DNA of 64,000 nt from Bacilli bacterium (lineage in GTDB: Bacteria > Bacillota_I > Bacilli_A > RFN20 > CAG-826). Numbering within the stretch: the stretch's first letter is position 1; the number at the start of each line of letters is the position of its first letter. The stretch covers positions 4,912 through 68,911 of the forward strand of contig JAZQOV010000011.1 in NCBI GenBank assembly GCA_045628045.1. The letters are read 5' to 3'. Of the stretch, positions 1 to 64,000 are shown piece by piece. The translations under genes and the position numbers were made by a program. The notes below the pieces were generated by a model that did not search any database, had not been told where the DNA came from, and was given only the letters and a program-made list of their open reading frames with translations.

Positions 1-1440
1 ATTGTTTTAGGTGAAACAAAGGCATTTAAGATCGCAGTTAAAGTTGCAGCATGCGTGCTTGTCGCGCTTATGTTTGCAAGATCTTATTGTAACGATAGAT
101 TTGTTGTTATTATTAACAAAGGTTATTTTGAAGGACGTTTCTACGATAACGCTACTCCAGAAACTAATTTACTTGCTATCTTAAGATGGATTCAATTTGC
201 GTCCTTATGTATTATTATTCCTGCTGTTTTCTACGATAATCGCATATTTAGAAATATGGCGAAGTATTTCTGCGCTCCTTTTGGCGTAGTTAACTTATTC
301 TTCCTAAGTAAGTATTTAGATGATTTTAATATCCTTGCAGTTAGTGGAGTTGGCAAAAATAAAGGATTCTACGTCCAACCTTCTATAAGAACACCATTTG
401 TTATTATTGAATTTGTCTTATTTATTGTTGTTCCAGCACTTTTATTCTTCATGGAATCTGGAAAGAAATATTACTCAACCAAAAAAGAAATCATTCTTAC
501 TTGTATTTACGTGCCATGCGCTATTGCGTTATGCCCACCTGTATATTTATTTCAATCAGTTTTTGGATTTACAGAGAAATTTATGCTTTTAGGCACTTCT
601 AGTTGGTTCTTGTGGGTGCTTTCAATACTTGTACTTCTAGCAGGAATTTATTTCCTATTTAGATTCAAGGATAAAACAACAAGAGAATCTGTCATTCTAA
701 TGCTTGCGCTATACACGTTCATGCATTACAACACGATTTATATGATGGATTTAGTTGCATCACGCTTGCCACTTCAATTATGTAACCTTGGTTCATATTT
801 GATTTTAATTGCATGCATTTTCCATAATCAAAAATTCTTTAACTTCATCTTTATTGGAAACGTTTTTGGTGCGGTTGTTGCTACAATTATTGGCTACGAT
901 AGTAATGAATTACTATCATTCTGGTCAATGCACTACATCATTGAGCATACTTGGGTTATTAATTTACCACTTTTAATGGTTGCCTTTAGACTTTATGAAA
1001 TGCCTGACTTTAGAAAGAAAGCATTACTTCACTTCTTTATCGGATTCACAATCTTCTTTGTGGTCTGCTGGAGCGGTGGTTTTGTTCTCAACTGTTTCTT
1101 ATTTAAACAAGGCCATAAATTCTTTAATCACGTCAACTACTTCTACATGTATGACAATACGGTTGCGAATGTATTCCCGTTCTTAGGATTTACAAAAGCG
1201 GGTTCTATAACAATAAACAATTACACATTCTATCCGATTTATCAGGCTGGAATTTATATTGGATACATGGCTCTTTGTATCGCGTTTTATTTCTTAATTT
1301 GGTTTAGCCAAAGCGTTGCAGAGAGACATTTCAAACTTAGAAAATTAAGAATTAATTTCTTAAAAGAAAAAGGATTCTACAAGAAATTCCATCTTGAAGA
1401 GCCATTACTTGAATACAAAAAAGAAAGCGAGGAGAAGTAA
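1..1440 (+). CDS. polytopic integral membrane protein, 5'-partial
   Basis: Frame 1 is open from base 1, with no stop before the GTG at 55 used by the ORF track. More than 10 hydrophobic segments. Stop at 1438-1440. No named family recognised. Confidence 0.6.
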   Translation: MVLGETKAFKIAVKVAACVLVALMFARSYCNDRFVVIINKGYFEGRFYDNATPETNLLAILRWIQFASLCIIIPAVFYDNRIFRNMAKYFCAPFGVVNLFFLSKYLDDFNILAVSGVGKNKGFYVQPSIRTPFVIIEFVLFIVVPALLFFMESGKKYYSTKKEIILTCIYVPCAIALCPPVYLFQSVFGFTEKFMLLGTSSWFLWVLSILVLLAGIYFLFRFKDKTTRESVILMLALYTFMHYNTIYMMDLVASRLPLQLCNLGSYLILIACIFHNQKFFNFIFIGNVFGAVVATIIGYDSNELLSFWSMHYIIEHTWVINLPLLMVAFRLYEMPDFRKKALLHFFIGFTIFFVVCWSGGFVLNCFLFKQGHKFFNHVNYFYMYDNTVANVFPFLGFTKAGSITINNYTFYPIYQAGIYIGYMALCIAFYFLIWFSQSVAERHFKLRKLRINFLKEKGFYKKFHLEEPLLEYKKESEEK

Positions 1441-1441
1441 A

Positions 1442-2161
1442 ATGATCAGCATTAGAAATTTCTCAAAGCAATACAAGAAGAGTACTTATTACTCTGTAAA
1501 AGATCTCAGTCTTGAAGTAAAAGATGGAGAAGTTTTCGGATTTTTAGGACCTAATGGTGCTGGAAAATCTACCACAATCAAATCCATTATTGGGGTTCTT
1601 CCATTAACTGAAGGACAAATTTTGATTGATGGAATTGATATTTCTAAAGAACCAATGGCCGCAAAAAAGAAAATTGGTTATGTTCCTGATAACCACGCAA
1701 TCTTCGAAGGTTTAACAGGTAGAGAATACATTAATTACCTCGCAAATATATATCAAATTGAATTAAGCCAAGCAGAAGCTGTAGCTGAAAAATATCTTGA
1801 TGTTTTCGGTTTACGCTTTGCGTACGATAATCCAATCAAGTCATACTCACATGGTATGAAACAAAAAATATGCGTTATTGGATCTTTAATTCATAATCCG
1901 AAAGTTTGGATTCTTGATGAACCATTAACTGGTCTTGATCCACAAAGTGCATATCAATTAAAAGCTGCAATGAAAGAACATGCTAAAGCAGGAAATACAG
2001 TTTTCTTCTCAAGCCATATTCTTGATGTTGCTGAAAACCTCTGTGACAGAGTTTGCATTATTAAAAAAGGTCAATTACAAGGCGTTTATAACACAAAAGA
2101 TCTTAAGAAAGGCGACAAATCACTTGAAGATGTCTTCATGGATGTTATTGCAAAGGACTAA
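1442..2161 (+). CDS. ABC transporter ATP-binding protein
   Basis: ATG at 1442 follows GAGGAG; the track start at 1394 lies inside the upstream gene. Walker A GPNGAGKST, degenerate signature SHGMKQK, Walker B VWILDEP, H-loop FFSSHIL. Confidence 0.9.
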   Translation: MISIRNFSKQYKKSTYYSVKDLSLEVKDGEVFGFLGPNGAGKSTTIKSIIGVLPLTEGQILIDGIDISKEPMAAKKKIGYVPDNHAIFEGLTGREYINYLANIYQIELSQAEAVAEKYLDVFGLRFAYDNPIKSYSHGMKQKICVIGSLIHNPKVWILDEPLTGLDPQSAYQLKAAMKEHAKAGNTVFFSSHILDVAENLCDRVCIIKKGQLQGVYNTKDLKKGDKSLEDVFMDVIAKD

Positions 2162-2167
2162 TTAAGG

Positions 2168-3904
2168 ATGAAAAAGACAGGTTTCTTTAAGAATATAAAA
2201 GATACCCTTATCGCAAAGTTTAAACGTGTTCCTCAACACGCCGAACGCAGTAAGGCTGTTTTAAGCTTACTTTTTGCGAACGCTTATCCTAATATGAGAA
2301 AAGGAAAACGTAAACAAGCCATTCCATCACTTCTTAAGAACATTCTTATTATGGCTGTTGTCTTCTTTGTTTTCTGGTTCTTAGCTGGAAAAATAATGAA
2401 CTTCTTAAGTATTAAGGTTAATGGCGAATTCCTTTCAATTGCTTTACTTTTAACATCTGTTTTAGGATTAGCATTCGCTACAACAAGCATTATTACAAAA
2501 ATGTATTTGAGCAACGATAATAACTTGTTATTATCTTTACCAATATCATTCAACGAATTATTTATTGCAAAGGTTGTAATGGTTTATATTTCGGAATTCA
2601 TGTTCAACCTTATCTATATTCTTCCAATCTTCTGCGCAATCGGAGTTATTGGAGGAGTTGGAGTTTTGTATTACGTTGGAGTTATTGTTTTACTTCCATT
2701 CATTTCAGTTTTACCAATTGCTCTGGGAGCATTAATTTCAATTCCAATTATGTTTATCGTGAAATTCTTTAAATCACGTCCAGTTGTTACAATTGTTGTA
2801 TCAATTATTGCAATTATTGCTGTATTCGTTGGATACATGTTTATTGTTAGATCTGTTTCTGGTGCATTTAACATTGCTGAAGAACAAATTTCTAACTCTC
2901 TCAAAGTGCATTACGCAATCAACGATATTGGCGGAAAACTCTTCTGTTACACATACATCATGCGAGCACTAGAAAGTTTCTTTGTAACGAAAAATATCGT
3001 GGAATTCCTGGTGTTTTTCGGAATTTTACTACTTTATTTAATTGGTTCAGTTATTGTTTTACTTCCATGTTTGTTACTTATCAAACACTTCTTCCAATCA
3101 ATCGAAACAATGAATGAACAAACTCCTGTCATTAAAGTAAAAGGCGATAAGAAATTTAAAAAACGTAGTCAATTTAGACAATTACTTGAAAACGAGTTTA
3201 AGATGATTCTTCGTTCACCAAATCAACTTTTCAAGTACTTCTTAATCACAATTTTAATGCCTCTTATTGTTTTCACTTATGACTTTATTTTAAAAGACAT
3301 TGTCGTTAACGATACAGGCAACATTGTTAAATACGCATCGCATTATTTTGCTTTATTTACAATGGTTTGTTTATCAAGTTTAATTTCTAGCGTCGCTATT
3401 TCAAAACAAGGAAGTTTATTCTACCTAACAAAGACTCTTCCAGTTGATTACAAGAAACAAATTACTGTAAAAGCTGTATTCAACTGTTCTTTAACAATTG
3501 GAATGGTTCTTATCACCATGATTGTAGTTCTCGCTACTGGAGTTATTAATGTCTGGCAGGTAACAGTGTGTTCAGCATTAAGTGCAATCTTTATTTGTAT
3601 TGGGCACGTTTGTCACTCTATTGATTTAGATTTAAGAAAGCCAACTTTATCTTGGTATGATGTCAGTGATATTGATGAACTTAGCAAGAACACTGCAACA
3701 TCAGTTTTGATTGGTTTACTTATTTCAGCAGCCTCATTCCTTATTATGTATTTGACTTACACATTAAGGTTAAAAGAAGTTGTCTCTGTTAGCATTATGG
3801 AACCAGTCATAGTAGTTCTCATTTTAAGCATTTTATACGCGATTTTCCGTGTATATTTCCTATATTTACGCGTTCAAGATGAATTAGAAAGGATGGAATT
3901 ATAA
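2168..3904 (+). CDS. multi-pass membrane protein, putative permease partner of the ABC ATPase
   Basis: Starts 7 nt after the ATPase stop. About 12 or more hydrophobic helices over 578 aa. Role inferred from context only. Confidence 0.6.
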   Translation: MKKTGFFKNIKDTLIAKFKRVPQHAERSKAVLSLLFANAYPNMRKGKRKQAIPSLLKNILIMAVVFFVFWFLAGKIMNFLSIKVNGEFLSIALLLTSVLGLAFATTSIITKMYLSNDNNLLLSLPISFNELFIAKVVMVYISEFMFNLIYILPIFCAIGVIGGVGVLYYVGVIVLLPFISVLPIALGALISIPIMFIVKFFKSRPVVTIVVSIIAIIAVFVGYMFIVRSVSGAFNIAEEQISNSLKVHYAINDIGGKLFCYTYIMRALESFFVTKNIVEFLVFFGILLLYLIGSVIVLLPCLLLIKHFFQSIETMNEQTPVIKVKGDKKFKKRSQFRQLLENEFKMILRSPNQLFKYFLITILMPLIVFTYDFILKDIVVNDTGNIVKYASHYFALFTMVCLSSLISSVAISKQGSLFYLTKTLPVDYKKQITVKAVFNCSLTIGMVLITMIVVLATGVINVWQVTVCSALSAIFICIGHVCHSIDLDLRKPTLSWYDVSDIDELSKNTATSVLIGLLISAASFLIMYLTYTLRLKEVVSVSIMEPVIVVLILSILYAIFRVYFLYLRVQDELERMEL

Positions 3905-3905
3905 T

Positions 3906-4832
3906 ATGAAAAAGTTCTCTATTATCATTCTTATTTTACTTCCGTTTTTCCTAATTTATTTCGTCTCATTAGCAGGAAAAATTTATTCTGCATATTCTTC
4001 AATTGAACTCATTAGTATGTCGATTAGAGACTCAGATCACACCTTTGAAGAAGGCGAGATTTTAGAGATGAGAGTTGAAGAATCTCATTACATTGAAATT
4101 GAGTTTAATCCAGATAACGCTTCAAACAAATCTTATACAGTTGCTAAGTATGATGAATCAGTCATTTCATATAACAACCACGGTTTAATTGAAGCTGTTG
4201 GCGAAGGTGTTACAACTTTAATTTTCACATCACTCAGTAATTCATCTATTTTCACCGAACTCACTGTCCATGTACGTGATGATCAATTAAGAGATTTCAC
4301 ATTACCTACAAGCGAAATTAATATAAAAATCGGCGGAAAAGAGCAAATAAATCCAGTTTATGAACCAAAAAATCCAGTTGAAGAACAAAAAGGATTTACA
4401 TATACATCCCTTGATCCATCAATCGCAACCGTTGACTCGAACGGTTACGTTACTGGTGTTTCTGAGGGTGAAACATACATTGTCGTTAAATCTACTTATT
4501 TAGGAAAGGAGAAACAAGTCAAGGTAAAAGTATCAGAACACGGAGCAGGATCTGCCTACTTTAATCTCGAAAAGGAAGAAGGTTATTCTTACGCTATTTG
4601 GCACGAAGATACAATCGAACTTTATGACCATATTACTATTGTTAATGGATCACGAAAAGATTATGTATTTGATGTAACTTCAGCAAATGGTGTTGATACA
4701 ACTTACTTAGAGAGCGATGGCATCCTCAGATTTACACAAAAAGGCGTACTGGTCACAGTTAATTTATATAGAAAGACCAGTGATTCAAAAGTAAAAATTG
4801 ATGATATTTCAATTAAATATATTGCTAATTAG
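3906..4832 (+). CDS. membrane-anchored Big_2 (bacterial Ig-like group 2) domain protein
   Basis: N-terminal TM helix. Big_2-like strings GLIEAVGEGVTTLIFTS and DPSIATVDSNGYVTGVSEGETYIVVKS. Confidence 0.65.
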   Translation: MKKFSIIILILLPFFLIYFVSLAGKIYSAYSSIELISMSIRDSDHTFEEGEILEMRVEESHYIEIEFNPDNASNKSYTVAKYDESVISYNNHGLIEAVGEGVTTLIFTSLSNSSIFTELTVHVRDDQLRDFTLPTSEINIKIGGKEQINPVYEPKNPVEEQKGFTYTSLDPSIATVDSNGYVTGVSEGETYIVVKSTYLGKEKQVKVKVSEHGAGSAYFNLEKEEGYSYAIWHEDTIELYDHITIVNGSRKDYVFDVTSANGVDTTYLESDGILRFTQKGVLVTVNLYRKTSDSKVKIDDISIKYIAN

Positions 4833-4841
4833 GAGGAAAAT

Positions 4842-7800
4842 ATGAAAACTAAATTTTCGAAAATCATTCTAGCAAGCGCATGCGCATTTTCAGTAAGTGC
4901 ATGTAATCAACAAACTCCAAAACTAACTATTAGTGTGGAGAACAACATTTCAAGTATCCAAAGAGCTCAAGAAATTCAAATTTCTGCAGCTATGGAACAT
5001 CTTAGCGGCGATGTAGTTTATACCGTTGCTACAGATAAGGATACAGAAGAAGTAAAATACGCAACAGTTAGCGCAACTGGACTCTTAAAATGTTCAGAAG
5101 AGGCACCTGTTGGCGCAATTATCACAGTTGAAGGAAGCGTAAATGGAACAATCTCTAACCCACTTACCTTTACCGTTCAACATACTTATGCTGAATCAAT
5201 TGAAATTGTTGCAACAGGCAGTGATGGAAAAGCTAAAGAAAACTTTGCTACATCTTTAGATGAAATTACTTTAACAACTTTATTTACACCTGCATACGCA
5301 ACAGTTAAATCAGTTAGATATTCAATTGTTGATGGTGATGAATTTGCTGTTGTCAGTGAACAAGGAGTTGTAAGCCTTAAACCAGGCATCGACTTTGAAG
5401 ACACTGCTAAAAACAAAATTGTTGAAGTTAAATCAACAGTTGTCAATCCAGATTCAACCGCTAAAGAAGTAAGTGCCACAAAGTCACTTATTATTAACGG
5501 TATTCTTCCAGATAGAATTGAATTATCTGCAAAAATTGGTGAAGAACCAGCAGTCTCAATTAAGAGAAAAGATGAAGTTGTTTTAACACGTGCTTTCTCA
5601 TGCGAAAGTGGTGAAGAACCAACAATCAAAACAACATCATATGAATTTGAATCAGGTAGAGATATCTGCACAATTTCAAAAGATGTTCTTAAGTTAAAAT
5701 CCATGGATTTATCCGCATATTATGGCTCAAAAATTAAATTTAGAGCAGTTTTAAATGCTGATGAATCAATTGCTTCAAACTGGGTAGAATTAACAGTTGA
5801 AGAACTTACCGCATATCTTGATATTAAATGTGCAAAAGCAATGGAAGTTACCGAAACAGTTGCTATTCAAGTTGATTGCCAAGATGGTGCATCAAATGAA
5901 TTCACAATTGGAATTGTCTCAGGTAAAGGCGATGACATTGCTGAAATTATTACAAACGAAACAAGCTCAGGAAAAACATACACTCTTGCTATTAAACATG
6001 GTCAAGAAGAGAACGCTGTTAATAGAGCTATCACAATTACAGCTACATCAGTTAACGATCCAGAAATTAATGACACTGTAGTTATCAACGTTATTCCAGC
6101 AGTTGAACTTCAAGTTAACACAATGAACTTCATTGATGAATATTCATCAAATAACCATATTTCATTCTCAGTTCTTGAACATGGTGCTGAAATTCCAAGT
6201 GAACGAATTGATACCTCAAAAGTTAAATATGAATCATTAAATGCTGAAATTTTCACAGTTGATGCAACCGGTAAAGTTACAGCAGTTAATCATGGTAAAG
6301 GTTCAGTAAAAGTTACCTATGGTGAAGTTGTTGGCTATGGCGATGTTAACATTATGGTCGCACCAACATCAGTCAATATTAACCTTGGTTTAACAAAAAC
6401 ATTCCAAGCAAACCACAGATATTCTTACTCTAAGAATGAAACATTAAAAATTGGTGTTTCTGCAACAAACATCTCTGGTAAGAAAACAACCGAATCATTC
6501 AAATACAGATTTGATAGATTAGTTGATGGTGCAATCGTTGAAACTGGTAACTCAGTTGCAGAAATTGATGCATCACAAAACATTACATTCAAACAAACAG
6601 GCGAAATTAAGCTAACCGTTACATCAATCTCATCACTCAATGGTGAAAATACAACCGCTGTTGAAAAGTCAGATTACATGATCTTTGAAATTAATGAAGG
6701 TGTTAACGTTAGAACTCAAGAAGACCTCGCAAAACTAAATAAGGGTAAAAATCTCACAATTAACTTTGTTAACGATATTTACATGACTGGCGATGGCTTC
6801 GGCTTAACAACTAACGCCGTCTATAGAGGCCTTATCTTCTATGGCTCAACAAAGATGAACGGAAATGGCTTCAAAATCTCTTCTGAAAAACTTAAATTCC
6901 ATACAGAAGCAGAAGATGGACAAAATAGTAATATGTTTACATTCCAACCAGAAGGATACGTTGATAATGGTGAAAACTCTAGAATTGAAGAAAATAGAGC
7001 TTGGGAAGTTATCGTTAAAGACCTTGAAGTCGTTGGTATGATGGGCGTTAATGGCGATTACACCGGTACAGAAGCATCTTCTAAAGGACTTAGCGTTGTC
7101 AATAAAGACGGAACTCCAAAATGTGTATTCGAAAAAGGTTTCCATGTCGGTTATGGTGGATATCAAAACTACGCAGGATTAAGAGTCGCATCTTCATGTC
7201 TTGAAAGATTAGTCCTTGAAAATTGTAATATTCACAACTTCCGTTTCGGCGTTAGAGTTGAACACGCAATTTATGCATTAGTTAAGGACACATACGTTGG
7301 AGCATGTTACGAATCCGGTATTATTTTCTCACAATGCTTTGCAACTCTTGAAAACCCATGGTTTGGTCAAGTCGGTACATTCGCTATTGAAATGGCACCA
7401 GACTGCATGAGAGATAAAGCATCTCAAAATCCAACTGGCTGTGCTGGTAAGGATTACAATCAAACTGCAACCCTTTACCTCAATGGTGATATTGTTCGTG
7501 ATGGTGTTTCAAGCATTCAAAACTTCAACAATGGTGCTTCTACTCCAGGCATGAAGGGATTCACCTTAGGTGAATATACAATGCCAATGGTTATCGCAAT
7601 GTTAACTCAAGGCATCATTCAAGCTATTGTTGGACAAACTGGTGGTGGACAAGCTCTTGCGGATCAATTATTCGGAGCTGTTTCAAGATGCTTATATAAG
7701 AATGGTGATGCTTCAGCATCAGAAATTAACTTATTCTTATTAATCTTCGTTAATCCAACACAATTTAACAGCTACTACAAAGGCAACCAAGAAGGTAAGT

Positions 7801-7997
7801 TTGGTCAATTTAAAACAAATAACACCGAACAAAACATGATTACCTTAATGGATTTGTTAGCTGGTATTGCAGCACAAAGTATTAATCCAGCAGATTATCA
7901 ATACATTAGAGTTGACCTTGATGTTTCAAGTGTTGTCGGCACTGATATTGGTGACGCAATTGTCATTAACCAAGCTTATAAAGGCTTAGCAAAATAA
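4842..7997 (+). CDS. surface lipoprotein with multiple Big_2-like domains and a C-terminal right-handed beta-helix-like region
   Basis: GGAGG RBS. Lipobox FSVSAC. Repeated Ig-like segments (ATVSATGLLK.., FTVDATGKVTAVNHGKGSVKV). C-terminal NGNGFKI / NCNIHNFRFGVRVEH strings typical of parallel beta-helix proteins. Confidence 0.65.
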   Translation: MKTKFSKIILASACAFSVSACNQQTPKLTISVENNISSIQRAQEIQISAAMEHLSGDVVYTVATDKDTEEVKYATVSATGLLKCSEEAPVGAIITVEGSVNGTISNPLTFTVQHTYAESIEIVATGSDGKAKENFATSLDEITLTTLFTPAYATVKSVRYSIVDGDEFAVVSEQGVVSLKPGIDFEDTAKNKIVEVKSTVVNPDSTAKEVSATKSLIINGILPDRIELSAKIGEEPAVSIKRKDEVVLTRAFSCESGEEPTIKTTSYEFESGRDICTISKDVLKLKSMDLSAYYGSKIKFRAVLNADESIASNWVELTVEELTAYLDIKCAKAMEVTETVAIQVDCQDGASNEFTIGIVSGKGDDIAEIITNETSSGKTYTLAIKHGQEENAVNRAITITATSVNDPEINDTVVINVIPAVELQVNTMNFIDEYSSNNHISFSVLEHGAEIPSERIDTSKVKYESLNAEIFTVDATGKVTAVNHGKGSVKVTYGEVVGYGDVNIMVAPTSVNINLGLTKTFQANHRYSYSKNETLKIGVSATNISGKKTTESFKYRFDRLVDGAIVETGNSVAEIDASQNITFKQTGEIKLTVTSISSLNGENTTAVEKSDYMIFEINEGVNVRTQEDLAKLNKGKNLTINFVNDIYMTGDGFGLTTNAVYRGLIFYGSTKMNGNGFKISSEKLKFHTEAEDGQNSNMFTFQPEGYVDNGENSRIEENRAWEVIVKDLEVVGMMGVNGDYTGTEASSKGLSVVNKDGTPKCVFEKGFHVGYGGYQNYAGLRVASSCLERLVLENCNIHNFRFGVRVEHAIYALVKDTYVGACYESGIIFSQCFATLENPWFGQVGTFAIEMAPDCMRDKASQNPTGCAGKDYNQTATLYLNGDIVRDGVSSIQNFNNGASTPGMKGFTLGEYTMPMVIAMLTQGIIQAIVGQTGGGQALADQLFGAVSRCLYKNGDASASEINLFLLIFVNPTQFNSYYKGNQEGKFGQFKTNNTEQNMITLMDLLAGIAAQSINPADYQYIRVDLDVSSVVGTDIGDAIVINQAYKGLAK

Positions 7998-8016
7998 ACT
8001 TTGTTTATTAAGATTA

Positions 8017-8046
8017 AAGGTTCGGAGCAAAATCTGAACCTTTTTT
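8017..8046 (+). terminator. intrinsic terminator of the 1-7997 operon
   Basis: AAAGGTTCGGA-gcaaaa-TCTGAACC stem (one mismatch) followed by TTTTTT. Confidence 0.75.
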
Positions 8047-8105
8047 CGTAAAATTTTACGAAAAAAATTGATTAAATTTAGAATATTATATATATTTATA
8101 TACGT

Positions 8106-10454
8106 ATGATTATCGCGAGAAATTTAGTAAAGAAATTTAAATCTCCAGATAAGAACGAGGAAATCGTTGCTTTAGACCACCTTAGTCTTACACTTCCAGA
8201 CAAAGGTTTAATCGCTATTGTTGGCGCATCAGGATGTGGTAAATCCACTCTTTTACACGTACTTGGTGGCCTTGAAAAAGCGGATTCAGGATCTTTTGTT
8301 GTAGATGGAAGAGACTCTAAATCATTCTCTGGCACAGAATGGGATTCATACAGAAACCAAATGGTTGGGTTTATTTTCCAAAATTACTATCTTCTTCCAC
8401 ATCTTACTGTTTTTGAAAACGTTGCAATAACACTTGAATTGTCCAGAAACACGAAAGACATGAAGGAAAAAGTTATGGCTGCATTAGAAAGAGTTGGCCT
8501 TACTAAGTACGCAAAACGCTTACCAAGACAGCTTTCGGGCGGTCAACAACAACGCGTTGCCGTTGCTAGGGCACTTGTTTCAAACCCATCTATTATTCTT
8601 GCAGATGAACCTACTGGCGCTTTGGATGCTAAATCATCTATTGCGGTTATGGATAACTTAAAAGATATTTCCACAGATCATCTTGTTGTTATGGTTACTC
8701 ATAACGAACGTCTCGCTAATGAATATGCAGATAGAATTATTGAGATTTCCTATGGAAAAATTTTTAAAGACCTTACTTTAAAGACAAAAGATCAGAAAAA
8801 AGAGAATATAGAACCTCTTCGTAGAATTCACACTCCGTTCCTTACCTCAATTAAGTGGGGAACAAGAAATGTTATTAAGAAAAAAGGACGTTCAATTCCT
8901 ATTGCTGTTGCAACCGGTATTGGTTTAGCAGCTTGTGGTGTTGTCATTTCGATGACCCAAAGCGTTAATAAATATGTTCAAGAATCTCAGGATGCTGCTT
9001 TAAGCTCTTCTCCAATTTATATTCATTGTGTTGCGAATAACACAGTTGATTATTATCAGAAATCATTAACTATTTACCCAGATTCAACAGATGTCATAAT
9101 CGAAAGATCTGGTGTTCAAAATCAATTCTTCCCAATCTTTGATAGCGAATTTAATGACTATGTTGATAAGCTTGTTCCTGGTGTTGATTATGGTTATCTA
9201 AGAAAGTATGGTGCATACAAATTTAACCTCTATACTGAGAAAAATCCTGGGGAAATCATGAGGATTTCAGACTCAAATGCTTATACTGCTCCACTTTCTT
9301 TGGATCACGATACACTAGACTTTGTAGCAAATGATTACACAGTTTTAGCAGGTCACATGCCAGAAAACGAAAATGAAGTTGCATTGCTTGTAGATGAATA
9401 TAACTGTATTTCCGAAAAGAAATTAAAAAATCTTGGATTCTCATTTACATCAGAAACCGATGTTATTAAATGGGATGATATTGTTAACAAAGAATATCGA
9501 TGTGTTGATAACGATGATGTCTATTATGAAGCTACAAGAACTGTCGCTGATGATCCTGAACCACGAACAGTTTTCTATAGAAAATCAAATGTAGATGCAT
9601 ATAATTCATCATCTATTAATTTAAAAATCACCGCAATTCTAAGAGCAAATAAAGAACTCGATGATACTCTTTTTGATGGAACATTACTTTTCCATCCAGA
9701 TTTTTATAATAATCACGTAAGATTAAACGAAGAATCCGCTATAGTTAAAGCTCAAAAAGAGCATCCAAATTACAGCATTTTAGACGGGCACACATTTGTT
9801 GATGATGTCTCTGGCACAAAGAGATACTATTATGAAGCAACCTTAGTTGAAATTGGTGGACTTAATGTTGCTTATTCGTATTTAATCTATACAGATTATT
9901 ATGAGCAAAGAGCTCAAATTATGAATTATTTTAATGCATACAACAACACCAATCCTGATTACATAATCAAGGTTAAGGATTCACTTGGGAATCTTAGTAA
10001 CTCTTTCGCTAGTATCACAAAAACTTACTCAACTGTTGTTTTAGTGTTTGCAATCATTGCAATAATTATTGCAGGATTCTTAACTGCAATCTTGACCTAT
10101 ATATCTGTTGTTGAAAGAACAAGAGAAATAGGCCTACTTAGATCACTCGGAAGTAGGTGCATAGATATATTTAACCTATTCTTGGTGGAAGCGTGTATTG
10201 TTGGCGTAATTGGAGGCGTTTTAAGCGTAGCTTTGTCTTATGCTTTATCGCCAGTAGCTTCGGGCGCTGTTATTAACCTTATTGAAGTTGCTGAAACTAA
10301 CTTCCCACTTCCAACTCTTAAAGAATTCGCGTATGTTCCTGGTTGGATTGCTCCATTCTTAATAGGTCTTTCATTAATTGTTGCTATTATTTCATCTCTT
10401 GCACCTGCAATCATTGCAAGCCGCAAGAGACCTGCACAAGCATTAAAAGAATAA
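8106..10454 (+). CDS. fused ABC transporter ATPase-permease, MacB/FtsX type
   Basis: N-terminal GASGCGKST, LSGGQQQRVAVARAL, IILADEPTGALD, VTHNERLA. Large extracytoplasmic region. C-terminal FtsX-like helices (REIGLLRSLGSR..). Confidence 0.9.
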   Translation: MIIARNLVKKFKSPDKNEEIVALDHLSLTLPDKGLIAIVGASGCGKSTLLHVLGGLEKADSGSFVVDGRDSKSFSGTEWDSYRNQMVGFIFQNYYLLPHLTVFENVAITLELSRNTKDMKEKVMAALERVGLTKYAKRLPRQLSGGQQQRVAVARALVSNPSIILADEPTGALDAKSSIAVMDNLKDISTDHLVVMVTHNERLANEYADRIIEISYGKIFKDLTLKTKDQKKENIEPLRRIHTPFLTSIKWGTRNVIKKKGRSIPIAVATGIGLAACGVVISMTQSVNKYVQESQDAALSSSPIYIHCVANNTVDYYQKSLTIYPDSTDVIIERSGVQNQFFPIFDSEFNDYVDKLVPGVDYGYLRKYGAYKFNLYTEKNPGEIMRISDSNAYTAPLSLDHDTLDFVANDYTVLAGHMPENENEVALLVDEYNCISEKKLKNLGFSFTSETDVIKWDDIVNKEYRCVDNDDVYYEATRTVADDPEPRTVFYRKSNVDAYNSSSINLKITAILRANKELDDTLFDGTLLFHPDFYNNHVRLNEESAIVKAQKEHPNYSILDGHTFVDDVSGTKRYYYEATLVEIGGLNVAYSYLIYTDYYEQRAQIMNYFNAYNNTNPDYIIKVKDSLGNLSNSFASITKTYSTVVLVFAIIAIIIAGFLTAILTYISVVERTREIGLLRSLGSRCIDIFNLFLVEACIVGVIGGVLSVALSYALSPVASGAVINLIEVAETNFPLPTLKEFAYVPGWIAPFLIGLSLIVAIISSLAPAIIASRKRPAQALKE

Positions 10455-10455
10455 A

Positions 10456-11802
10456 ATGAAATTTGATCATGTTACTGGAAAGTGCGTTGATCTTTCCTTT
10501 GAAGGGAAAGGCGTTGTAAAGCTTTCGTATGGAACAGTTTTTGTTGATGGCTTATTCCCTGGTGAAGAAGCTGAAATAGAAATTGAATATAAACGTGCTG
10601 GTAATTATTTTGGAAAAGTTTATAGATTAATCACAAAATCTCCAGATAGAATTCAACCAAAATGTGGTGTTTGTACTGCGTGTGGTGGATGTCAACTTCA
10701 ACAACTTTCTTACAATGCTCAACTTGCTTATAAAACTAAAAAAGTAGCAGATGCTTTTAGACGTAATAAAATAGAAAATATTGAGGTTTTTCCGTGTATT
10801 TCAATGGAAAATCCCTATGAATATCGTAATAAAATACAAGTTCCAATTGGTAGAGATCCTCATGGCCATATCGTCTCCGGATTTTATAGAAGTGGCACTC
10901 ACAAAATCATTCCGGTGGACAAATGTTGGATCGAATCAAAGGAAGCACCAAAGATAATTTCTGAAATCAAGAACTTGATGAAGGAATTTCATTATGCTCC
11001 ATATGATGAAGACACAAGAACAGGTCTTATTCGACATGTCTTAATTAGAACTTCACTTCACTATAAAGAAATCATGGTTACTCTTGTTACTAATAAAGAT
11101 GAATTCAAAGGAAAGAATAATTTCGTTAAAGCTTTAGTGAAACGTTGTCCTCAAATTACAAGCATTGTTCAAAACATTAATACGAGAGACACAAATGTAA
11201 TTCTTGGAGAAAAAGAAAGAGTCCTTTTTGGCCCTTCTGTAATTAAGGATTCAATACTTGGCGTTGACTTCTTAATTTCATCAAAATCATTCTTCCAAGT
11301 AAACCCTGTTCAAGTTGAAAATCTATACAAATTCGCCATTAATTTCGCAAATTTAAGCAAAGAAGAGAACATTTTTGATGCTTATTGTGGAATTGGAACA
11401 ATCTCGTTATGCGCATCAAAATATGTTAATAAAGTTGTTGGCGCAGAGATAGTTAAAGAAGCAATTATTGACGCTAAAAAGAACGCTAAATTAAATAATA
11501 TTAATAATGCAACTTTTGTATGCGGAGACGCTGGTGAAGTTTTAGAAACTTTAATTAATAATGGAGAAAAATTCTCGACAGTTTTTGTGGACCCTCCTCG
11601 TAAAGGATTAGATGAAAAATTTATTAAGCATCTTCTTGAGCTTGCTCCATCGAAAATCATTTATGTTTCATGTGATCCGGAAACTTTAGCAAGAGATGTA
11701 AAAATCCTTGCTGAAAAATACGAGATACAACAAGTTCAACCTGTCGACATGTTTCCGATGACATTCCACGTTGAGACTGTTGTTTGTTTATGTCTAAAAT
11801 AA
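10456..11802 (+). CDS. rlmD: 23S rRNA (uracil-C5)-methyltransferase, RumA/RlmD family
   Basis: TRAM-like N-terminus. Fe-S cysteine cluster CGVCTACGGCQLQ. SAM-binding DAYCGIGTISL, VFVDPPRKG, YVSCDPETLARD. Confidence 0.9.
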   Translation: MKFDHVTGKCVDLSFEGKGVVKLSYGTVFVDGLFPGEEAEIEIEYKRAGNYFGKVYRLITKSPDRIQPKCGVCTACGGCQLQQLSYNAQLAYKTKKVADAFRRNKIENIEVFPCISMENPYEYRNKIQVPIGRDPHGHIVSGFYRSGTHKIIPVDKCWIESKEAPKIISEIKNLMKEFHYAPYDEDTRTGLIRHVLIRTSLHYKEIMVTLVTNKDEFKGKNNFVKALVKRCPQITSIVQNINTRDTNVILGEKERVLFGPSVIKDSILGVDFLISSKSFFQVNPVQVENLYKFAINFANLSKEENIFDAYCGIGTISLCASKYVNKVVGAEIVKEAIIDAKKNAKLNNINNATFVCGDAGEVLETLINNGEKFSTVFVDPPRKGLDEKFIKHLLELAPSKIIYVSCDPETLARDVKILAEKYEIQQVQPVDMFPMTFHVETVVCLCLK

Positions 11803-11826
11803 CGATGCATTCTCGATGTGTTTTTC

Positions 11827-12711
11827 TTAATTTAATATTGATATATATTTATTCAATCTTTCCAATAAATATTTAGATATAAGTTTTTTCATTGGCTCAA
11901 GATTGTGCTTTAAATGAAATGCATCAAAAGCATCATAATAAGCACGTCTGTCGCTATATTTAATATCAATAGGTGGGAATCCTTGTTTCATTAATTCTAG
12001 ATTTAATAAGAGCCTTCCAGTTCTTCCGTTTCCATCAATAAAAGGGTGAATTGCTTCAAATTCAATATGGAATCTTGCTAATTTTGTAACAATATCTTCA
12101 TTAGATGTATTGTAGTTACAAATTAATTCATTCATTTTTGGTTCAATAGCATACGGTTGAACAGGTGTATGCTTTGAGCCCATTATTCTGACAGGGACCC
12201 TTCTGTAAACCCCTTTGTCTTGAGGTTGATCAGATAAAACCAAGGCATGTATTTGTTTAATTATACTTTCACCAATTTCAGTGTTTTCTTTCACTAAGTC
12301 GCATATAAAATCAAACGCTTCTTTGTGGCCAACAACTTCGAGATGATCTTTTAATGGTTTTTTGTCAATGGTAAGACCTCTTAGAACCATATCCGTTTCT
12401 CTTAGTGTTAATGTATTACCTTCGATGGCGTTGCTGTTATATGTGAACTCTACAACGAATTCCTCATTTAATCTTTTAATTTCGCCAGGCGTTAATGGCC
12501 TTTTAGAATCTAATATATTTTTAAGTTCTAAAATTTTGGATAAATAGTTTTCGTTGTTTTTGATTCTGCCATCAATTGGTTTTACGGCATCATCTGGTAT
12601 AAACCACGTTTTTCCATACAATTCTGCTCCATCAATTTTGCCTTCTGCACAAAGAATGCGAATCCTTCTGTCAGATATATTCCATTTTAGACTAGCTTCT
12701 TTAGTATTCAT
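11827..12711 (-). CDS. Fic family protein (class II, N-terminal HTH)
   Basis: Fic motif HPFIDGNGRTGR. Inhibitory helix motif SNAIEG ([S/T]xxxE[G/N]). N-terminal excisionase/MerR-like HTH (KEASLKWNISDRRIRILCAEGKI). Confidence 0.9.
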   Translation of the reverse strand: MNTKEASLKWNISDRRIRILCAEGKIDGAELYGKTWFIPDDAVKPIDGRIKNNENYLSKILELKNILDSKRPLTPGEIKRLNEEFVVEFTYNSNAIEGNTLTLRETDMVLRGLTIDKKPLKDHLEVVGHKEAFDFICDLVKENTEIGESIIKQIHALVLSDQPQDKGVYRRVPVRIMGSKHTPVQPYAIEPKMNELICNYNTSNEDIVTKLARFHIEFEAIHPFIDGNGRTGRLLLNLELMKQGFPPIDIKYSDRRAYYDAFDAFHLKHNLEPMKKLISKYLLERLNKYISILN

Positions 12712-12730
12712 TATCGATTGCCTCCGACTT

Positions 12731-12789
12731 TATCGGAATAATAATAACACATATCGGAATAATAATAAAGCAATATCGGAATAATATTA
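12731..12789 (-). promoter_or_regulatory. three phased direct repeats TATCGGAATAATAATAA in the fic 5' region
   Basis: Copies start at 12731, 12752 and 12774 (third ends ..ATATTA), spaced 21-22 bp. They lie between a candidate TATAAT on the minus strand (about 12811-12816) and the fic start. Confidence 0.5.
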
Positions 12790-12981
12790 AAAATGTGTTT
12801 TTGTTTCACGATTATAACGATTTGGGATACGTACCTAATTTGTTACACCAAAAGTGTAACCGCGTGTATCGGTGACTAGTAGTAACACGTGATTACAAGT
12901 GACATGTTTGTTAACATCGAGGTAGGGTTGCAAAAATGTATGTAACACGGTAATAAAATGGTAATGGTTTTCCTATTGTTT

Positions 12982-13008
12982 TTGACAAAAATTTAGTTTC
13001 AGTATAAT
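12982..13008 (+). promoter_or_regulatory. candidate sigma-A promoter of the LRR surface-protein gene
   Basis: TTGACA (12982-12987) and TATAAT (13003-13008). The spacer is only 15 nt, so confidence is moderate. Confidence 0.4.
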
Positions 13009-13167
13009 ACAGTTATATGACAGCCACGTATAGGCAAAACACTAATCATACGTCTTGTTACGGTACATGTGGAGACTGTCGTTTCGTTAATTTTTAAGCA
13101 AAAATAGCAAATTGTTGTTGCTCCCTGCAATTTGACTTTTATATATTGTTTCTTTACAATTCATATT

Positions 13168-15582
13168 ATGAATTACTTTAAAAACATCAGTAAAAACACA
13201 AAAATATTGGCGATTTTGCCGTCATTTTTCTTAACTCTAGTTTCGTTTGTCTCGATAGGACACGACAAAATATCTGAAGTAAAAGCAGAAGAAAATAAGA
13301 TTTTTATAGCAATTGATAGCACAGAAGGAATTGGCTACATTTCGTCTGTCGATAATGATTTAATTCGTGGGACAAATTATTTTTGCGAAGTTGATCCAAC
13401 TTTAACTCGTTCAGCGACAATCTTTTTACAAGATAAATACCAAGGATCCCAAGATTACTTAGGAGACATAAAAAAAGTCGTAATTTTAGATAATGTCGAG
13501 CTTAATAACTGTTCCTTCCTCTTTGGAAATCTCGAAAATCTAGAAACTATTGAGAATTTAGGAAACATTAGTGTTCCAGTATGTTCATCTTTCGAATATA
13601 TGTTCAGTGGTTCTCCAAAATTAAGAGAAGTGGATTTTACAGGTTTTGATGTTTCTAATTGCAGTAGTTTTAAAAACATGTTTTATGACTGTGCACTTGA
13701 AACAATAGATTTATCTGATTTTGACACTTCAAGTTGTGGTGATTTCCACTATATGTTCGATTCATGTCGCAATTTAACATCCTTAGATTTATCTTCTTTT
13801 GATACAAGAAATGCTTCGTCAATGGTAGGCATGTTTTCTGGATGCTCTTCATTAGAATATCTCGATATTTCAAGTTTTGATTTATCAAATAGCCCACGCA
13901 CTGATGAATTTTTATTTGGCACAAAACCAAAAGTTATTGTTGCGCCTAAGTGTGTTCCGGAGCACGCAGTTGATAATATTGTTAAATTTGATCTTCCTCA
14001 AGAAACAGAAGAAAAACCTTACTATTATGATTATGACCTCAACACTTATGAGGAAATGGCTGAATCCAATAAATCTATAACTTATTATCACCACTCATTA
14101 ATACGTACGCTTGAATCTGCGTCGTTTACTTGTTCAAATTCTTTTAAAGAATACGAAGATTTAGATAATTTAGATATTGATGAATTAATTTCGCATTGGG
14201 ACTTCCTTTACGATACGCTTTTTGGATTTCTTCCAAAGAAAGACAATGAACCAATTTACACAATTTTAGAAAAATGCAAGGCTGACACCATCAACGTTGA
14301 AGTAGGAAAATGGCTCACTATTTATGACAAGGTTTATCCACACTATTGCCATGCTTTACAAGAATGTGGTGGAGACTTTTTGAATAGATGTCCAGACGCA
14401 TTAGATCCTGATGGTCTTGTTCATATTGGAGTAAATACAGATGAAAATATTGGTTATCTTTCTTCTTTTGATACCTACGAAATCTTAAAATCTGATTTGC
14501 GAACAAAAGTCGATTTATCCGTGAAAACCATAGGAAATTCAGTATTTTCTCTCTTAGATTCGAATGGATATGAAGATATTACTAAAGTCGTAATTCAAGA
14601 TGAAATTAGTCTTTCGGATTGCTCAAATTTCTTTAAAGGTTTGACCAATCTTGTTTTAATTGATGGAATGAAAAAAGTAAATACTGAGCTCAACACAAAA
14701 TGTATTTCAATGTTTGAGGATTGTTCTAAATTAGAATCTGTTGACTTATCTGCATTTAACACAGAGAAGGTTATTGTTACAGATTGCATGTTTAAAGGAT
14801 GCGTATCGTTAGGAGAAATTACTGGACTTTCTTTCACCTCAAAAACATTAGTTTCTATGTCAGAGATGTTCTCAGGATGCCAAGCCTTAGTATTACTTGA
14901 TTTATCTAGTTATGATTTAACTAACGTAGAAAACACCTTTAATTGTATTTATAATACAACTCCTAATTATATTAAGACTCCAAAAGCGATGCCTACTAAA
15001 GCAAATTGCGATATAGATTTGTATTTCCCTATGGGCATTATAAATTTTGGTTACTACGATTTGTCTTTTGCTACATACACCAAATTACCAAGTATCAATA
15101 GTTCCATTACATTAATTAGTGAAATCGGCAAATATGTCTTAGAAGATTTCTGTGATGATTTTGGTAAAGACACCGCGTATTATTGCGATGCAAACGGAAA
15201 TACAGCAGAAGCAAAATTAATTAGTCTTTGGGAAGGGCAATCTAAGGAATTCAATAAGCACTTTAAAGGTACTCAACACGAATGTTTATTAGAATTCTTT
15301 GGGAAAGATAATTCTTCATGTACTAACACTTCATTGAAGAATTTCTCGGCAAAATATGACTATATTTACGGAAAATACCAATCATTTTTAGATGAACATG
15401 GTGGAGATTTCGCTAATAGATCAAAGCTTATTTCATTCCCAAATAGTTCAGCATTTATTCGTTTCAATCACACTACAAATGAGTCATCTGTTTTAATAAT
15501 TTGTATTATTTCTATTGCTAGCGTTTCAACATTAATTTGTTTAGTGTTTACAAAAAAGCGTATTTCTGCTAAAAGGAAATAA
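13168..15582 (+). CDS. BspA/DUF285-type leucine-rich-repeat surface protein, internally duplicated, C-terminal TM anchor
   Basis: ATG at 13168 gives a signal/anchor peptide; the track start at 13132 is TTG. Repeats of the form C..L..LDLSSFDTS...M..MF.GC. The two halves (about aa 40-420 and 420-800) share the same architecture. Hydrophobic C-terminus followed by KKRISAKRK. Confidence 0.8.
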   Translation: MNYFKNISKNTKILAILPSFFLTLVSFVSIGHDKISEVKAEENKIFIAIDSTEGIGYISSVDNDLIRGTNYFCEVDPTLTRSATIFLQDKYQGSQDYLGDIKKVVILDNVELNNCSFLFGNLENLETIENLGNISVPVCSSFEYMFSGSPKLREVDFTGFDVSNCSSFKNMFYDCALETIDLSDFDTSSCGDFHYMFDSCRNLTSLDLSSFDTRNASSMVGMFSGCSSLEYLDISSFDLSNSPRTDEFLFGTKPKVIVAPKCVPEHAVDNIVKFDLPQETEEKPYYYDYDLNTYEEMAESNKSITYYHHSLIRTLESASFTCSNSFKEYEDLDNLDIDELISHWDFLYDTLFGFLPKKDNEPIYTILEKCKADTINVEVGKWLTIYDKVYPHYCHALQECGGDFLNRCPDALDPDGLVHIGVNTDENIGYLSSFDTYEILKSDLRTKVDLSVKTIGNSVFSLLDSNGYEDITKVVIQDEISLSDCSNFFKGLTNLVLIDGMKKVNTELNTKCISMFEDCSKLESVDLSAFNTEKVIVTDCMFKGCVSLGEITGLSFTSKTLVSMSEMFSGCQALVLLDLSSYDLTNVENTFNCIYNTTPNYIKTPKAMPTKANCDIDLYFPMGIINFGYYDLSFATYTKLPSINSSITLISEIGKYVLEDFCDDFGKDTAYYCDANGNTAEAKLISLWEGQSKEFNKHFKGTQHECLLEFFGKDNSSCTNTSLKNFSAKYDYIYGKYQSFLDEHGGDFANRSKLISFPNSSAFIRFNHTTNESSVLIICIISIASVSTLICLVFTKKRISAKRK

Positions 15583-15607
15583 TTAAGTAATATAGGAGGA
15601 ATAAATA

Positions 15608-16525
15608 ATGAAAAATAACTTTAATAAGGCAGCGTTGTTATTACCAATTATTTTAACTTCGTGTTCTTTAGCGACTTCCGGAGAAAAAGCAAAAAATTTT
15701 TACGACAAAATTTGTGATGAGATAATAGAATTTGGAAACCCTAGAGATGATGATTTTGCTATTTCTTTCAAAGGTCGTTACAAAATTGGTGATGTCGAGA
15801 TTAGAAATATTGACGGCTTTTTCGATGGTAGATTTATAAATATTATTGGTGATTATTATAACGAAAGACTGACCGCAAAATATTATACATTTGATGAACT
15901 AGGCGAAAACGGATTGCCTTATCCATATACTTACTCATCTTTGTTAAATTCAGAAAATGAAACAGTTCTTGTTAGTAGAAGAAAACCATTTGATGGAATA
16001 CAAAATTATTGTGTTTTCCCGGACAAAATTGATGAATATAACGAAATTTACAATAATATTTTTAGAGTTTCGATATGTATAATGGAGTATGGATTATTTG
16101 CTTCTGATCGTTATAGTGAAGAATCGCTCAAACAAGTTTTCTTGTTAGCTGATGAAGAAAGAATTGAATTTGATTTATCAGATCGCGTTAAGTATAGTTA
16201 TGAAAAGAATGAAAATCTTGTTTTTACGATTTCTAGCGATTTAGATTCAATTGGGCCTTTTACTATTCTTTCTCCGGATCAATCAGTCAGATTTGCATAT
16301 TGGAATAAAATGGCAAACGGACCGACAGGAAATTATTGGAAGAAAATCACGGTAGATAAGAAAACATATCAAGTTAAGAAAGTTGAAGTTTCATATAAAG
16401 GAATTGATACAAGATTATTACCAGGCGCGTCGACAGACTTTTATTTTGAATTTGAGCCTCGTGAGCAAAGCACTTCATCTTATAAAGATCAATTTAAGAT
16501 AAGTTGCGATTCATATTTTGATTAA
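15608..16525 (+). CDS. lipoprotein, function unknown
   Basis: GGAGG RBS. Signal peptide with lipobox ILTSC. Confidence 0.7.
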   Translation: MKNNFNKAALLLPIILTSCSLATSGEKAKNFYDKICDEIIEFGNPRDDDFAISFKGRYKIGDVEIRNIDGFFDGRFINIIGDYYNERLTAKYYTFDELGENGLPYPYTYSSLLNSENETVLVSRRKPFDGIQNYCVFPDKIDEYNEIYNNIFRVSICIMEYGLFASDRYSEESLKQVFLLADEERIEFDLSDRVKYSYEKNENLVFTISSDLDSIGPFTILSPDQSVRFAYWNKMANGPTGNYWKKITVDKKTYQVKKVEVSYKGIDTRLLPGASTDFYFEFEPREQSTSSYKDQFKISCDSYFD

Positions 16526-16531
16526 GATAAA

Positions 16532-16560
16532 GCATCCTTAAAAGGATGCATTTTCTTTTT
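16532..16560 (+). terminator. intrinsic terminator
   Basis: GCATCC-ttaaaa-GGATGC followed by ATTTTCTTTTT. Confidence 0.7.
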
Positions 16561-16587
16561 AAAAATGGATTTTTAGAAAATAATTAA

Positions 16588-16617
16588 TTGAATCTTTGCA
16601 TCAAAATTAGTTATAAT
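16588..16617 (+). promoter_or_regulatory. promoter cassette P, copy 1
   Basis: TTGAAT-N18-TATAAT. Near-identical cassettes at 16857-16886 and 17439-17468. Confidence 0.6.
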
Positions 16618-16623
16618 ATTTTT

Positions 16624-16698
16624 ACCACAATACACCTTATGGTGTGATTAGTGATTAAGATCGGTGTTTCGACCGCTTAGTGCGGTGCCGGTCTTTTT
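16624..16698 (+). ncRNA. candidate sRNA 'RNA-A', copy 1 (orphan)
   Basis: Begins about 7 nt after the TATAAT. 5' hairpin CACAATACACC/GGTGTGATTAGTG. GC-rich nested hairpin GATCGG..ACCGC-ttagt-GCGGT..CCGGTC followed by T5. No plausible ORF. Confidence 0.5.
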
Positions 16699-16759
16699 CT
16701 TTCCGGATAAAGTTTATATATTGTATTTTACATAATATTATTCTTTGTTATAATAATGA

Positions 16760-16828
16760 TGCGGTTGCGATAAAAGGCTTATGCCTCGCAGTGCAATTAG
16801 GGCACCTTAATGGCAGCCTTTTTCTTTT
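16760..16828 (+). ncRNA. candidate sRNA 'RNA-B'
   Basis: Own promoter TTTACA (16727-16732), N16, TGtTATAAT (16746-16754). GC-rich alternative helices (TGCGA/TCGCA, GTGC/GCAC, AAAAGGCT../..AGCCTTTT). T-runs on both sides, so it may act as a bidirectional terminator. Confidence 0.35.
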
Positions 16829-16856
16829 TAAAAATAATATTTTAGAAAATAATGAA

Positions 16857-16886
16857 TTGAATTTTTACATCAAAATTAGTTATAAT
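16857..16886 (+). promoter_or_regulatory. promoter cassette P, copy 2
   Basis: TTGAAT-N18-TATAAT, near-identical to copy 1. Confidence 0.6.
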
Positions 16887-16892
16887 ATTTTT

Positions 16893-16968
16893 ACCACAAT
16901 ACACCTTATGGTGTGATTAGTGATAAAGATCGGTGTTTCGACCGCTTAGCGCGGTGCCGGTCTTTTTT
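16893..16968 (+). ncRNA. candidate sRNA 'RNA-A', copy 2, antisense to the 3' end of the minus-strand ORF 16917-17312
   Basis: Same hairpins as copy 1, with differences confined to the linker, loop and T-run. Overlaps the stop codon and last ~17 codons of the convergent gene. Confidence 0.5.
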
Positions 16969-17312
16969 CTTTCTAGATAAAGTTCATATATTGTATCTGA
17001 CTTAAGAACATCCTTTTTGGACAACCCCCTTTTTATGTACTTCTCGCTATAGGTTTTCGCAGGGTAACTCCTAATTCTTTGTATAAAATAACTCTGCAAC
17101 GAATTATTTACTTTAAATGGTTTACATAACTTCGTATTTGCCTTGCCTTCCGAATAAGGCTTTGAAGTCAAAAAAACACTTGATAAGATTAGCCCATCTT
17201 TTGTAGCTATAATTGCTTTAATGTGGCCATAATGTCCATGTTTATAATTATAACGAATTTGCCCAATTCTATAATTTCTTCCGATATTGATTTTAATAAT
17301 TTGTTTGCACAT
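16917..17312 (-). CDS. PemK/MazF-like (SH3-fold) putative toxin, no adjacent protein antitoxin
   Basis: AAGGAG RBS. Pattern match by eye to the MazF/Kid layout: IGQIRYNY.., HIKAIIATKDGLILSSVFLTSKP (..TS motif), SYFIQRIRSYPAKTY...GLSKKDV. Weak, unverified similarity. Confidence 0.4.
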   Translation of the reverse strand: MCKQIIKINIGRNYRIGQIRYNYKHGHYGHIKAIIATKDGLILSSVFLTSKPYSEGKANTKLCKPFKVNNSLQSYFIQRIRSYPAKTYSEKYIKRGLSKKDVLKSDTIYELYLERKKTGTALSGRNTDLYH

Positions 17313-17327
17313 GTTGTTGTCTCCTTG

Positions 17328-17419
17328 GGCTCAAGAATATTTTACCATCTCTAAAGCAAGCCGATTCCCGTTTTTCATAACATTTTAAAGAACATAGTTC
17401 TTTCTTTTTAAAATTCAAC
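17328..17419. repeat. ~91-bp upstream-region repeat, copy X (second copy at 51903-51993)
   Basis: Homologous by eye to 51903-51993. Contains the palindrome AAAGAAC-N3-GTTCTTT (17387-17403), a conserved CCCGTTTTTCATAAC block and a minus-strand TGnTAAAAT extended -10. Confidence 0.7.
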
Positions 17420-17438
17420 ATTTTTAGAAAACAATGAA

Positions 17439-17468
17439 TTGAATTTTTTCATCAAAATTAGTTATAAT
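17439..17468 (+). promoter_or_regulatory. promoter cassette P, copy 3 (drives the SAM riboswitch)
   Basis: TTGAAT (17439-17444), N18, TATAAT (17463-17468). Flanks are homologous to copies 1 and 2 up to ..TATAATATTTTTACCA. Confidence 0.6.
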
Positions 17469-17474
17469 ATTTTT

Positions 17475-17600
17475 ACCATAAAGAGTACGGCGAGGGACAA
17501 GCCCTATGACCCGTCAGCAACCTGCGTATAGCAAGGTGCTAAAGCTTGACTGATGGTTGTTTTTATTTTATAAGCCGTCAGTATCGATGGCTTTTAATTT
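17475..17600 (+). promoter_or_regulatory. SAM-I (S-box) riboswitch with terminator/antiterminator expression platform
   Basis: S-box core strings in order: ACCAT-AAAGAG..GAGGGAC..AGCCCTATGA..CCGTCAGCAACC..AAGGTGCTAAA..ATGGT. Terminator AAGCCGTC-agtatc-GATGGCTT followed by TTTAATTT (17572-17600). ACTGATGG (17549-17556) can instead pair with CCGTCAGT (17575-17582) as an antiterminator. Confidence 0.8.
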
Positions 17601-17625
17601 CTTTGTGGTAGATAAGGAGGCTTAT

Positions 17626-17880
17626 ATGCCACAGAAAACATTACAAAACGATCTTTACGTAGTCGTTATCTCTTCTAAAGAAGAAAGAGATGAACTTAAA
17701 GCATTATGCGTAAAACATAACATTCCTCTTCTTTATCCAGAGTTATTTAAGGAAGAGGAGATTCATCACTTATGGGGAATCTCTAAAAACGGTGTTGCTT
17801 TAGTGGGCACAATGATTGCAAGACATACACCTAAAGAGAATATATTTCATTCTGTTAAAGAACTGGAATGTATTCTCTAA
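17626..17880 (+). CDS. 84-aa protein of unknown function under SAM-riboswitch control
   Basis: ATG at 17626 preceded by AAGGAGG. The track start at 17557 lies inside the riboswitch terminator. No recognisable motif. Confidence 0.6.
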   Translation: MPQKTLQNDLYVVVISSKEERDELKALCVKHNIPLLYPELFKEEEIHHLWGISKNGVALVGTMIARHTPKENIFHSVKELECIL

Positions 17881-18043
17881 TATCTTTTCTTGATAGAGAA
17901 GCGTAAGCAAGTTCTCGTATAACAAGAAAAGTGCGCTAAATTTCAATCCTTAAATGTCTATTAAATTAGCATCACGGTTAACACTTGCTCGTATTTACTA
18001 GGGGAAGCGGTAGTTATCTTTTCTTAAATTGCGCTATTTCCTG

Positions 18044-26800: not shown

Positions 26801-27946
26801 ATTTCTGGTTTACCAGAATTGGCTGATAAGGAAGGCTCAGAATTCATTGGTTGGTTCACCAAAGAAGGCATCCAATTTGAAAACGGATATACTTATTCAT
26901 ATACAACTGACGTTGTACTTTATCCATTATTTGCTGACACAAAAGTTCATAAAATTGATTATGAGCTTAACGGTGGTGTTTTACCAGCAGGATATCCAAC
27001 TTCTTATAAAGCATTTGAAGCATTCCCTGAAATTTACAATCCAACAAAAGAAGGGTATTCATTTACTGGTTGGACTTATGTTGATCCTGCAACAGGAAAA
27101 ACTGTTGATTTTAAATCACTAGCAGGCTTAGATTTCGATATTACATTGATTGCAAACTGGGGCGTCAGAGAAGTTACTATAAACTATGTTTATGGTGAAG
27201 GCGCAACACTCAAACGTAATCTTACTTTCGTTGATGAAACTTCAACAGAAATTGAAAGCCATGAAATTTCATACTTTGAAGGTGCAGAATTTGTTTCCTA
27301 TGAAGATACTGACACGGCTCAATTTAAAGGATGGGCTGATGAAAAAGGAAAGATGTATGACTTTAGCTCTGATGCAATTGTTGAAGGCGACACCACATTA
27401 AAACCAGTCATGGAACCAATCGCGGAAGGCGCAGTTGCTGGTAAGGTTGGCGAGGACGCACACGTTACAGCAACAGGTTCAAGCACAAAAGTTATTCAAT
27501 ATACTTCAGTAAGTGCTCAAGATGTCAATTTTGAAGTTAGTTCAACAGCAGGACTTAAAGTTATTATTGCTGATAAGAACGGAAAACAAATTGCATCATC
27601 TGGAGTTGGATCTACTTCATCCATAAGTATGAATGGAGTTCACTTCGAAGCAAATACAACTTATCTCGTAAGTATTGAAGTTTCAGGTAGTGGTGATAAT
27701 AATATTACCGTTGCAACAACTGGTACAGTTGCAGAAGGTGCTTTAAGTGGAAAGATCTACTCAAAAGAGTATGTCACTGAATTCACAGTTCAACACTTCG
27801 GTGAGACATTTGATAACAGCATTGTCCCAGTTAAAGAAGGGTATTTATTCGATGGTTGGTTTGACGCAGATGGAAACTACTACGATTCATACACTGAATT
27901 AACTTCAACAGTCATTACCCTTTACGCAAAATGGGTAAAAGCCTAA
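23891..27946 (+). CDS. giant surface lipoprotein built from tandem repeats and Listeria-Bacteroides (InlB B-repeat/Flg_new-like) modules
   Basis: Lipobox MLAGC. Eleven ~69-aa WKNxDGxVL...PTK....Y.F.GW...V..D.TYTA.Y repeats, followed by YTFTGW/YKFDGWF-type modules. Confidence 0.8.
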   Translation: MKIKSLLKTAVVTMAIGMLAGCGRKAKYIVQWFNDDRKTVLHVSMPLEEGTVPEYPEELETPVKESGTEEIKYVFDGWSPEVGPLTKATNYYARYKTQYRVEWKNSDGSILKSGYTFDGELPDVPTDLKFTSPAQDDGTHYSFVKWVGEDDSMKVDQPIKKPSCFYASYNVESYRITWKNVDGEQLGSSFVAAGQIPIYTGEVPTLDSGKEDLEYVFDGWDKEIAPAEEPVTYVAKFKEVKKYVITWKNEDGTVLASGLVAEGQMPECPTHEPTKENTERYSYEFAGWDPAISTVKGDAVYTAKYEIVQERFLITWKNHNGTVLYQDYVAEGKLPEYKGEEPTKVTTEREAYRFSGWSPSIVVASEDAVYVAEFELDHLLYEITWKNDDGHVLATKYCVEGQTPVYPNAEPTKPSDNVAVYKFSGWNPTPVTVTRDATYLATFAVEKAKYPVTWKDEDGTVLATSYVPEAEMPVCPVDNPTKADDNRHSYTFAGWEPALTTVSGAVTYTAKYDVSEERFLVTWKDENGSVLATNFVAEGKTPVCPVGNPTKQDDDRHTYEFGGWSPAVSPVTADITYTAVYNVSEERFLITWKNEDGSVLATKFVAEGETPSCPVSNPIKKADERHTYAFNGWSPAVLPVTEDATYTAQFKVTEERFLVTWKNDDGSVLATEYVAEGKVPKYPGTVNPSKDDNPPYVYEFMGWDKKITPVIADEVYTATYKDVKKQYTIKWVDYDNKVLHTDYIDYGSPITYEYALPTRASTTLSDFEFIGWDKELKNLTATSDLTITALYKETVYKGANITYHFNETKNKVTNPKQNVSLIRVGTDLSLANATAPGYKFDGWFFDEAYTISAGTKLTNVDHDITLYGKFSKNTYTITYVMNGGELDAGASNPTSITCEDQAIVLANPSKLGYTFTGWSGYGSGKVIDCRLENVTKALTLTANFKANTYKIVLKYTDRDDTSINVDYNSEISGLPELADKEGSEFIGWFTKEGIQFENGYTYSYTTDVVLYPLFADTKVHKIDYELNGGVLPAGYPTSYKAFEAFPEIYNPTKEGYSFTGWTYVDPATGKTVDFKSLAGLDFDITLIANWGVREVTINYVYGEGATLKRNLTFVDETSTEIESHEISYFEGAEFVSYEDTDTAQFKGWADEKGKMYDFSSDAIVEGDTTLKPVMEPIAEGAVAGKVGEDAHVTATGSSTKVIQYTSVSAQDVNFEVSSTAGLKVIIADKNGKQIASSGVGSTSSISMNGVHFEANTTYLVSIEVSGSGDNNITVATTGTVAEGALSGKIYSKEYVTEFTVQHFGETFDNSIVPVKEGYLFDGWFDADGNYYDSYTELTSTVITLYAKWVKA
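23966..26276 (+). repeat. intragenic tandem array, 11 units of ~207 bp
   Basis: The W(K/F)N motif recurs about every 69-70 codons. Central units (about 25.2-25.9 kb) share long identical nucleotide strings such as GAAGAAAGATTCTTAGTTACATGGAA. Confidence 0.8.
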
Positions 27947-27965
27947 TAGCTTACTAATAACAAAC

Positions 27966-27995
27966 AAGGCGGATACTTTGTATCTGCCTTTTTTA
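27966..27995 (+). terminator. intrinsic terminator
   Basis: AAGGCGGATA-ctttg-TATCTGCCTT followed by TTTTTT. Confidence 0.8.
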
Positions 27996-28052
27996 TTAAT
28001 TAATTTAATATTATATATTGAATAACAATTCAAAATCCGTATAATAAAAAGC

Positions 28053-28958
28053 ATGAAACGTTTATATATTTACACAATCATTGTGGCCTCCTCTTTAGCA
28101 ATGGGTGCTTTAGTAGGTTTTGGGGCCAAAAAACTATTTAATAAAGAGTACGTTTACAATAACGTTGACTTTGATGCATTTGTACCAGATTACAATGCTA
28201 TTTTTGAAGAAGTTAATTCATATAAAGGAAGCTCGAAAGAAAAAGTTGATCATTTCTCAGCAGTTGAAGTAATTAATTATTCTTTAGAAAAATTCCGTCG
28301 TAATGAAAAATGTGCTACTTATACCTATGGTATTTCCCATACAGCGGTTGAACAAATCATTAGAGGCGCAAATTATAAAGTTGGTTCAGAATATTTTGAG
28401 GAATCACTTTCTAAATCTAGCCTTGTTTCGGTCGCAAGCAGGGTTTATATGAGCGGAAAGTCCGGAGACATTAAAATGTATAAGGGAGAAGATGATTCAA
28501 TCGTTATTAACGATAAAGAAGCATTTGCAGAATATCCTGAAGTTTCGGAAGACATTATTGAACACAGCACATATAAGAAAACATACGGAAAAACACTTGA
28601 TGAGATGTTTATTTATCTTATTTGTAATGATGGCGTATTAAGTTCATCAGTTAATGAAACAGATAGTGGTTATCAATATGTTGTTAATTTAGATAATGAA
28701 ATTTCTACTTACTTTAATAAGTTACAAATGAAAAATCTATCTGATCTTGATACTTATCCAGTATTCCAAACTGTTACTCTTACTTTTGATTTAGACAAAG
28801 ATTTATCTTTGAAGAAATGTAATATAGATGAATATTATAAAGCTAAGAAAATTATTTATGCGAGTGCGCATGCTCTAATCGATATCTATTTTGTATCTAA
28901 TGCAGATATTGAAATCCCGGCAGTAAATGAAAAATTAAATTATGATTTGGAGTTTTAA
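28053..28958 (+). CDS. N-terminally membrane-anchored protein, function unknown
   Basis: Single N-terminal TM helix. The rest is hydrophilic. No motif recognised. Confidence 0.55.
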   Translation: MKRLYIYTIIVASSLAMGALVGFGAKKLFNKEYVYNNVDFDAFVPDYNAIFEEVNSYKGSSKEKVDHFSAVEVINYSLEKFRRNEKCATYTYGISHTAVEQIIRGANYKVGSEYFEESLSKSSLVSVASRVYMSGKSGDIKMYKGEDDSIVINDKEAFAEYPEVSEDIIEHSTYKKTYGKTLDEMFIYLICNDGVLSSSVNETDSGYQYVVNLDNEISTYFNKLQMKNLSDLDTYPVFQTVTLTFDLDKDLSLKKCNIDEYYKAKKIIYASAHALIDIYFVSNADIEIPAVNEKLNYDLEF

Positions 28959-28963
28959 CCATT

Positions 28964-31303
28964 ATGAAATTATTTAATAAAAAGAATTTAGGAAAAATTA
29001 TTACCGGTGTAGCATGCTTTGGCGTTGCTTTTACTGTTCTTTATTTAGTTGTTAACCCAAGAAAGGTCGAAAGTAACCTAAAACCTTCAGCTCCAGAGAT
29101 TCCTGTTACAGAAGATACATATTTTGATAAATTTGCAAATAAACTTATTGATAAATTCGCAAAATCTGAAGAACCTTTAAAATTTAAGGCCACACTTGAA
29201 AATTTAGCAGTTTCTTCTAAAGAAGACCCAACAAATGTTTATGCTTCTACTAAAGGTGAATTAGCTTTATCTATTGATGAAAATAAGAATATTGAATACA
29301 CAGTCGATTTAGATGTTTCTAGCGGCGGAAGTGATCTTCTTTTAGGATTTGGCTATGTTAATAAATATAGCTATTTCTCATTAGGCGATAAAGGATTTAA
29401 ACTTGCAGATACATCATTTGATGAAATAACCAATTTTGCTAAAGAAGTTTTTACCTCAGTTTTAGATCTTGATATTGGTGGTGTTTCACTAGATTTATCC
29501 GGTTTAATTTCAGGCATTGATATTGATTCATTACTTCCTCAAGAAGTTGTTGATGGTGATAATGTTAATTTTTTAATTAACAATGACACTATTAATCTTG
29601 AAATTAGTGCTAATAAAGAAACATTAGAACTTAAGAAAATTAATGTTAAGAGTTTAAATATTGAATCTATTTCTCTTTCTACACTAGTTTCAGTTGAAAA
29701 AATTGAAAAAGTTTGTCCATTTGATGATGGCTCATATAAAGGAAGACATATTTCTTTTGCAGAAGCAAAGGTTTTCTCAAATGTCATTTCTGGTTTTAAT
29801 AGACTTGCCGCTATTGGAGAAATGGGGATGAGCCTTAAAGCCTCAATTAGCAAAAGCGGAACAAAACTTATCGACATACAAAATAGTGTTAATTCCAAAT
29901 TAGATGACAATCATAATCCTGAAATTGATTTAGATATTTTTGCAACTATTGAAAAAAGCAAAGCTTATGCAGCTATTAATGCATGTTACTTTGATGGTTG
30001 CACATATGTAACCGTTCCTACCGAAAATGATAGTCTTAAATTAAAATATGCAGACGAAAAATTCACAAGCATTTATGAATTTATGATTGAGATTGTTTCT
30101 GGTTTAATTGGCGATGAATTAAGCGATATTTTTAGCCGTTCTAGCAGAGTTATGCGAACAATTAGCAAGGCAACAAGCGGAAATATACTTTCATTTGATA
30201 TTCTTTCATTTATTAATAACACCTTTGAGTATTTCGATTTTACAGAGAATAAATTAATTATTAATTTATCAGATGATGCAAATCCTGCTCAAATCGTTCT
30301 TACTTCTAAGGAAAATGAAAATACAATGAATGTTTCCTTTGAAAACTTTAATATTGAATCTTTAGTATTTGATTTGGACCTTGATATTGTAGATTTTGAC
30401 TCCAAAAACATAGAAAAAGTCAAAAAGGAAGCAAAACAATATGATGAATTTGATTTTGTTTTATTAAGATTCCTTTTAAGATCTCTTAACACCAAAACAT
30501 ATAGATTAACAACATCATTATCATTGTCTTTCCCGGCAGTATTTATCAATACACAAATTGTCCTTAAAACAGAACTTAGCATTTATGTGGACTATTCTTC
30601 AGGATATTTAAAGATATTTATTGAAACACACGATCAAATCTTCTGGCCTATCATTATGAGTTATGGAGTTAGCAATGTTAAAATTGGTTATGATGGAGAG
30701 ACGGGCCTTGTTCATATTTTAAATTTAGTACAAGAATTAGACCCATTTACAGGCTTTCCGTTTGGAGATATGTATAATCTCTATTATGTGACAGATCTCG
30801 ATAATTTCATCGATAATATTGCTGAATATCTTTTAAAAGATATATTGTACTTTATTCCAGATTTAGTTGATGAAATTCTTGGTTCGAGAAGAACCTCTCC
30901 TGTTTTATCAAGAGCTAGAGTTACATCTTCATACAATATTTATGAATCATTCTTATCCTTTACCCACACATATAATGAAAAAACTAAAGAAGATGTGATT
31001 TCCACAAAATTCGATTTATCAGCAATTTTAGGTATTTCTATATTTAAAGATCTTAATCTTACACTTTATGGTAAAAGAGAAAACGATGATTCTAATTTCA
31101 TTACAAGATACACACTTAGTACAAAATTGTTTAATATTATTACTCTTACTGCTGAAGCAGTAAATGACAATGAATCATCAGAACAAGATGAAAAGTGTGA
31201 TGCATTATTTAGTATTTACGCTAATTTATCTAGTGAAGAAAAAGCTTTATTTGATGAATCTTATCTAAATAACCCAGCAGTTGGTTGGAAGATACGTTTG
31301 TGA
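28964..31303 (+). CDS. N-terminally membrane-anchored large protein, function unknown
   Basis: N-terminal TM helix. 779 aa, beta-rich. Tightly coupled to its neighbours. Confidence 0.55.
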   Translation: MKLFNKKNLGKIITGVACFGVAFTVLYLVVNPRKVESNLKPSAPEIPVTEDTYFDKFANKLIDKFAKSEEPLKFKATLENLAVSSKEDPTNVYASTKGELALSIDENKNIEYTVDLDVSSGGSDLLLGFGYVNKYSYFSLGDKGFKLADTSFDEITNFAKEVFTSVLDLDIGGVSLDLSGLISGIDIDSLLPQEVVDGDNVNFLINNDTINLEISANKETLELKKINVKSLNIESISLSTLVSVEKIEKVCPFDDGSYKGRHISFAEAKVFSNVISGFNRLAAIGEMGMSLKASISKSGTKLIDIQNSVNSKLDDNHNPEIDLDIFATIEKSKAYAAINACYFDGCTYVTVPTENDSLKLKYADEKFTSIYEFMIEIVSGLIGDELSDIFSRSSRVMRTISKATSGNILSFDILSFINNTFEYFDFTENKLIINLSDDANPAQIVLTSKENENTMNVSFENFNIESLVFDLDLDIVDFDSKNIEKVKKEAKQYDEFDFVLLRFLLRSLNTKTYRLTTSLSLSFPAVFINTQIVLKTELSIYVDYSSGYLKIFIETHDQIFWPIIMSYGVSNVKIGYDGETGLVHILNLVQELDPFTGFPFGDMYNLYYVTDLDNFIDNIAEYLLKDILYFIPDLVDEILGSRRTSPVLSRARVTSSYNIYESFLSFTHTYNEKTKEDVISTKFDLSAILGISIFKDLNLTLYGKRENDDSNFITRYTLSTKLFNIITLTAEAVNDNESSEQDEKCDALFSIYANLSSEEKALFDESYLNNPAVGWKIRL

Positions 31304-32157
31304 AAATAAATACTAGAATTTCAAACCAAACTTTTGATCAAGAACGCTCTTTATACGGCGTAAAAAATGCAGAAGTTTTTTCGTGCAAATTTAGTGGTCC
31401 AAATGATGGCGAATCACCACTTAAAGAAACGTCAATCATAAACGTTCATGATTGTGAGTTTGACCTCCGCTATCCTTTGTGGCACTCAACAAATTTAATT
31501 TTAGAGAATTTAAGTTTTTCTAACTTATCAAGAGCTCCACTTTGGTATGACAAAAACGTTGTTATTAAGAACACAAATTCCCAATCTCCTAAAATTTTTA
31601 GAGAATGCGAAAACATTAAACTGGAAAATTGTAAATTAGAAAGCGAAGAGCCTTTTTGGAAATGTAGCAAAATCACCGGGAATTCCTGCATATTTTCAGG
31701 ATTTTATGGCTTTTTTGCGTGTAAAAATATTTCTCTTTTTGATGTAAAATTCTCGGGTAAATATTCATTTCAATATTGCAAAAATATAAGGATTTTTAAC
31801 TCTGAAATTGACACAAAGGATGCATTCTGGCATTCCAAAAATGTTTACGTAAAAGACTCAATAATTAAGGGTGAATATATCGGGTGGTATAGCTCCAATT
31901 TAACATTTGTAAATTGTATTATTGAATCACATCAACCATTTTGTTATTCTAATAACGTAACCTTTATCAATTGCAAGATGCCAAATTGCGATTTAGCGTT
32001 TGAAAAAACGTCAATCAAAGGTAATGTTACCGGGAAAATCAATTCTATTAAAAACCCAAGGAAAGCGAGCTTTAAAGTCGAAGAAATTGGGGAGTTGATT
32101 CAAGAGAAGAAAAATAGACATGTTCATATCAAAATTACAGGTGATGTGAATAAATAA
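31300..32157 (+). CDS. DUF3737-like beta-helix repeat protein
   Basis: GTG at 31300 overlaps the upstream TGA (GTGA); the alternative TTG at 31285 is the track start. Periodic ..N..(I/F).NC.. repeats. ERSLYG..GESPLKE..RYPLWH recalls DUF3737; this is from memory and unverified. Confidence 0.45.
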   Translation: MKINTRISNQTFDQERSLYGVKNAEVFSCKFSGPNDGESPLKETSIINVHDCEFDLRYPLWHSTNLILENLSFSNLSRAPLWYDKNVVIKNTNSQSPKIFRECENIKLENCKLESEEPFWKCSKITGNSCIFSGFYGFFACKNISLFDVKFSGKYSFQYCKNIRIFNSEIDTKDAFWHSKNVYVKDSIIKGEYIGWYSSNLTFVNCIIESHQPFCYSNNVTFINCKMPNCDLAFEKTSIKGNVTGKINSIKNPRKASFKVEEIGELIQEKKNRHVHIKITGDVNK

Positions 32158-32169
32158 AAGGAGATACTT

Positions 32170-33891
32170 ATGGGAAAAACTTCAATTGAAAAACCATGGA
32201 TGCAGTTTTATAAAAATTTCGATGGTGATATAAGCTCAACAAATAAAACCATTTACAGATACTTGGTTGATGAAGTTGAAGATTACTTAGACTACACTGC
32301 AATAAACTACTTTGGTAAAAAATATTCATATAGACAAATGCTTTACGAAATTGATCGTTTGGCAGATTGTTTTACATATTTAGGTATTAAGAAAGGTGAA
32401 AAGGTCGTTTTTGTCACCGCAAACTTACCTGAAACACTTTTCTCATTCTATGCTCTTAATAAAATCGGTGCTGTTCCAGTTCTAGTTGAACCAAGAATGG
32501 CAAAAAGTAGAATTGAACACTTCATCGATATGGTGAAAGCTAAGACAATTATTCTTCTTGATATTGTTTATCCAAAAGTTGCTGACTTATTAGACAAGTA
32601 CGAAATTGAACACGTTATTGTCCAAAATGCCTCGCACGCGCTCCCGTTATATAAAAAGGTATTTAAATTAATACACGAAAGAATTTCAGGTCTTGGAACT
32701 GACAAACGTGCTATTAGATATTCAACATTCTATGACGATTATGCTAAACAAGATGCTAAAGAAGTTAAGTTCAAACAAGGCTCATTAGCAGTCGTAACTC
32801 AAACTGGTGGTACAACAGGTTCACCTAAAGGTGTTATGCTTACAAACGAGGGTTTAAATGCTGTTGCATTAAGCTTCAAGTTTACAGGCAATGATTGTGT
32901 TCCATCAGACCGCTTCTTAAACATTATGCCAATCTTTACTTCTTATGGTGTTGTTTGTGGTGTCCATATGGCATTTACCCAAAGGGTAGAAAACATATTA
33001 GTACCAAATTTTGCTCCAAAGAAGTTCCCAAAATTAATGCTTCAACATAAGCCTCATGCTGTTATCGCTGTTCCTGCATTCTATGAGATATTTATTAATG
33101 ATAAAAGAGCACAAAAAGCAGACTTATCAAATTTGAAGTTTGCGGTCTCTGGCGGTGATGTTCTTAACCCAACCTTAGAAGAAGAGTTAAATCTCTTCTT
33201 TAAGAACCATGGATGTAAGTATCATATTTGCCAAGGTTATGGCTTGTCTGAAACATCTGCTGTAACGGCATTTAACTGTGTTTATAGAGCGAAAAGTGAG
33301 GGTATCCCTCTATGTACCTCAACCATGGGTATTTTTGATCCTGATACAGGAGAAGAACTTGACTATGGTAAAAGAGGCGAAATTTGTATTACCGGTCCAT
33401 CAATTATGAATGGATATTATGATAATAAGGAAGAAACTGATAACGTGCTTAAAATGCATGATGATGGCCTTCTTTGGGTTCATAGTGGTGATAGAGGCTA
33501 TTTTGATAAAGATGGTTTCTTATTCTTTGAAGGTCGTTTCAAATTCGTTATTCCACGCTTTGACGGGCACAAGAATTTCCCTATTCAAATTGAGAGAGTC
33601 GTAAATTCTTACGAAGGTGTTGCAAATTGCTGTGTTGTTGCATGTAAAGACCTTGACCATTTACAAGGGATGTATCCTCTTGTAATTGTCGAGATGGATG
33701 ATAAAGAAATTCCTGAAGAAGAAGTGCGTGAAGGCATCCTTGCTTTGTGCAATGATAAACTCGAAGAAAGAGGGCAGCCTTGCGATGTTGTCGTTGTTGA
33801 TAAAATTCCACTTACTTTGGTGGGCAAAAACGACGTTACTTTGTTAAGAGAACAATATGAACATTATGATTATTATAATCATAAACTTTAA
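32170..33891 (+). CDS. AMP-forming acyl-CoA synthetase / fatty-acid-CoA ligase family
   Basis: AAGGAG RBS. AMP-binding motifs TGGTTGSPKGVMLT, GYGLSET, GDRGYFDKDGFLFFEGRFK. Confidence 0.85.
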   Translation: MGKTSIEKPWMQFYKNFDGDISSTNKTIYRYLVDEVEDYLDYTAINYFGKKYSYRQMLYEIDRLADCFTYLGIKKGEKVVFVTANLPETLFSFYALNKIGAVPVLVEPRMAKSRIEHFIDMVKAKTIILLDIVYPKVADLLDKYEIEHVIVQNASHALPLYKKVFKLIHERISGLGTDKRAIRYSTFYDDYAKQDAKEVKFKQGSLAVVTQTGGTTGSPKGVMLTNEGLNAVALSFKFTGNDCVPSDRFLNIMPIFTSYGVVCGVHMAFTQRVENILVPNFAPKKFPKLMLQHKPHAVIAVPAFYEIFINDKRAQKADLSNLKFAVSGGDVLNPTLEEELNLFFKNHGCKYHICQGYGLSETSAVTAFNCVYRAKSEGIPLCTSTMGIFDPDTGEELDYGKRGEICITGPSIMNGYYDNKEETDNVLKMHDDGLLWVHSGDRGYFDKDGFLFFEGRFKFVIPRFDGHKNFPIQIERVVNSYEGVANCCVVACKDLDHLQGMYPLVIVEMDDKEIPEEEVREGILALCNDKLEERGQPCDVVVVDKIPLTLVGKNDVTLLREQYEHYDYYNHKL

Positions 33892-33920
33892 TACTTAATT
33901 CCAAAAATTACAAAAAAATT

Positions 33921-33946
33921 TCCTCGATGAATTCGGGGATTTTTTA
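33921..33946 (+). terminator. intrinsic terminator
   Basis: TCCTCGA-tgaat-TCGGGGA (one G-U pair) followed by TTTTTT. Confidence 0.65.
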
Positions 33947-34099
33947 TTTCAAAACGAGCAGCTATTGTCGGATCAATGTCTATAAGAACTTATAGTAAAT
34001 ATGTGAAAAATGTGTATGATTACCTATGGTAATAATTAGTATTGTATTAGATAAAATTTGGTAGTATAATTACTTTGTAAAAAATTTAGGAGGAACGAT

Positions 34100-37000
34100 A
34101 TGACTAAACTTTTTAAAAAGATTAAGTTGTTCTTGTTAGTCTCTGTCGCCGGCTTTATGGGCTTAGCTACTGCCGCTGGTGTCAAAGGCGCAAAAGCAGA
34201 CGCAGAACCAGAAACAAAGTTAGTTTCACTTGGTAGCACTGCTGCAACAGGCACAAACTTAACAGCAGGGGTTACCGAAGAAGCAGACGGTTTCCTTGTT
34301 GAGGTCGCAGATTCATATGCGGCAAAATACGCAACAAAGGTTGGCGCAAAACTCGTTAATCTTGCTGCAGATTCATTCAGACTTGAAGATATTTGCTTTG
34401 AGTTAGAAAACGAATCAGAGGATAGGTACTTTACAAAAGCCTTCCGTGCTGAAGGAGAAGCAAAGAGAAACAGCAAATTCGTTGCTGCTGCTACAGATGC
34501 TGGATTCAGTCTTGTAGGCTCAAGCGATAACATAAAACTTACCAGCTTCATGAAAGAAGAAATTAAATCTGCTAATTATGTTACCGTTGATGCAGGCTTC
34601 GGTGGTTATGCTGAATACTTAAAGTATGCAGTTAATAATTTAATCGAAGGCAATCAAAAGGTTGAAATTAACGGAATCATGGAATTATTGCTTCAACCAA
34701 TCAACAAGATTCTCGAAGAAGCAGTTAAATCAAACGAAGTTACTAAAGCAATCTTTGAAGTTGTTGATGAACTCATTGATGTTGATCTCGTTAAATTATT
34801 AAACGTTGGTGATGCAAAGAAGGCAGTCAGCGATTTTGTTAAACTTGTTAATGAAATGCTCGCTAGCTACTTCAATAGCATTGACACATTAACTTCAAAA
34901 ATTCGTTCACTTAACAAAGATGCAAAAATTATTGTTGTTGGCGCATCAAATCCAGTTAAAAACGGAAAAGTCAGAATTGGTGACAAGACTGTTAATGTTG
35001 GCAAATACATCGATGCAATTATCAAATTAGTTAATAACTATACTCAAATCACAACTAAGAATTCTGGTAGTTATTTCTTTGTCGATCCAGTTAAATTTGA
35101 CCTTGATACAGTCGAAGGACACGCATCAGTTGCAGAAGCAATTGACGCAGTCGTAACAGCTGGCAAATCAGCAAGAGCAGTCTTCATCGAAGATACTGTT
35201 GCTGCTATTAAGAAAGCTGTAACTGAACTTATTGATCATATTTTTGGTAAGAAAGTTTCTAAAGGCGCTATTACAAAAGGTGTCTTAAATGAAAGAAATG
35301 ATTTAACAGAATTTATTATGGAATTCTTTGATGGCGTTATCTATTCAGCCTTCCCAGGTATTGAACAAGAACACGTTGTCACAGAAATTGTTGATTTCTT
35401 TAGCGAAGATATATTCAGCAAAATCAACGCATTCGCTGTTGGTATTGTTGCAAAAGTAACAGATGAAATTATTCCTGCTGCTTTTGATCAAGTTATGACT
35501 GTTCTTAGCGGTGTTGCTTGCTATATCGAAAACGTTGTTATCGAAGCAATCAACTTTGTTGCAGCAATTCCAGCAAACATGGAAAACTGTGCAAGTGTCC
35601 AAATGATTATGGATTTCTATAATCAAACCTTCGAAACTAAAGTTAACGTCCTTGCTGATGTTCTTTCAAAAGCATTCATTGATTTAAGAGGACAAATTAC
35701 TGAAGGTGTTGGATTCTTATTTACTATTCCAGCTATTTTAACAGTTGAAATTCGTTCCGCTTTATTAGCAAAACTTGTAACTGTTTTTGTCTCACATCCA
35801 ATTGATTCATTAACAATTGCATATTACTTTAATAAACTCTTTGGAGATGATGCTTCAGCATTACTCGAAAAATTAGGTGCACTTAAAGATGGCAACGCAG
35901 TTGAACAACATATTTATAATATTTTGTTTGATGTTGATGCATTATTCAAAGGTGTTCCAGCAGATGTAGAAGGATTCTTTGCTCAATCAGATCTTCTCAT
36001 TGCAAAAATTGTCAGAGCTCTTGATGGAATCGTTGCAGAAATTCATTCAGAAGTTGCTCCAATGATTGCCGAAATCTTTGATACAGTTGTTGAAAATATT
36101 CAAAAGGTTATGCCACATGAATACTTATTAGTTTCAGAAATTGATGCTAATGAAAACATTCACTATTATGCAGAATGTCAAGATTGTGGCTTCCGCGTAG
36201 AAGTTTATCCAGAATATACTTGGAAAGTTCTCGAAGATGATTATGGAAATGGCGTTGGCATTGGTTGTGATGTTGAATTTACATTACCATCAGTTCGTGG
36301 CGAAGAACCAGTTGTCATCAAAGGCTATGCAGTTGGTGCTCCTAGAGAAATGTCTACTAATCCATTCTTAGAGATGGAAGTTGTTGAAATTCCAGAAATT
36401 GAATTTGGCGATTACGGTGTAGTCGTTGATCAAACTCCAGGTGTTGCTAAATTCACTGTTGAACATGTCTATTTCGAAGAAAATGATGAATATGTTGACG
36501 AAGTTTACTTCGATGAAGAACTTTGCTTAGATTTCGTTCTCGATCCTATTTGCTATTTCGATTCTGGATATTATTATCAATCTGTTGCAAAATTTGACGC
36601 ATACACTCTTCTTGGCGATGAATTGTGCTACATTGGTACAGTTAAATTTGAAGGAAAAGTTAATGCAGAAAGCCTTAAATTAGATCTTGAAAACAAGATT
36701 GCAACATTCGAGACCGTTTATGGAGTTGATGAATTAAGTAGCACATTCTCCTTAGCACATAGTTACGGATATACACCATACGTTAGCACTTATGAATTCG
36801 ACGATGAAACAGGTGTCTTAACAGCTATTGGTACAATTGTTACAGAAGGTGGCAAAAACTTCGATTATGAAGAAAGCGTTAGCTTTGCAGATGGCACACT
36901 TCATTTCTATGATGAAGATCAATATGATGAAGATGACAATCTAGTTTATGAAGAAGGTTTCACTGCTGAATTTGAAGTCTTCGGCACACAACAAATTTCA

Positions 37001-38488
37001 TATCACATGGAAGATGTTGAATATGTTTTCGACAAGAAAGAGGCCACATACACAGCAAGCGGATATGTCACATCTAACAACGTTGGTGATCAAATCCAAT
37101 TCTATGTAGAAGAAACCACTGATGCATATATTGCAAAGAAAACAACTCCAGCCGGATTCTGCATTTGCATGGACTTCGATTTCCCAGGATTCGCTGATTA
37201 TTGCAAATTATTACAAGTTTCAGGTATTCAATATCGTTGGGATATGGAAGAATTAAGCTGTTTAGCAACATTCTATGTTACTTCCCAAACTGATTCTGAT
37301 ATTAGTTTCATGTTCTATGAATATGCCACTGTTGAAGATTATAGTGGCGTTGAAGTTACTGCTGATGGTAGACTCTGTGCTGATTTCACTTTAGTTCCTG
37401 ATTCATATATGGGTGCAAATGTATCTGAAGTTTACACACGTATATATAATAAGGACGCAGGCACAGCTGTTGAACATTCAAACTACTATATTGATGGTGT
37501 TAAAGCTGGTGAAACAAATGTTGTTTACGAATTAGAAGGTGAAGCTTTAGTTCAACATTATATGGACGGATCATGGGCAGTTGGCTATGTTATTGCCGGA
37601 ACCGAATATGCTATACCATTCTATGATTTAGAAGTCGAAGAAATTCCTACATTTGTAAAAAATGAAAACGGCAATTTCGAAGCAACAATGAAATTCGTTG
37701 ATCCACTTGGACAACACTTTGAAGGCAAATATCTTTTACAAAATGCTATCTATGCTAATTCACAAATTGCAGAAGGCTCTTCAGTTGAATACACATTAAG
37801 TGAAGACGGATCAACATTCACAGCATCTGTCACCTTAGTTGATATATTCGACTTTACTTACATAGTTGAAGAAACAGTACCAGCAGTTAGTGAATATAAG
37901 ATTCTTCCAGACGGAACAACTGTCTTTACGTATAAAAACGCAGTAGACTTTACCTTAAAGAATTTATTCAAAGGTTGTTCTGAAGAAGTTAGAGTTTCAG
38001 GAACCCCACTTGCTGTATTTGCAGAAGGTGGTAAGGCATCTGTTAGTGGTGTTGGTGTTTCATTCAGCGAAGGTGCATTAGAATCATTAAGCGATTCTGC
38101 TGCATTAGTTGCTAATACAACAAAGACCGAAGATGGAACAATGCTTGATATTAAGATTGAAGATCTTGGTAGAGAAGTTGAATTTGATGGTGAATGTACA
38201 GTTACAGTCCCATTTGATGAAAAAGTTCCAACTGGTTGTGAAGTCAAAGTTTATTACCAAGGTGCTGATGGTGAAGTTGATATGGGTGCTGTCTATGATA
38301 AGACAACAGGTACTGTATCATTCAACACTACACACTTCTCACAATACCGTGTTGTTGTTGAAAGAGTCGGCTTAGGCTTATGGTGGATTTTAATCGGATT
38401 TGGCATTCTTCTTGCTGTTGCAGCAGTTTGCTACTTCGTTATTATTAGACCACGCACAAATAAGAAGGCTAAAAAAGGGAATAAATAA
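34100..38488 (+). CDS. giant surface protein: degenerate SGNH-like N-domain, C-terminal TM anchor
   Basis: AGGAGG RBS. Signal peptide. LVSLGSTAATG aligns to the GDS block of the two paralogs. TVEGH aligns to their ..EGH block. C-terminal hydrophobic helix followed by RPRTNKKAKKGNK. Confidence 0.7.
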   Translation: MTKLFKKIKLFLLVSVAGFMGLATAAGVKGAKADAEPETKLVSLGSTAATGTNLTAGVTEEADGFLVEVADSYAAKYATKVGAKLVNLAADSFRLEDICFELENESEDRYFTKAFRAEGEAKRNSKFVAAATDAGFSLVGSSDNIKLTSFMKEEIKSANYVTVDAGFGGYAEYLKYAVNNLIEGNQKVEINGIMELLLQPINKILEEAVKSNEVTKAIFEVVDELIDVDLVKLLNVGDAKKAVSDFVKLVNEMLASYFNSIDTLTSKIRSLNKDAKIIVVGASNPVKNGKVRIGDKTVNVGKYIDAIIKLVNNYTQITTKNSGSYFFVDPVKFDLDTVEGHASVAEAIDAVVTAGKSARAVFIEDTVAAIKKAVTELIDHIFGKKVSKGAITKGVLNERNDLTEFIMEFFDGVIYSAFPGIEQEHVVTEIVDFFSEDIFSKINAFAVGIVAKVTDEIIPAAFDQVMTVLSGVACYIENVVIEAINFVAAIPANMENCASVQMIMDFYNQTFETKVNVLADVLSKAFIDLRGQITEGVGFLFTIPAILTVEIRSALLAKLVTVFVSHPIDSLTIAYYFNKLFGDDASALLEKLGALKDGNAVEQHIYNILFDVDALFKGVPADVEGFFAQSDLLIAKIVRALDGIVAEIHSEVAPMIAEIFDTVVENIQKVMPHEYLLVSEIDANENIHYYAECQDCGFRVEVYPEYTWKVLEDDYGNGVGIGCDVEFTLPSVRGEEPVVIKGYAVGAPREMSTNPFLEMEVVEIPEIEFGDYGVVVDQTPGVAKFTVEHVYFEENDEYVDEVYFDEELCLDFVLDPICYFDSGYYYQSVAKFDAYTLLGDELCYIGTVKFEGKVNAESLKLDLENKIATFETVYGVDELSSTFSLAHSYGYTPYVSTYEFDDETGVLTAIGTIVTEGGKNFDYEESVSFADGTLHFYDEDQYDEDDNLVYEEGFTAEFEVFGTQQISYHMEDVEYVFDKKEATYTASGYVTSNNVGDQIQFYVEETTDAYIAKKTTPAGFCICMDFDFPGFADYCKLLQVSGIQYRWDMEELSCLATFYVTSQTDSDISFMFYEYATVEDYSGVEVTADGRLCADFTLVPDSYMGANVSEVYTRIYNKDAGTAVEHSNYYIDGVKAGETNVVYELEGEALVQHYMDGSWAVGYVIAGTEYAIPFYDLEVEEIPTFVKNENGNFEATMKFVDPLGQHFEGKYLLQNAIYANSQIAEGSSVEYTLSEDGSTFTASVTLVDIFDFTYIVEETVPAVSEYKILPDGTTVFTYKNAVDFTLKNLFKGCSEEVRVSGTPLAVFAEGGKASVSGVGVSFSEGALESLSDSAALVANTTKTEDGTMLDIKIEDLGREVEFDGECTVTVPFDEKVPTGCEVKVYYQGADGEVDMGAVYDKTTGTVSFNTTHFSQYRVVVERVGLGLWWILIGFGILLAVAAVCYFVIIRPRTNKKAKKGNK

Positions 38489-38556
38489 TATAAGAGGAAA
38501 AGGGTTACGATAGTTTGTCGTAACCCCTATCCCGTATATCGGAAAGGAATTAATAT

Positions 38557-41500
38557 ATGAAAAAATTATTACAATTATTACTTGCGCTTACTATGGCAAG
38601 ACCAGCTGCATATGCTGAGAAAAATAAGACATTCAATTATGTTAGTTTTGGTGATTCCCAAACTGCCGGCTTAGGCTTACATGGTTGCGTTCCAGAATGG
38701 TTCTATGAAGATCCTTCGTATTATTGGACAGGAACAAACCCAATCACTGGAGAAAAAATAAAGAGTGGTTACTTCGCATCGGGATATTATTTCCAATCAG
38801 AAGATAGCTATCCAAGATTAATTGAAAAGGCATTACAAAGAGAATACAAAAATGTAAACTTCAAACCTGCCGCAATTAATGCATTTAGAGCCGAAACTCT
38901 TAAACATCTTCTTTACGGCGAACCAATGACTCATGTCTATGATCAATTTATGGCATCTGACTATATTAGTGGTTCTGAAGCAGAAAGACATGAAACTTAC
39001 ACAATTAATGGTAAGGTTTATACTTACGATAAGGCAAAAACAAGCGTAAGTGCTGAAATGATTAGCGCAGTCGAAAATGCTGATTTAATCACATACGATT
39101 TAGGCGCAAACGATTTCGGTGGATTCTTTATGTTTGGATCTTTTGCTTCTTACCTTGAAAAATACGGAATTAAAGTCACAGATTTATATGAACTTATTCC
39201 AGCCGAATATGCTGATATTTATTATTCAACAAAAGGCTATATTTTAAATATGATTCTTGAATCTGCTGGAGAAGCTATTCCTGCAGAATTACTTTCATCA
39301 CTTACATCATATGTTGATATGTTTGTTTATTCATTAGTGTCATTCATAGTTAACTTTGATGCCACTATGGAAAGAATTTATACATTAAACCCAGATGTTG
39401 AAGTTGTCGTTATGTCAATTCAAAACATCTATAAAGATGCACAAGCAGCAATGGGTGATATGGTTCTCCCACTCGGTGACATCATAGGTGTATTAATGAC
39501 TATTGCTAATGCATATACATCATTCTTCTCACCATATGCTAATAAGTATTATTATGTTGATTTTGGTAATGAACACGTTCACGATCATATCGATGAACTC
39601 GAAACATGGTCATCACAAAGATCATTCTTAAATACTTCACTTACACGTTATGCTGAATTAGAAAGATTAATGGGTTATGGTGAAATTATTGATTCATTCA
39701 ATGTTTACTCAGAACTCTTAGTTGAATATACTCTTAAGAACGAAATTGCAGCAAGAGAAAACGTTATCGTCGGTGGAAGACAACTTACATTTGACGAAAT
39801 CGTCAATTCAAATTCCTATGCTTTAAGAAGCATTAAGAATAGAATTCAAAAAGAATTAGCTGTTAAAACAAAACTTTCTTATTATGCTCATGCTAGAGCA
39901 TTTGTATGTTCATTTGAAAACAAGACCATGGCCATGGAAGCCACATGGGGCGATCCAGCACTTGATCAAATCAGTGTTATCGCAAAAGAATATCAAGATA
40001 AATTTAATCCAAATCTTAGCGAAGAAGCTAATATCTTAAATGTTATTAATGATCTTGATAAAGCAATTACTGCTGAATATTCAGGAGCAGAGAACGCTGA
40101 TAAACAAGCTGCATTATTTGCACAATTATTAGGTACTGGTTATGCTTATGCATTTATGTGCCACAGATCTGTTGAAGGTCATAAAGAATGTGCAGAAAGA
40201 GTACTTGCAGCATTCCACGCAAAGAATAATAAGAGAACAACTGGTAAAGAAGGCTTACTCGCTGCATTACCATCAATCTTATTTAACTTTAATAAAGAAA
40301 AGAGCTATCAAACTGTAGCTCAAGTAGTTGCAGCAATTACCCCATTTATCGTTGGTGGTAAGATCAATGAAGGCTATATCGTTTCAACACTTGATGAACT
40401 TCTTGCCTTTATCGATAACGCTGAACAATACGTTACAGAAAACGAAGAAGCTGTTGTAAATGTTAAGACAGCAATTGATAGCTTAGTTGAACAACTTGGT
40501 TTAACTGAACAATTTGCAGAATTACTTGCAAGCAATCCATTATTAAAAGAATTCTACGAAAATACTGAAGAAATGCTCATCAAGACATTCGGTGATGCAA
40601 GACTCGCATTAAAGATTGTCGAATTTGTTGAAATACTCAGAAATACATTCGTTGGAAGAGATATTGCTGTTGCAGTTTCATATGCAGTTGGCGAAGTCTT
40701 AAAAGATCTCGGCATTGCATTAGCTGAAATTGTTAAGGTTGCAGAAGGCATTGGCGAAAAAGTTCATGAAGCAATTATGAACACTCCAAGTGCTATCTCA
40801 TATGCTATTAAAGCAATTGAAGAAGCTCTTGGCGTTGTCGCTGATAAAGTAATGGCAGCTCTTGACTATGCTGGCCACGTTGCTGGTGAAGTTAAAGATA
40901 AAGCAATTGAAGTTTCAATCGAAGCACTTCATGCAATTGATAAGGCATTTGATTGGACAGGTGATCAACTTAAGAATTTAGTTGAATTCATTGCTAAAAC
41001 ATTTGTTAAAACTGTAAATGCTACTGAAGAAGCTGCTAAAAATGCTGCTGTTGCAACATATAACGCAGTTAAATATGTAGCAGAAGAAGTTGGTAATTCA
41101 GTTGACTTTGTCTTAGGAGAATTATCAGAGATTCCAGGAATCATTGGCGAAGCTATAGGCGATGCCCGTGCATTTACTGAATCAGTCTTATCATGGGCAG
41201 GTAAACAAGTTAGCAAGGCATTCTCTGCTGTTGTTGATGTCCTTGATAGTATTCCAGGCGCAGTTAAAGAAGGTGCAGAATTTGTTGCCTCAGTAATTGC
41301 TGATCTTATTGGAAAAGCAAAAGATGCTATCGGTGATGTTGTCAGTTTCGAAAAAGAAGTTGCTGAAAAAATCTATAATGCTGGTAAATCAGCTGTAGAA
41401 TATGTTGTCGATGAAGTTTCTAAGGCAATTCCAGAAGTTGTTGAATTTGTCGAAGATGCAGCAAAATTCGTTTCTGACGGAGTTAAAGCATATGTTAATT

Positions 41501-42129
41501 TTGTAAGAGAAACCATTGCTTCAATTCCAGGTGCTATCCGTGATGCAGTTGATAATATTGGCGAAGTTGCAAGTAAGATCTTCAACTCATTATCTGATTT
41601 CTCAAAAGAAGCAATTACCACAGTTATTAATGTAGCTGGTGAAATCGCTGGTAATGTTGAAGATGCAGTTAAAGCAGGAGCTTCATTTATTGCTGATGCA
41701 GTTTCAGAAATTGCTGGTAATGTTGGCGACTTCATTGGAAGCGTTATTGAATTCTTTACAGGAAATAGAAGAGTTACAAGAGGTGCTCCAGTACCACAAG
41801 AATATCATGGTATTGAAGCTCTTGAAGAATTCGTTGCAAAGATTCAAGAAACATTAGCAAAAGCTGAAGATGTCAGCCTTGAAACTGTTGCTGTGCTTCT
41901 TGGTTATGTTACCAAAGTTATTCCGGCAGCAATTCAAGAAGTCTATACAATGGCTGTTAAAGGAGTTAATGAATTTGTCATTGCTTCTTATGAAAAACTT
42001 GCAAGCACTGTAATGAGCGAAGTTTGTGGCTTTGTTAGTTCAGTTGCTCCAGTTGCAATGAGCGTCTACTCAGACCTCTTAGCAGCATTATCAAGTGCAT
42101 TCATTGCATGGGCTCCATTATTCAAATAA
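38557..42129 (+). CDS. secreted SGNH/GDSL hydrolase fused to a long amphipathic-helix repeat region
   Basis: Signal peptide ..PAAYA/E. Block I YVSFGDSQTAGLG, block III DLGANDFG, block V-like HRSVEGH. The C-terminal ~600 aa are A/V/E/K-rich helical repeats. Confidence 0.75.
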   Translation: MKKLLQLLLALTMARPAAYAEKNKTFNYVSFGDSQTAGLGLHGCVPEWFYEDPSYYWTGTNPITGEKIKSGYFASGYYFQSEDSYPRLIEKALQREYKNVNFKPAAINAFRAETLKHLLYGEPMTHVYDQFMASDYISGSEAERHETYTINGKVYTYDKAKTSVSAEMISAVENADLITYDLGANDFGGFFMFGSFASYLEKYGIKVTDLYELIPAEYADIYYSTKGYILNMILESAGEAIPAELLSSLTSYVDMFVYSLVSFIVNFDATMERIYTLNPDVEVVVMSIQNIYKDAQAAMGDMVLPLGDIIGVLMTIANAYTSFFSPYANKYYYVDFGNEHVHDHIDELETWSSQRSFLNTSLTRYAELERLMGYGEIIDSFNVYSELLVEYTLKNEIAARENVIVGGRQLTFDEIVNSNSYALRSIKNRIQKELAVKTKLSYYAHARAFVCSFENKTMAMEATWGDPALDQISVIAKEYQDKFNPNLSEEANILNVINDLDKAITAEYSGAENADKQAALFAQLLGTGYAYAFMCHRSVEGHKECAERVLAAFHAKNNKRTTGKEGLLAALPSILFNFNKEKSYQTVAQVVAAITPFIVGGKINEGYIVSTLDELLAFIDNAEQYVTENEEAVVNVKTAIDSLVEQLGLTEQFAELLASNPLLKEFYENTEEMLIKTFGDARLALKIVEFVEILRNTFVGRDIAVAVSYAVGEVLKDLGIALAEIVKVAEGIGEKVHEAIMNTPSAISYAIKAIEEALGVVADKVMAALDYAGHVAGEVKDKAIEVSIEALHAIDKAFDWTGDQLKNLVEFIAKTFVKTVNATEEAAKNAAVATYNAVKYVAEEVGNSVDFVLGELSEIPGIIGEAIGDARAFTESVLSWAGKQVSKAFSAVVDVLDSIPGAVKEGAEFVASVIADLIGKAKDAIGDVVSFEKEVAEKIYNAGKSAVEYVVDEVSKAIPEVVEFVEDAAKFVSDGVKAYVNFVRETIASIPGAIRDAVDNIGEVASKIFNSLSDFSKEAITTVINVAGEIAGNVEDAVKAGASFIADAVSEIAGNVGDFIGSVIEFFTGNRRVTRGAPVPQEYHGIEALEEFVAKIQETLAKAEDVSLETVAVLLGYVTKVIPAAIQEVYTMAVKGVNEFVIASYEKLASTVMSEVCGFVSSVAPVAMSVYSDLLAALSSAFIAWAPLFK

Positions 42130-42151
42130 TTTGAGTAATTAAACAAATACA

Positions 42152-42186
42152 AAACCAGATCGTTTCTAGCGGTCTGGTTTTTATTT
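42152..42186 (+). terminator. intrinsic terminator
   Basis: AAACCAGATCG-tttctag-CGGTCTGGTTT followed by TTATTTT. Confidence 0.8.
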
Positions 42187-42291
42187 TGCTTAATTGAGAG
42201 TTCTTTACTTTTCTTATATTAATATAAAAAAAGCTTTTAGGCTTATTTAGGCTCTCAATTAAGAAAGAATGTAAACTTAACCGTCACAATA

Positions 42292-42314
42292 AGAAAAAGG
42301 CCTCTATGGGCCTT
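42292..42314 (-). terminator. intrinsic terminator of the minus-strand gene
   Basis: On the minus strand: AAGGCC-cataga-GGCCTT followed by TTTTC. Confidence 0.7.
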
Positions 42315-42348
42315 AAAACATATTTATAAATAATTTTATTATTAATTC

Positions 42349-43239
42349 TTATTTAGATTTAGCACGATTAAGTAGTTTTGCTATTAATAATGAAGATAAA
42401 TATAGTTCTAATGAAACAAGTGTTGTAATAGCGAGTGTTTCTATTGTTCCTATCTTATCTAGGCTTATATGAAGAAGCATCTTATTAATTACATAGCCAA
42501 TTCCTAATCCTAATAAAGAGAATATGATTATTATTAATAATGCTTTACGAGTTCTTGGCTTTTTATCTTTTATTAAATAAAGTTTTAACGAGAATGCTTC
42601 TGCCGCTACAAGGATGATAGCGGTAATCCAATATAATAAATAAAATTTATTCCCGCCTACGTACTCGTACGAGCCCACAAGTGCGCTACAAGATCCAAGA
42701 AGTGGGATTATAAACGACAAGATTGTTGGTAAGGAGAATTTTGAATTCTTTTTAACGGAAATCATATGCTCTTTATCAAGTACAAGAAGTGGGAAGTTTA
42801 ATTCCACATCTGCGAGTTTGTTTATATCTAATTTAAATGACTCTAATTTATCAAAAGAAACATAAAGAGGATTATATTTATTTACGATTTTAATTAGAGT
42901 CTTTATTTTCTCAATTTGTTGAGCCTCTGATAATTTATTATCAGTTTTTAACATTACAAGTTCATTTAAAATCTTCTTTCCTTGATTTTCATTAAAGGAA
43001 TTTTGTGCAAAATTTGCCATGAAAAAACCAACTTTATTCATGTTAATTTTTATTTGCACAACATCATTAATTTCATTCTTGTTTGAGTCAATTATTTTTA
43101 GACCCATAACCTTATTTTTCGCATATGATTTATTTAGCGAAGAAATGAAGTCTTTATCTCTAATAACGACAATGTTATTTTCAAAACTAAATTTGCGACT
43201 TGAATCGGAAATTTGGAATGTGATTTGATTTTTTTCCAT
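42349..43239 (-). CDS. membrane protein (soluble N-domain plus ~4 C-terminal TM helices), function unknown
   Basis: The only minus-strand gene in this block. Hydrophobic C-terminal third. No motif recognised. Confidence 0.55.
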   Translation of the reverse strand: MEKNQITFQISDSSRKFSFENNIVVIRDKDFISSLNKSYAKNKVMGLKIIDSNKNEINDVVQIKINMNKVGFFMANFAQNSFNENQGKKILNELVMLKTDNKLSEAQQIEKIKTLIKIVNKYNPLYVSFDKLESFKLDINKLADVELNFPLLVLDKEHMISVKKNSKFSLPTILSFIIPLLGSCSALVGSYEYVGGNKFYLLYWITAIILVAAEAFSLKLYLIKDKKPRTRKALLIIIIFSLLGLGIGYVINKMLLHISLDKIGTIETLAITTLVSLELYLSSLLIAKLLNRAKSK

Positions 43240-43504
43240 AACGATATTTTAGATTATTATCAGTTATCTTTCTATACAAAAATTTTTAAAGTTATCCGCG
43301 AAATTACCATTATTTTCGGTATAAAACGCTCATTTTTTAAACTCAAATTGAACTTTTTTGACCACAAAATATTATTTTGATTGTTATTTAGAAGACACTT
43401 AATATAAAATATTAGAGAAGTAAGATTTAGTTCATTTATTTAAATTTGTAAAAAATGGTTGTCTATTTTATAAGACAAACTACATCTTAAGGAAGGATAT
43501 CATT

Positions 43505-46321
43505 ATGAAAAAAAGTATCTCTGGAATCTTGTTAGCATCCGTTATGTCACTCGGCTTTTTAGCTGCACCTAGTACAGTTAAGGAATCAGGAAGTGCAGAG
43601 GAAGAAACAGCCATTACTTTACGCGCGAAGGCAAAAGAGGAAAGAAATTGTTTTATTTCCACTTTAGTTGAAAACATTACATCTGGGAAAACATATACCT
43701 TTAAAATTGATGGAAAGGATGTCGGTCGTTTTAGACTAACCAAATATAAAAAAGGCTGGGCAATTTCTAAGGGAACAATGTTTGTCGGCATTCAAAATAA
43801 GAGAATTGTCTACAAATTAACCCCAACTGAATGGAATTATGAAGATGGTGCATTTAGCCTCCCAGTAAAAAAAGTAAATTTTGGTTTTATCCATATTGAT
43901 ACTTCCGAACAACCAACCCAATACATTAAATCATTTAAAGTTGGTGCAAGATTAACCACCGAAAAAACTAACGTTGAAATTTATAACGTTATTCACACTG
44001 CGCACGCAATGACCGACTGGATTGATTGCGAAGATGGTGTACACCACAAGAAAGTTTGTTTAAATGAATGTGGTTACGAAGAAATTGGCGTTCATAACTT
44101 TGGTGAATTTAATAGTTCGCTTTATTGTCTTGATTGTGGCGCTATTAATCCAGGTGATCCTGAAGTTAATATTTCTGCTGCATTTAGAGAAGTAGAAACA
44201 GTCAATTATTTGAACATTCTTGTTGGAAAACCATTTAAATACACTACATATTATGCAGACGTTGATGTTTCATATAATAACGTTGGTATTTCCAAAGTTG
44301 AATTAAGAATGAATGAACAAGGCGACTTTGTCGAAGGATATAGTTGCTCACTAAATTCAAGAATCAAAACTCTTGAAGTTAGAGTTACCGATACACGCAA
44401 CAATGTTTACAACGAAGTATTCAAAAACCTCATTGTTTCATTTGATTTACAAGGTAAAGCATCAAAAATCGCTCCTATTACACATGTGGGCGAAGGCGAT
44501 AAAATCGCTGCTCCAGAAAGACCAGCTCCAACAAAAGATGAAATCTTTGCTGGCTGGTACAAAGAAGCAGAATGCGAAAATCCTTGGGATTTCGAAGTTG
44601 ATACTGTCGAAGATGATACAGTTTTATATGCTAAGTACGTTAAAGGAAATACCCTTTCAAGTGTTTTAAGCTTAAGCTATGACATCTTCCCATACGCAAC
44701 AAGCGCAACCCCAGTTCCAACAAAATCTTGGGTCAATGGCAAAGGCATTAGAGCATACATTTCAGGTGAAAACCTTGTTCTTTTAAACGGCACGAAGAAA
44801 TTAACACTTCCTCTTGCAACCGAAATGTCTATTAACGAAAACAATGAATACATCATTCAAGAAGGATCTGTTACTTGGAAATTCAACCTTCTTAGATACT
44901 TTGGATTTGATTATTTAGGATATTTTGAAATCGAAGGTTCAGAAGGCTTTGATGGTGCTTATGGTAAAACAAGTTCAAGACTTACAACAGTTATTGCAAA
45001 TGCAACAGGTATGGGTGGTTTCCCAGTTGGTGAAGCTCGTCCAGTAAATGCTTGGTCCAATGAAAAAGGAAATCGTTTATATGTAGATTCTGCTACTGGT
45101 GCAATTACAATTGAAAGCCCTAATAAAGAAGCAATTGTTCTTGAAAACAATGTTCCTGTTAATGTTTTTGATAACTATGTTATCAGAGATGAAGAAAATA
45201 ACATTAAGTTAATGCTTAACACTGAAAATGGTAAATTAACTTCTATTGAAGTTGTTACACTTGGATCATCTGAGGAAACTTCCGATTTCGGAACATTCAT
45301 TCCAGCATATGATTTAGGTAGCCTTTTAGGTACCACATTCCCAGTTACAGATATTAACAAAGCTCCACTTGATGCTTGGTTAAATGGTAATGGCGGAAAA
45401 GCATATATTGATGCAAATGGTAATTTTGCTATTGCAGATAACAACGGAATTGTTTACTCAGATTCCTTAGAAAAACCATACGTTTACAAAGATGGTTACT
45501 ATGTAAATGTCGGTGCTACTGAAGAAAATTATGTTAAAGTTGGTTATGTGGATGATGTTGTAACCTCAATTATTGTTAATGGTAGCTTTGGTAGCGGTGC
45601 AAATGGCACTTACACAGCTTTAGGAATTACTGTTTCATCTGTATTAGACACACTTAAAGTAATCTTCCCATATTTCAATGGAAATGGTGAAGTTTGGAGC
45701 AGTGCTTCTGGCGCAACAGTTTATTATGATGAAGATGCAAAAGCTATCGTTTTCAACACATTCTCACTTGCAGATACAACTGCATGTATTAGAGATGGTG
45801 AAAACTATGTTTGCACATATAAGAAAGGCTATGACAGCGCAAAGGTTACCTTTGTTATGGATAATGGAACATTAACATCAATTGTTGTTTCAGATGCTTC
45901 CCTTATGATTAGACGTGCAAATGGTGAATACGTTCCAACATCATTTATTGAAACTGTTAAAGATGTATTAGATTGCTCTAGTAGAGCATTCCCAGTTAGA
46001 TCAGCTGAAAATAATAACAATTCTTCAGCAATTCCAGAAGAAGCTTGGGAAAATGAAAATGGCATTAAGTGCTTCATTCAAAATGGCGAAGATACTCAAT
46101 CATTAGTCTTCTGTGAAGTCTTAGACGTCAAAGGCTACAAGATTGAAAAGAAAATCACTATCGACAATATTCTTGATAATATTGATCAAGCTGAAGGTGA
46201 TTATGTCTATCAATATTTCACATTTAAGATGACAAGAGGTGTCCTCTCAAGTATTGAAGTTAACTATCCACAAGGTAGCTTATATATTTCATTCAACGGT
46301 TCATATCAACCAGTTCTTTAA
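43505..46321 (+). CDS. secreted repeat protein with one Listeria-Bacteroides-type module
   Basis: AAGGAAGG RBS. Signal peptide. FAGWYKEAECENPWDFEVDTVEDDTVLYAKYV. A recurrent module P(V/L)..W.N..G...YI..... Confidence 0.65.
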   Translation: MKKSISGILLASVMSLGFLAAPSTVKESGSAEEETAITLRAKAKEERNCFISTLVENITSGKTYTFKIDGKDVGRFRLTKYKKGWAISKGTMFVGIQNKRIVYKLTPTEWNYEDGAFSLPVKKVNFGFIHIDTSEQPTQYIKSFKVGARLTTEKTNVEIYNVIHTAHAMTDWIDCEDGVHHKKVCLNECGYEEIGVHNFGEFNSSLYCLDCGAINPGDPEVNISAAFREVETVNYLNILVGKPFKYTTYYADVDVSYNNVGISKVELRMNEQGDFVEGYSCSLNSRIKTLEVRVTDTRNNVYNEVFKNLIVSFDLQGKASKIAPITHVGEGDKIAAPERPAPTKDEIFAGWYKEAECENPWDFEVDTVEDDTVLYAKYVKGNTLSSVLSLSYDIFPYATSATPVPTKSWVNGKGIRAYISGENLVLLNGTKKLTLPLATEMSINENNEYIIQEGSVTWKFNLLRYFGFDYLGYFEIEGSEGFDGAYGKTSSRLTTVIANATGMGGFPVGEARPVNAWSNEKGNRLYVDSATGAITIESPNKEAIVLENNVPVNVFDNYVIRDEENNIKLMLNTENGKLTSIEVVTLGSSEETSDFGTFIPAYDLGSLLGTTFPVTDINKAPLDAWLNGNGGKAYIDANGNFAIADNNGIVYSDSLEKPYVYKDGYYVNVGATEENYVKVGYVDDVVTSIIVNGSFGSGANGTYTALGITVSSVLDTLKVIFPYFNGNGEVWSSASGATVYYDEDAKAIVFNTFSLADTTACIRDGENYVCTYKKGYDSAKVTFVMDNGTLTSIVVSDASLMIRRANGEYVPTSFIETVKDVLDCSSRAFPVRSAENNNNSSAIPEEAWENENGIKCFIQNGEDTQSLVFCEVLDVKGYKIEKKITIDNILDNIDQAEGDYVYQYFTFKMTRGVLSSIEVNYPQGSLYISFNGSYQPVL

Positions 46322-46333
46322 TAAAAAATAACA

Positions 46334-48325
46334 ATGATTAACTTTGTTAAAGCGATAAAAATAATATGCGCTACTTTTAGCGCACTTACATCAATGTTTG
46401 GCATTAAGCCAAATCATGATAAAAAATACACCTATGTTTCTTTAGGTGATTCCATGTCTACTGGTTTTGGCTTTGATGACTATTATATTGACGACGAAAT
46501 CATTCCGGTTGAATCAATGGAACATTATAGACCAGAAGACGGTCATAAAAATGTTCATGGATTTTTAAGAGAGGCCAAAGAAGCTTATCCAACCTTAGTT
46601 CATTCTTATCTAAAAGATAAATATGGAGAAGAGAATGTTGAGCATATTCAATTAGCGGTTAACGTTACAAGAATTGATGATATTTATTATCATCTTAACA
46701 AAGACGCAAAAACTGACGAATTTTATCAAGCCCTTTTTGAAGATAATGGTCATGGTGATCAATGGAATGATGTTTTTGCTAATAGAGCAAGACAATTTGG
46801 TTACACTACAAATGAAGATAACAACGAAGCTGTAGTTGAAACATACGTAAATTCTATAAAGAAAGCCGATTTAATAACTTTAAATGCTGGATTTAATAAC
46901 TTTGGTTGTTTCTTTAGCGGAAAATTAGGCGACATTATTGAAGGTTTGCCTATTGCCGAAAGCTTTGGAGGTCACGACACTCTCCAAGGATTCTTAGATA
47001 GAACTGGTGTTGATCTTAATATTGGCGAAGTTTATGAGCAAATAAATGATATTTTTCATAGTTACACTGGACTTGATTTAACTTCGTATGAAAAGGTCAA
47101 AGTTGGTGGCTATAACATTAATGTTAAATATTTATTAGAACTCATTGTTACTGCCTTTGCTTCATATTGTTATTATATGAATGAGACCACTAAATTAATT
47201 TATGAATTAAATCCAGATGTTGAATTAGTGGTAATTGGATTATTTAATATCCTAAAGGGTATTAAACTTTCTGTTAATGATATAACAATTGATGTTGGTG
47301 AAATCACTAGCAAGATTTTTGAACTTGTTAATTTACATACAGCCTTAGGAACAGAATGTTCAAATAAATACAAATTCGTGGATTCTACAGATTTAAACGT
47401 TGGTATTCATGCTGAAGATATTGCTAATGGCACAATGGACGAAGAACAAGTAAGACGTGCATACATTGGCTTATACACAATGGCTAAAGAAGTTGGTGTT
47501 GATATTCCAACATTTACTATAGTAAAAGACCAAATTAATGGAGCCATGATTAATTTAGGCAATCTTGATTTTGATATCTCTGAATATATTGTTGATGAAG
47601 ATGAAAATCCATTAACTGATGCTGAGGCTTATGAGACTAAGTGGTTAGCATCATCCTTGGTGTTTGGTGAAGAGAATGCTAACAGCATTAATAGCGTGCT
47701 TAACGAGTATTATGGCGTCATTGATTCACTCTTTAATGTTCTAAAACGCGCCACAAACTCAAAAACAGTCACTTTAGAAGCTCTTTCTAGTTTAGGTGAA
47801 AGTATTTCTGTTGAACAAATTAATAATGGCGATTTTGATGGTTTAATTAATATTTATGTTCGCATTGTTATCAACAATGGAATGTGGAGTCATCCTAACG
47901 AAGAAGGGCACATTGAAATTTCAAAAGCAGTTATTGAAACACTTGAAAGTCATAAAACTGCAAAAGAAGTTGGAGAAGAAAGAATTAGAAACATTCTCAC
48001 TAACATTACTTCTGAAATAGATTCGCTAGTGGATGAGTTAAAAACTCAAATTGGAATTGAGACAAAAACACTTCTTGTAAAGTTTATTGGAGAAAAAGGT
48101 TATGAAAAAGTAATTGAAGTCTCCACAAAAGTTTATAAACTCATTAAAGAATGCATTAGAATTTTGAATTTTATAGATCAATTTTTATCTTTGATAAAAG
48201 AATACAATCCTATTCTTTATAAATTCATCGAAAATTTTAATGGTAATTTGCAAAAATATTTGGTTAATCCATTTATTAAGAAGATTTTATCTTCAAATCG
48301 TTTTTGCAATATTTTATTAGGATAA
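46334..48325 (+). CDS. SGNH/GDSL hydrolase family protein (third paralog)
   Basis: YVSLGDSMSTGFG, LNAGFNNFG, WSHPNEEGH. Confidence 0.75.
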   Translation: MINFVKAIKIICATFSALTSMFGIKPNHDKKYTYVSLGDSMSTGFGFDDYYIDDEIIPVESMEHYRPEDGHKNVHGFLREAKEAYPTLVHSYLKDKYGEENVEHIQLAVNVTRIDDIYYHLNKDAKTDEFYQALFEDNGHGDQWNDVFANRARQFGYTTNEDNNEAVVETYVNSIKKADLITLNAGFNNFGCFFSGKLGDIIEGLPIAESFGGHDTLQGFLDRTGVDLNIGEVYEQINDIFHSYTGLDLTSYEKVKVGGYNINVKYLLELIVTAFASYCYYMNETTKLIYELNPDVELVVIGLFNILKGIKLSVNDITIDVGEITSKIFELVNLHTALGTECSNKYKFVDSTDLNVGIHAEDIANGTMDEEQVRRAYIGLYTMAKEVGVDIPTFTIVKDQINGAMINLGNLDFDISEYIVDEDENPLTDAEAYETKWLASSLVFGEENANSINSVLNEYYGVIDSLFNVLKRATNSKTVTLEALSSLGESISVEQINNGDFDGLINIYVRIVINNGMWSHPNEEGHIEISKAVIETLESHKTAKEVGEERIRNILTNITSEIDSLVDELKTQIGIETKTLLVKFIGEKGYEKVIEVSTKVYKLIKECIRILNFIDQFLSLIKEYNPILYKFIENFNGNLQKYLVNPFIKKILSSNRFCNILLG

Positions 48326-48330
48326 TTATT

Positions 48331-49440
48331 ATGAAAAAGAATAAGGCTTTGGATTTCTTATCAACATCACTTAACGGGATGGCGTATGGTCTTTTTTCTA
48401 CACTTATTATTGGAACAATAATTGCTACAATTGGTTTAATTTTCTCAAATTGGAATAATTCCTTTTGTAACTTTATGGTTGATTTATTAGGAACTAATAA
48501 CGTAAACAAAGGAATATCATTTATACTAAAAAATTTAACTGGTGTTGGAATTGGTGTTGGAATTGCCTTATCTTTAAAGCTTGGTTCTCTTGAAACAATT
48601 ACATTAGGAATAGTTGGTGAAATTGCAGCACTTGCTGGCAAAAATTCTAATGGTTTTCCTGTTATTACTTCAACCTTTGCAGTTGGTGATCCATTGCTTA
48701 TTTTTGTAGCTTGCATTTTGGTTGTTCTACTTTTTAAAGTAGTTTTAAAGAAAAAGACTTCTTTAGATATATTTATAATTCCTCTTTTAGGCGTCGTTGG
48801 AGGCGTTTTAATTACCCTTGTGGCATATTATCCAACTTGGGCAATTACATATGGAATTAGATGGTTAATTTCTGAAGGCACAACACTTATGCCATTCCTC
48901 ATGGGAATTGTAGTCGCTGTATTAATGGGAGTTGCACTTACTGCACCTATTTCTAGTGCGGCAATTGCTGCTATTATCTTTGGCTCAGGAGTTACAATGA
49001 GCGAAGGACTAGCTTTAGCTAGTGGAGCAGCGGTTGTGGGTTGCTCAACTCAAATGATTGGTTTTGCAATTCAATCAATTAGAGATAACAAATTTGGGCA
49101 AGTAGTTTCTGTAGGAATCGGAACTTCTATGCTTCAATTTAAAAATATCATTAAAAAGCCAGTTATTTGGCTTCCAACAATTATTGCGTCTGCTATTTTA
49201 GGTCCAATTTCGACTTGTGTATTAAAGCTTCAATGTTTTGGAGTAGCATCTGGAATGGGTACAGCAGGACTTGTTGGTCAAATTGGAACTTATTCATCAA
49301 TGGGAAATACATGGCAAACCTGGGTTGGAATATTCGGAATGCAGATTATTTTCCCAATGATTCTTGTATTTTTTATTGATCTTATTTTTAGGAAATTTGG
49401 CCTCATTAAGAAGGGTGACTTATCACTAAAAAATGAATAA
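48331..49440 (+). CDS. polytopic membrane protein, PTS EIIC-like (PfoR-type) candidate
   Basis: ATG at 48331; the track start at 48304 overlaps the upstream gene. About 10 TM helices. LNGMAYGLFSTLIIGTI recalls EIIC_2/PfoR proteins; from memory and unverified. Confidence 0.4.
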   Translation: MKKNKALDFLSTSLNGMAYGLFSTLIIGTIIATIGLIFSNWNNSFCNFMVDLLGTNNVNKGISFILKNLTGVGIGVGIALSLKLGSLETITLGIVGEIAALAGKNSNGFPVITSTFAVGDPLLIFVACILVVLLFKVVLKKKTSLDIFIIPLLGVVGGVLITLVAYYPTWAITYGIRWLISEGTTLMPFLMGIVVAVLMGVALTAPISSAAIAAIIFGSGVTMSEGLALASGAAVVGCSTQMIGFAIQSIRDNKFGQVVSVGIGTSMLQFKNIIKKPVIWLPTIIASAILGPISTCVLKLQCFGVASGMGTAGLVGQIGTYSSMGNTWQTWVGIFGMQIIFPMILVFFIDLIFRKFGLIKKGDLSLKNE

Positions 49441-49496
49441 TGAATATTGTTTTTAACAAGTTCTTGCAAAGCAAGAAAAGTTGTTTTTGAAATATT

Positions 49497-49868
49497 CTAG
49501 ATCTTCTTAAAATGTTTCTTAGTCTTCTGTGCGTCTAATAATTCTTTTTCCAATTCTTCTTTCTTTGGGAGATGAGTTATATATTTAGTCACAAAGATTT
49601 GGTTCGTAATATTTCCTAGTGCATATTCTACCTGTATGTGATCATAGTCAGTACACATGACAATACCAACAGGGTCATTGTCGCTCGATTTATTAACGTT
49701 TTCCTTAAAATAATTTAGGTAAGTGTTAATTTGGCCCATTACATCTTTTTTAAATGGAGTGGCTTTTAGCTCAATGAGCACATAACATTTAAGATTTTCA
49801 TTATAGAACACTAAATCGACAAAATATTTCTTGTTATCAATTAAAAATTGATACTGATTATCATTGAA
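49497..49868 (-). pseudogene. DUF1016/YhcG-type PD-(D/E)XK nuclease, C-terminal fragment
   Basis: The frame reads FNDNQYQFLIDNKKYFVDLVFYNENLKCYVLIELKATPFKKDVMGQINTYLNYF.., the nuclease core (D..ELK). It continues the N-fragment at 51240-51887. Confidence 0.75.
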
Positions 49869-49995
49869 CTACCCCCACTTAAACATTCTATGTTTAGAAG
49901 ATGGGGGATTCCTACTCAAGAATCCTCGAGGATTCAGTGTCGATAGGCTAACCCCGTAGTTCCTACGGTTTGGTGGACTACCACTATTGTTTTTG
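49869..49995 (-). ncRNA. candidate TnpB omega/right-end RNA scaffold
   Basis: Unusually GC-rich stretch abutting the tnpB 3' end. Minus-strand hairpins CCGTAG-gaa-CTACGG, GAATCCTCGAGGATTC and CCCCCATCTTCTAAACAT-agaa-TGTTTAAGTGGGGG, ending at the element boundary. Confidence 0.55.
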
Positions 49996-51132
49996 AAGTA
50001 CTAATCTAATTCCTTCTTTTTTGATATTAATTGCTGCATTTATATCTCTATCATGCTTTCTACCACAGATAGGACAAATCCAATCTCTATCATTTAATTC
50101 AAGACTTTTGTTGATGTAACCACAATCACTGCAAGTTTTACTAGACGGAAAGTACCTATCTACTTTTATTAATTCCTTACCTAACCATCTTAATTTGTAA
50201 TCTAGAAAATTGACAAAAGTTCCATATGCTCGATCAGATAGATTTCTGCCCAACTTCATTTTTGTATCTTTTGATTGCATTGATTTCAAATCTAAATTTT
50301 CTACAAAAACATAATCGTATTTATTTGCAATTTTTCTGGATTCTTTATGCAAAAAATCTTTCCTAGAATTTGAAATATGAAGTTGAAGTTTTCTGACTTT
50401 TTGCCAGGATTTAATGGAGTTTTTGCTACCTTTTTGGCATTTTGATGCTCTTCTGGTTAATTTTGCAAGTTTCTCCATTTCGTTTTGAAGATACTTTGGC
50501 ATATCTGCGTGATTGCCATCGCTATCGACATAAAGATGTGACAAAGAAAAATCTAATCCTATTGAGTTGTTGATATCAAGTTTTTCAAGCTTGTCGAATA
50601 ACTCGACGTTTGGATTATCTTCTTCACCAGTCAATGTCACAAAATACATGTTTGCAACTCTAGAGATGGTGACTGTGGTAAAAGAGAATGATTCAGGCAT
50701 CAAACGAGATACTACAACTTTAACTCTGCCTAATTTAGGAATTTGGATTTCGTTACCATCAAGGCGGAGGTTATTGTTGATTTTCATAGTTGTGTAGCTA
50801 TGATCATTTCTTTTGGATTTAAATTTTGGAAAAGAACCTCTATGTTCAAAGAAATTAATATACGCAGCATGTAAATGAATAATGGCTTGTTGCAAAGCAA
50901 CACTATCAACTTCTTTTAAGTATTCATACCCTTCTTTGTAATCAGGAAGTATTTTGACTAAATCAAATTTTCTCAATTTAAAAGAAGGATCTTCCGCGTG
51001 CTTTTCGACACACATTTCAAGAAAATCATTATAGACTTGGCGAACGCATCCTAAAGTTTTCTCAATTTGTTGTTTTTGAGAAGAATTAGGATAGATTCGA
51101 AATTTATAAGCTTTCTTTATTTTCTTTTCCAT
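49984..51132 (-). CDS. tnpB: TnpB (OrfB_IS605) RNA-guided endonuclease
   Basis: RuvC-like IGLDFS, VFVENLDLKSM, RDINAAINI. Zn finger CSDCG...CPICG. N-terminal YKFRIYPN typical of OrfB. Confidence 0.9.
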   Translation of the reverse strand: MEKKIKKAYKFRIYPNSSQKQQIEKTLGCVRQVYNDFLEMCVEKHAEDPSFKLRKFDLVKILPDYKEGYEYLKEVDSVALQQAIIHLHAAYINFFEHRGSFPKFKSKRNDHSYTTMKINNNLRLDGNEIQIPKLGRVKVVVSRLMPESFSFTTVTISRVANMYFVTLTGEEDNPNVELFDKLEKLDINNSIGLDFSLSHLYVDSDGNHADMPKYLQNEMEKLAKLTRRASKCQKGSKNSIKSWQKVRKLQLHISNSRKDFLHKESRKIANKYDYVFVENLDLKSMQSKDTKMKLGRNLSDRAYGTFVNFLDYKLRWLGKELIKVDRYFPSSKTCSDCGYINKSLELNDRDWICPICGRKHDRDINAAINIKKEGIRLVLQKQ

Positions 51133-51239
51133 ACTTATATTATACTATCATTTCTTAAGAAATGATAGTGTTATTTCATTTTTTGCTTGCAATTCATCCC
51201 GCCGCTTTACGAGCTTCAAGCGTGGGTCTTCTTGCTAAA

Positions 51240-51887
51240 TTAGATAAATCTAAAACCTGAGCCTAGTTCTAAAAGGAATTCTTTCATGTGCGTTATAATA
51301 CCTTTTTCAATTTCTTTTTCCCTAAGGTTAAAACCTTTTTTGAAGAAATTAATTACAATCGGATCTACCATTACATCTTTTGGTTCAACAATCTGATTCC
51401 CAAGAGTGGATAATTGATTCTTTTTTGCCTCTATATTTTCTTTTGAGCCCAGTAAGATTCTTTGATAGTATCCCGATTGTATTTGTCTTTTTAAATCCCT
51501 GACAGACCATCTTTGTTTTGCACACTCTATTTCATAGAATTTTCTTTCTTCATCATTTTTTACATTTAGAAGACAAAAGTAATGCCCCCATGATAAAGTG
51601 GGAAACAGTGTTTCCCAATTTTTATATATAATATAAAAATTTAACATTGCTTTAATGTTTCTTCTTGAATACCCAGAGCCGAATTCTTTGGTTAGCTCAT
51701 TAGAAATTGAACTAATCGTGCGCTTTTTATAATCGCTTTTTCCTTTATTGGAGTCGATGTCTTTTTGAATTTGTTCCCCTATATACATATAAAGCTTAAG
51801 TAATTCAGTATTAACGTTATATATGATTTTTGCCTTCGTTGTTTCTATTGCATTTTTTAAATTTATTACTAGTTTATTTTCTTTCAT
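51240..51887 (-). pseudogene. DUF1016/YhcG-type nuclease, N-terminal fragment
   Basis: GGAGGAGG RBS. WSVRDLKRQIQSGYYQRIL and ..FLLELGSGFRFI* match the DUF1016 N-region layout. The stop is created at the IS junction. Confidence 0.75.
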
Positions 51888-51902
51888 AACCTTTCCTCCT
51901 CC

Positions 51903-51993
51903 GGCTTAAGAACATTTTAACATCTCTGAGGCTAACTGATTCCCGTTTTTCATAACACTCTAAAGAACAAAGTTCTTTCTTTTGAAAATTGAC
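51903..51993. repeat. ~91-bp upstream-region repeat, copy Y
   Basis: Homologous to 17328-17419. Palindrome AAAGAAC-aaa-GTTCTTT at 51962-51978. Minus-strand TGtTAAAAT. Confidence 0.7.
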
Positions 51994-52121
51994 TGTTTTA
52001 TGATTATTTTTAGTTTTATTAGATAGGTGAGATTTAATCAATAATGAATATACTTTTATAGAAAAAGTATTTTAAATTCATTATTATATTAGTATAAGTT
52101 TTTAAAAAGAGGCCTTTTATT

Positions 52122-53297
52122 ATGTATGACATTAATATAAAAGTTTGCGAAAATACTAAAGTTTTTATTTTTAATGGTCCTATCGACTCTAACGTTACAG
52201 ACGAAATTAAAAATTTCGTTGAATCGAATTCTTCTGGCTCTGATAGCGTTATTTTTGATATGGAAAAAGTTCCATACATGTCTAGTGCAGGCCTTAGAGT
52301 AGTGCTTAAGACTGCTAAATCAGTAAAAGAATTTGAAGTTATCAATGCTTCTGTAGAGTTATATAACATTTTCGACATGGTTGGGTTTACCCAAATGATC
52401 AAAATTAAGAAAGCCATGAGAGAAATTTCTATCGAAGGAAAAGAACTTATTGGAGAAGGTTATATGGGTAAAGTCTATAGACTTGATCCAGATACAATCA
52501 TCAAAGTATTTAAAAGAACCTCTGATACTTCTGATATCGAAAGAGAAATTTCTTTGGCAAAGAAAGCATTCATTCTTGGAGTTCCTACCGCAATACCTTT
52601 TGACATAGTCAAAGTTAAAGAAGGTGGCTACGGTTCTGTATTTGAACTTCTTAAATCATCTTCATTTAATAAATTATTTATTAATCATCCTGAGAAGGAA
52701 GATGAATACATTAAGATGTACGTGAACATCATTAAGACAATTACTTCTATTGAGGCTAAAAACCCTAGTGAGTTCCCTCGTAAGATAAATGATGCGTTAA
52801 CTTGGGTAAATGGTCTTAAGGAAGCAAAAGCCTATGATGAAGCTACACTTGCTAAACTTGAAAAATTAGTTAACACAATTCCTGAGAGTTCGCACTTAAT
52901 TCATGGTGATTGCCACATCAAAAATATTATGATGCAAGGTGATGAACCATTCCTTATTGATATGGACACTTTGGGTGTTGGGCACACCATATTTGAGTTA
53001 ACTGCAATATTCTTAACTTATATCGGATATCCTGATAAATTCCCAGGAAATGTCCAGGAATTCCTAGGTATTTCCGATGAAACCGCTAAGAAATTATTCT
53101 ATTCAACAATTGATTCTTTATACGCAGATAAATCAAAAGAAGAAAGAAACACAATTGTTGAGAAATGTGCTTTGTTTGGTTATATGTGGTTAACATACAA
53201 GACATTATTATTTGAACCAGAAAATAAAGTAAGACTTGATAACGCAAAAGAGAAAGTTATGAGTCTTATTGATAAATACGACACACTTAATTTTTAA
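52122..53297 (+). CDS. STAS domain fused to an APH/choline-kinase-like phosphotransferase domain
   Basis: AAGAGG RBS. STAS string YMSSAGLRVVL. Kinase strings GEGYMGKVYRL..IIKVFK, HGDCHIKNIMM, LIDMDTLG. Confidence 0.75.
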   Translation: MYDINIKVCENTKVFIFNGPIDSNVTDEIKNFVESNSSGSDSVIFDMEKVPYMSSAGLRVVLKTAKSVKEFEVINASVELYNIFDMVGFTQMIKIKKAMREISIEGKELIGEGYMGKVYRLDPDTIIKVFKRTSDTSDIEREISLAKKAFILGVPTAIPFDIVKVKEGGYGSVFELLKSSSFNKLFINHPEKEDEYIKMYVNIIKTITSIEAKNPSEFPRKINDALTWVNGLKEAKAYDEATLAKLEKLVNTIPESSHLIHGDCHIKNIMMQGDEPFLIDMDTLGVGHTIFELTAIFLTYIGYPDKFPGNVQEFLGISDETAKKLFYSTIDSLYADKSKEERNTIVEKCALFGYMWLTYKTLLFEPENKVRLDNAKEKVMSLIDKYDTLNF

Positions 53298-53315
53298 TGA
53301 AAGAAGGACACGAAA

Positions 53316-53612
53316 ATGGAAATAAACAAACTTGTAGAGAAAGACACTCTCACACTTGCTATTGAAGGAAGACTTGATACTTTAACATCTCCAACCCTTC
53401 AAGAAACAATTAATTCATCACTTGAAGGCATTGTTCATTTAGTAATTGATCTAAAGAAAGTTGTCTATATTTCGAGTGCCGGATTAAGAGTAATTTTAAG
53501 TGCACAAAAATTAATGAATACGAAAGGTGATATGGTTGTAAAAAATTGTTCAGCTGAAGTCCTTGAAGTTTTTGAAATGACAGGATTTACTGAGATTTTA
53601 ACGATAAAATAA
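53316..53612 (+). CDS. STAS-domain anti-sigma-factor antagonist (SpoIIAA/RsbV-like)
   Basis: 98 aa. LAIEGRLDT.T...L, YISSAGLRVIL, EVFEMTGF. Confidence 0.85.
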   Translation: MEINKLVEKDTLTLAIEGRLDTLTSPTLQETINSSLEGIVHLVIDLKKVVYISSAGLRVILSAQKLMNTKGDMVVKNCSAEVLEVFEMTGFTEILTIK

Positions 53613-53613
53613 T

Positions 53614-56484
53614 ATGGAATTCCTGGATATTTTTAAATTTATAATAGCTGCAATCATTCCAATTCTTTTAAGCGTTGGCTGTATTTATCTTGAGAAAACA
53701 AGAAGATTTTCTAAGTTAAACAAATACGTTAAAGCTTTAATATTTGGAGTTATTTTTGGCATCAGTTCAATTAGTGGAACTTTACTTGGTTTAAAACTAC
53801 CAAATGGCGCAATCATCAACGTGCGTGATGCCTCTCCTATTATATGTGGTCTTCTTTTTGGTGGACCATCAGGAATTTTGGCTGGCTTAATTGGCGGCGG
53901 CTTTAGAGCACTTACTCCTCTTTGGGAACCATCGACAGCTTACACAGTTGTTGCATGTTCTATTTCAACCGCAATGGCTGGTGTATTTACTGTGTTTGTT
54001 AGACATTTCATCTTTGATGATAAAAAAGGTACTTGGTACTATGGATTCTTCCTTGGCGTATTAGTTGAAGACTTCCATATGATGATGTCTGTGCTTACAC
54101 ACACAGAAGATATTGTTAAGGTTTATAACTCAGTTATAAAAGTATGTACAGTTCCAATGGTATTAGCAAATTCATTAGCGGTAATGATTGCAATTATTAT
54201 TGTTAATTTAATAAATCACGAGAAAATATTTGAAAAAGAAGTCAGAACTCATATTTCTACAAAGGTTCAGGTTTCTTTGATTCTTTCTCTTGTTGTTTCT
54301 TATGTTGCAACTGCGTTATTTACGAATATGTCTGTTAATAAAGTTGTTCAAACAAATATTAAAGGTCAATGTGAAAACGCTATAAGCGATGTTATTAATA
54401 ATGTTGATGACACAATCAACAATGTTATGAGTGACAAACTTGATGAAGTCGCAATAAAACTTCTTGATGAAGTAAAACCATTAGAAAAAGATAGGCTTTT
54501 ACGTAAAGAAGCATTAGTAAGTATTCTTAATGATTTCTCTGGTGAGATTTCTGAAATCAATATTGTTGGCACTGATGGTTTTGTTCATTATTCCACAGAT
54601 CAATACGATTTTATGGAAGACGGAAGTGGACCATTTAACATGGAAATTGGTGACCAATCAAGAGAATTTAATGTCTTACTTAAAGAAGGCGAAACAAACT
54701 ATTTTATCCAGGAATTCCGCGAGATTTCTGCGTATGATGGCGGAAAATCAATGAAATATGCTGGCTATAGATTTGATGCTGAAGACATTGAATCAGACTT
54801 CTGTTATTTCCAAATTGGTTTAGATGCTGCAAGGTATCACGAACTACTTCAAGACTATGTTGATGAATGTGCTAAATTTAGACACATTGGTGAAGAAGGA
54901 TTCGTTGTAGTTAGCGATGAAAATGGTGCAATTGTTTCAACAATCGTTGATTGTCCATTTACTGAAACAATTGATGTAAATAAGTTCCTAAACGATGGTT
55001 ACGATAAATATTACACTTACTCTAAATTTGTTGAAGGTTACTACATTGTTGCTTTTGCAGGCGCTGAAGAAAGTGATTTAGCATCCGTAATTTCATTCAC
55101 TGCAATTTCTCTTGCTGAAGTTTTTGTTTATTTGCTTTTATATTGCGTTTTATATATAGCAGTTAAACGTAGAATCGTTGATAAAATTAAAACTATAGGC
55201 TTAAGCCTAAATGAAATTTCTTCAGGAAACTTAGATGTTGTTGTTAATCAAAGAGACAGTTATGAATTTGATTCATTAAGTAACGACATTAATAAAACTG
55301 TTGGAACTCTTAAAGAGTTCATTGCGAAAGAAGCTAATAAGAATGCTGAAGAGTTAGCATTTGCTAAAAACATTCAATATTCTGTTCTTCCAACCGCTTT
55401 CCCAATGAATGATAGATTTGAAATTTATGCTTCTATGTCAACCGCCAAGACTGTTGGTGGTGACTTCTATGATTTCTATTTTATAGATAGAGAGCATGTA
55501 TTAATTGAAATCGCTGATGTTAGTGGAAAAGGTATTCCTGCCGCTATGTTCATGATGAGAGCAAAATCTGTTCTTAAATCACTTATAGAATCAGGTATTG
55601 GAATTGAAAATGCCTTTATTGAAGCAAATAGAAAACTTTGTCAAGGTAATGATACTCAAACATTTATTACGGTTTGGGGTGGAATTATCGATTTAACTAC
55701 AGGACATGTTGACTTTGTCAACGCTGGTCATAATCCTCCAATTATTTGTAGAGATGGCAAATTTGAGTACTTACATAGTAAACCAGGCTTTGTTTTAGCA
55801 GGTTTAGAAGGATTTAAATACGTTAAGCAAAGCTTTGACATTAAGCCAGGTGATATGATTTATCTTTATACTGATGGTGTTACTGAAGCTAATAACGAAA
55901 AACATGAACTTTATGGAGAAGAAAGACTTCTTAAAGCAATTGGAGATAAAACATATACTTCTAAATCTATTTGTGAAACTGTCTCAAAGAGTTTGAAGAA
56001 GTTTGTGAATGATGCAGAACAATCTGATGATATTACAATGCTCGCATTTAAATTCTATGATGTTGAGCTCGCTAATATTAAAGTTGTGGATGCAGACTTA
56101 AAGAATTTACCAGAAATCATAGATTATATCGATGATTTGCTTGATAAAAATAACGCCACATTATCTGCAAAATCACAAATCGATGTAGCAGTGGATGAGA
56201 TATTCTCAAATATCGCATTCTACGCTTATCCAGAAGGCCAAGTTGGTAAGGTCAAAGTTTCAGTCATTATGTCTAAAGACAATGAAGAAATGACCATTAT
56301 CTTTGAAGATAAAGGAAAAACATATAACCCACTTGAGAAAGAAGATCCAGATACTTCACTATCTCTAGAAGAGAAGTCTATTGGTGGACTAGGTATATTT
56401 ATTGTTAAAAAGACAATGGATTCATTAGAATACGATAACGTTAATGGTCATAACGTATTAACCCTCAGAAAGAAGATTCATTAG
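53614..56484 (+). CDS. membrane sensor (LytS-type 5TM) - extracytoplasmic domain - HAMP - PP2C/SpoIIE phosphatase - RsbW/SpoIIAB-like HATPase fusion
   Basis: N-terminal multi-TM region. HAMP-like KRRIVDKIKTIGLSLNEISSGNLDV. PP2C strings GGDFYDF, DVSGKGIPAAMFM, LYTDGVTEA, DDITMLAF. C-terminal VDEIFSNI.., GGLGIFIVKKTMD. Confidence 0.8.
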   Translation: MEFLDIFKFIIAAIIPILLSVGCIYLEKTRRFSKLNKYVKALIFGVIFGISSISGTLLGLKLPNGAIINVRDASPIICGLLFGGPSGILAGLIGGGFRALTPLWEPSTAYTVVACSISTAMAGVFTVFVRHFIFDDKKGTWYYGFFLGVLVEDFHMMMSVLTHTEDIVKVYNSVIKVCTVPMVLANSLAVMIAIIIVNLINHEKIFEKEVRTHISTKVQVSLILSLVVSYVATALFTNMSVNKVVQTNIKGQCENAISDVINNVDDTINNVMSDKLDEVAIKLLDEVKPLEKDRLLRKEALVSILNDFSGEISEINIVGTDGFVHYSTDQYDFMEDGSGPFNMEIGDQSREFNVLLKEGETNYFIQEFREISAYDGGKSMKYAGYRFDAEDIESDFCYFQIGLDAARYHELLQDYVDECAKFRHIGEEGFVVVSDENGAIVSTIVDCPFTETIDVNKFLNDGYDKYYTYSKFVEGYYIVAFAGAEESDLASVISFTAISLAEVFVYLLLYCVLYIAVKRRIVDKIKTIGLSLNEISSGNLDVVVNQRDSYEFDSLSNDINKTVGTLKEFIAKEANKNAEELAFAKNIQYSVLPTAFPMNDRFEIYASMSTAKTVGGDFYDFYFIDREHVLIEIADVSGKGIPAAMFMMRAKSVLKSLIESGIGIENAFIEANRKLCQGNDTQTFITVWGGIIDLTTGHVDFVNAGHNPPIICRDGKFEYLHSKPGFVLAGLEGFKYVKQSFDIKPGDMIYLYTDGVTEANNEKHELYGEERLLKAIGDKTYTSKSICETVSKSLKKFVNDAEQSDDITMLAFKFYDVELANIKVVDADLKNLPEIIDYIDDLLDKNNATLSAKSQIDVAVDEIFSNIAFYAYPEGQVGKVKVSVIMSKDNEEMTIIFEDKGKTYNPLEKEDPDTSLSLEEKSIGGLGIFIVKKTMDSLEYDNVNGHNVLTLRKKIH

Positions 56485-56493
56485 GTAGAAATT

Positions 56494-57324
56494 ATGTCAA
56501 TTGCAGATAAGATTTTTGTAGAAAATATGAAAGACATTCTTAAGAATGGTTTTTCAGATGAAAAGTTAGAAGTTAGACCTCATTGGGAAGATGGAACTCC
56601 TGCTCACACGATTAAAAAGTTCTGTATTGTGAATAGATACAATCTTCAAGAGGAGCTTCCAATTCTCACAATAAGAAAAACCGCTTTTAAGTCATGTCTT
56701 GATGAACTTCTTTGGATTTGGCAAAAGAAATCAAACAATATTCATGATTTAAAATCACATATTTGGGATTCTTGGGCTGATGAAAATGGTTCGATAGGCA
56801 AAGCCTATGGTTATCAACTTGGAGTCAAACATCATTATCCTGAAGGAGACATGGATCAAGTTGATAGAGTTCTTTATGATTTAAAACATAATCCTCAATC
56901 AAGAAGAATCTTAACAAATATCTATAATTTCCAAGATCTTCATGAAATGAATCTTTATCCATGCGCTTACTCAATGACATTTAATGTCACTGGTGACACA
57001 TTAAATGGAATTTTAAATCAACGTTCTAACGATATGTTAACAGCGAATAACTGGAATGTTTTGCAATATTCATTATTGTTAATAATGTTCGCGCAAGTTT
57101 CAGGTTTAAAACCAGGAACTCTAGTTCATGTAATCGCTGATGCTCATATTTATGACCGCCATGTTGAGCTTGTTAAAAAGGTAATTGAAAAACCTCAACA
57201 TAAAGCTCCTAAATTATGGGTTAATCCAGAGATCAAAAACTTCTATGATTTTAAAGTTGAAGACTTCAAACTTATTGATTATGAATATGAAACTTTAGAA
57301 GAAAAAATACCGGTGGCAATTTAG
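56494..57324 (+). CDS. thyA: thymidylate synthase (Bacillus ThyA type)
   Basis: LLWIWQKKSN, DQVD..L..LK.NP.SRR, LYPCAYSMTFNV (catalytic Cys), RSNDM, PKLWVNPE.KNFYDF..EDFKLIDY. Closely parallels B. subtilis ThyA. Confidence 0.9.
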   Translation: MSIADKIFVENMKDILKNGFSDEKLEVRPHWEDGTPAHTIKKFCIVNRYNLQEELPILTIRKTAFKSCLDELLWIWQKKSNNIHDLKSHIWDSWADENGSIGKAYGYQLGVKHHYPEGDMDQVDRVLYDLKHNPQSRRILTNIYNFQDLHEMNLYPCAYSMTFNVTGDTLNGILNQRSNDMLTANNWNVLQYSLLLIMFAQVSGLKPGTLVHVIADAHIYDRHVELVKKVIEKPQHKAPKLWVNPEIKNFYDFKVEDFKLIDYEYETLEEKIPVAI

Positions 57325-57325
57325 T

Positions 57326-57820
57326 ATGATTATTTCAATTTTAAGTGTTGACAAAAACTATGGAATTGGGAAAAATAATTCCCTTCTTTTCCATCTAAAA
57401 AAAGACATGGAATTCTTCAGAAAGACAACTGAAGGTCATATGGTTTTTATGGGTGAAAATACTTTACTTTCTTTCCCTGGAAGTAAGCCACTTAAAAATA
57501 GAATCAATGTAGTTCTTAGCAAAGACAAAACTCACAATTACGAAGGTTGTAAGAATGTTCACAATTTCCGAAAATTCACGAGAATTCTCAGGAAAAATGG
57601 CAGAAAACACGATGTTTTTGTAATTGGTGGAGCGTCTATTTATATGCAAACACTTCCTATAGTGGATATGGTATTATTAACCAAAGTTGATGCTGATGGA
57701 CACGCTGATGTCTTCTTTGATAATTTAGATAAAAATCCATCTTTTGAATGTGTTGATCAAGGCACACCAATTATGGATGGAGATTACAAAATTAGATTCA
57801 CAACTTATATTCGAAAATAA
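57326..57820 (+). CDS. folA: dihydrofolate reductase
   Basis: ISILSVDKNYGIGKNNSLLFHLKKDMEFFRKTT, VIGGASIY. Immediately follows thyA. Confidence 0.9.
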   Translation: MIISILSVDKNYGIGKNNSLLFHLKKDMEFFRKTTEGHMVFMGENTLLSFPGSKPLKNRINVVLSKDKTHNYEGCKNVHNFRKFTRILRKNGRKHDVFVIGGASIYMQTLPIVDMVLLTKVDADGHADVFFDNLDKNPSFECVDQGTPIMDGDYKIRFTTYIRK

Positions 57821-57868
57821 TCTTTAGTATTGTATTGCAATTTAACGAGAATTATTTGTAATATTGTT

Positions 57869-57929
57869 ATCAGGCGAGATGGGTCTGACAAAAGGAAAGA
57901 GATTGGCTGCTACCAATCTCTTTTTCATA
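57869..57929 (+). ncRNA. candidate sRNA module A (tandem copy)
   Basis: TTGCAA (57835-57840), N18, TAATAT. The transcript starts AUCAGGCG... Perfect 11-bp terminator stem AAAGAGATTGG/CCAATCTCTTT (57896-57923) followed by TTTC. Confidence 0.45.
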
Positions 57930-58011
57930 CTTTGGAATACAGACTGTAGAATTAATCATGAATTTTGCAAAAATGCATTGAAATAATTATGAATTTAGAT
58001 ATAATAATAGT

Positions 58012-58070
58012 ATCAGGCGTGGGATCTGACAAAAGGAAAGAGATTGGTTGCATCCAATCTCTTTTTCATA
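58012..58070 (+). ncRNA. candidate sRNA module B (putative antitoxin RNA, convergent with the 39-aa ORF)
   Basis: TTGAAA (57978-57983), N16, TATAAT (58000-58005). Same stem as module A with a different loop (58037-58064) followed by TTTTC. On the minus strand the same hairpin is followed by CCTTTTG. Confidence 0.45.
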
Positions 58071-58100
58071 GTTTGGAATACAGGCGTGGGTTTCTAACCC

Positions 58101-58220
58101 TTAATCATTGATTTTAATAATCAGTAAAATAAGAGCTAGAATAAGAAGGTACTCCACTAAGGACATCCTCCCTTCCCAAACGCCTGAATGCAAACTCCGA
58201 CGTTCGAAGACCGCCATCAT
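58101..58220 (-). CDS. 39-aa hydrophobic peptide, candidate type I toxin (not in ORF track)
   Basis: Minus strand: AGAAAGGAAT ATG ATG.. encodes MMAVFERRSLHSGVWEGRMSLVEYLLILALILLIIKIND*. Strong SD-like AGAAAGGA, with tight spacing. One predicted TM helix. Confidence 0.4.
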   Translation of the reverse strand: MMAVFERRSLHSGVWEGRMSLVEYLLILALILLIIKIND

Positions 58221-58446
58221 ATTCCTTTCTATGAAGTCAAATGAATTATTGACCCCACACTAACTAATTAGAGAAAAATAAGCAAAACTGCTAAAAAATA
58301 TTTTTAATATATTAATATATTACAATTTAGCACTTTTTCTGAGACTCAAAAAAGTACGGAAAAAAACTTGCTTTTATACTTAAAAAGGAATAATTTAACA
58401 TAAATGTTTAATTACATTGCTTTACTCTAGAAAAGAGGTAGAAGTT

Positions 58447-61400
58447 ATGAAGAAAAGTAGATTTTATACTTTATTAGCTCTATCAAGTATCCTTACTTTA
58501 GGAACTGCTTTTGCAGCCACCTCAATTAATGATGAAACTAATAGAAACCAAGGCATTAACGAATTAAATGCAGAGTCTTTGTCAGAGGATAAACTTTATG
58601 TTGCTCCTGCTGCAGTTTCTCCATATACATACACTACTTCTCCAACTAATGAACCGTGGTATAAAAATAGCCACGAATACCATTCTACAGCAACTGGATC
58701 AGATGGGTTTGATTATCAAAGAAACCAAAAAACTACAATGTATGATTTCATGAATGTTTCTGAAACATGGAACTCATATCGTGGTGAAAATGTTAAAGTA
58801 GCCGTTATTGACACAGGTTGTTATACATCACATGAAGACTTTAACGGCACAAATATAAAAACAATCTCTAAAAACATGGTGTCAGGAACAACTGGATTAT
58901 CAGCTGTAAATGATGCTCATGGACATGGAACAACTTCTGCAGCAACAATTGCGGCCGCTGTTAATGGTAAAGGCGGCACCGGAATTGCACCAAATGTAGA
59001 ATTAATAGTTTTGAAATGCGTTGATGCTAACAATGCTTTTAGTAATACTGCAATTAACAATGCTCTTCAATATTGTATTGATAATGATGTTGATGTCATT
59101 AACATGTCAATTCAAGGTTACAACGTTTATTCAAACTTTTCCTCAACATATGTTGAAGATTTTGGAAATTACACGGTAAACACAACTTCATCTGGCATAA
59201 TGACTCCTACACAATTCTCTACAAAAATTAAAGCTTGTCACGATGCTGGTATTACTTTAGTTGCCGCTGCCGGTAACTATAATACTTCCAAAGAATCATA
59301 TCCTGCTGCCAATGATTATGTCATTGCTGTTGGCTCCACAGGCTTAACGAGTGCAACATCAAAAGCTGGTTATTCCAATTATGGAGATTGGCTTGATATT
59401 AGTGCTCCTGGTTACGTTTATACTCCATCGCTATCCGGAACCGACCAATATTCTGTTACAAATGGCACAAGCTTTTCTGCTCCTTTGGTTACTGGTGCAA
59501 TAGCACTATATAAATCAAAATATCCTGATGCAACTCCTGATCAAATTGAAGAAGCTCTAAAAGCGACTGCTCAACCAATTAATTGGCAAGGTGGCGCTGG
59601 GGCAGTTAATGTTGGAGCTTTCTTGGAATATGCTCCTAAGTCACCAGTTAGCAGTTTAGCTCTTCCTGATGAAACAAAGACATTATCTGTTGGAGAAACA
59701 TATCAACTAATTCCAACAATTTTACCGTCTGATGCTTCGCAAGAAGTTACTTATGGTAACACAGACAATTCTGTTGTATCAATTTCAAATACTGGATTAG
59801 TCACTGCATTAAAAGCAGGGACATCAACAGTCACTGTGTATAGTAAAAACACATCCATCTATGACACAGTTGTAATTACTGTTAATGCTGTTACTGGCGA
59901 GAAAAAAACAGTATCAAAAGAATGGACTTTAACCAGTTCTAATACTGATTGGACAGCATCAGGAAACGAAACATATTTTAGCCAGCCTTATGGTTACAAA
60001 GCAAATGGTGGAACTCTCATTACAACAAATTCAATAGAAGACTTTACTAAAACAAACAAAACAGAGATTAAAGTTAGTTTTAAGTGTCTCCAAAATGGTG
60101 GTTCAAGTTCAAAAATCACTATTTACCTTTACGATAGCAGTGGAAACGTATTAGGTTCAGAAGTTTTTACTCCTGTAAATAAAAATTCAGCTTCCAATAC
60201 CGAATATTGCACAGCAACATTCACATCAAATTTAACTAATGCAGCCAAAATAGGAATGAAGGTCACTACGTTTGGAAAGAACATTTTGGTTAATGGTGCA
60301 AAGTATGAATTGACTTATCTAGATTCAGGAGCAACCCCGTCAGTTAAGACGCTTTCTAGCATTTCTGTTTCTAATCAAAAAACCACATTTACTGTTGGTG
60401 AAACATGGACATTTGGCGGAACAGTAACTGCTACTTACTCTGACAATTCAACTGCAGATGTTACTTCTAATGTCACATTCAGCGGTAACACAACATCATC
60501 CGCCGGTCAAAAAACGGTAACTGTTTCTTATAAAGAAGGCAGTGTTGAAAAAACAACAACCTATTCAATTACTGTTTCAGCACCGGTTGTTACAAATTAC
60601 ACTGTCACATTTAACTCAAATGGTGGTTCGGGCACAATGACTAGCAAAACCACTACTGGTTCTACATATGTTGTTCCTGAATCTAACTTTACAAAAGAAG
60701 GCTATACATTTGACAAATGGGCTCTTAATAGTACATCTGGTAGTAAATACGCAGCCGGAACAACAATCAATAATATCTCCTCTAATATCACGTTATATGC
60801 TACATGGATTCAAGATTTAACACCTCAACCAGGTGATTATTACAAGGATGTCGACACAAGCTCTCAAGAAAATCTAATTTCAACATTGCATTCAACCATT
60901 TCACAGGGAACTGTAGATGTTGGTTATGATGGCCTTTGGGATGCTTATGAAAAAACAGATTTACGTCCTGGGACAAATTATTATTGGGATATGTATTCCA
61001 ATTATAATTTTACAAAATCTTCGCCAAATAGCAATTATAAAAAAGAAGGTGACGCAGTAAATAGAGAGCACACTGTTCCACAATCTTGGTTTAATGAAAA
61101 ATCTCCAATGAAAGCCGACTTATTTCATGTTTATCCAACTGACGGCTATGTAAACAATAGAAGATCTAATTATCCTCATGGTGATGTTGGTAATGCAACA
61201 TATACTTCTGAAAACGGAAGTAAATTGGGAACAGCTAGCTTTCCAGGAATTTCAGGCACCGTTTTTGAAGTAATTGATGAATATAAGGGCGATTTTGCCC
61301 GCAGCTATTTTTATATGGCTACCAGATACTATAATACGTTTAATGATTGGGATTCAAACGTGATATTCCAAAAAACACCGCCGTATATGACTTCTGCTTT

Positions 61401-64000
61401 CATCAATCAATATTATGCATGGCATATAGCTGATCCGGTTTCAGAAAAGGAAGTAAACCGTAATGAAGCAGTTTATGGAATTCAGAAAAATAGAAATCCG
61501 TACATTGATCATCCTGAATGGGTTGCATATGCTTTTAAAGGCATTGCTCCAATTGTGGGTGAAAAAACACTTAACTCAATCACTTTAAGTGGTTCACAAA
61601 AAACAGAATTTACTGTTGGTGAAACTTTCTCATATACTGGATTAGTTGTCACTGCTCATTACTCAGACAACACAACAGCAATAGTAACACCAACAAGTGT
61701 TTCTACACCAGACATGAATTCTGCTGGTGAGAAAACAGTTACTGTTACCTATACAGATTCAACAGGAACAAAGACTGATACTTATACTATTACAGTAAAA
61801 AGCAGTGGAGTTACACCAGAGCCAGAAAAACACACAACTGCATTAACACTAGATAAAACAACCGCAACAATAAAAGTAGGAGAAAATCTAACATTAACAG
61901 CAACTAAGACGCCATCTGATTCAGTTGATGGAATTAGTTGGTCCACGGACAATTCTTCTATTGCAACAGTTTCAAATGGTGTAGTAACAGGCGTTTCTCC
62001 AGGAACTGCAACTATCACAGCTACATCTAATGGCATCCCTGCCACTTGTTTAGTTGAAGTTAAATCACAAAGCACTAGTAGTACTGTCACAGCATCAATT
62101 GATTTTACAAATAGTAATGATTCTTACAAAGACAGTGTTGGAAATACATGGACAGGAGCCGGAGGCAATAAAGGAAATTATTATCGACTTGATAGTGCTG
62201 ATTCTATAACAAGCTCATCAATTTCTATTGATACTTCAAAAACAATAGATCTTTCTCTATACATTGGTTCATATGGTAGTGGCACCAAAACGCTAAGTGC
62301 TTATGCAATTAATAGTTCTGGAACAGTTGTTACAAACCAAGTTTCAATGTCACCAACATCTACGAGTTCAAATAAATTTACAGGGACTCTAACTTTTAAT
62401 AACACCTCAGATTCAAATATTAAAATTGTTTTTAAAACAACTTCTGGTTCAATTCGTTTTTACAAAGGAGATATTACTTATACTCCGTTGTCAATTGGAC
62501 CACAAGTAACAAGCATTTCATTAAGTGAATCAGAATTAACTTTTGATTTATATGATAATTATTCGCCTCAAACACTTACTGCTAGTATTGAAGCAGATGT
62601 CGGTGCCGACAAAACAATACTTTGGACATCTTCTGATGAAACTGTCGCAACAGTTGTTGATGGTGTTGTTACTCCTCACTCCAAAGGAACTGCAACAATT
62701 ACCGCAACATCTAAAGCAAATTCAGAGATAAAAGCTACTTGTAAAGTTGAAGTTACTGATTCTAGTCCGATACCGGTCACCGGAATAACATTAAATGAAA
62801 CTTCAGCAACACTTATAATTGGTTCAACCTTGACATTAGAAGCAACAATCACACCTACTAATGCTACAAATAAAAATATTAGTTGGTCTTCTAATAATGA
62901 AAATATTGCTACTGTTTCAGATGGCCTTGTTACAAGCAAGGCTATTGGTACAGCTATTATAACAGTTACGACAGATGACGGCGGTTTTACTGCAACTTGT
63001 ACAATAACTGTCAGTGCCGCACCTGTTATCACATATCAACTTGAAGCAGATGAAACAGAAGTTCCATTTATGAGCGGAACAAATCATATTGCTTCGGTTG
63101 GAGTCAAATTGTATCAATACACAAATGGTGTTAAAGGAAACCAGGTTAGTTCAGGAAGCTCTAATGTTGATACTTCTTCATTAGGCAACAAAACAATTTC
63201 TTATATTTATCAAGATATTACATACGAAACGATAGTTAAAGTAACAAATTATGGTGCTGATGTTGGCTTGCCAACCCAATTAGATCCAGTAACTAATAAC
63301 ATAACGTCAAGTTTTACAGTCACTAGCAGTACTACTAGCTCCTGGAGTATGCCAACTGGATGGACTGTTACAAGTAGTGGAACAACTGGTTACGAAGCCA
63401 ATCGAGGAATTCAATTACAAAAGAACGCAAAAATATCGTTCGTTCTTCCTTCATATAAGAATATTACTTCCATTTCTTTAGATGTTGCAAGAAGCAGTAA
63501 TGGATCAGGTTCTTTTACGGTAACCGTTGATGACGAATTAGTTAAAACAATTTCTAGTTTTAATACTACAAAAACTACACAAACGATTAAATTTGATGAG
63601 GCAAAATCAGGTGTTATTAAAATTGATGGCAGCGCTTCTGCTAGCTCATTATATATCAAAGCAATTTCTATAAATTATCAAGAAATTGTAGAAGGTCAAT
63701 TAATTGAACACAATGCCACACCAAATCAACAAGCGATAGCCTGGTCTGATTATTTTATTAAGTTAACTGGTGGCGGAGCATTTGATGGACCATGTAAAGA
63801 ATCAACTCCAGAAGCAAGAAGAGCTGCACTTCAAGAAATTTGGGGTGAAGTCTCTGCAGAATATGGTTACATGGTAAATGGATCTAAAGATGCATTCTGT
63901 GATTCATCTGCCACTGGTTCTATTTCAGAGGCAATGCAACATTATAGTTACATTGTTGATACATATGGATTAGATAATTTCGTTAAAGATGGATCAGGTA
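58447..64000 (+). CDS. giant secreted multidomain protein, 3'-partial: S8 subtilisin-like protease, Big_2 domains, Listeria-Bacteroides repeat, endonuclease I domain
   Basis: I translated this frame from ATG 58447 (AGAGGT RBS) to base 64000 and found no stop. It is absent from the ORF track because no stop lies in the window. Signal peptide. S8 triad strings VAVIDTG, HGHGT, GTSFSAP. YTVTFNSNGGSGTM..GYTFDKW. Endonuclease I strings NREHTVPQSWF, DLFHVYPTDGYVNNRRSNYPHG (about 60.84-61.55 kb). Confidence 0.85.
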   Translation, partial: MKKSRFYTLLALSSILTLGTAFAATSINDETNRNQGINELNAESLSEDKLYVAPAAVSPYTYTTSPTNEPWYKNSHEYHSTATGSDGFDYQRNQKTTMYDFMNVSETWNSYRGENVKVAVIDTGCYTSHEDFNGTNIKTISKNMVSGTTGLSAVNDAHGHGTTSAATIAAAVNGKGGTGIAPNVELIVLKCVDANNAFSNTAINNALQYCIDNDVDVINMSIQGYNVYSNFSSTYVEDFGNYTVNTTSSGIMTPTQFSTKIKACHDAGITLVAAAGNYNTSKESYPAANDYVIAVGSTGLTSATSKAGYSNYGDWLDISAPGYVYTPSLSGTDQYSVTNGTSFSAPLVTGAIALYKSKYPDATPDQIEEALKATAQPINWQGGAGAVNVGAFLEYAPKSPVSSLALPDETKTLSVGETYQLIPTILPSDASQEVTYGNTDNSVVSISNTGLVTALKAGTSTVTVYSKNTSIYDTVVITVNAVTGEKKTVSKEWTLTSSNTDWTASGNETYFSQPYGYKANGGTLITTNSIEDFTKTNKTEIKVSFKCLQNGGSSSKITIYLYDSSGNVLGSEVFTPVNKNSASNTEYCTATFTSNLTNAAKIGMKVTTFGKNILVNGAKYELTYLDSGATPSVKTLSSISVSNQKTTFTVGETWTFGGTVTATYSDNSTADVTSNVTFSGNTTSSAGQKTVTVSYKEGSVEKTTTYSITVSAPVVTNYTVTFNSNGGSGTMTSKTTTGSTYVVPESNFTKEGYTFDKWALNSTSGSKYAAGTTINNISSNITLYATWIQDLTPQPGDYYKDVDTSSQENLISTLHSTISQGTVDVGYDGLWDAYEKTDLRPGTNYYWDMYSNYNFTKSSPNSNYKKEGDAVNREHTVPQSWFNEKSPMKADLFHVYPTDGYVNNRRSNYPHGDVGNATYTSENGSKLGTASFPGISGTVFEVIDEYKGDFARSYFYMATRYYNTFNDWDSNVIFQKTPPYMTSAFINQYYAWHIADPVSEKEVNRNEAVYGIQKNRNPYIDHPEWVAYAFKGIAPIVGEKTLNSITLSGSQKTEFTVGETFSYTGLVVTAHYSDNTTAIVTPTSVSTPDMNSAGEKTVTVTYTDSTGTKTDTYTITVKSSGVTPEPEKHTTALTLDKTTATIKVGENLTLTATKTPSDSVDGISWSTDNSSIATVSNGVVTGVSPGTATITATSNGIPATCLVEVKSQSTSSTVTASIDFTNSNDSYKDSVGNTWTGAGGNKGNYYRLDSADSITSSSISIDTSKTIDLSLYIGSYGSGTKTLSAYAINSSGTVVTNQVSMSPTSTSSNKFTGTLTFNNTSDSNIKIVFKTTSGSIRFYKGDITYTPLSIGPQVTSISLSESELTFDLYDNYSPQTLTASIEADVGADKTILWTSSDETVATVVDGVVTPHSKGTATITATSKANSEIKATCKVEVTDSSPIPVTGITLNETSATLIIGSTLTLEATITPTNATNKNISWSSNNENIATVSDGLVTSKAIGTAIITVTTDDGGFTATCTITVSAAPVITYQLEADETEVPFMSGTNHIASVGVKLYQYTNGVKGNQVSSGSSNVDTSSLGNKTISYIYQDITYETIVKVTNYGADVGLPTQLDPVTNNITSSFTVTSSTTSSWSMPTGWTVTSSGTTGYEANRGIQLQKNAKISFVLPSYKNITSISLDVARSSNGSGSFTVTVDDELVKTISSFNTTKTTQTIKFDEAKSGVIKIDGSASASSLYIKAISINYQEIVEGQLIEHNATPNQQAIAWSDYFIKLTGGGAFDGPCKESTPEARRAALQEIWGEVSAEYGYMVNGSKDAFCDSSATGSISEAMQHYSYIVDTYGLDNFVKDGSG

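What the first reader, a model, noticed from the sequence alone, without database searches (positions are those of the whole stretch)
16553..17312. Duplicated promoter-sRNA modules, one antisense to the 3' end of an orphan MazF-like toxin gene
Two ~175-bp units (16553-16726 and 16822-16996) differ at only a few positions by eye. Each carries TTGAAT-N18-TATAAT, a ~75-nt non-coding transcript with a 5' hairpin, and a GC-rich nested terminator followed by a U-run.

Copy 2 converges on the 131-aa minus-strand ORF (16917-17312) and overlaps its stop codon and last ~17 codons. That ORF has a PemK/MazF-like sequence pattern but no neighbouring protein antitoxin gene. Copy 1 retains only ~22 nt of the gene's 3' end, with the frame broken by a 1-nt change in the T-run. 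It therefore looks like an orphan RNA left after loss of a second toxin copy.

Convergent 3'-overlapping sRNAs are the architecture of Bacillus type I TA loci (txpA/RatA, bsrG/SR4). There, however, the toxin is a small membrane peptide. An RNA antitoxin for a MazF-fold protein would be an unusual hybrid.
Basis: partly seen in the sequence, partly recalled or inferred. Interest (0 to 1): 0.78.

Follow-up and report, generated by a model that had tools for sequence, protein, structure and literature searches.

The report
MazF-fold protein with convergent small RNA
A rare, unannotated protein predicted to fold like the MazF/ToxN RNA-cutting toxins is followed, in all 13 relatives examined, by a tiny hairpin RNA gene pointing back at its end, which looks like a new toxin / RNA-antitoxin pair, though neither transcription nor toxicity has been tested.

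Summary

**The RNA units.** Two ~176-bp units (about 93% identical) each carry TTGAAT-N18-TATAAT, a 5' hairpin and a nested GC-rich terminator with a U-run. Copy 2 overlaps the stop codon and last 17 codons of the minus-strand 131-aa ORF.

**The protein.**
- It is under purifying selection: dN/dS is 0.06-0.10 over codons 1-113.
- Synonymous change collapses where the RNA hairpin overlaps (pS 0.08-0.15 against 0.71-0.81).
- It matches no Pfam, NCBIfam, PADLOC, PHROG or PDB sequence profile.

**The family.** It is tiny: 15 cluster representatives among 1.84 billion. All 13 distinct members examined have a convergent sigma-70-like promoter, a nested hairpin and a U-run at the gene's 3' end. The outer stem covaries, and G·U pairs occur almost only on the sRNA strand.

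**Best reading.** This is a new toxin / RNA-antitoxin module. It most likely works by antisense pairing at the mRNA 3' end (type I-like). Direct protein-RNA binding (type III-like) is a live rival. Toxicity and transcription are untested.

Copy 1 is a strain-variable extra RNA copy attached to an 81-nt toxin remnant.

The parts
16532..16549 (+). Intrinsic terminator hairpin of the upstream lipoprotein-like gene (15608-16525). It forms the left edge of the repeated 'terminator-promoter' cassette of copy 1.
   Evidence: Terminator scan. Homologous to 16802-16820 ahead of copy 2.
16588..16617 (+). Promoter of sRNA copy 1 (TTGAAT-N18-TATAAT).
16624..16702 (+). sRNA copy 1: 5' hairpin 16626-16653, nested terminator hairpin 16657-16695, then a U-run. 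No intact toxin gene lies opposite it.
   Evidence: Fold -28.7 kcal/mol, z -4.42. Covariance model (CM) hit of 56.3 bits.
16647..16726 (-). Remnant of the last ~27 codons plus stop of an ORF131-like gene. The frame is broken by a 1-nt shorter T/A run.
   Evidence: blastn of L001, L002 and L003 against the window. Pairwise alignment.
16727..16825 (+). Spacer between the copies. It has its own strong promoter (TTTACA-N16-TGTTATAAT, 16727-16754) and a possible ~65-nt hairpin RNA ending in a U-run. Function unknown; not part of the repeat.
   Evidence: Promoter scan scored 11/12. The fold is not better than shuffles, z -0.67. Present in strain L003.
16857..16886 (+). Promoter of sRNA copy 2 (TTGAAT-N18-TATAAT).
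16893..16972 (+). sRNA copy 2: 5' hairpin 16895-16922, nested terminator hairpin 16925-16965 (outer stem, 6-nt 5' bulge, inner stem ACCGC/GCGGU), and U-run 16963-16972. It is antisense to the stop codon and last 17 codons of ORF131.
   Evidence: Fold z -4.56. CM hit of 61.5 bits. Covariation. Synonymous-site suppression in the overlapped codons.
16917..17312 (-). ORF131: a 131-aa, basic (pI 10.0), hydrophilic protein with a predicted MazF/Kid/CcdB/ToxN-like fold. Putative toxin.
17313..17411 (-). ORF131 ribosome-binding site (AAGGAG, 17321-17326), 5' UTR and a candidate promoter (TTAAAA-N18-TAAAAT, 17411-17382). The promoter spacer holds the palindrome AAAGAAC-N3-GTTCTTT (about 17388-17404). 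The region is about 85% identical to 51892-51990.
17439..17593 (+). Third copy of the same promoter (17439-17468), driving a SAM-I riboswitch (17473-17559) and its terminator (17572-17593) ahead of ORF 17626-17880. It is a neighbour that shares the promoter cassette, not a part of the toxin/sRNA module.
   Evidence: Rfam RF00162 at 51.8 bits against a gathering score of 44.4..

Best explanation
ORF131 and the convergent small RNA form a previously undescribed two-gene module. It pairs a small basic MazF/Kid/ToxN-fold protein, probably an RNA-targeting toxin, with an RNA antitoxin.

**Proposed mechanism (type I-like).**
1. A strong constitutive promoter fires towards the 3' end of the toxin gene. 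It makes a 45-80-nt RNA that is little more than a nested, bulged terminator hairpin. In the window's subgroup the RNA also has a 5' stabiliser hairpin.
2. The RNA is perfectly complementary to the 3' end or 3' UTR of the toxin mRNA. That mRNA has no U-run terminator of its own there and must read through the region.
3. Loop-loop contact, aided by the conserved bulge, leads to a duplex. The duplex removes or opens the mRNA's 3' hairpin and exposes it to RNase III and 3' exonucleases. This keeps toxin synthesis low, as in bsrG/SR4 and txpA/RatA.
4. Copy 1 supplies a second, nearly identical RNA that can act in trans.

**Shown here:** the RNA gene's anatomy, its conservation, covariation and strand; the coding status of the ORF; its fold class; and the universal gene-RNA linkage.

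**Inferred:** transcription, toxicity, the antisense mechanism and the RNases involved.
For: 1. **Linkage.** Every family member with a readable 3' flank has the convergent element. That is 13 distinct proteins: window, L001, L002, L004, L006, L007, L013, L016, L017, L019, L020, L022 and L023. The element consists of a promoter, a nested hairpin and a U-run.
   - Three members not used to build the model were found by covariance model R1 at exactly that place: P0018, P0020 and P0022, in loci L019, L020/L021 and L022 (E 1e-4 to 0.017).
   - P0019 (L023/L024) was missed by R1 and was recognised only by reading the sequence.
2. **RNA structure under selection, on the sRNA strand.**
   - 88.6% of cells are paired, against 39-56% when the partners are slid.
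   - 7 of 14 pairs show changes on both sides.
   - There are 15 G·U cells against 1 A·C cell.
   - The U-run is always on the sRNA strand.
   - In the 5' hairpin, 3 of 5 pairs are compensatory.
3. **Promoter placement.** A site scoring at least 10/12 has its -10 box ending 3-8 nt before the hairpin in 6 of 8 short-form loci, and 38-40 nt before it in the long form. Background density is 0.001-0.003 per position.
4. **Overlap constraint.** pS is 0.08-0.15 in codons 114-131 against 0.71-0.81 elsewhere.
6. **Context.**
   - The gene stands alone, with no protein-antitoxin gene beside it.
   - It sits in a strain-variable island with Fic, SoFic-like and HTH-RelE/YafQ genes.
   - In L004 it lies next to BrnT/BrnA.
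7. **Hairpin design.** A 5-6-nt loop, a short upper stem, a bulge and a long lower stem match classic antisense RNAs such as CopA and Sok. This comparison rests on my own knowledge.
Against: - No experiment of any kind is available. Transcription, toxicity and neutralisation are untested.
- The inner-stem sequence ACC...GGU(G/A)C is conserved across members with about 30% protein identity, even where the hairpin is non-coding. A purely cis-antisense mechanism does not require this. It hints at recognition by a protein.
- The overlap is short and consists of a very stable hairpin on both RNAs, so full duplex formation is kinetically demanding.
- The sRNA shows no complementarity to the 5' UTR or ribosome-binding site. 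37% of shuffles pair as well. Translation cannot therefore be blocked directly.
- Classical type I toxins are hydrophobic peptides under 60 aa. This protein is 131 aa with GRAVY -0.63.
- Several homologs have N-terminal hydrophobic segments (P0014, P0017, P0019) and sit inside same-strand gene strings of unknown function. Neither is typical of MazF toxins.
Confidence: 0.45

Rival explanations
1. Type III-like protein-RNA module. The hairpin RNA binds the MazF/ToxN-fold protein directly, as an inhibitor or pseudo-substrate, and sequesters it. The convergent position only guarantees co-inheritance and high RNA dosage.
For: - The protein is very basic, pI 10.
- ACC...GGU(G/A)C and a UUA-rich loop are conserved across very divergent members, including loci where the hairpin lies entirely outside the ORF (L013, L017, L019, L022). 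Cis-antisense pairing does not require this.
- The position of the stop codon relative to the hairpin drifts: before it, inside it, or beyond it. This suggests that overlap with the coding sequence is incidental.
Against: - The defining type III layout is absent. That layout is a tandem array of 34-36-nt repeats upstream on the same strand, separated from the toxin gene by a terminator (PMC5086642). TRF finds no array, and the RNA is on the opposite strand.
- There is no sequence match to ToxN, CptN or TenpN families.
- No binding data exist, and co-folding could not be done with these tools.
Confidence: 0.25
2. Not a toxin-antitoxin pair. The protein is a non-toxic RNA- or DNA-binding protein of mobile elements, and the convergent RNA is an ordinary cis-antisense regulator or insulator of its expression.
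For: - Distant homologs lie inside same-strand strings of uncharacterised genes on ~13-kb contigs.
- Some have N-terminal hydrophobic segments.
- There is no sequence evidence for MazF catalytic residues.
Against: - The patchy distribution, strain variability and TA/defence neighbours fit an addiction or defence module.
- The tight, universal pairing with a strong promoter making a dedicated RNA is typical of antitoxins.
Confidence: 0.17
3. The hairpin is only a terminator, bidirectional or protective, and the 'sRNA' is a by-product with no function.
For: The element has the form of an intrinsic terminator. An A-run precedes it on the mRNA strand.
Against: - The U-run is on the strand opposite to all neighbouring genes in most loci, so the terminator can only serve a transcript that starts in the short gap. 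A near-consensus promoter sits there at a fixed distance.
- The G·U bias shows selection on that strand.
- Sequence and architecture (bulge, ACC/GGU) are conserved far beyond what a generic terminator needs.
Confidence: 0.06

Closest known systems
Bacillus subtilis type I TA systems with 3'-overlapping antitoxins (bsrG/SR4, txpA/RatA, yonT/SR6)
   Same: - A convergent small RNA with its own promoter overlaps the 3' end of the toxin mRNA in a Firmicute-type genome.
- The expected outcome is RNase III-dependent mRNA decay (PMC8309996, PMC5848175).
- yonT/SR6 also targets a polycistronic mRNA, as the distant homologs here would.
   Different: - The toxin here is a 131-aa hydrophilic, basic protein with a MazF-like fold, not a membrane peptide under 60 aa.
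- The overlap is only the terminator hairpin (about 45-54 nt).
- The RNA's sequence and architecture are conserved across a protein family.
- No effect on the ribosome-binding site can be predicted.
Enterococcus faecalis par (fst / RNA II)
   Same: Convergent toxin mRNA and antitoxin RNA share one terminator stem-loop, whose loops make first contact. This rests on my own knowledge.
   Different: - par also uses 5' direct repeats that pair over the translation start. No such second pairing region exists here.
- Fst is a 33-aa membrane peptide.
Type III TA systems (ToxIN, CptIN, TenpIN, AbiQ/antiQ)
   Same: - The toxin has a Kid/MazF-like endoribonuclease fold and is neutralised by an RNA (PMC5086642).
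   Different: - The antitoxin is not a tandem repeat array, is not upstream and is not on the same strand.
- There is no sequence relationship to the ToxN, CptN or TenpN families.
Type II MazEF / PemIK (Kid-Kis) / CcdAB
   Different: - No PF02452 or any other profile match.
- No upstream protein-antitoxin gene.
- The partner is an RNA.
Cytosolic type I toxins SymE/SymR and RalR/RalA
   Same: Precedent for non-membrane, nuclease-type toxins controlled by antisense RNA (PMC8309996).
   Different: - SymE is AbrB-like, a different fold (my own knowledge).
- The antisense pairing geometry differs.
- They occur in Proteobacteria.
- They share no sequence or structural relationship with this family.

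Membership tests
Type II PemK/MazF toxin family (Pfam PF02452) | Significant match to the PemK/MazF sequence profile | tested here: not met
   - Pfam gave 0 families at E<=1 for ORF131 and none for the 15 family members.
- NCBIfam gave 0.
- hhalign of the family profile against E. coli MazF plus B. subtilis EndoA gave 0.6% probability. Both reference sequences were verified against PDB 3nfc_A and 4me7_A.
- A PDB sequence search found no toxin.
Type II PemK/MazF toxin family | CcdB/MazF fold (SH3-like barrel plus C-terminal helix) | tested here: met
   - The AF2 model has pLDDT 86.1 and pTM 0.79.
- The top Foldseek PDB hits are MazF, with probability 0.99 and TM 0.5-0.6 but E only 0.05.
- This is a prediction, not a solved structure.
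Type II PemK/MazF toxin family | Co-operonic protein antitoxin gene (MazE/PemI-like) next to the toxin | tested here: not met
   - Only 127 nt separate the ORF131 start from the next, divergent promoter.
- The one small upstream ORF (17293-17421, 42 aa) has no ribosome-binding site. It is not preserved in the homologous region at 51892-51990.
- Neighbours differ in every homologous locus.
Type I toxin-antitoxin systems | Antitoxin is an RNA encoded antisense to, and able to base-pair with, the toxin mRNA | tested here: met
   - A convergent promoter, hairpin and U-run overlap the gene's 3' end or 3' UTR in all 13 members examined.
- This holds at the level of sequence anatomy only. Transcription was not tested.
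Type I toxin-antitoxin systems | Toxin is a small (<60 aa) hydrophobic membrane peptide (the majority class; SymE and RalR are exceptions) | tested here: not met
   131 aa, GRAVY -0.63, pI 10.0, 26 K+R. The classes are defined in PMC8309996.
Type I toxin-antitoxin systems | Toxin over-expression is toxic and the RNA represses toxin mRNA translation or stability | not testable with these tools
   Needs induction and rescue experiments, plus RNA half-life and RNase III assays.
Type III toxin-antitoxin systems (ToxIN/CptIN/TenpIN) | Antitoxin is a tandem array of short direct repeats upstream of the toxin gene on the same strand, separated by a terminator | tested here: not met
   - TRF finds only a 15-nt AT-rich 1.9-copy repeat within 16000-18200.
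- The direct repeats present are the 176-bp units on the opposite strand.
- The definition is taken from PMC5086642.
Type III toxin-antitoxin systems (ToxIN/CptIN/TenpIN) | Toxin belongs to the ToxN/AbiQ, CptN or TenpN sequence families | tested here: not met
Type III toxin-antitoxin systems (ToxIN/CptIN/TenpIN) | RNA binds and inhibits the toxin protein directly | not testable with these tools
   Needs binding assays or a complex structure. The conserved ACC...GGU(G/A)C motif is only suggestive.
Intrinsic (Rho-independent) terminator | GC-rich hairpin followed by a U-run on the transcribed strand | tested here: met
   Folds. The U-run holds 5-7 U in 8 nt on the sRNA strand in 12 of 12 loci, against 1-5 on the mRNA strand.
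Any described RNA family (Rfam 15) | Match to a curated covariance model | tested here: not met
   No hit for the sRNA at gathering thresholds or at E<=10. Only the neighbouring SAM-I riboswitch matches.

The most novel reading that the evidence does not exclude
A new class of toxin-antitoxin system: a MazF/ToxN-fold endoribonuclease toxin held in check by one single-hairpin RNA transcribed convergently from just beyond the toxin gene. The RNA works in two ways at once. It is antisense to the toxin mRNA's 3' end, and the toxin protein recognises it through the conserved ACC...GGU(G/A)C bulged hairpin. That would make it a type I / type III hybrid, confined to a very small, dark-matter lineage of gut Bacilli and their mobile elements.
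Probability: 0.2. Interest if true: 0.85.

Novelty: new variant of a known kind. Interest (0 to 1): 0.72.

Why it matters
- **Bridging TA classes.** RNA-antitoxin systems are currently split in two. Type I has an antisense RNA and almost always a membrane peptide. Type III has a repeat RNA that binds a Kid-like RNase. A Kid/MazF-fold protein family invariably wedded to a convergent single-hairpin RNA would bridge the two. It would add a third example, after SymE and RalR, of an enzyme-type toxin under antisense control.
- **A search strategy.** Fold prediction combined with conserved flanking RNA structure can expose TA or defence modules that every sequence-profile library misses.
- **A tractable test system.** The element is small (about 0.5 kb) and has clear, mutually exclusive predictions: a recoded 3' end against inner-stem mutants.
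- **A possible tool.** The hairpin plus promoter could serve as a compact regulatory part.

Tried and rejected
- **Known RNA family?** Rfam at gathering and at E<=10 gave nothing for the sRNA. A riboswitch or attenuator reading was considered. The ACACC/GGUGU alternative pairing with the terminator is not conserved in L001 or L002, so I rejected it.
- **Sequence annotation of the protein.** No hits in:
  - Pfam, NCBIfam, PADLOC, PHROGs and PDB sequences;
  - hhalign against MazF/EndoA;
  - tblastn in INPHARED phages and PLSDB plasmids.
- **More relatives.**
  - With 5 sequences, GTDB genomes gave one true locus, L007, and one spurious one, L008.
  - JGI metagenomes and IMG/VR gave none.
  - A 20-mer of the hairpin in JGI metagenomes gave 4 chance hits in GC-rich coding DNA (L009-L012).
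- **Second sRNA pairing site on the ORF131 5' UTR or ribosome-binding site (par-like).** The pairing is not better than shuffles.
- **ToxI-like repeats.** None found.
- **The ~500-aa ORFs upstream of distant homologs as a conserved third component.** They are not homologous to one another, apart from near-identical contigs, and they match no family.
- **HUH/IS200-type DNA hairpin element.** Considered from the H-x-H motif and the hairpin. Rejected because the fold is an all-beta barrel plus a helix and because of the promoter, U-run and G·U strand evidence.
- **Technical failures.** The first structure job was lost. The afdb50 library was unavailable.
Full report
**1. What is in the sequence**

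Window 16200-17700 was read directly. Two units, 16551-16726 and 16821-16996, are about 93% identical. The local alignment extends with lower identity to 16532-16746 against 16802-17016, with 191/217 identical.

Each unit contains, in order:
- a terminator-like hairpin with a T-run;
- an AT-rich stretch;
- TTGAAT-N18-TATAAT;
- a transcript beginning ACCA;
- a 5' hairpin;
- a nested GC-rich hairpin (outer stem, 6-nt 5' bulge, inner stem ACCGC/GCGGU);
- a U-run.

Chance does not explain this. The promoter pattern occurs 3 times in 64 kb against 0 expected, and the hairpin core occurs twice against 0 expected. Both RNAs fold far better than shuffles, z = -4.4 and -4.6.

It drives a bona fide SAM-I riboswitch (RF00162, 51.8 bits against a gathering score of 44.4) with its own terminator, ahead of an 84-aa ORF of unknown function.

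No Rfam family matches the small RNA. Copy 2 overlaps the stop codon and last 17 codons of the minus-strand ORF 16917-17312.

**2. The ORF is a real gene**

Only two close relatives exist among 5.8 billion proteins: P0002 at 78% and P0003 at 71% identity.

| Region | pS | dN/dS |
|---|---|---|
| Codons 1-113 | 0.71-0.81 (saturated) | 0.06-0.10 where dS could be estimated |
| Codons 114-131 (overlapped by the RNA hairpin) | 0.08-0.15 | 0.46-1.61 |

Synonymous sites are therefore close to frozen in the 18 codons that the RNA hairpin overlaps, although non-synonymous changes still occur there. That is the signature of a second, nucleotide-level constraint laid over a coding sequence.

**3. What the protein is**

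Sequence methods find nothing. Pfam, NCBIfam, PADLOC, PHROGs and PDB sequences all give no match.

An exhaustive HMMER profile search of 1.84 billion cluster representatives found only 12 further proteins with E<1e-3. The family is extremely small. Its members share these motifs:
- IR[YF]N[YF]+H-x-H-x-[GA]H;
- TSVF+S[ST]K;
- N[IV]PM;
- YF+xR+RTYPxxTY;
- LSxxDxxxSxxIY.

None of the members has a Pfam domain.

AlphaFold2 on the 15-sequence alignment gave a confident model: pLDDT 86.1, pTM 0.79, eight strands and a C-terminal helix.
- **Foldseek:** it agrees in ranking but with weak E-values.
- **Profile-profile comparison:** against verified E. coli MazF and B. subtilis EndoA it is negative, at 0.6% probability.

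The protein is MazF-like in predicted fold only. It is basic (pI 10.0) and hydrophilic.

**4. The RNA accompanies the whole family**

I fetched the DNA for 12 further distinct family members. Each has the same element on the strand opposite to the gene, at or just past its 3' end. The element has four parts:
- a sigma-70-like promoter;
- a nested hairpin with a 6-10-bp outer stem of different sequence in each locus, a ~6-nt 5' bulge, an inner stem ACCNN/NNGGU and a 5-6-nt loop;
- [G/A]C closing into the outer stem;
- a U-run.

The stop codon lies in a different place from locus to locus:

| Stop codon position | Loci |
|---|---|
| Beyond the hairpin | window, L001, L002, L004 |
| In its loop or bulge | L006, L007, L020, L023 |
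| Just before it | L013, L016, L017, L019, L022 |

The hairpin, not the overlap with coding sequence, is therefore the conserved anchor.

**Model test.** Covariance model R1 was built from ten sequences.
- It finds only the two copies in the 64-kb window with E < 0.01.
- It recovered the element at the expected place in three members that were not used to build it, in loci L019, L020/L021 and L022 (E 1e-4 to 0.017).
- It missed L023, which has a longer bulge. There the element is plain by eye.

**Covariation.**
- 88.6% of cells are paired, against 39-56% for slid partners.
- 7 of 14 pairs show double-sided changes.
- No shuffle out of 500 reached the observed covariation score.

**Strand.**
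- 15 cells are G·U, which pairs only on the sRNA strand. Only 1 is A·C, which would pair only on the mRNA strand.
- The U-run is always on the sRNA strand.

**Promoters.** Sites scoring at least 10/12 end 3-8 nt before the hairpin in 6 of 8 short-form loci. In the long form (window, L001) they end 38-40 nt before it. Background density is 0.001-0.003 per position.

**Two forms.** In most members the RNA is essentially the hairpin plus its tail, about 45-50 nt. The window's subgroup adds a 5' hairpin in which 3 of 5 pairs are compensatory among three sequences.

**5. Context**

- **This window.** ORF131 stands alone between the sRNA and a divergent SAM-riboswitch unit. The surrounding island holds a Fic gene (11827-12711), a SoFic-like gene (18156-19214) and an HTH antitoxin plus RelE/YafQ toxin pair (19725-20605).
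- **Strain variation.** A closely related strain contig (L003, 98% identical) lacks 11789-13065 and 13117-16735. It therefore lacks copy 1, the DUF285 LRR gene and the lipoprotein-like gene. There the methyltransferase gene is followed directly by the spacer promoter, copy 2 and the toxin gene.
- **Other close homologs.** In L004 the homolog lies next to BrnT/BrnA. In L007, a horse-faeces Bacilli MAG, it sits between mutS2 and an RNase HIII-like gene.
- **Distant homologs.** They sit inside same-strand strings of uncharacterised genes on contigs of up to ~13 kb. The sRNA gene is embedded antisense in the gap after the toxin-like gene.

**6. Mechanism**

The data establish a conserved protein-gene / convergent-sRNA-gene pair. 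The fold class, the absence of a protein partner, the patchy and strain-variable distribution and the TA/defence neighbours point to a toxin with an RNA antitoxin.

I favour an antisense, type I-like mechanism. The mRNA has no U-run terminator of its own, so it must traverse the complementary hairpin. The bulged, small-loop hairpin is the classic design of fast-pairing antisense RNAs (my own knowledge). In Firmicutes, 3'-overlapping antitoxins such as SR4 trigger RNase III-dependent decay (PMC8309996; SR6 in PMC5848175).

Three points count against a purely antisense view:
- ACC...GGU(G/A)C is conserved even where the hairpin is non-coding. Cis-complementarity does not require that.
- The sRNA has no pairing potential with the ribosome-binding-site region.
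- The fold is as close to the type III toxin CptN as to MazF.

Direct protein-RNA binding (type III-like) therefore remains a serious rival, and the two mechanisms could coexist. The canonical type III layout of upstream tandem repeats on the same strand (PMC5086642) is absent.

**7. Copy 1**

Copy 1 has an intact promoter and both hairpins (56.3 bits). It also carries an 81-nt frameshifted remnant of the toxin's 3' end.

It differs from copy 2 by about 7%, more than the ~2% divergence between the two strains. It is absent from L003. So it is either an older duplication or an import that arrived with the adjacent 3.6-kb block.

Its RNA could pair with the ORF131 mRNA almost as well as copy 2's RNA, so it may act as a spare antitoxin. 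'Left after loss of a second toxin copy' is possible but not demonstrated.

**8. Novelty**

Full-text searches found no description of an antisense-controlled MazF-like toxin. The protein family is unannotated everywhere I looked.

I rate this a new variant of a known kind (RNA-antitoxin TA systems), resting on strong comparative evidence for the RNA and fold-level evidence for the protein. Function is entirely untested.

Noticed in passing
window 17439-17880: A SAM-I riboswitch (17473-17559, RF00162, 51.8 bits) with terminator 17572-17593 controls an 84-aa ORF (17626-17880). The ORF matches no family in Pfam, NCBIfam, PADLOC or PHROGs. The riboswitch is driven by a third, about 92% identical copy of the promoter cassette used by the two sRNAs. 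This is an unusual cargo for a SAM riboswitch.
   Followed up: partly
window 16727-16825: The spacer between the two sRNA copies has its own near-consensus extended -10 promoter (TTTACA-N16-TGTTATAAT). It could give a ~65-nt RNA ending in a hairpin plus U-run. The fold is not better than shuffles (z -0.67), there is no Rfam hit, and the region is conserved in strain L003.
   Followed up: partly
window 17313-17415 and 51892-51990: The ORF131 promoter and 5' UTR are about 85% identical to the region upstream of ORF 51240-51887. That ORF is a DUF1016/YhcG PDDEXK-nuclease gene that appears truncated next to a TnpB/IS605 OrfB gene (49984-51132). Both regions carry the palindrome AAAGAAC-N3-GTTCTTT between candidate -35 and -10 boxes, which suggests a shared operator. 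On the plus strand the same palindrome plus T-run could terminate read-through antisense transcripts.
   Followed up: partly
window 11789-16735 against L003: Strain polymorphism. A 98%-identical contig lacks two blocks: 11789-13065 (Fic gene), and 13117-16735 (DUF285 LRR surface protein, lipoprotein-like gene, sRNA copy 1). Window 13066-13116 is a duplicated 3' end of the tRNA U5-methyltransferase-like gene (10456-11802).
   Followed up: partly
window 11827-12711, 18156-19214, 19725-20605: A TA/defence island surrounds the finding. It holds a Fic-domain protein, a SoFic-like protein (PADLOC 4.5e-34), and an HTH (HipB/Y4mF-like) antitoxin gene overlapping a RelE/YafQ toxin gene.
   Followed up: partly
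P0014, P0017, P0019 (loci L013-L015, L023-L024): Some family members carry an N-terminal hydrophobic segment that looks like a transmembrane helix ahead of the MazF-like domain. Their start codons overlap the stop of a large upstream ORF (460-621 aa, no known domains). This is unusual for MazF-fold toxins.
   Followed up: no
L019 3-1427 and L020 3039-5192: A P-loop (GxxGxGKT) protein of 474+ and 717 aa is shared at 26% identity between two distant-homolog loci. It lies on different sides of the toxin-like gene in the two loci. The contigs of ~13 kb consist of same-strand dark-matter genes and may be small mobile elements or phages.
   Followed up: no
window 57890-57921 (-): Weak hit of the sRNA hairpin model R1 (23 bits, E 0.05). 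It is probably a generic terminator and not a third copy.
   Followed up: no

What the first reader, a model, noticed from the sequence alone, without database searches (positions are those of the whole stretch)
16553..17474. One ~70-bp promoter cassette reused in front of three different RNAs
The string TTTAGAAAAyAATkAATTGAATyTTTnCATCAAAATTAGTTATAATATTTTTACCA occurs three times (about 16570-16627, 16839-16896 and 17421-17478). Each copy is immediately preceded by a hairpin plus TTTCTTTTTAAAA.

Two copies drive RNA-A. The third drives the SAM riboswitch, and homology stops exactly at the transcript start (ACCAcaat.. versus ACCAtaaag..). A fourth independent strong promoter (TTTACA-N16-TGtTATAAT) drives RNA-B in between. 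Four small transcription units within 1 kb, joined by modular promoter swapping, suggest recombination at the promoter cassette or a dedicated regulator site within it.
Basis: seen in the sequence. Interest (0 to 1): 0.55.

Follow-up and report, generated by a model that had tools for sequence, protein, structure and literature searches.

The report
Shared promoter on sRNA and riboswitch
One roughly 60-80 bp promoter is present three times within 1 kb, in front of two copies of a small antisense RNA and a SAM riboswitch; related strains show it was spread by local duplication and recombination in a hypervariable island, a real but fairly ordinary case of bacterial promoter reuse.

Summary
Three copies sit at 16569-16630, 16838-16899 and 17420-17481. 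They are 92% identical and share an invariant 29-nt core, where chance predicts none.

Each copy is a sigma-70-like promoter (TTGAAT-18-TATAAT) ending about 7 nt before ACCA. Copies 1 and 2 precede RNA-A. Copy 3 precedes a SAM-I riboswitch (Rfam 51.8 bits) that gates an uncharacterised 84-aa protein.

It is two RNAs, not three. Copies 1 and 2 belong to one 269-bp segmental repeat.

Related contigs show promoters and RNAs assorting independently. RNA-A carries other promoters in L214 and L216, and the riboswitch does in L020 and L023. Sister strains carry one cassette (L019), two (L213), or none before RNA-A (L216). Breakpoints lie at cassette edges with short microhomology. "Promoter swapping" is therefore supported. 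A dedicated regulator site is not.

It overlaps the last ~18 codons of a conserved basic 131-aa ORF of an unknown, rare family. This layout resembles Bacillus type I toxin-antitoxin pairs, but function is untested.

The cassette was not found in GTDB representative genomes, JGI metagenomes, IMG/VR or plasmids. The rest of the source genome was not available.

The parts
16532..16549 (+). Terminator hairpin of the 305-aa lipoprotein-like gene (15608-16525). Its T-tract (ATTTTCTTT) is the left junction of cassette copy 1.
   Evidence: Terminator scan. The same hairpin and ATTTTCTTT occur in L025 and L216, followed there by unrelated native flank.
16551..16627 (+). Cassette copy 1: T-tract/TTTTTAAAAA, AT-rich upstream part, -35 TTGAAT (16588), 18-nt spacer, -35-to--10 ending at TATAAT (to 16617), then ATTTTT and ACCA.
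16624..16704 (+). RNA-A copy 1, an 'orphan' with no ORF opposite. About 80 nt: 5' bipartite hairpin, short linker, GC-rich terminator hairpin and U-tract.
   Evidence: Fold z-score -3.73. CM hit 102.3 bits. 97% identical to copy 2.
16727..16754 (+). RNA-B promoter, TTTACA-16-TG-T-TATAAT.
   Evidence: Promoter scan, 11 of 12 with TG. The same promoter occurs twice in L216. It is truncated of its -35 in L213.
16760..16830 (+). RNA-B, about 70 nt and weakly structured. In this window it is an orphan. Its diverged paralogue RNA-B2 in L216 is convergent with, and overlaps the stop codon of, a 135-aa ORF.
   Evidence: Fold z-score -0.80. No Rfam match. L216 sequence and folds.
16820..16896 (+). Cassette copy 2.
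   Evidence: The orthologous copy in L213 differs at 3 positions.
16893..16973 (+). RNA-A copy 2 (RNA-A'), convergent with the 131-aa ORF and overlapping it over 16917-16973.
   Evidence: Fold z-score -4.13. CM hit 104.1 bits. Homologues sit at the same position relative to the ORF in L213, L214 and L215.
16917..17312 (-). Conserved 131-aa basic protein (pI 10.0) of an uncharacterised, rare family. Its last ~18 codons are antisense to the RNA-A' terminator domain.
   Evidence: Homologues at 100, 78 and 71% identity. Twelve representative clusters among 1.84 billion proteins. No Pfam, PADLOC, PHROG or PDB match. Overlap region 92-96% nt identical against 67-73% elsewhere. pI.
17313..17420 (-). 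'div' element: the 5' region (RBS, leader, promoter-like TTAAAA-18-TAAAAT) of the 131-aa ORF, with the perfect palindrome AAAGAAC-ATA-GTTCTTT at 17382-17398. It lies back to back with cassette copy 3.
   Evidence: Repeated at 51903-51990 (86%), in L020 upstream of a RhuM gene and in L216 upstream of the 135-aa ORF. Minus-strand promoter-like site 17411-17382.
17401..17478 (+). Cassette copy 3.
   Evidence: Orthologous copies precede the riboswitch in L019 and L213.
17473..17603 (+). SAM-I riboswitch: aptamer 17473-17559, whose P1 helix uses the ACCAU at the cassette end, and terminator 17572-17593 with T-tract.
   Evidence: RF00162 at 51.8 bits. Terminator scan. The riboswitch is conserved in L019, L020, L023 and L213.
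17626..17880 (+). 84-aa protein of unknown function under riboswitch control (RBS AAGGAGG).

Best explanation
**What the cassette is.** It is a lineage-specific sigma-70-type promoter: an AT-rich upstream part, TTGAAT, an 18-nt spacer, TATAAT, and a start at the A of ACCA about 7 nt downstream. In this species the same sequence has come to drive two unrelated transcripts. One is the ~80-nt small RNA RNA-A (two copies here). The other is a SAM-I riboswitch leader that gates an 84-aa protein.

**How it spread.** The sharing arose by local duplication and illegitimate or homologous recombination. This happened inside a hypervariable, defence/toxin-antitoxin-rich interval between a tRNA methyltransferase gene and a SoFic-like gene. 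It is not a genome-wide dispersed repeat as far as could be seen. Copies 1 and 2 belong to one 269-bp segmental repeat. Copy 3 shares only the promoter, from the T-tract to about +4/+7. Both RNAs natively begin with (U)ACCA, which forms the 5' strand of their closing helices. That microhomology at the transcript start is the likely right-hand junction of the exchange.

**What RNA-A is.** RNA-A is a cis-antisense RNA. It is convergent with, and overlaps, the last ~18 codons of a conserved basic 131-aa ORF. That ORF is transcribed from the 'div' promoter lying back to back with cassette copy 3.

**Inferred mechanism.**
- RNA-A pairs with the 3' end of the ORF mRNA over at least 54 nt, or collides with its transcription, and lowers ORF expression. 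Bacillus type I antitoxins RatA, SR4 and SR6 act this way.
- The orphan copy 1 adds dosage in trans.
- Using one promoter would give RNA-A and the riboswitch gene the same transcriptional input.

**Shown versus inferred.** Shown: repeat anatomy, riboswitch identity, strain polymorphism, conservation and folding of RNA-A, and dual constraint on the overlap. Inferred: promoter activity, transcription start sites, antisense repression, and any toxin function.
For: **Repeat and promoter**
- Repeat anatomy and significance.
- Promoter-like hexamers.
- SAM-I riboswitch above the gathering score, with terminator.
- The riboswitch with the 84-aa gene is conserved in other lineages, always beginning TTACCATAAAGAG but with different upstream sequence (L020, L023/L024).

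**Strain polymorphism**
- Sister strain L019 (97% nt identity) lacks window 15587-17425. It keeps a single cassette abutting the DUF285 stop codon.
- L213 has tRNA-MTase | RNA-B | cassette-RNA-A | ORF | div | cassette-riboswitch, that is two cassettes.
- L216 has lipoprotein | RNA-A remnant without cassette | RNA-B1 | RNA-B2 | 135-aa ORF | div.
- L025-L028 have the lipoprotein gene and its terminator but no cassette.

**RNA-A**
- RNA-A homologues sit opposite the ORF 3' end in L213, L214 and L215. The 3' domain is near-invariant. Three different 5' inner hairpins all pair: ACACC/GGTGT, GCATT/AATGC, ACCGC/GCGGT. Fold z-scores range from -2.6 to -4.7.
- ORF codons 113-129 are 92-96% nt identical across lineages, against 67-73% for codons 1-112. 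Synonymous third positions are identical in 14/14 and 15/17 codons, against 49/86 and 39/75.
- The GC hairpin and T-tract are oriented for the plus-strand RNA and lie inside the ORF, so this is not the ORF's own terminator (sequence).

**Wider searches and literature**
- The cassette core was absent, apart from chance matches, from GTDB representative genomes, JGI metagenomes, IMG/VR, phage records and plasmids.
- Promoter reuse is a documented phenomenon (PMC3488235).
- 3'-overlap antisense control is documented for B. subtilis type I systems (PMC6562991).
Against: - No transcript data exist. Promoter activity and start sites rest on consensus matches.
- Only 64 kb of the source genome was visible, out of an NCBI contig of about 137 kb, so further cassette copies elsewhere cannot be excluded.
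- Collection scans needed exact 19- or 21-mers and would miss diverged copies.
- The direction of the promoter transfer is unresolved.
  - The TTTCTTTTTAAAA stretch shared with the div element suggests copy 3 was the donor.
  - The TAGTTATAAT..TTTACCA in front of RNA-A in the distant L215 suggests RNA-A was the original owner.
- High conservation of the ORF/RNA-A overlap could partly reflect constraint on the protein tail. However, more distant family members lack that tail.
- The 131-aa protein is neither small nor hydrophobic, unlike classical type I toxins. No toxicity evidence exists.
- RNA-A covariation rests on only three distinct lineages and could not be put through the formal pair-count tool, because MAFFT and the CM kept L215 out of structural register.
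Confidence: 0.62

Rival explanations
1. The cassette is a dispersed intergenic repeat (MITE-, REP- or IS-end-like) with no promoter role, and the three copies are simply three insertions.
For: It is a discrete unit of about 60-80 bp with sharp homology boundaries. The locus is rich in mobile and accessory genes: TnpB at 49984-51132, Fic insertions, and IS elements in L020 and L021. The right boundary falls at TTAC|CA, which recalls the TTAC target of IS608-type elements (own knowledge, not tested).
Against: - There are only three copies in 64 kb, all within 1 kb and all in the same orientation.
- Each copy places a consensus -10 about 7 nt before the first base of a structured RNA.
- There are no terminal inverted repeats.
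- No real matches were found in GTDB representatives, JGI metagenomes, IMG/VR, phages or plasmids.
- ACCA belongs to both transcripts in lineages that lack the cassette.
Confidence: 0.08
2. Everything is explained by a single tandem duplication plus drift. There has been no exchange of promoters between different RNAs, and copy 3 is similar only because AT-rich strong promoters look alike.
For: Copies 1 and 2 do lie in a 269-bp repeat. AT-rich promoters share TATAAT and T-runs.
Against: - Copy 3 matches copy 2 at 55 of 57 positions, including non-consensus spacer and upstream bases. That is far beyond convergence.
- The sequences flanking copy 3 (div element, riboswitch) are unrelated to those flanking copies 1 and 2.
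- Other lineages carry the same RNAs with different promoters.
Confidence: 0.05
3. The cassette is kept identical by selection because it carries the operator of a dedicated regulator. Co-regulation of RNA-A and the riboswitch gene is the adaptive point of the sharing.
For: The 29-nt core spanning spacer, -10 and start is invariant in all seven copies seen across three strains and the window. Variable positions cluster just after the -35 and upstream. The spacer holds a weak dyad, AATTGA..TCAAAATT (sequence reading).
Against: - The copies are young. Orthologous and paralogous copies differ by a similar 1-3 nt, and the strains are about 97% identical, so invariance carries little information.
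- With about 8 substitutions in total, none falling in the hexamers is not significant.
- The dyad is AT-rich and imperfect.
- No candidate regulator was identified. The 84-aa protein gave no DNA-binding fold match.
Confidence: 0.15
4. RNA-A is not a functional sRNA. It is a fortuitous promoter firing into a hairpin that serves mainly as a structural or terminator element at the end of the 131-aa gene.
For: The most conserved part of RNA-A is the hairpin shared with the ORF 3' end. The orphan copies (window copy 1, L216 remnant) could be decaying debris.
Against: - The hairpin lies inside the ORF, upstream of its stop codon, and is followed by a T-tract only on the plus strand.
- A promoter-like sequence and a compensating 5' hairpin are kept in three lineages that are 22-30% diverged at the protein level.
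- Synonymous sites in the overlap are frozen.
Confidence: 0.1

Closest known systems
Putative mobile promoters / promoter propagation (Matus-Garcia, Nijveen & van Passel 2012, PMC3488235; PMC3575422)
   Same: A conserved upstream segment of 50-100 nt at 80% identity or more sits in front of non-homologous downstream units in one genome. Here it is 62 nt at 92% identity, in front of RNA-A and of a riboswitch leader.
   Different: - The downstream units here are non-coding RNAs rather than CDSs.
- All copies lie within 1 kb in one hypervariable island.
- Strain comparison shows the rearrangements directly.
- Homology includes the first 4-7 transcribed bases.
Bacillus subtilis type I toxin-antitoxin systems with 3'-end overlap (txpA/RatA, bsrG/SR4, bsrE/SR5, yonT/SR6; PMC6562991, PMC3834814, PMC5848175)
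   Same: A small RNA with its own promoter and terminator is convergent with a protein gene and complementary to the 3' end of its mRNA. The pair sits in accessory or prophage-like DNA. Orphan and duplicated RNA copies occur.
   Different: - The protein is 131 aa, basic (pI 10) and hydrophilic. It is not a hydrophobic membrane peptide under 60 aa.
- The demonstrated overlap with the ORF is about 54 nt, where those systems have 100-140 bp.
- Toxicity and RNase III dependence are untested.
SAM-I (S-box) riboswitch, Rfam RF00162
   Same: The aptamer scores above the gathering threshold and is followed by an intrinsic terminator, the usual transcriptional OFF switch.
   Different: It controls a single 84-aa protein of unknown function in defence-island-like contexts, not methionine/cysteine/SAM metabolism or transport genes. 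In this lineage its promoter is shared with an sRNA.
Multicopy 'sibling' sRNAs (for example LhrC1-5 of Listeria, Qrr of Vibrio; own knowledge, not checked here)
   Same: Tandem near-identical sRNA genes each carry a copy of the same promoter and their own terminator.
   Different: Here one copy is cis-antisense to an ORF and the other is an orphan. The same promoter also drives an unrelated riboswitch.

Membership tests
Putative mobile promoter (PMP, PMC3488235) | Upstream segment of 50-100 nt with at least 80% nt identity between copies. | tested here: met
   62 nt at 92% identity; 57-nt core 55/57 to 57/59 identical.
Putative mobile promoter (PMP, PMC3488235) | Copies lie upstream of non-homologous downstream units. 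| tested here: met
   RNA-A and the SAM riboswitch share nothing beyond ACCAyAA. The downstream units are RNAs, not CDSs.
Putative mobile promoter (PMP, PMC3488235) | Not part of an IS element, a MITE or a coding sequence. | tested here: inconclusive
   No inverted terminal repeats, no adjacent transposase, and no matches in phage or plasmid collections. ISfinder was not available and the rest of the genome was not seen.
Sigma-70-type promoter | -35 and -10 hexamers at 16-18 nt spacing. | tested here: met
   TTGAAT-18-TATAAT, 10 of 12, in all three copies. The region holds 15 such sites against 11.7 expected, so the match alone is weak evidence.
Sigma-70-type promoter | Initiates transcription. 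| not testable with these tools
   Needs dRNA-seq, 5' RACE or reporter fusions.
SAM-I riboswitch (RF00162) | Covariance-model score at or above the Rfam gathering threshold. | tested here: met
   51.8 bits against 44.4, with full-length model match 1-108. Orthologues score 48.8-54 bits.
SAM-I riboswitch (RF00162) | Expression platform: a terminator between aptamer and ORF. | tested here: met
   Hairpin 17572-17593 with T-run, conserved in L019, L020, L023 and L213.
Type I toxin-antitoxin, B. subtilis 3'-overlap type | Antisense RNA gene convergent with the toxin gene and complementary to its 3' end. | tested here: met
   RNA-A' (16893-16973) overlaps the ORF over 16917-16973. The same geometry holds in L213, L214 and L215. 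The RNA-B2/135-aa pair in L216 is analogous.
Type I toxin-antitoxin, B. subtilis 3'-overlap type | Toxin is a small (under 60 aa) hydrophobic, membrane-targeted peptide. | tested here: not met
   131 aa, pI 10.0, GRAVY -0.63. The definition and its exceptions (SymE at 113 aa, RalR) are from PMC6562991.
Type I toxin-antitoxin, B. subtilis 3'-overlap type | Protein is toxic and the RNA neutralises it. | not testable with these tools
   Requires expression and deletion experiments.
Type III toxin-antitoxin (ToxIN-like) | Tandem short RNA repeats upstream of the toxin gene, on the same strand. | tested here: not met
   RNA-A is convergent rather than upstream on the same strand. The repeat unit is 269 bp with two copies. 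There was no PADLOC match.

The most novel reading that the evidence does not exclude
RNA-A with the 131-aa ORF, and RNA-B2 with the 135-aa ORF of L216, are two allelic members of an undescribed class of RNA-antitoxin (type I-like) or abortive-infection modules.

- The toxins would be basic cytoplasmic proteins of about 130 aa, expressed from a common palindrome-bearing 'div' promoter.
- Orphan sRNA copies left behind by module replacement would act as anti-addiction elements.
- In this lineage the antitoxin promoter has been wired to the same promoter as a SAM-riboswitch-gated 84-aa gene. That would couple the module to a SAM-sensing accessory gene that travels with defence genes, for example as a sensor of SAM depletion by phage.
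Probability: 0.2. Interest if true: 0.7.

Novelty: new member of a known kind. Interest (0 to 1): 0.42.

Why it matters
The locus is a clean natural example of promoter reuse caught at strain resolution. One promoter is found on an sRNA and on a riboswitch leader. Sister strains carry one, two or three copies, alternative promoters occur on the same RNAs in relatives, and breakpoints lie at microhomologies. It could serve as a model for how regulatory modules are rewired in accessory islands.

It also flags several uncharacterised parts worth testing:
- two sRNA families not in Rfam, RNA-A and RNA-B;
- two basic proteins of about 130 aa that each have a convergent sRNA partner;
- an 84-aa protein under SAM-riboswitch control that travels with defence and toxin-antitoxin genes.

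Tried and rejected
- **Rfam, permissive search of 16300-18200.** Nothing credible for RNA-A or RNA-B. All hits other than SAM were far below gathering scores.
- **Exact-core scans.** Scans of genome contigs (19-mer), metagenome contigs (21-mer) and viral contigs (19-mer) returned only unrelated matches. Most were one conserved coding segment of freshwater phages. Flank identity to the cassette was at background. An RNA-A 18-mer found three viral contigs, which were not examined further and are presumed chance matches.
- **blastn against phages and plasmids.** Only the riboswitch aptamer matched two phage records. There were no plasmid matches.
- **Relatedness of the 131-aa and 135-aa ORFs.** No detectable sequence similarity.
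- **Formal covariation count for RNA-A.** MAFFT and a covariance model built from its alignment kept L215 out of structural register. I relied instead on independent folds of each homologue.
- **RNA-A elsewhere.** CM search of the window and related loci found no further RNA-A copies. Two hits at E of 0.19-0.39 near 42.1-42.3 kb look like ordinary terminators.
- **Identifying the organism.** Exact look-ups and cluster listing gave sources (NCBI contig of 137,469 bp, Logan, ENA) but no names.
- **RNA-A as a degraded riboswitch copy, an IS605 omega-RNA, or a type III antitoxin.** Rejected, given no sequence similarity to the riboswitch, no adjacency to tnpB, and the wrong strand geometry.
Full report

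Yes. The repeat finder reports a three-copy family of 62 nt at 16569-16630, 16838-16899 and 17420-17481, each 92% identical to the reference. The 29-mer CATCAAAATTAGTTATAATATTTTTACCA is present three times without mismatch. It is never present in 100 dinucleotide-preserving shuffles, even allowing three mismatches.

Each copy scores as TTGAAT-18-TATAAT, 10 of 12. The fourth promoter (TTTACA-16-TATAAT with a TG extension, 16727-16754) is the best match in the region at 11 of 12.

Rfam places a full-length SAM-I aptamer at 17473-17559 (51.8 bits against a gathering score of 44.4). A terminator-like hairpin follows at 17572-17593. An 84-aa ORF with a strong RBS lies at 17626-17880. The aptamer's P1 helix begins with the TTACCAT that ends the cassette.

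**2.

*Copies 1 and 2 are not independent.* They sit in a 269-bp repeat: 16536-16698 versus 16805-16967 at 91%, continuing at 81% to 16746/17016.

*The three upstream hairpins are not equivalent.*
- The first is the terminator of a 305-aa lipoprotein-like gene.
- The second is the weak 3' hairpin of RNA-B.
- The third is a perfect palindrome (AAAGAAC-ATA-GTTCTTT, 17382-17398) inside a separate ~100-nt element that I call 'div'.

*The div element is the 5' region of minus-strand genes.*
- It recurs at 51903-51990 (86%) upstream of a truncated DUF1016/YhcG gene.
- It occurs in L020 upstream of a RhuM gene.
- It occurs in L216 upstream of a 135-aa ORF.
- Cassette copy 3 and div therefore form a back-to-back divergent promoter region.

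**3. RNA-A is a conserved antisense RNA**

The 131-aa ORF is a real gene.
- Homologues of 100, 78 and 71% identity exist.
- A profile search of 1.84 billion representative proteins finds only 12 clusters.
- None has a Pfam, PADLOC, PHROG or PDB relative.

In every contig that could be fetched for these homologues (L213, L214, L215), an RNA-A homologue lies convergent to the ORF and overlaps its last ~18 codons.

The 3' terminator domain (GATCGGTGTTTCGACCGC...GGTGCCGRTC plus T-tract) is almost invariant. The inner 5' hairpin has three different, fully compensating sequences: ACACC/GGTGT, GCATT/AATGC and ACCGC/GCGGT. In each lineage the 5'-terminal ACCA pairs with a downstream UGG(U)/GUG. Fold z-scores range from -2.6 to -4.7.

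ORF codons 113-129, which lie opposite the RNA-A terminator domain, are 92-96% identical at the nucleotide level between lineages. Codons 1-112 are 67-73% identical. Synonymous third positions are identical in 14/14 and 15/17 codons in the overlap, against 49/86 and 39/75 elsewhere. That is the signature of a second constraint on the same DNA.

The hairpin lies inside the ORF and has a T-tract only on the plus strand. It therefore terminates RNA-A, not the ORF.

More distant family members end at about residue 117 and lack the tail. This suggests the ORF reads through into the RNA gene.

**4. RNA-B**

RNA-B is not significantly structured (z = -0.80) and has no Rfam match. In L216, however, it has a diverged tandem paralogue, RNA-B2, with the same promoter.

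The terminator loop of RNA-B2 contains the stop codon of a convergent 135-aa basic ORF, and that ORF is driven by a div element. The 135-aa protein is unrelated in sequence to the 131-aa one. Both are strongly basic, with pI 10.2 and 10.0.

The island therefore carries two analogous 'sRNA, convergent ORF, div' modules. The window and L216 carry different ones at the same place. RNA-A copy 1 and RNA-B in the window look like orphan sRNA genes left by earlier module turnover.

**5. Comparative evidence on the cassette**

| Locus | Relation to window | Arrangement |
|---|---|---|
| L019 | sister strain, 97% nt | Lacks window 15587-17425 (and the Fic gene at 11786-13065). One cassette directly abuts the DUF285 stop codon and drives the riboswitch. 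The junction shows AAAGGAAATAAT / AGAAAAYAAT microhomology. |
| L213 | sister strain | tRNA-MTase, RNA-B (its -35 cut away), cassette-RNA-A, ORF, div, cassette-riboswitch. |
| L216 | sister strain | The lipoprotein gene keeps its native 3' flank (as in L025). This runs into a 5'-truncated RNA-A without cassette. |
| L214 | more distant | RNA-A has a TTTACA-16-TGTTATAAT promoter of the RNA-B type. |
| L215 | more distant | Shows TAGTTATAAT-GAATTT-ACCA before the contig ends. |
| L020, L023/L024 | more distant | The riboswitch keeps TTACCATAAAGAG but has unrelated upstream sequence. |

Promoters and transcribed bodies have therefore been recombined repeatedly. The joints sit at the terminator T-tract on the left and at about +4/+7 (ACCA) on the right.

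The direction of transfer is unresolved. The TTTCTTTTTAAAA stretch that copies 1 and 2 share with the div element points to copy 3 as donor. The L215 promoter fragment points the other way.

Paralogous and orthologous cassette copies differ by similar amounts, 1-3 nt. The spread is therefore recent, and the invariance of the core says little about selection.

**6. Is it a dispersed repeat?**

Within the 64-kb window there are only these three copies.

Exact-core scans found nothing real:
- 185,579 GTDB species representatives;
- JGI metagenomes;
- IMG/VR.

All of those hits have background identity in the flanks, and most are one conserved coding stretch of freshwater phages. Phage and plasmid blastn found nothing relevant.

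There are two limitations. Exact 19/21-mers miss diverged copies. The remainder of the source genome could not be searched.

**7. Mechanism (best explanation)**

*Shown:*
- one promoter-like sequence precedes two unrelated structured RNAs;
- RNA-A is conserved, folded, terminator-equipped and antisense to a conserved ORF;
- the riboswitch is canonical;
- the island is hypervariable, with breakpoints at cassette edges.

*Inferred:*
- the cassette fires at the A of ACCA;
- RNA-A lowers expression of the 131-aa ORF by pairing with its mRNA 3' end (at least 54 nt) or by convergent transcription, as RatA, SR4 and SR6 do in B. subtilis (PMC6562991);
- orphan copy 1 adds dosage;
- RNA-A and the riboswitch gene receive the same transcriptional input, with the riboswitch adding SAM control.

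Whether the sharing is adaptive or a by-product of recombination cannot be decided here.

**8. Comparison with known systems**

The cassette meets the operational definition of a putative mobile promoter: 50-100 nt, at least 80% identity, non-homologous downstream units (PMC3488235). It differs in that the downstream units are RNAs and all copies are local.

The RNA-A/ORF pair works like a Bacillus-type type I toxin-antitoxin locus in geometry. It fails the defining 'small hydrophobic toxin' feature, so it should not be filed as a member.

The riboswitch is a bona fide SAM-I member with an atypical, unknown cargo. Its neighbours are defence/TA-like: a SoFic-like gene (PADLOC E = 4.5e-34), HepT/MNT and RhuM in L020, and an Eco57I-like gene in L022.

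**9. Verdict**

The 'promoter swapping' reading is supported by strain and lineage comparison. The 'regulator site' reading is untested.

As a phenomenon this is a new instance of known promoter reuse, so interest is moderate. The more novel content lies in the antisense sRNA/ORF modules and the riboswitch-gated 84-aa gene, and these remain hypotheses.

Noticed in passing
[not shown]
   Followed up: partly
window 17313-17420 and 51903-51990; L020 5428-5540; L216 4829-4910: A ~100-nt 'div' element with the perfect palindrome AAAGAAC-nnn-GTTCTTT forms the 5' region of four different minus-strand genes: the 131-aa ORF, a truncated DUF1016/YhcG, a RhuM gene and the 135-aa ORF. It is a second reused regulatory module, possibly an operator.
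   Followed up: partly
L216 4255-4445 and 4421-4828: RNA-B has a diverged tandem paralogue (RNA-B2) whose terminator loop holds the stop codon of a convergent basic 135-aa ORF. This is an arrangement analogous to RNA-A with the 131-aa ORF.
   Followed up: partly
window 11786-13065: The Fic-domain gene (11827-12711, minus strand; PADLOC PDC-S04/SoFic-like) is a strain-specific insertion, absent from L019, L213 and L216. It is bracketed by a duplicated ~30-nt 3' end of the tRNA U5-methyltransferase gene.
   Followed up: partly
window 49984-51887: An IS605-family TnpB gene (OrfB_IS605 plus Cas12f1-like TNB domains, 49984-51132, minus strand) abuts a DUF1016/YhcG gene (51240-51887) that is truncated within its PDDEXK nuclease domain.
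   Followed up: no
window 19725-20605: An HTH (Xre-type) gene is followed by a YafQ/ParE-family toxin gene, which looks like a type II toxin-antitoxin pair. The flanking SoFic-like gene (18156-19214) and a DUF2779 protein (20773-22908) give the region the look of a defence/TA island.
   Followed up: no
L214 (reverse strand) ~943-920 and ~142-119: The RNA-A plus 131-aa-ORF module of this distant lineage is bracketed by a 24-nt direct repeat (TTCAAACATTTTCGCAAGTTTCAT). It lies next to what reads like the 3' part of a tRNA-Leu gene at the contig end. ARAGORN did not call it, probably because it is truncated. This suggests the module inserts as a unit.
   Followed up: no
window 17475-17485 and 17598-17608: The 5' end of the riboswitch transcript (ACCAUAAAGA) can also pair with UCUUUGUGGU just upstream of the RBS. 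The pairing is conserved in five sequences (RNAalifold). It may be a long-range helix of the read-through form.
   Followed up: no
L029-L212 (IMG/VR and JGI loci): The 19-21-nt cassette core occurs by chance inside a conserved coding segment of many freshwater phage contigs (...CATAACCATCAAAATTAGTTATAATATCATTTATTTT...). It is unrelated to the cassette and is a caution for short exact-pattern scans.
   Followed up: yes

What the first reader, a model, noticed from the sequence alone, without database searches (positions are those of the whole stretch)
17328..17419. Shared ~91-bp upstream region with an AAAGAAC-N3-GTTCTTT palindrome in front of two unrelated nuclease/toxin-like genes
The regions 17328-17419 (upstream of the MazF-like ORF) and 51903-51993 (upstream of the DUF1016 nuclease gene) are clearly homologous. 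Both lie in the same orientation relative to a minus-strand gene. Both contain a TGnTAAAAT extended -10 about 20 nt before the SD, a conserved GTTATGAAAAACGGGAATC block and the 17-bp palindrome. The coding sequences that follow are unrelated.

This implies a portable regulatory cassette and probably a common regulator for two stress/defence-type genes 34 kb apart. As an alternative, the palindrome plus CTTTTT could be a weak plus-strand terminator insulating the downstream promoter.
Basis: seen in the sequence. Interest (0 to 1): 0.55.

Follow-up and report, generated by a model that had tools for sequence, protein, structure and literature searches.

The report
Shared promoter module before two toxin/nuclease genes
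Two unrelated accessory genes 34 kb apart, a MazF-fold toxin and a transposon-split YhcG nuclease, carry the same ~95-bp promoter region; this module recurs in front of YhcG genes in related uncultured bacteria and is better conserved than the genes, but its regulator is unknown.

Summary
Window 17321-17415 and 51896-51990 are 85% identical over 95 bp (E 4.5e-24), both directly 5' of minus-strand genes, and there are no other copies in the window.

It is a promoter-leader module: an extended -10 (TGnTAAAAT), no -35 hexamer, a conserved block TATGAAAAAYGGGAAT exactly 19 nt upstream of the -10, and a ~20-nt leader with a Shine-Dalgarno site.

The block/-10 architecture recurs upstream of YhcG/DUF1016 genes in six other metagenomic loci. 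A variant precedes a homologue of the 131-aa gene. The block is better conserved (82%) than the coding DNA (64%), and diverged YhcG alleles share near-identical promoters, so "portable cassette" is supported. A PWM finds only these two sites in the window.

The AAAGAAC-N3-GTTCTTT palindrome is subfamily-specific: sites A and B, plus L020 where the spacer is N2. It is not a LexA box (which needs N4). It is too weak for a terminator (-3.5 to -4 kcal/mol against -11 to -18 nearby). A shared regulator is plausible but unshown.

Verdict: an ordinary kind of feature with modest interest. The more unusual find is next door: the MazF-fold gene has a conserved convergent antisense sRNA and no protein antitoxin.

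The parts
17321..17415 (-). Cassette X, copy A: promoter plus leader in front of the 131-aa MazF-fold ORF
   Evidence: 85% identical over 95 bp to 51896-51990, E 4.5e-24. 99% identical in the related strain L006.
51896..51990 (-). Cassette X, copy B: promoter plus leader in front of the (IS-split) YhcG/DUF1016 nuclease gene
   Evidence: Homologous copies upstream of YhcG homologues in L020, L018, L017, L021, L023/24 and L027.
17339..17347 (-). Extended -10, TGGTAAAAT (copy A). Inferred TSS near 17332.
   Evidence: TG..A..AT columns are invariant in the 9-sequence alignment A3 (regex hits). The TSS is inferred, not mapped.
51914..51922 (-). Extended -10, TGTTAAAAT (copy B). Inferred TSS near 51907.
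17363..17382 (-). Conserved upstream block TGTTATGAAAAACGGGAATC (about -50 to -31), with GGGAAT exactly 19 nt from the -10 hexamer
   Evidence: Exact 20-mer shared with copy B. GAAA..G.GAA invariant in A3. Constant N19 spacing in 10 copies. Mean pairwise identity 0.82 against 0.64 for adjacent CDS.
51938..51957 (-). Conserved upstream block, copy B
17387..17403 (.). 17-bp perfect palindrome AAAGAAC-ATA-GTTCTTT (about -71 to -55, centre about -63)
   Evidence: Arms identical in copy B and in L020, where the spacer is 2 nt. Hairpin only -3.5 kcal/mol.
51962..51978 (.). 17-bp perfect palindrome AAAGAAC-AAA-GTTCTTT, copy B
16917..17312 (-). 131-aa ORF driven by copy A: near-orphan protein with a MazF/CptN/Kid/CcdB-like predicted fold
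51240..51887 (-). N-terminal 215 codons of the YhcG/DUF1016 PD-(D/E)XK nuclease gene driven by copy B
   Evidence: DUF1016_N 7e-38 and start of YhcG_C. tblastn of P0005 residues 1-215.
49869..51242 (-). TnpB-only IS200/IS605-type insertion splitting the YhcG gene (tnpB ORF 49984-51132)
   Evidence: Pfam OrfB_IS605, Cas12f1-like_TNB and HTH_OrfB. Junctions from tblastn.
49497..49868 (-). C-terminal part of the split YhcG gene (residues 214-331 of the homologue)
   Evidence: YhcG_C 6e-29. tblastn 81% identity.
17401..17481 (+). Cassette Y, copy 1: T-run plus TTGAAT-N18-TATAAT promoter that drives the SAM-I riboswitch. It abuts and overlaps cassette X at TTTCTTTTTAAAATT.
   Evidence: 81-bp repeat with 16821-16899 (91%) and 16552-16630 (88%). 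Promoter scan. Riboswitch RF00162 at 17473-17559.

Best explanation
The ~95-bp repeat is a homologous promoter-plus-leader module.

It contains a housekeeping-sigma extended -10 promoter (RTGnTAnnAT) with no recognisable -35 hexamer. A conserved asymmetric 16-20-bp element (TATGAAAAAYGGGAAT) sits at a fixed 19-nt distance from the -10, which places it at roughly -50 to -31. A short (~20 nt) leader ends in the Shine-Dalgarno site.

It is the characteristic promoter of YhcG/DUF1016 PD-(D/E)XK nuclease genes in a clade of uncultured low-GC bacteria. It has been exchanged between coding sequences, so in this genome it also drives an unrelated MazF-fold toxin gene.

Shown: the homology; the recurrence in front of YhcG genes; the fixed architecture; stronger conservation than the genes; restriction to these two genes within the window.

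Inferred: the fixed-distance block replaces the -35 contact and is the binding site of a trans-acting factor (class-II-activator-like geometry, centre near -41). This would put the two genes, and YhcG genes generally in this clade, under common control.

The 17-bp palindrome centred near -63 is an accessory element of one subfamily of the module. It is most likely an operator for a dimeric helix-turn-helix protein. It is dispensable for the module as a whole.
For: - Homology A/B: 85% over 95 bp, E 4.5e-24.
- The same architecture occurs in 10 copies from 8 distinct loci, with invariant GAAA..G.GAA-(N17)-TG..A..AT and a constant 19-nt spacer.
- All copies lie 5' of an ORF in the sense orientation, 20-45 nt from its SD.
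- The block has mean identity 0.82, against 0.64 for CDS nucleotides and 0.56 for protein. winB vs L027: block 93%, protein 35%. L017 vs L027: spacer plus -10 96%, CDS 51%.
- The PWM scan finds no other member among roughly 45 genes in the window, with about 0.2 hits per shuffle, so this is not the generic promoter. A canonical TTGAAT-N18-TATAAT promoter exists 40 nt away.
- The palindrome arms are 14/14 conserved in L020, where the surrounding cassette is only 71% identical; chance is about 0.71^14 = 0.008.
- There is no RNA structure signal (z -0.26 to +0.66) and no Rfam match even at E<=1.
- The overlapping small ORF shows 8 non-synonymous against 3 synonymous codon changes, and the 1-nt indel in L020 breaks its frame.
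Against: - No TSS, expression or binding data exist; everything about function is inferred from sequence.
- No regulator gene co-occurs with the cassette. The neighbours are a SAM riboswitch gene, a STAS-kinase gene and a heavy-metal ATPase.
- The block matches no motif I could name.
- The palindrome is absent from most copies (L017, L018, L021, L023; L027 is cut too short to tell). Its spacer differs (N3 vs N2), which is awkward for a rigid dimeric binder.
- High promoter conservation next to diverged genes can also arise from recent recombination rather than from selection.
- In L008 the core GAAAAATGGGAA occurs in the opposite orientation upstream of the 131-aa homologue. That fits an orientation-independent protein site or a divergent promoter, but not a simple -35 surrogate.
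- The cassette was not found in GTDB representative genomes, JGI metagenomes or IMG/VR, so the sample of copies is small and phylogenetically narrow.
Confidence: 0.6

Rival explanations
1. Passive relic. An old segmental duplication or promoter capture copied a working constitutive extended -10 promoter from a YhcG gene to the toxin gene. The block and palindrome are conserved only through shared ancestry and recombination. There is no dedicated regulator and no co-regulation beyond having the same basal promoter.
For: - Only two copies occur in 64 kb.
- A second, unrelated promoter cassette (Y) is also triplicated in the same region, so promoter duplication is common here.
- L017 and L027 promoters are 96% identical next to 51% identical genes, which suggests recent recombination.
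- Perfect 7+7 palindromes are common in this AT-rich DNA (33 in the window).
- No regulator is found nearby.
Against: - Between A and B the 14 mismatches avoid the block, the palindrome arms and the -10: 1 of 14 falls in 43 of 95 positions. This test is partly circular, because the blocks were first defined on this pair.
- Independently, across loci the block stays at 82% identity while the promoter spacer drops to 36-60% in the same pairs. That is the footprint of position-specific constraint rather than uniform recent transfer.
Confidence: 0.22
2. The palindrome plus the following T-run is a weak plus-strand (antisense to the genes) intrinsic terminator or insulator. It would stop antisense read-through before the divergent downstream promoter, and the rest of the cassette would simply be a promoter.
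For: - On the plus strand the hairpin is followed by CTTTTT (A), CTTTTG (B) and ATTTTC (L020).
- In the two other Y units, real GC-rich terminator hairpins sit at exactly the position the palindrome occupies in front of TTTCTTTTTAAAA.
- An antisense promoter does fire into the 131-aa gene from 16857-16886.
- A loop change from N3 to N2 is easier to tolerate for a hairpin than for a dimer site.
Against: - Stability is -3.5 to -4.0 kcal/mol (A, B) and -1.2 to -2.3 (L020), against -11.1, -12.2 and -17.7 for the SAM, gene and sRNA terminators in the same 1 kb.
- The terminator scan does not call it.
- The arms are conserved in sequence with no compensatory change.
- The antisense sRNA already has a strong terminator of its own.
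- Most copies of the module lack the palindrome.
Confidence: 0.08
3. The conserved segment is the edge of a mobile gene cassette: a recombination or attachment site, or the end of a small mobile element, that carries an outward or inward promoter. The palindrome would be the recombinase or transposase recognition hairpin.
For: - Both genes are oriented against the prevailing plus-strand direction and are accessory genes.
- The YhcG_N module of L023 and L024 is 99.9% identical from 243 nt upstream of the start, yet sits in two different genomic contexts.
- The MazF-fold module is bracketed by 81-bp direct repeats (Y).
- The window differs from L006 by a 4.95-kb insertion next to it.
Against: - There is no matching element at the 3' ends of the two genes, and no second arm or target duplication around X.
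- Homology between A and B ends at the SD or start codon, as expected for a promoter swap rather than an element terminus.
- The L023/L024 shared segment begins far upstream of the promoter block, not at it.
- No recombinase is adjacent. The TnpB element lies inside the YhcG gene and has its own ends.
Confidence: 0.07
4. The cassette is a transcribed cis-regulatory RNA (a riboswitch-like or protein-binding leader, or a leader peptide) expressed from a promoter further upstream. One candidate is the TTAAAA-N18-TAAAAT match spanning the palindrome in copy A.
For: - The promoter scan lists a minus-strand TTAAAA-18-TAAAAT at 17411-17382.
- A 42/55-codon ORF overlaps both copies.
Against: - Folding energies are indistinguishable from shuffles (z -0.26 and +0.66).
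- There is no Rfam hit at E<=1.
- The upstream promoter match is not conserved in B or L020.
- The small ORF has 8 non-synonymous against 3 synonymous changes and is frame-shifted in L020.
- In L017, L023 and L027 the module directly follows a terminator, so it must contain its own promoter.
Confidence: 0.03

Closest known systems
Extended -10 (TGn / Gram-positive TRTGn -16 region) sigma-70/SigA promoters, including activator-dependent class II promoters
   Same: RTGnTAnnAT is invariant and sits at the right distance from the SD and start codon. No -35 hexamer is present at 16-18 nt. A conserved element is centred near -41, where class II activators bind and replace the -35 contact (established knowledge of promoter architecture; sequence evidence).
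   Different: The -50 to -31 element is asymmetric and matches no known activator or sigma motif that I could identify. No TSS or factor is known. Sigma-54 (GG-N10-GC), SigB (GTTT-N14-GGGWAT) and SigH-type readings were checked by eye across copies and are not conserved.
SinR-type (XRE-family HTH) operators of Bacillus, half-site GTTCTYT
   Same: Both arms of the palindrome are exact GTTCTTT half-sites. SinR sites occur in varying numbers, orientations and spacings, and an inverted pair binds about 10-fold tighter (PMC3163267, read).
   Different: From memory, not verified in the paper text, the characterised SinR inverted repeat faces the other way (GTTCTCT..AGAGAAC), whereas here the GAAC/GTTC ends face inward. 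The organism is an unnamed uncultured lineage and no SinR homologue was identified. The resemblance is a 7-mer match and could be chance.
Firmicute LexA (DinR) SOS box / Cheo box, CGAAC-N4-GTTCG
   Same: It is a GAAC...GTTC inverted repeat upstream of nuclease/toxin-type genes, which are typical SOS cargo. A variant of the promoter block precedes a RecX-like gene in L007.
   Different: The spacer is 3 nt in the window and 2 nt in L020 instead of 4, and the flanking C/G is absent. The defining spacing is therefore not met.
Phage 'moron'-style or defence-island gene cassettes that carry their own promoter
   Same: These are self-contained accessory genes on the opposite strand to their neighbours, each with its own promoter. 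The same promoter fronts different cargo genes, and identical modules occur in different genomic contexts.
   Different: No phage or integrative element was identified around either site. There were no hits in IMG/VR.
Type I toxin-antitoxin loci with 3'-overlapping antisense RNA (txpA/RatA, bsrG/SR4 type); relevant to the gene behind copy A
   Same: A convergent ~80-nt sRNA with its own promoter and terminator overlaps the 3' end of the toxin-like ORF, and no protein antitoxin is adjacent.
   Different: Type I toxins are usually small hydrophobic peptides (PMC6563280 abstract). This ORF is a 131-aa soluble MazF/CptN-fold protein. It is also not type III, since there is no tandem-repeat RNA upstream.

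Membership tests
Extended -10 SigA/sigma-70 promoter | TG one base upstream of a TAnnnT -10 hexamer | tested here: met
   TGGTAAAAT, TGTTAAAAT, TGTTACTAT, TGTTATGAT, TGTTATTAT, TGTTATCAT and TGTCATAAT in 10 copies. The TG..A..AT columns are invariant.
Extended -10 SigA/sigma-70 promoter | Position and orientation: upstream of, and reading into, an ORF with an SD | tested here: met
   All copies are sense to the following ORF. The -10 lies 12-40 nt before the SD.
Extended -10 SigA/sigma-70 promoter | Transcription actually starts about 7 nt downstream of the -10 | not testable with these tools
   No transcriptome or TSS data are available for this uncultured organism.
Canonical -35/-10 promoter | TTGACA-like hexamer 16-18 nt upstream of the -10 | tested here: not met
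   The hexamers at 17 nt are GAATCG, GAATCA, GAATTT, GAATAA and similar. The consensus scan does not call the site.
Firmicute LexA / Cheo box | Inverted repeat GAAC-N4-GTTC (CGAACnnnnGTTCG) | tested here: not met
   The spacer is N3 at both window sites and N2 in L020.
SinR-type operator | 7-bp half-site GTTCTYT | tested here: met
   Both arms are GTTCTTT. The consensus is from PMC3163267.
SinR-type operator | A SinR/XRE-type repressor encoded in the genome that binds the site | not testable with these tools
   Only 64 kb of the genome is visible. The single HTH_3 protein (19725-20294) is paired with a YafQ toxin and has no GTTCTTT site in its own upstream region.
Rho-independent terminator (plus strand) | Stable G+C-rich stem-loop | tested here: not met
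   -3.5 to -4.0 kcal/mol with 2 G-C pairs, and -1.2 to -2.3 in L020, against -11 to -18 for neighbouring terminators. The scan does not call it.
Rho-independent terminator (plus strand) | U-run immediately 3' of the stem | tested here: met
   CTTTTT, CTTTTG and ATTTTC follow the stem on the plus/antisense strand.
Known cis-regulatory RNA (Rfam) | Match to any of 4227 covariance models | tested here: not met
   There is no hit in either cassette at gathering score or at E<=1. Folding z-scores are about 0.
MazF/PemK toxin (gene behind copy A) | MazF/Kid/CcdB SH3-like barrel fold | tested here: met
MazF/PemK toxin (gene behind copy A) | Sequence membership (Pfam PemK_toxin) and an adjacent protein antitoxin gene | tested here: not met
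   There is no Pfam or PDB sequence hit, even for a 13-member profile. No small upstream or downstream ORF is conserved in the window, L006 or L007.
YhcG/DUF1016 PD-(D/E)XK nuclease (gene behind copy B) | DUF1016_N plus YhcG_C domains | tested here: met
   7e-38 and 6e-29. 79-81% identical to the intact 337-aa homologue P0005.
YhcG/DUF1016 PD-(D/E)XK nuclease (gene behind copy B) | Intact reading frame | tested here: not met
   It is split after residue 215 by a 1.37-kb TnpB element.

The most novel reading that the evidence does not exclude
The block TATGAAAAAYGGGAAT, with the GTTCTTT palindrome in one subfamily, is the recognition site of an undescribed lineage-specific transcription factor. 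This factor would define a small regulon of self-contained toxin and nuclease genes (YhcG nucleases, a MazF-fold toxin, possibly RecX) in an uncultured low-GC clade, in effect a dedicated switch for defence or stress effectors. In addition, the MazF-fold gene it drives would be the toxin of a new toxin-antitoxin architecture, in which a MazF/CptN-fold protein is held in check by a 3'-overlapping cis-antisense sRNA instead of a protein antitoxin or a repeat-RNA antitoxin.
Probability: 0.25. Interest if true: 0.6.

Novelty: new member of a known kind. Interest (0 to 1): 0.3.

Why it matters
If the shared block is a real factor-binding site, it gives a direct handle (DNA pull-down or DAP-seq bait) on how solitary YhcG/DUF1016 nucleases are controlled. 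This is a very widespread family with no established function or regulation. It would also show that toxin-type genes in this lineage are wired into the same switch.

As it stands, the finding mainly documents an ordinary evolutionary process: exchange of promoter modules between accessory genes. Its practical value is as an annotation aid (a promoter signature for YhcG genes in this clade) and as the pointer that led to the neighbouring MazF-fold/antisense-RNA module.

Tried and rejected
**Wider distribution.**
- The exact 19-mer scan of GTDB representative genomes gave 5 hits, all chance: no palindrome, and unrelated taxa or coding DNA.
- The two-block gapped pattern in JGI metagenomes gave 8 chance hits.
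- Three IMG/VR scans gave 0, 0 and 2 chance hits.
- The cassette is therefore narrow, and the genome itself is not among the GTDB representatives.

**RNA element.** Folds do not differ from shuffles, and two permissive Rfam scans were empty. Rejected.

**Leader peptide or overlapping ORF.** There are 8 non-synonymous against 3 synonymous changes, and a frameshift in L020. Rejected.

**Alternative sigma readings.** These were checked by eye against all copies. Sigma-54 (GG-N10-GC) fits A and B but not L018 or the others. For SigB (GTTT-N14-GGGWAT), the GTTT is not conserved. For SigH/ComX (..GAAT), the would-be -35 is only about 4 nt away. The MerR-type 19-bp spacer idea fails because there is no -35 and no spacer palindrome. 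All rejected.

**LexA box.** Wrong spacer. Rejected.

**Literature search for the palindrome sequence** returned only primers and unrelated sequence.

**Organism identification.** The thymidylate synthase search gave hundreds of unnamed metagenomic relatives, and cluster look-ups carried no names. This failed, so the lineage is described only as low-GC (33% GC) with a SAM-I riboswitch and SpoIIE/STAS partner-switching genes.

**'RhuM-like' recollection.** My memory that the small ORFs in L018 and L007 were RhuM-like got no Pfam support and was dropped.

**Mismatch-clustering tests for A vs B.** The longest identical run (20) is not significant (p 0.39). The 'named blocks' test (p 0.0015) is partly circular. 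The cross-locus comparison is the sounder evidence.

**First AF2 run.** With 3 sequences it was unusable (pLDDT 52). The 13-sequence run was good.

**Exact-protein look-ups around site B** failed: the proteins are not on record. No strain-level comparison of site B was therefore possible.
Full report
**1. The observation**

Reading the two regions and aligning them confirms a clear homology. A self-blast of the window places it at 17321-17415 vs 51896-51990: 85.3% identity over 95 ungapped bases, E 4.5e-24.

The 20-mer GATTCCCGTTTTTCATAACA occurs exactly twice, against 0.01 expected. The 17-bp palindrome AAAGAAC-N3-GTTCTTT is at 17387-17403 and 51962-51978. As an isolated pattern the palindrome is not remarkable:
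- 0.92 matches are expected at up to 2 mismatches.
- The window contains 33 perfect 7+7 inverted repeats with at least 2 G/C per arm, against about 12 in Markov-1 simulations.

Both copies lie directly 5' of minus-strand ORFs, 16917-17312 and 51240-51887. The products are unrelated.

**2. What the two genes are**

*Site B.* The gene has DUF1016_N and the start of YhcG_C. It is not intact. tblastn with the 337-aa homologue P0005 shows residues 1-215 at 51887-51243 and residues 214-331 at 49868-49515. The two parts are separated by a 1.37-kb element that encodes only a TnpB (OrfB_IS605 / Cas12f1-like TNB) protein. Both halves are otherwise undamaged (79-81% identity), so the insertion is recent.

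*Site A.* The ORF (131 aa) has no Pfam hit. It is nearly an orphan:
- 3 clusters among 5.8 billion proteins.
- 13 remote relatives among 1.84 billion representatives.
- No Pfam or PDB sequence match, even with a 13-member profile.

**3. Anatomy of the cassette** (minus-strand sense)

From distal to proximal:
- TTTTnAAAAG.
- The palindrome (about -71 to -55).
- 7 nt.
- TATGAAAAACGGGAATC (about -50 to -31).
- A poorly conserved 19-nt spacer.
- TGnTAAAAT (extended -10).
- About 12 nt.
- The SD, then about 7 nt, then ATG.

The positions assume a start about 7 nt after the -10 (near 17332 and 51907). This is inferred, not measured.

There is no TTGACA-like hexamer at 16-18 nt, and the consensus promoter scan does not call the site. 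The leader is only about 20 nt, which leaves no room for a riboswitch. Consistent with that:
- Folds of either strand do not differ from shuffles (z -0.26 to +0.66).
- Rfam finds nothing in either cassette, even at E<=1.
- A small ORF overlapping both copies shows 8 non-synonymous against 3 synonymous codon differences.

**4. Relatives elsewhere**

The cassette is absent from GTDB representative genomes, JGI metagenome contigs and IMG/VR. Every hit to the exact or two-block patterns was a chance match.

Relatives were found instead by following the proteins into Logan and ENA assemblies.

*The 131-aa gene:*
- L006, a related strain, carries the identical cassette.
- L007 (78% aa) has a diverged version, ATGAAACTTGCGAAA-N16-TGTTATCAT. 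The same version occurs again in L007 before a RecX-like gene.
- L008 (71% aa) has only the core GAAAAATGGGAA, in inverted orientation.

*YhcG homologues*:
- L020 (69% aa) has a 71%-identical cassette that includes both palindrome arms, but with a 2-nt spacer: AAAGAAC-CA-GTTCTTT.
- L018 (68% aa) has the block plus -10, without the palindrome, in front of a 49-aa ORF that precedes YhcG.
- L017 (79% aa), L021 (70% aa), L023/L024 (67% aa) and L027 (49% aa) all have (ATGAAAAAT)GGGAAT-N16-TGTTATKAT with a longer leader and no palindrome. In L027 the contig starts only 17 nt upstream of the block, so that case is uncertain.
- L022 (57% aa), where YhcG is the third gene of an operon, lacks the module.

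In the 9-sequence alignment the invariant columns are GAAA..G.GAA, then TG..A..AT 17 columns later, and the ATG. The GGGAAT-to-(-10) distance is 19 nt in all ten copies.

**5. Constraint versus ancestry**

Across five YhcG loci, mean pairwise identities are:
- 15-nt block: 0.82.
- Spacer plus -10: 0.61.
- First 420 nt of the CDS: 0.64.
- Protein: 0.56.

Two pairs are especially telling:
- winB vs L027: block 93%, protein 35%.
- L017 vs L027: spacer plus -10 96%, CDS 51%.

The module is therefore both position-specifically constrained (block much better kept than spacer in distant pairs) and decoupled from the gene behind it (near-identical promoters in front of very different alleles, and in front of unrelated genes).

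A PWM from the ten copies (training scores 32-51 bits) finds nothing else in the 64-kb window above 14 bits, with about 0.2 hits per shuffle. This is therefore not how the organism's promoters look in general. A textbook TTGAAT-N18-TATAAT promoter sits 40 nt away.

**6. The palindrome**

For a sequence-specific role: the arms are 14/14 conserved in L020, whose cassette is otherwise 71% identical (about 0.008 by chance), and no compensatory changes are seen.

Against a rigid dimer operator: the spacer is N3 in the window and N2 in L020, and most copies of the module lack the palindrome.

It is not a Firmicute LexA box, which requires GAAC-N4-GTTC.

Both arms equal the SinR half-site consensus GTTCTYT, and SinR sites are known to occur in varied orientations and spacings (PMC3163267). 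This is a 7-mer resemblance in an unidentified organism and remains a lead only.

A T-run follows the hairpin on the plus strand in all three lineages. In the two other units of the neighbouring Y repeat, true terminators occupy the equivalent position. However, the hairpin is worth only -3.5 to -4.0 kcal/mol (-1.2 to -2.3 in L020), against -11.1, -12.2 and -17.7 for the three real terminators within 1 kb.

**7. Most likely mechanism**

An extended -10 promoter lacking a -35 element depends on, or is modulated through, a conserved asymmetric element centred near -41. This geometry is typical of class II activator sites. In one subfamily of the module, a palindrome centred near -63 adds a second, probably repressor or co-activator, input.

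This module is the native promoter of YhcG nuclease genes in the clade and has been moved onto other accessory genes. I put:
- about 0.8 on 'promoter module exchanged between genes';
- about 0.45 on 'the block is a trans-factor site giving common regulation';
- about 0.35 on 'the palindrome is an operator'.

The combined statement is scored 0.6.

The main rival (0.22) is that this is simply a duplicated constitutive promoter with no dedicated regulator.

**8. Comparison with the known, and novelty**

This is a new instance of a familiar phenomenon: shared or duplicated promoter-operator modules, in moron-like self-contained accessory genes. No defining feature of any named operator family is met except the SinR half-site. 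Interest is modest (0.3).

The most novel reading not excluded is a lineage-specific regulon of toxin and nuclease genes, together with a MazF-fold toxin controlled by a cis-antisense RNA (probability about 0.25).

**9. Context worth recording**

*Mosaic intergenic region.* The site A intergenic region is a mosaic. Cassette X abuts a second repeat, Y (17401-17481 = 16821-16899 = 16552-16630). Y carries the TTGAAT-N18-TATAAT promoter. One Y copy drives the SAM-I riboswitch at 17473-17559.

*Antisense sRNA.* The other two Y copies drive two copies of an ~80-nt plus-strand RNA (16893-16972 and 16624-16702).
- The 16893-16972 copy is convergent with, and overlaps, the last 18 codons of the MazF-fold ORF. 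The 16624-16702 copy overlaps only a duplicated remnant of that ORF's 3' end.
- This RNA has a conserved TATAAT, a 5' hairpin with three compensatory pairs, and an invariant terminator in the window, L006, L007 and L008.
- It folds at -28.9 kcal/mol, z -4.1.
- No protein antitoxin gene is adjacent in any of the three contexts, and there is no tandem-repeat RNA upstream.
- Type I toxins are normally small hydrophobic peptides (PMC6563280 abstract), so this would be an unusual toxin-antitoxin arrangement.

*Strain difference.* Relative to L006 the window carries an extra 4.95 kb (11786-16735) between the tRNA methyltransferase gene and this module.

Noticed in passing
window 16893-16972 (+), second copy 16624-16702 (+); ORF 16917-17312 (-); also L006, L007:538-622(-), L008:441-520(-): The MazF/CptN-fold 131-aa ORF has no protein antitoxin neighbour. 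It does have a conserved convergent ~80-nt sRNA with its own TATAAT promoter, a 5' hairpin with 3 compensatory pairs, and an invariant terminator that lies inside the last 18 codons of the ORF (dG -28.9, z -4.1). The ORF's C-terminal tail (residues 119-131) is disordered in the model and is absent from remote homologues. This looks like a type-I-style toxin-antitoxin pair with a non-peptide, MazF-fold toxin, an arrangement I do not know to have been described.
   Followed up: partly
window 17401-17481, 16821-16899, 16552-16630 (+): A second portable promoter cassette (Y: T-run plus TTGAAT-N18-TATAAT plus ACCA start) is present three times at 88-92% identity. One copy drives the SAM-I riboswitch and two drive the antisense sRNA copies. 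The toxin module is thus bracketed by 81-bp direct repeats, as expected if it entered or was duplicated by recombination between Y copies.
   Followed up: partly
window 16551-16746 vs 16820-17016: A 270-bp tandem duplication (90% identity) covers the 3' end of the 131-aa ORF, the sRNA and Y. Between the units, at 16750-16835 (+), there is a further promoter-like TTTACA-N16-TATAAT followed by a hairpin-rich ~70-nt segment ending in a T-run (fold z only -0.5). It is also present in L006.
   Followed up: partly
window 49869-51242 (tnpB ORF 49984-51132, -): A TnpB-only IS200/IS605-type element is inserted in-frame-neutral after codon 215 of the YhcG gene, on the same strand. A weak Rfam 'Ref70' sRNA hit (24 bits, E 0.32) at 49852-49974 lies just 3' of tnpB, where an omega-RNA/right end would be expected.
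   Followed up: partly
window 17473-17559 (+) and ORF 17626-17880 (+): A SAM-I riboswitch (51.8 bits) with terminator 17572-17593 controls an 84-aa ORF with no Pfam match. This is unusual cargo for an S-box leader.
   Followed up: no
window 11786-16735: This ~4.95-kb segment is absent from the related strain L006, which joins the tRNA (U5) methyltransferase gene directly to the toxin module. It carries a Fic gene (11827-12711, -), an 816-aa leucine-rich-repeat surface-type protein, a 305-aa lipoprotein-like ORF and the extra sRNA unit.
   Followed up: partly
window 18156-20605: A cluster of further toxin-type genes lies next to site A: a Fic/DOC protein (18156-19214), and an HTH_3 protein (19725-20294) overlapping a YafQ/ParE-type toxin (20291-20605). 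Together with site A this forms a small toxin island.
   Followed up: no
L023:1758-3109 vs L024:1759-3109: The same YhcG_N module (99.9% identical) starts 243 nt upstream of the ATG in two different genomic contexts: next to Fic in L023, and next to a 996-aa metallophosphoesterase in L024. This suggests that the promoter-plus-gene unit moves as a block.
   Followed up: partly
L017:2760-2860, L023/L024:1800-1900 (also weaker in L018:2330-2380): A conserved RNA-like element (GGGTCAAAATYSGGSCMATACGA ... strong terminator; dG -27, z -2.1) lies immediately upstream of the YhcG promoter in several loci. It is absent from the window.
   Followed up: partly
L008:27-38: The core of the promoter block (GAAAAATGGGAA) occurs in inverted orientation 56 nt upstream of the 131-aa homologue. 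This is either a divergent promoter of the same class or a sign that the block is an orientation-independent protein site.
   Followed up: no
L007:926-965 and gene 972-1817: The variant block ATGAAACTTGCGAAA-N16-TGTCATAAT also precedes a RecX-like gene (RecX_HTH3 1e-05, at the Pfam cut-off). This is a faint hint of a DNA-damage connection for this promoter class.
   Followed up: no
window 52122-56484 (+): Divergent from site B is a partner-switching set: a STAS-APH kinase fusion (391 aa), a STAS antagonist (98 aa) and a 5TM-LYT-SpoIIE phosphatase-HATPase_c fusion (956 aa). No sigma factor gene was seen among the few nearby ORFs I scanned.
   Followed up: no

Follow-up and report, generated by a model that had tools for sequence, protein, structure and literature searches.

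An ANL-superfamily ligase, cytoplasmic and FadD-like, is an evolutionarily conserved partner of genes for extracellular SGNH proteins. Many bacteria of the gut and rumen share this pairing, so the ligase and the surface esterases probably cooperate in acquiring an external acid, perhaps fatty acids. The locus studied here lies in a window (the whole stretch of DNA that was analysed) of 64,000 nt from a Bacilli bacterium (GCA_045628045.1, contig JAZQOV010000011.1, positions 4,912-68,911, forward strand). It encodes three paralogs, P1, P2 and P3, of a large and so far unnamed extracellular SGNH (GDSL) esterase subfamily. P2 and P3 are predicted to be ester hydrolases at the cell surface. The N-terminal domain of P1 is catalytically dead, judging from its residues, and the gene is maintained under purifying selection.

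Results

Organization of the locus

The original prediction described three SGNH paralogs on giant surface proteins next to an acyl-CoA ligase. The three open reading frames are present as claimed, all on the forward strand: P1 (34100..38488, 1462 aa, membrane-anchored), P2 (38557..42129, 1190 aa, secreted) and P3 (46334..48325), whose 663 aa do not justify the word giant. The ligase gene (32170..33891, forward strand, 573 aa) lies upstream of P1. A terminator-like hairpin with a T-run stands right after its stop codon (33921..33949, forward; stem of 7 bp with 4 GC pairs, then TTTTTTATTT), and P1 is preceded by a promoter-like TTGTAT-17-TATAAT (34042..34070, forward), read from the sequence and unlisted by the promoter scan, and by an AGGAGG ribosome-binding site (34088-34093, forward). 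Because of this hairpin and separate promoter, co-transcription of the ligase and P1 is doubtful in the window. A comparable hairpin with a T-run occupies the same site downstream of the ligase in locus L110, from another genus. P2 is followed by a strong terminator-like hairpin (42151..42190, forward; 14-bp stem, then a T-run).

The remaining neighbors are not shared widely. A 296-aa membrane ORF on the reverse strand (42349..43239) separates the two SGNH units; it is conserved in sister assemblies, has a homolog near the ligase in L031 and is absent from genome loci L001-L026, and is not a conserved partner. The 938-aa secreted protein upstream of P3 (43505..46321, forward; Listeria-Bacteroides repeat, Pfam Flg_new 2.9e-11) has no match in the other loci and is lineage-specific. 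A permease downstream of P3 had been counted as part of a lipid-harvesting system. A membrane permease gene is indeed there (48331..49440, forward, 5 nt after P3), but it encodes a PTS EIIC_2 sugar component (PF13303, 259.1 bits against a gathering score of 28.9; 6.9e-77) and not a lipid transporter. Its inclusion in the system was not upheld, since PTS EIIC_2 has no match in L001-L026 and is absent from all other loci. ATG 48331 is a likelier start for this ORF than the TTG at 48304 given in the ORF list.

The SGNH subfamily and the predicted active sites of P2 and P3

BLASTP aligned the N-terminal domains of P2 and P3 at 1e-23, of P1 and P3 at 4e-17 and of P1 and P2 at 5e-8. A family HMM built without P1 found P1 at 9e-41, and P2 matched the family HMM at 7e-130. 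The three domains are therefore homologous paralogs, as had been proposed. None of P1, P2 and P3 reaches the Pfam GDSL gathering score (PF00657 / PF13472): the Lipase_GDSL match of P2 is weak (20.1 bits against a cut-off of 23.6; 7e-4), and P1 and P3 have no Lipase_GDSL or Lipase_GDSL_2 match at E<=0.1. The subfamily search returned 2944 representative proteins at E<=1e-3, as clusters at 50% identity. PF13472 is matched at E<=1e-3 by 13 of 32 relatives, and PF00657 by 7.

The fold is that of SGNH enzymes, a flavodoxin-like three-layer alpha/beta/alpha arrangement with five parallel strands, and the enzyme core has two helical insertions. The top structural neighbors are lipases and acyl-esterases; acyltransferases score lower. 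The subfamily is found in Firmicutes of the gut and rumen, on large proteins anchored by SLH domains, dockerins or membrane segments. Relatives carry SLH, dockerin and CWB2 domains, with dockerins in 13 of the 32 members. Apolipoprotein-like amphipathic helical regions were seen in six of 32 relatives (best E 1e-23), as matches under the Pfam cut-off that stand alongside generic coiled-coil matches.

The block I nucleophile Ser is present in 185 of 191 domain copies and the block V catalytic His in 165 of 172. P2 and P3 retain GDS in block I (G32-D33-S34 and G38-D39-S40) and the oxyanion Asn in block III (G-A-N185-D and G-F-N188-N). In the profile alignment to the GDSL lipase 8ik1, the motifs LGDS, GLR and HPNxxG[HY] correspond. 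Block V of the family reads H-P-[NST]-x-x-G-H, or HPNxxGH in short; its first His, which we take to be the catalytic one from the general DxxHP pattern of SGNH block V, aligns with FHPNKEGY of 8ik1 and is held by P2 (H536) and P3 (H520). The codons of these residues lie at 38656-38658 (S34), 39109-39111 (N185) and 40162-40164 (H536) in P2, and at 46451-46453 (S40), 46895-46897 (N188) and 47891-47893 (H520) in P3. Across the subfamily the position three residues before the His is hydrophobic (F, I, V or M), and Asp is absent there, as in the Streptomyces lipase SrL. The active members would therefore use a Ser-His dyad with an oxyanion Asn, as SrL does. The Gly column of block II holds Ser in 85 copies, Gly in 82 and Ala in 37, with Ala in P2, Val in P3 and Ser in P1; the Gly54Ala variant of SrL is still active (PMC10779480). 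An Arg after block II is conserved in 207 of 219 copies. The C-terminal half of P2 (aa 600-1190) is helical and rich in A, V and E. P2 has full-length relatives in P0107 and in a 1203-aa gene of L110, and its dN/dS is 0.20-0.21.

P1 as a pseudoenzyme

The pseudo-SGNH domain of P1 spans aa 36-345 (34205..35134, forward), and the losses fall on each catalytic position. LGSTAATG (aa 44-51) aligns ungapped with LGDSMSTG and FGDSQTAG in BLASTP, MAFFT and HMMER alike. The proposal that GDS had become GST at block I was thus correct: where the family has G-[D/A]-S, P1 has G45-S46-T47 (34232..34240, forward), with Thr47 in place of the nucleophile Ser. Among the 191 domain copies, Thr in this column is confined to P1, the two orthologs of P1, and P0038. 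Block III varies as had been noted (GFGG in P1, GAND in P2, GFNN in P3), and in P1 (G166-F167-G168-G169; 34595..34606, forward) Gly168 replaces the oxyanion Asn. An EGH block had been read as kept in all three proteins. The EGH of P1 is homologous to the family ..GH, but it is the non-catalytic second half of block V, and the catalytic-His column is occupied by Leu335 in the remnant L335-D-T-V-E-G-H341 (35102..35122, forward; block-V sub-HMM and hmmalign). Within all of P1 the sub-HMM has its best match at aa 338-364 (E about 5e-4), and hmmalign deletes the H-P-N part of the block V model. P1 also lacks the helical insertion that P2, P3 and P0038 have before block V, which measures about 130-190 residues according to which relative is compared. 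Because Ser, Asn and His are all lost, the domain appears to be dead. The comparison with the structurally related SrL, in which S10A, N82A and H216A each abolish activity (PMC10779480), supports this. The earlier suggestion of a catalytically altered or binding-only protein was borne out and was, if anything, understated. The structural model of P1 is poor (pLDDT 44).

P1 is placed at the cell surface by a signal peptide and a transmembrane anchor (hydrophobic segments at aa 8-28 and aa 1422-1452), the C-terminal anchor (38372..38446, forward) being followed by a basic tail. The region at aa 346-680 (35135..36139, forward) is helical by composition and all helices in AF2, at low confidence. 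The ectodomain at aa ~780-1320 (36437..38059, forward) is hypervariable, with 47-77% identity between assemblies and flanks 97-100% identical, and P1 shows an inflated dS of 0.47 relative to L028. P0026, P0029 and P0038 have the same C-terminal module and anchor.

Orthologs of P1 are close ones only (83-89% identity). Three further assemblies, from close relatives (L027-L029), carry the 4.4-kb ORF intact, which makes four with the window. P1 is the fastest-evolving gene of the locus (dN/dS 0.46-0.47), and its dead domain has a dN/dS of 0.28-0.30. Locus L110 keeps the order ligase (76% identity), P1-like, P2-like and P3-like genes. There the positional ortholog of P1, P0038, has GDT in block I and Met for the catalytic His, and the loss of catalytic residues in P1 is thus partly common to another genus. 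P1 may go back to an active ancestor with a membrane anchor (cf. P0026 and P0029) and would have been kept as a non-catalytic surface protein after losing Ser, Asn and His. Its likeliest role would be substrate binding, adhesion or scaffolding, displayed on the hypervariable ectodomain.

The ligase and its conserved pairing with SGNH genes

The AMP-binding ligase named in the original prediction is genuine (Pfam AMP-binding 6.7e-68, AMP-binding_C 6.8e-7). Its core motifs are invariant in a 12-ortholog alignment (P-loop TGGTTGxPKG, GYGxSE, SGD, GRxK and the C-terminal Lys), and its dN/dS is 0.03-0.05. The best NCBIfam models are long-chain-fatty-acid-CoA ligases, all sub-cut-off; the ligase clears no equivalog cut-off, with the best model, NF004837, at 279.6 bits against 476 and all 25 listed models below theirs. 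The best solved relative is FadD-1 (3g7s, 4e-41). The ligase is nearly as similar to 4-coumarate-CoA ligases and luciferases; it matches 4-coumarate-CoA ligase at 3.5e-36, feruloyl-CoA synthetase at 3.6e-29 and Acs at only 4e-21. Our best guess from these matches is that the substrate would be a medium- or long-chain fatty acid.

The proposed functional link between the SGNH genes and the ligase is backed by gene order across genomes. Of 19 informative genome loci, 15 have a ligase ortholog immediately upstream of an SGNH gene in the same orientation, often with an intergenic gap of <=100 nt. The reverse scan, on metagenome loci, found an SGNH-family ORF downstream of seven of eight ligases at 39-45% identity and of none of about 60 at 24-36% identity. 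None of the three closest ligase orthologs (L030-L032, 65-66% identity) has an SGNH gene within 6 kb. The adjacency spans Clostridia, Bacilli and other lineages, at ligase identities of only 40-47% and with unrelated flanks. Across 27 neighborhoods (26 genome loci and the window), no conserved neighbor was found besides the ligase and the SGNH clusters, and the pair has no conserved uptake component.

Discussion

What is observed in this work comprises homology, fold, selection, the catalytic residues kept or lost, and a gene order retained across loci. On this basis, the surface esterases would cleave an external ester and free a carboxylic acid, which would then enter the cell and be trapped there by the ligase as acyl-AMP or acyl-CoA. 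We give an even chance to this reading as a whole, with active surface esterases P2 and P3, a dead P1, a conserved ligase partner and acid capture by the ligase. Within it, we infer the use of the esterase product by the ligase, the identity of the acid and the non-catalytic role of P1. A lipid is plausible as the source, since the ligase is best matched by fatty-acid-CoA ligase models, the SGNH domains are nearest in fold to lipases and esterases, and the apolipoprotein-like helical regions lean the same way; the dockerins in the family count against it, and the substrate of an SGNH enzyme cannot be read from its fold. A bolder version, which we hold to be unlikely, is a widespread two-gene module in Firmicutes of the gut and rumen. 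Its giant surface SGNH lipase, often with apolipoprotein-like amphipathic helices, would free acyl chains from lipid particles of host or dietary origin, and a FadD-like ligase dedicated to these chains would retain them in the cell, so that fatty acids would be scavenged by another route than the FakA/FakB kinase pathway; the dead P1 of this lineage, with its hypervariable ectodomain, would serve as a substrate- or host-capture receptor for its active neighbors.

The same coupling of esterase and ligase might act on something other than lipid. The SGNH enzymes would then strip hydroxycinnamoyl, acetyl or other acyl groups from plant or host glycans, and the ligase would activate the released aromatic or short-chain acid. 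Dockerin_1 is found in the 13 members mentioned above and in the protein beside the ligase in L009, 4-coumarate-CoA ligase and feruloyl-CoA synthetase are among the matches to the ligase, and a sugar PTS EIIC directly follows P3. In R. cellulolyticum, SGNH hydrolases with dockerins act as cinnamoyl esterases on p-coumaroyl and feruloyl esters (PMC12774918), although these enzymes may belong to another subfamily. We consider this reading rather unlikely, as the window proteins have neither dockerin nor carbohydrate-binding module, the ligase is not of the acetyl-CoA synthetase type and is best matched by fatty-acid-CoA ligase models, the structural neighbors are lipases and acyl-esterases, and the neighborhoods have no conserved genes for using phenylpropenoates (enoyl-CoA reductase, Etf).

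It is also conceivable that the adjacency is meaningless, the ligase belonging to an upstream operon (orf301-orf779-DUF3737-ligase) and the SGNH array being an independent surface-protein island in which P1 is decaying. The hairpin and promoter between ligase and P1, the tight packing of the ligase with its upstream genes, the lack of SGNH neighbors in L030-L032 and the fast evolution of P1 would fit. However, the pair is kept across distant lineages, none of the about 60 more distant ligases has an SGNH neighbor, the P1 ORF is intact in four assemblies with dN/dS < 1, and its dead state is common to the same-position homolog in another genus, which makes this explanation quite improbable. Very improbable, in our judgment, is a role of the SGNH domains as extracytoplasmic acyltransferases like DltD, OatA-C, PatB or AlgX that decorate a surface polymer with a ligase-activated acyl group. 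A precedent is the Dlt system, in which the ANL ligase DltA is encoded beside an SGNH-like protein. Yet no MBOAT/AT3 membrane acyltransferase or carrier is conserved in the 27 neighborhoods, so the activated acyl group would lack a membrane route; acyltransferase matches rank under those to esterases and lipases, and giant size together with dockerin or SLH anchors typically marks surface enzymes that degrade their substrates.

Taken singly, SGNH esterases and ANL ligases are unremarkable; it is their combination that stands out. The subfamily comprises about 2,900 clusters at 50% identity, mostly invisible to Pfam, of giant surface proteins of gut and rumen anaerobes. What distinguishes the system is the specific, conserved pairing with one ligase orthogroup and the retention of a dead paralog at a fixed array position. 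If the coupling is real, it would offer many uncultured gut Firmicutes a simple route to take acyl groups from host or dietary esters. If the acid is a plant hydroxycinnamate and not a fatty acid, the module would bear on the breakdown of fiber and lignin esters in the rumen. The dead esterase P1 may serve as a natural pseudoenzyme for studying how a dead domain is reused at the cell surface.

Comparison with known systems

The Streptomyces rimosus lipase SrL (PDB 5mal) and the Streptomyces scabies esterase (1esc) measure about 230-300 aa, whereas the window domains measure about 500-550 aa. Two long helical stretches are inserted in the window domains, one following block III and one preceding block V, and the Arg behind block II is conserved. 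The window domains are N-terminal in much larger anchored proteins, and identity is only 17-19%. The Geobacillus GDSL esterase/lipase (7e16, 8ik1) and the rumen metagenome lipase Lip_vut3 (6nkd) are small, single-domain proteins without helical insertions or surface anchors, with profile E-values of only 3e-6 and 2e-5. The Dlt system and OatA / PatB share with our locus an adenylate-forming ligase beside an extracytoplasmic SGNH-fold protein, but DltB/MBOAT, the DltC carrier and AT3 are missing from the neighborhoods, and the ligase is FadD-like, not DltA-like. Lipophilic corynebacteria scavenge fatty acids by means of lipases (PMC3350403). Such scavenging with FadD, a long-chain acyl-CoA synthetase, shares with our locus the ANL ligase core motifs, the best models and the concept of a lipid-dependent organism with a secreted SGNH lipase and an acyl-CoA synthetase. 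It differs in that our ligase misses the equivalog cut-off and that here, judging by the gene arrangement, the two genes seem to form a fixed module whose esterases are giant anchored proteins.

Gene organization and transcription signals

The three paralogous SGNH/GDSL surface proteins are encoded on the plus strand and are called here P1 (1462 aa, 34100-38488), P2 (1190 aa, 38557-42129) and P3 (663 aa, 46334-48325). P1 and P3 had no Pfam match and could be assigned to no family in Pfam or NCBIfam. P2 showed a weak match to Lipase_GDSL under the cut-off, and a PDB sequence search with this protein returned no relatives. Apart from the three SGNH domains, no internal repeats or cross-homology were detected among the big proteins of the window. 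P1 carries a signal sequence at the N-terminus and a transmembrane (TM) anchor with a basic tail at the C-terminus. UGA is clearly a stop codon in this window, because the ORFs are long under table 11.

An AMP-binding ligase of the ANL superfamily (FadD-like, 573 aa; 32170-33891, plus strand; Pfam 7e-68) is located upstream of P1. Upstream of it, at 28053-32157 (plus strand), lie a DUF3737 gene and two ORFs whose membrane-anchored products are of unknown family. The two ORFs, orf301 and orf779 (301 and 779 aa; 28053-31303), are packed directly 5' of the DUF3737 and ligase genes and had no relatives in Pfam, NCBIfam or PDB. Their position is kept in the compared locus L110 (1832-5920), at 44% and 24% identity respectively, and they may be part of the ligase's operon. 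A membrane ORF of 296 aa on the minus strand (42349-43239) and a 938-aa protein with a Flg_new repeat (43505-46321, plus strand) lie between P2 and P3, and a PTS_EIIC_2 permease (48331-49440, plus strand; 7e-77) follows P3. The genes for the 938-aa protein, P3 and EIIC follow each other closely.

The signals read in the sequence suggest three transcription units across the cluster. A terminator-like hairpin with a T-run is present 3' of the ligase (33921-33949), and a strong terminator 3' of P2 (42151-42190). P1 is preceded by an AGGAGG site and, at 34042-34070, by a TTGTAT-17-TATAAT promoter; these were read by eye, and the promoter is absent from the promoter-scan listing. The 68-nt gap between P1 and P2 contains a hairpin with an 11-bp stem (38499-38528) and without a T-run on the plus strand, which may serve RNA processing or stability instead of termination.

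Several other genes of the window were recorded. A giant ORF of at least 1851 aa (58447-64000, plus strand) runs off the window end and contains subtilase (2e-42), endonuclease I (8e-63), four Big_2, Big_3, Flg_new and hyaluronate-lyase N-terminal domains; this surface protease-nuclease fusion suggests a nutrient-scavenging lifestyle. Just past the cluster on the minus strand (49984-51887) are a TnpB/IS605 OrfB-type gene (Cas12f1-like TNB domain, 3e-24) and a truncated DUF1016/YhcG nuclease gene. After a SAM riboswitch (17473-17559, plus strand; 51.8 bits) come only an uncharacterized 107-aa ORF (17557-17880) and then a Fic-domain gene (18156-19214), and no methionine or SAM gene was evident 3' of the riboswitch in the window. 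The latter gene, a second Fic/DOC gene (11827-12711, minus strand) and a DUF285 ('Mycoplasma') leucine-rich-repeat protein (13132-15582) fit a low-GC, host-associated Bacillota lineage.

Fold and extent of the SGNH family

The N-domains of the three proteins are homologous by BLASTP (P2 to P3, 1e-23; P1 to P3, 4e-17; P1 to P2, 5e-8). A family HMM built from 121 relatives, with P1 left out, recovered P2 at 7e-130, P3 at 8e-128 and P1 at 9e-41. The AlphaFold model of P3 aa 1-570 was good (pLDDT 77.6, pTM 0.81); the P1 N-domain was modelled poorly (pLDDT 44), and this model was used for fold-level comparison only.

Word-indexed searches, which returned 10 relatives for P3 and 2 for P1, had given the impression of a tiny family. 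This was overturned by an exhaustive profile search, in which 2944 representatives passed E<=1e-3 and 697 passed E<=1e-30. Lengths of 1000-2800 aa are common, and several domain copies are present in some members. Among 32 sampled members, Pfam detected Lipase_GDSL_2 and Dockerin_1 in 13 each, Lipase_GDSL in seven, SLH in four, Flg_new in three and CWB2 in one; Apolipoprotein A1/A4/E matches in six had a best E of 1e-23, below Pfam's cut-off. Relatives were located in genome loci of MAGs from gut and rumen, assigned to Oscillospiraceae, Lachnospiraceae, other Clostridia and Bacilli, and those of the 2944 profile matches that were examined, the top ones, were from gut and rumen samples. The family is thus an SGNH subfamily of extracellular proteins anchored at the surface, with a large helical cap. 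P2-type proteins without a TM anchor (P2 and its relatives P0025, P0027 and P0107) have similar short hydrophobic motifs at the C-terminus (..LLVTWNLA, ..LLQSMNLAD, ..LLLKWNL.., and ..FIAWAPLFK in P2), which may be a sorting or attachment signal.

Active sites of P1, P2 and P3

Every method used aligned LGSTAATG of P1 to LGDSMSTG without gaps; therefore, the nucleophile Ser is replaced by Thr47 and the Asp by Ser46 in block I of P1. In block III, P1 has GFGG (Gly168), compared with GAND (Asn185) in P2 and GFNN (Asn188) in P3. Both alignments are as originally predicted.

Block V follows the motif HP[NST]xxGH in 172 aligned domain copies, with the first His in 165 of them and the second in 141. 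The family profile aligns this motif to FHPNKEGY of the Geobacillus GDSL lipase 8ik1, LGDS to its LGDSLTRG, and the Arg that follows block II to its GLRSD. The standard SGNH block V is DxxHP. Because of this pattern and the alignment to 8ik1, the first His is probably the catalytic one. It is kept in P2 (CH536RSVEGH) and P3 (SH520PNEEGH). In the whole of P1, the best match to a block-V sub-HMM was aa 338-364 (VEGHASVAEAI..., E about 5e-4). This match starts only past the HPN positions, hmmalign deletes the HPN part of the model, and an ungapped extension places Leu335 in the catalytic column. P1 is also without the helical insertion that its relatives carry between strand 5 and block V, roughly 130 residues compared with its positional ortholog P0038 in L110 and about 170-190 compared with P2 and P3.

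A MAFFT alignment alone proposed VSHPIDS (aa 564-570) of P1 as the true block V beyond a long insertion. This was judged a chance match and ruled out, because hmmalign deletes block V, the sub-HMM prefers aa 338-364, and P0038 shows the equivalent AGH directly.

P1 has lost the Ser, Asn and His together: it has Thr47 and Gly168, and the HPN part of block V is missing. The original prediction of a catalytically altered or binding-only P1, in effect a pseudoenzyme, was right and understated the extent of the loss. Its statement that an EGH block is kept in all three proteins stands as homology and falls as a catalytic block, since EGH is the non-catalytic half of block V.

Maintenance of P1 and age of the loss

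P1 is intact and the gene order the same in three assemblies of close relatives. By the Nei-Gojobori method, dN/dS was 0.03-0.05 for the ligase, 0.12-0.22 for P3, 0.20-0.21 for P2, 0.28-0.30 for the dead domain of P1 and 0.45-0.55 for its C-terminal region. P1 aa ~780-1320 (36437-38059) is a hypervariable ectodomain: amino acid identity is 47-77% between assemblies whose flanking parts match at 97-100%, and dS reaches 0.47, compared with 0.03-0.1 elsewhere. The pattern resembles allelic replacement or recombination within a module exposed at the surface.

In the P1 architecture, the SGNH domain and a helical region are followed by a Cys motif and beta modules, and then by a conserved C-terminal module with the TM anchor. 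It occurs in full with an intact active site (LGDSMTTG, HPSAEGH) in the relatives P0026 and P0029. P0038 (L110, 8001-12818) has GDT and WTMPNKAGH; it shares the Ser to Thr change with P1, its His is replaced by Met, and its Asn and helical insertion are kept. P0038 represents an intermediate stage of active-site decay. L110 belongs to a different genus by divergence (GC 33.5%). Homologs of orf301 and orf779 come first in it, followed by a ligase 76% identical to that of the window, P0038, an ortholog of P2 and a P3-like gene whose site is intact; a hairpin and TATAAT promoter also lie between the ligase and the P1-like gene. The arrangement ligase, dead P1, P2, P3 is therefore ancestral to at least two genera. 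The nucleophile loss in the first paralog is older than the split of the two genera, and P1 of the window shows further decay.

Pairing of the ligase with SGNH genes

The window proteins were compared by tblastn with 26 genome loci, and all ORFs of these loci were clustered. In 15 loci, the gene directly 5' of an SGNH gene, and in the same orientation, is a ligase ortholog (identity 40-47%, E 1e-137 to 1e-162); it is missing in just four loci with enough upstream sequence (15/19). The gap is frequently 100 nt or less. No other partner of the pair was conserved in the 26 loci, including MBOAT/AT3 acyltransferases, carrier proteins and transporters, and counterparts of the DUF3737 protein, EIIC, the 938-aa protein and the minus-strand ORF were likewise absent from them. 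In the reverse direction, metagenome contigs were scanned with an alignment of ligase orthologs. An SGNH-family ORF came next in seven of eight ligases of 39-45% identity with at least 500 nt downstream, in none of about 60 of 24-36%, and in none of the three most similar to the window's (65-66%; L030-L032). In the contig L031, the ligase precedes two ORFs read as thyA and folA and a homolog of the minus-strand membrane ORF of the window, instead of an SGNH gene.

The thyA and folA ORFs of L031 (276 and 164 aa, after a 66% identical ligase) were read by eye. ORFs of the same lengths, matched by length only, lie at 56494-57820 in the window; if the two pairs correspond, the SGNH block was inserted or rearranged.

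The ligase-adjacent SGNH proteins carry anchors appropriate to their lineage, three SLH domains (L008, L033) or a dockerin (L009), and those of L009 and L025 have apolipoprotein-like helices. Where Clostridia carry an SGNH gene 3' of the ligase, its active site is intact. Clostridia MAGs also contain, upstream of the ligase, a degenerate SGNH paralog of a second type (L015, 3370-6066; L018, 4454-7180). Its block I has the sequence IGS or LGE, and Glu takes the place of the catalytic His (VLTEPNAAGH, VLTEADSDGH). A ligase and two SGNH-family genes were further seen on a 61.8-kb contig binned as a Thermoplasmata archaeon (L020, SUSY01000007.1); either a bacterial contig was mis-binned or the genes reached a gut archaeon by horizontal transfer.

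The cytoplasmic ANL ligase is a conserved neighbour of this SGNH subfamily, and the comparative evidence supports the predicted ligase link despite the terminator in the window. The proposed link to the downstream permease was not supported, as EIIC is without a counterpart in the 26 genome loci. The finding is real and moderately interesting, and the earlier interpretation is supported in part. No description of the ligase-SGNH module was found in the literature.

Discussion

P1 is a maintained, dead, membrane-anchored paralog with a variable ectodomain, and P2 and P3 are apparently competent surface SGNH esterases. The simplest reason for the kept pairing would be that the acid product of the esterase is the substrate of the ligase: an ester would be hydrolysed outside the cell, and the acid taken up and trapped as acyl-AMP or acyl-CoA. 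We lean towards a fatty acid, although none of the points in its favor is decisive. The best models for the ligase are fatty-acid-CoA ligases, none above its cut-off, the closest folds are lipases, and amphipathic helical regions recur across the family. Plant esters are kept in play as substrates, since many relatives bear dockerins and cinnamoyl-esterase activity is reported for some dockerin-bearing SGNH enzymes (PMC12774918). A Dlt- or OatA-type acyltransferase role would require a membrane partner, which is absent from the neighbourhoods analysed. The most likely role that we infer for P1 is binding, of the substrate or else of a host or particle surface, and it might also scaffold its active neighbours.

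In the Streptomyces rimosus lipase SrL, Ala at any one of the equivalent Ser, Asn and His abolishes activity (PMC10779480). SrL is among the closest structural relatives of this subfamily, and the dispensability of its residue at His-3 (PMC10779480) fits the hydrophobic residue that the subfamily has at this position.
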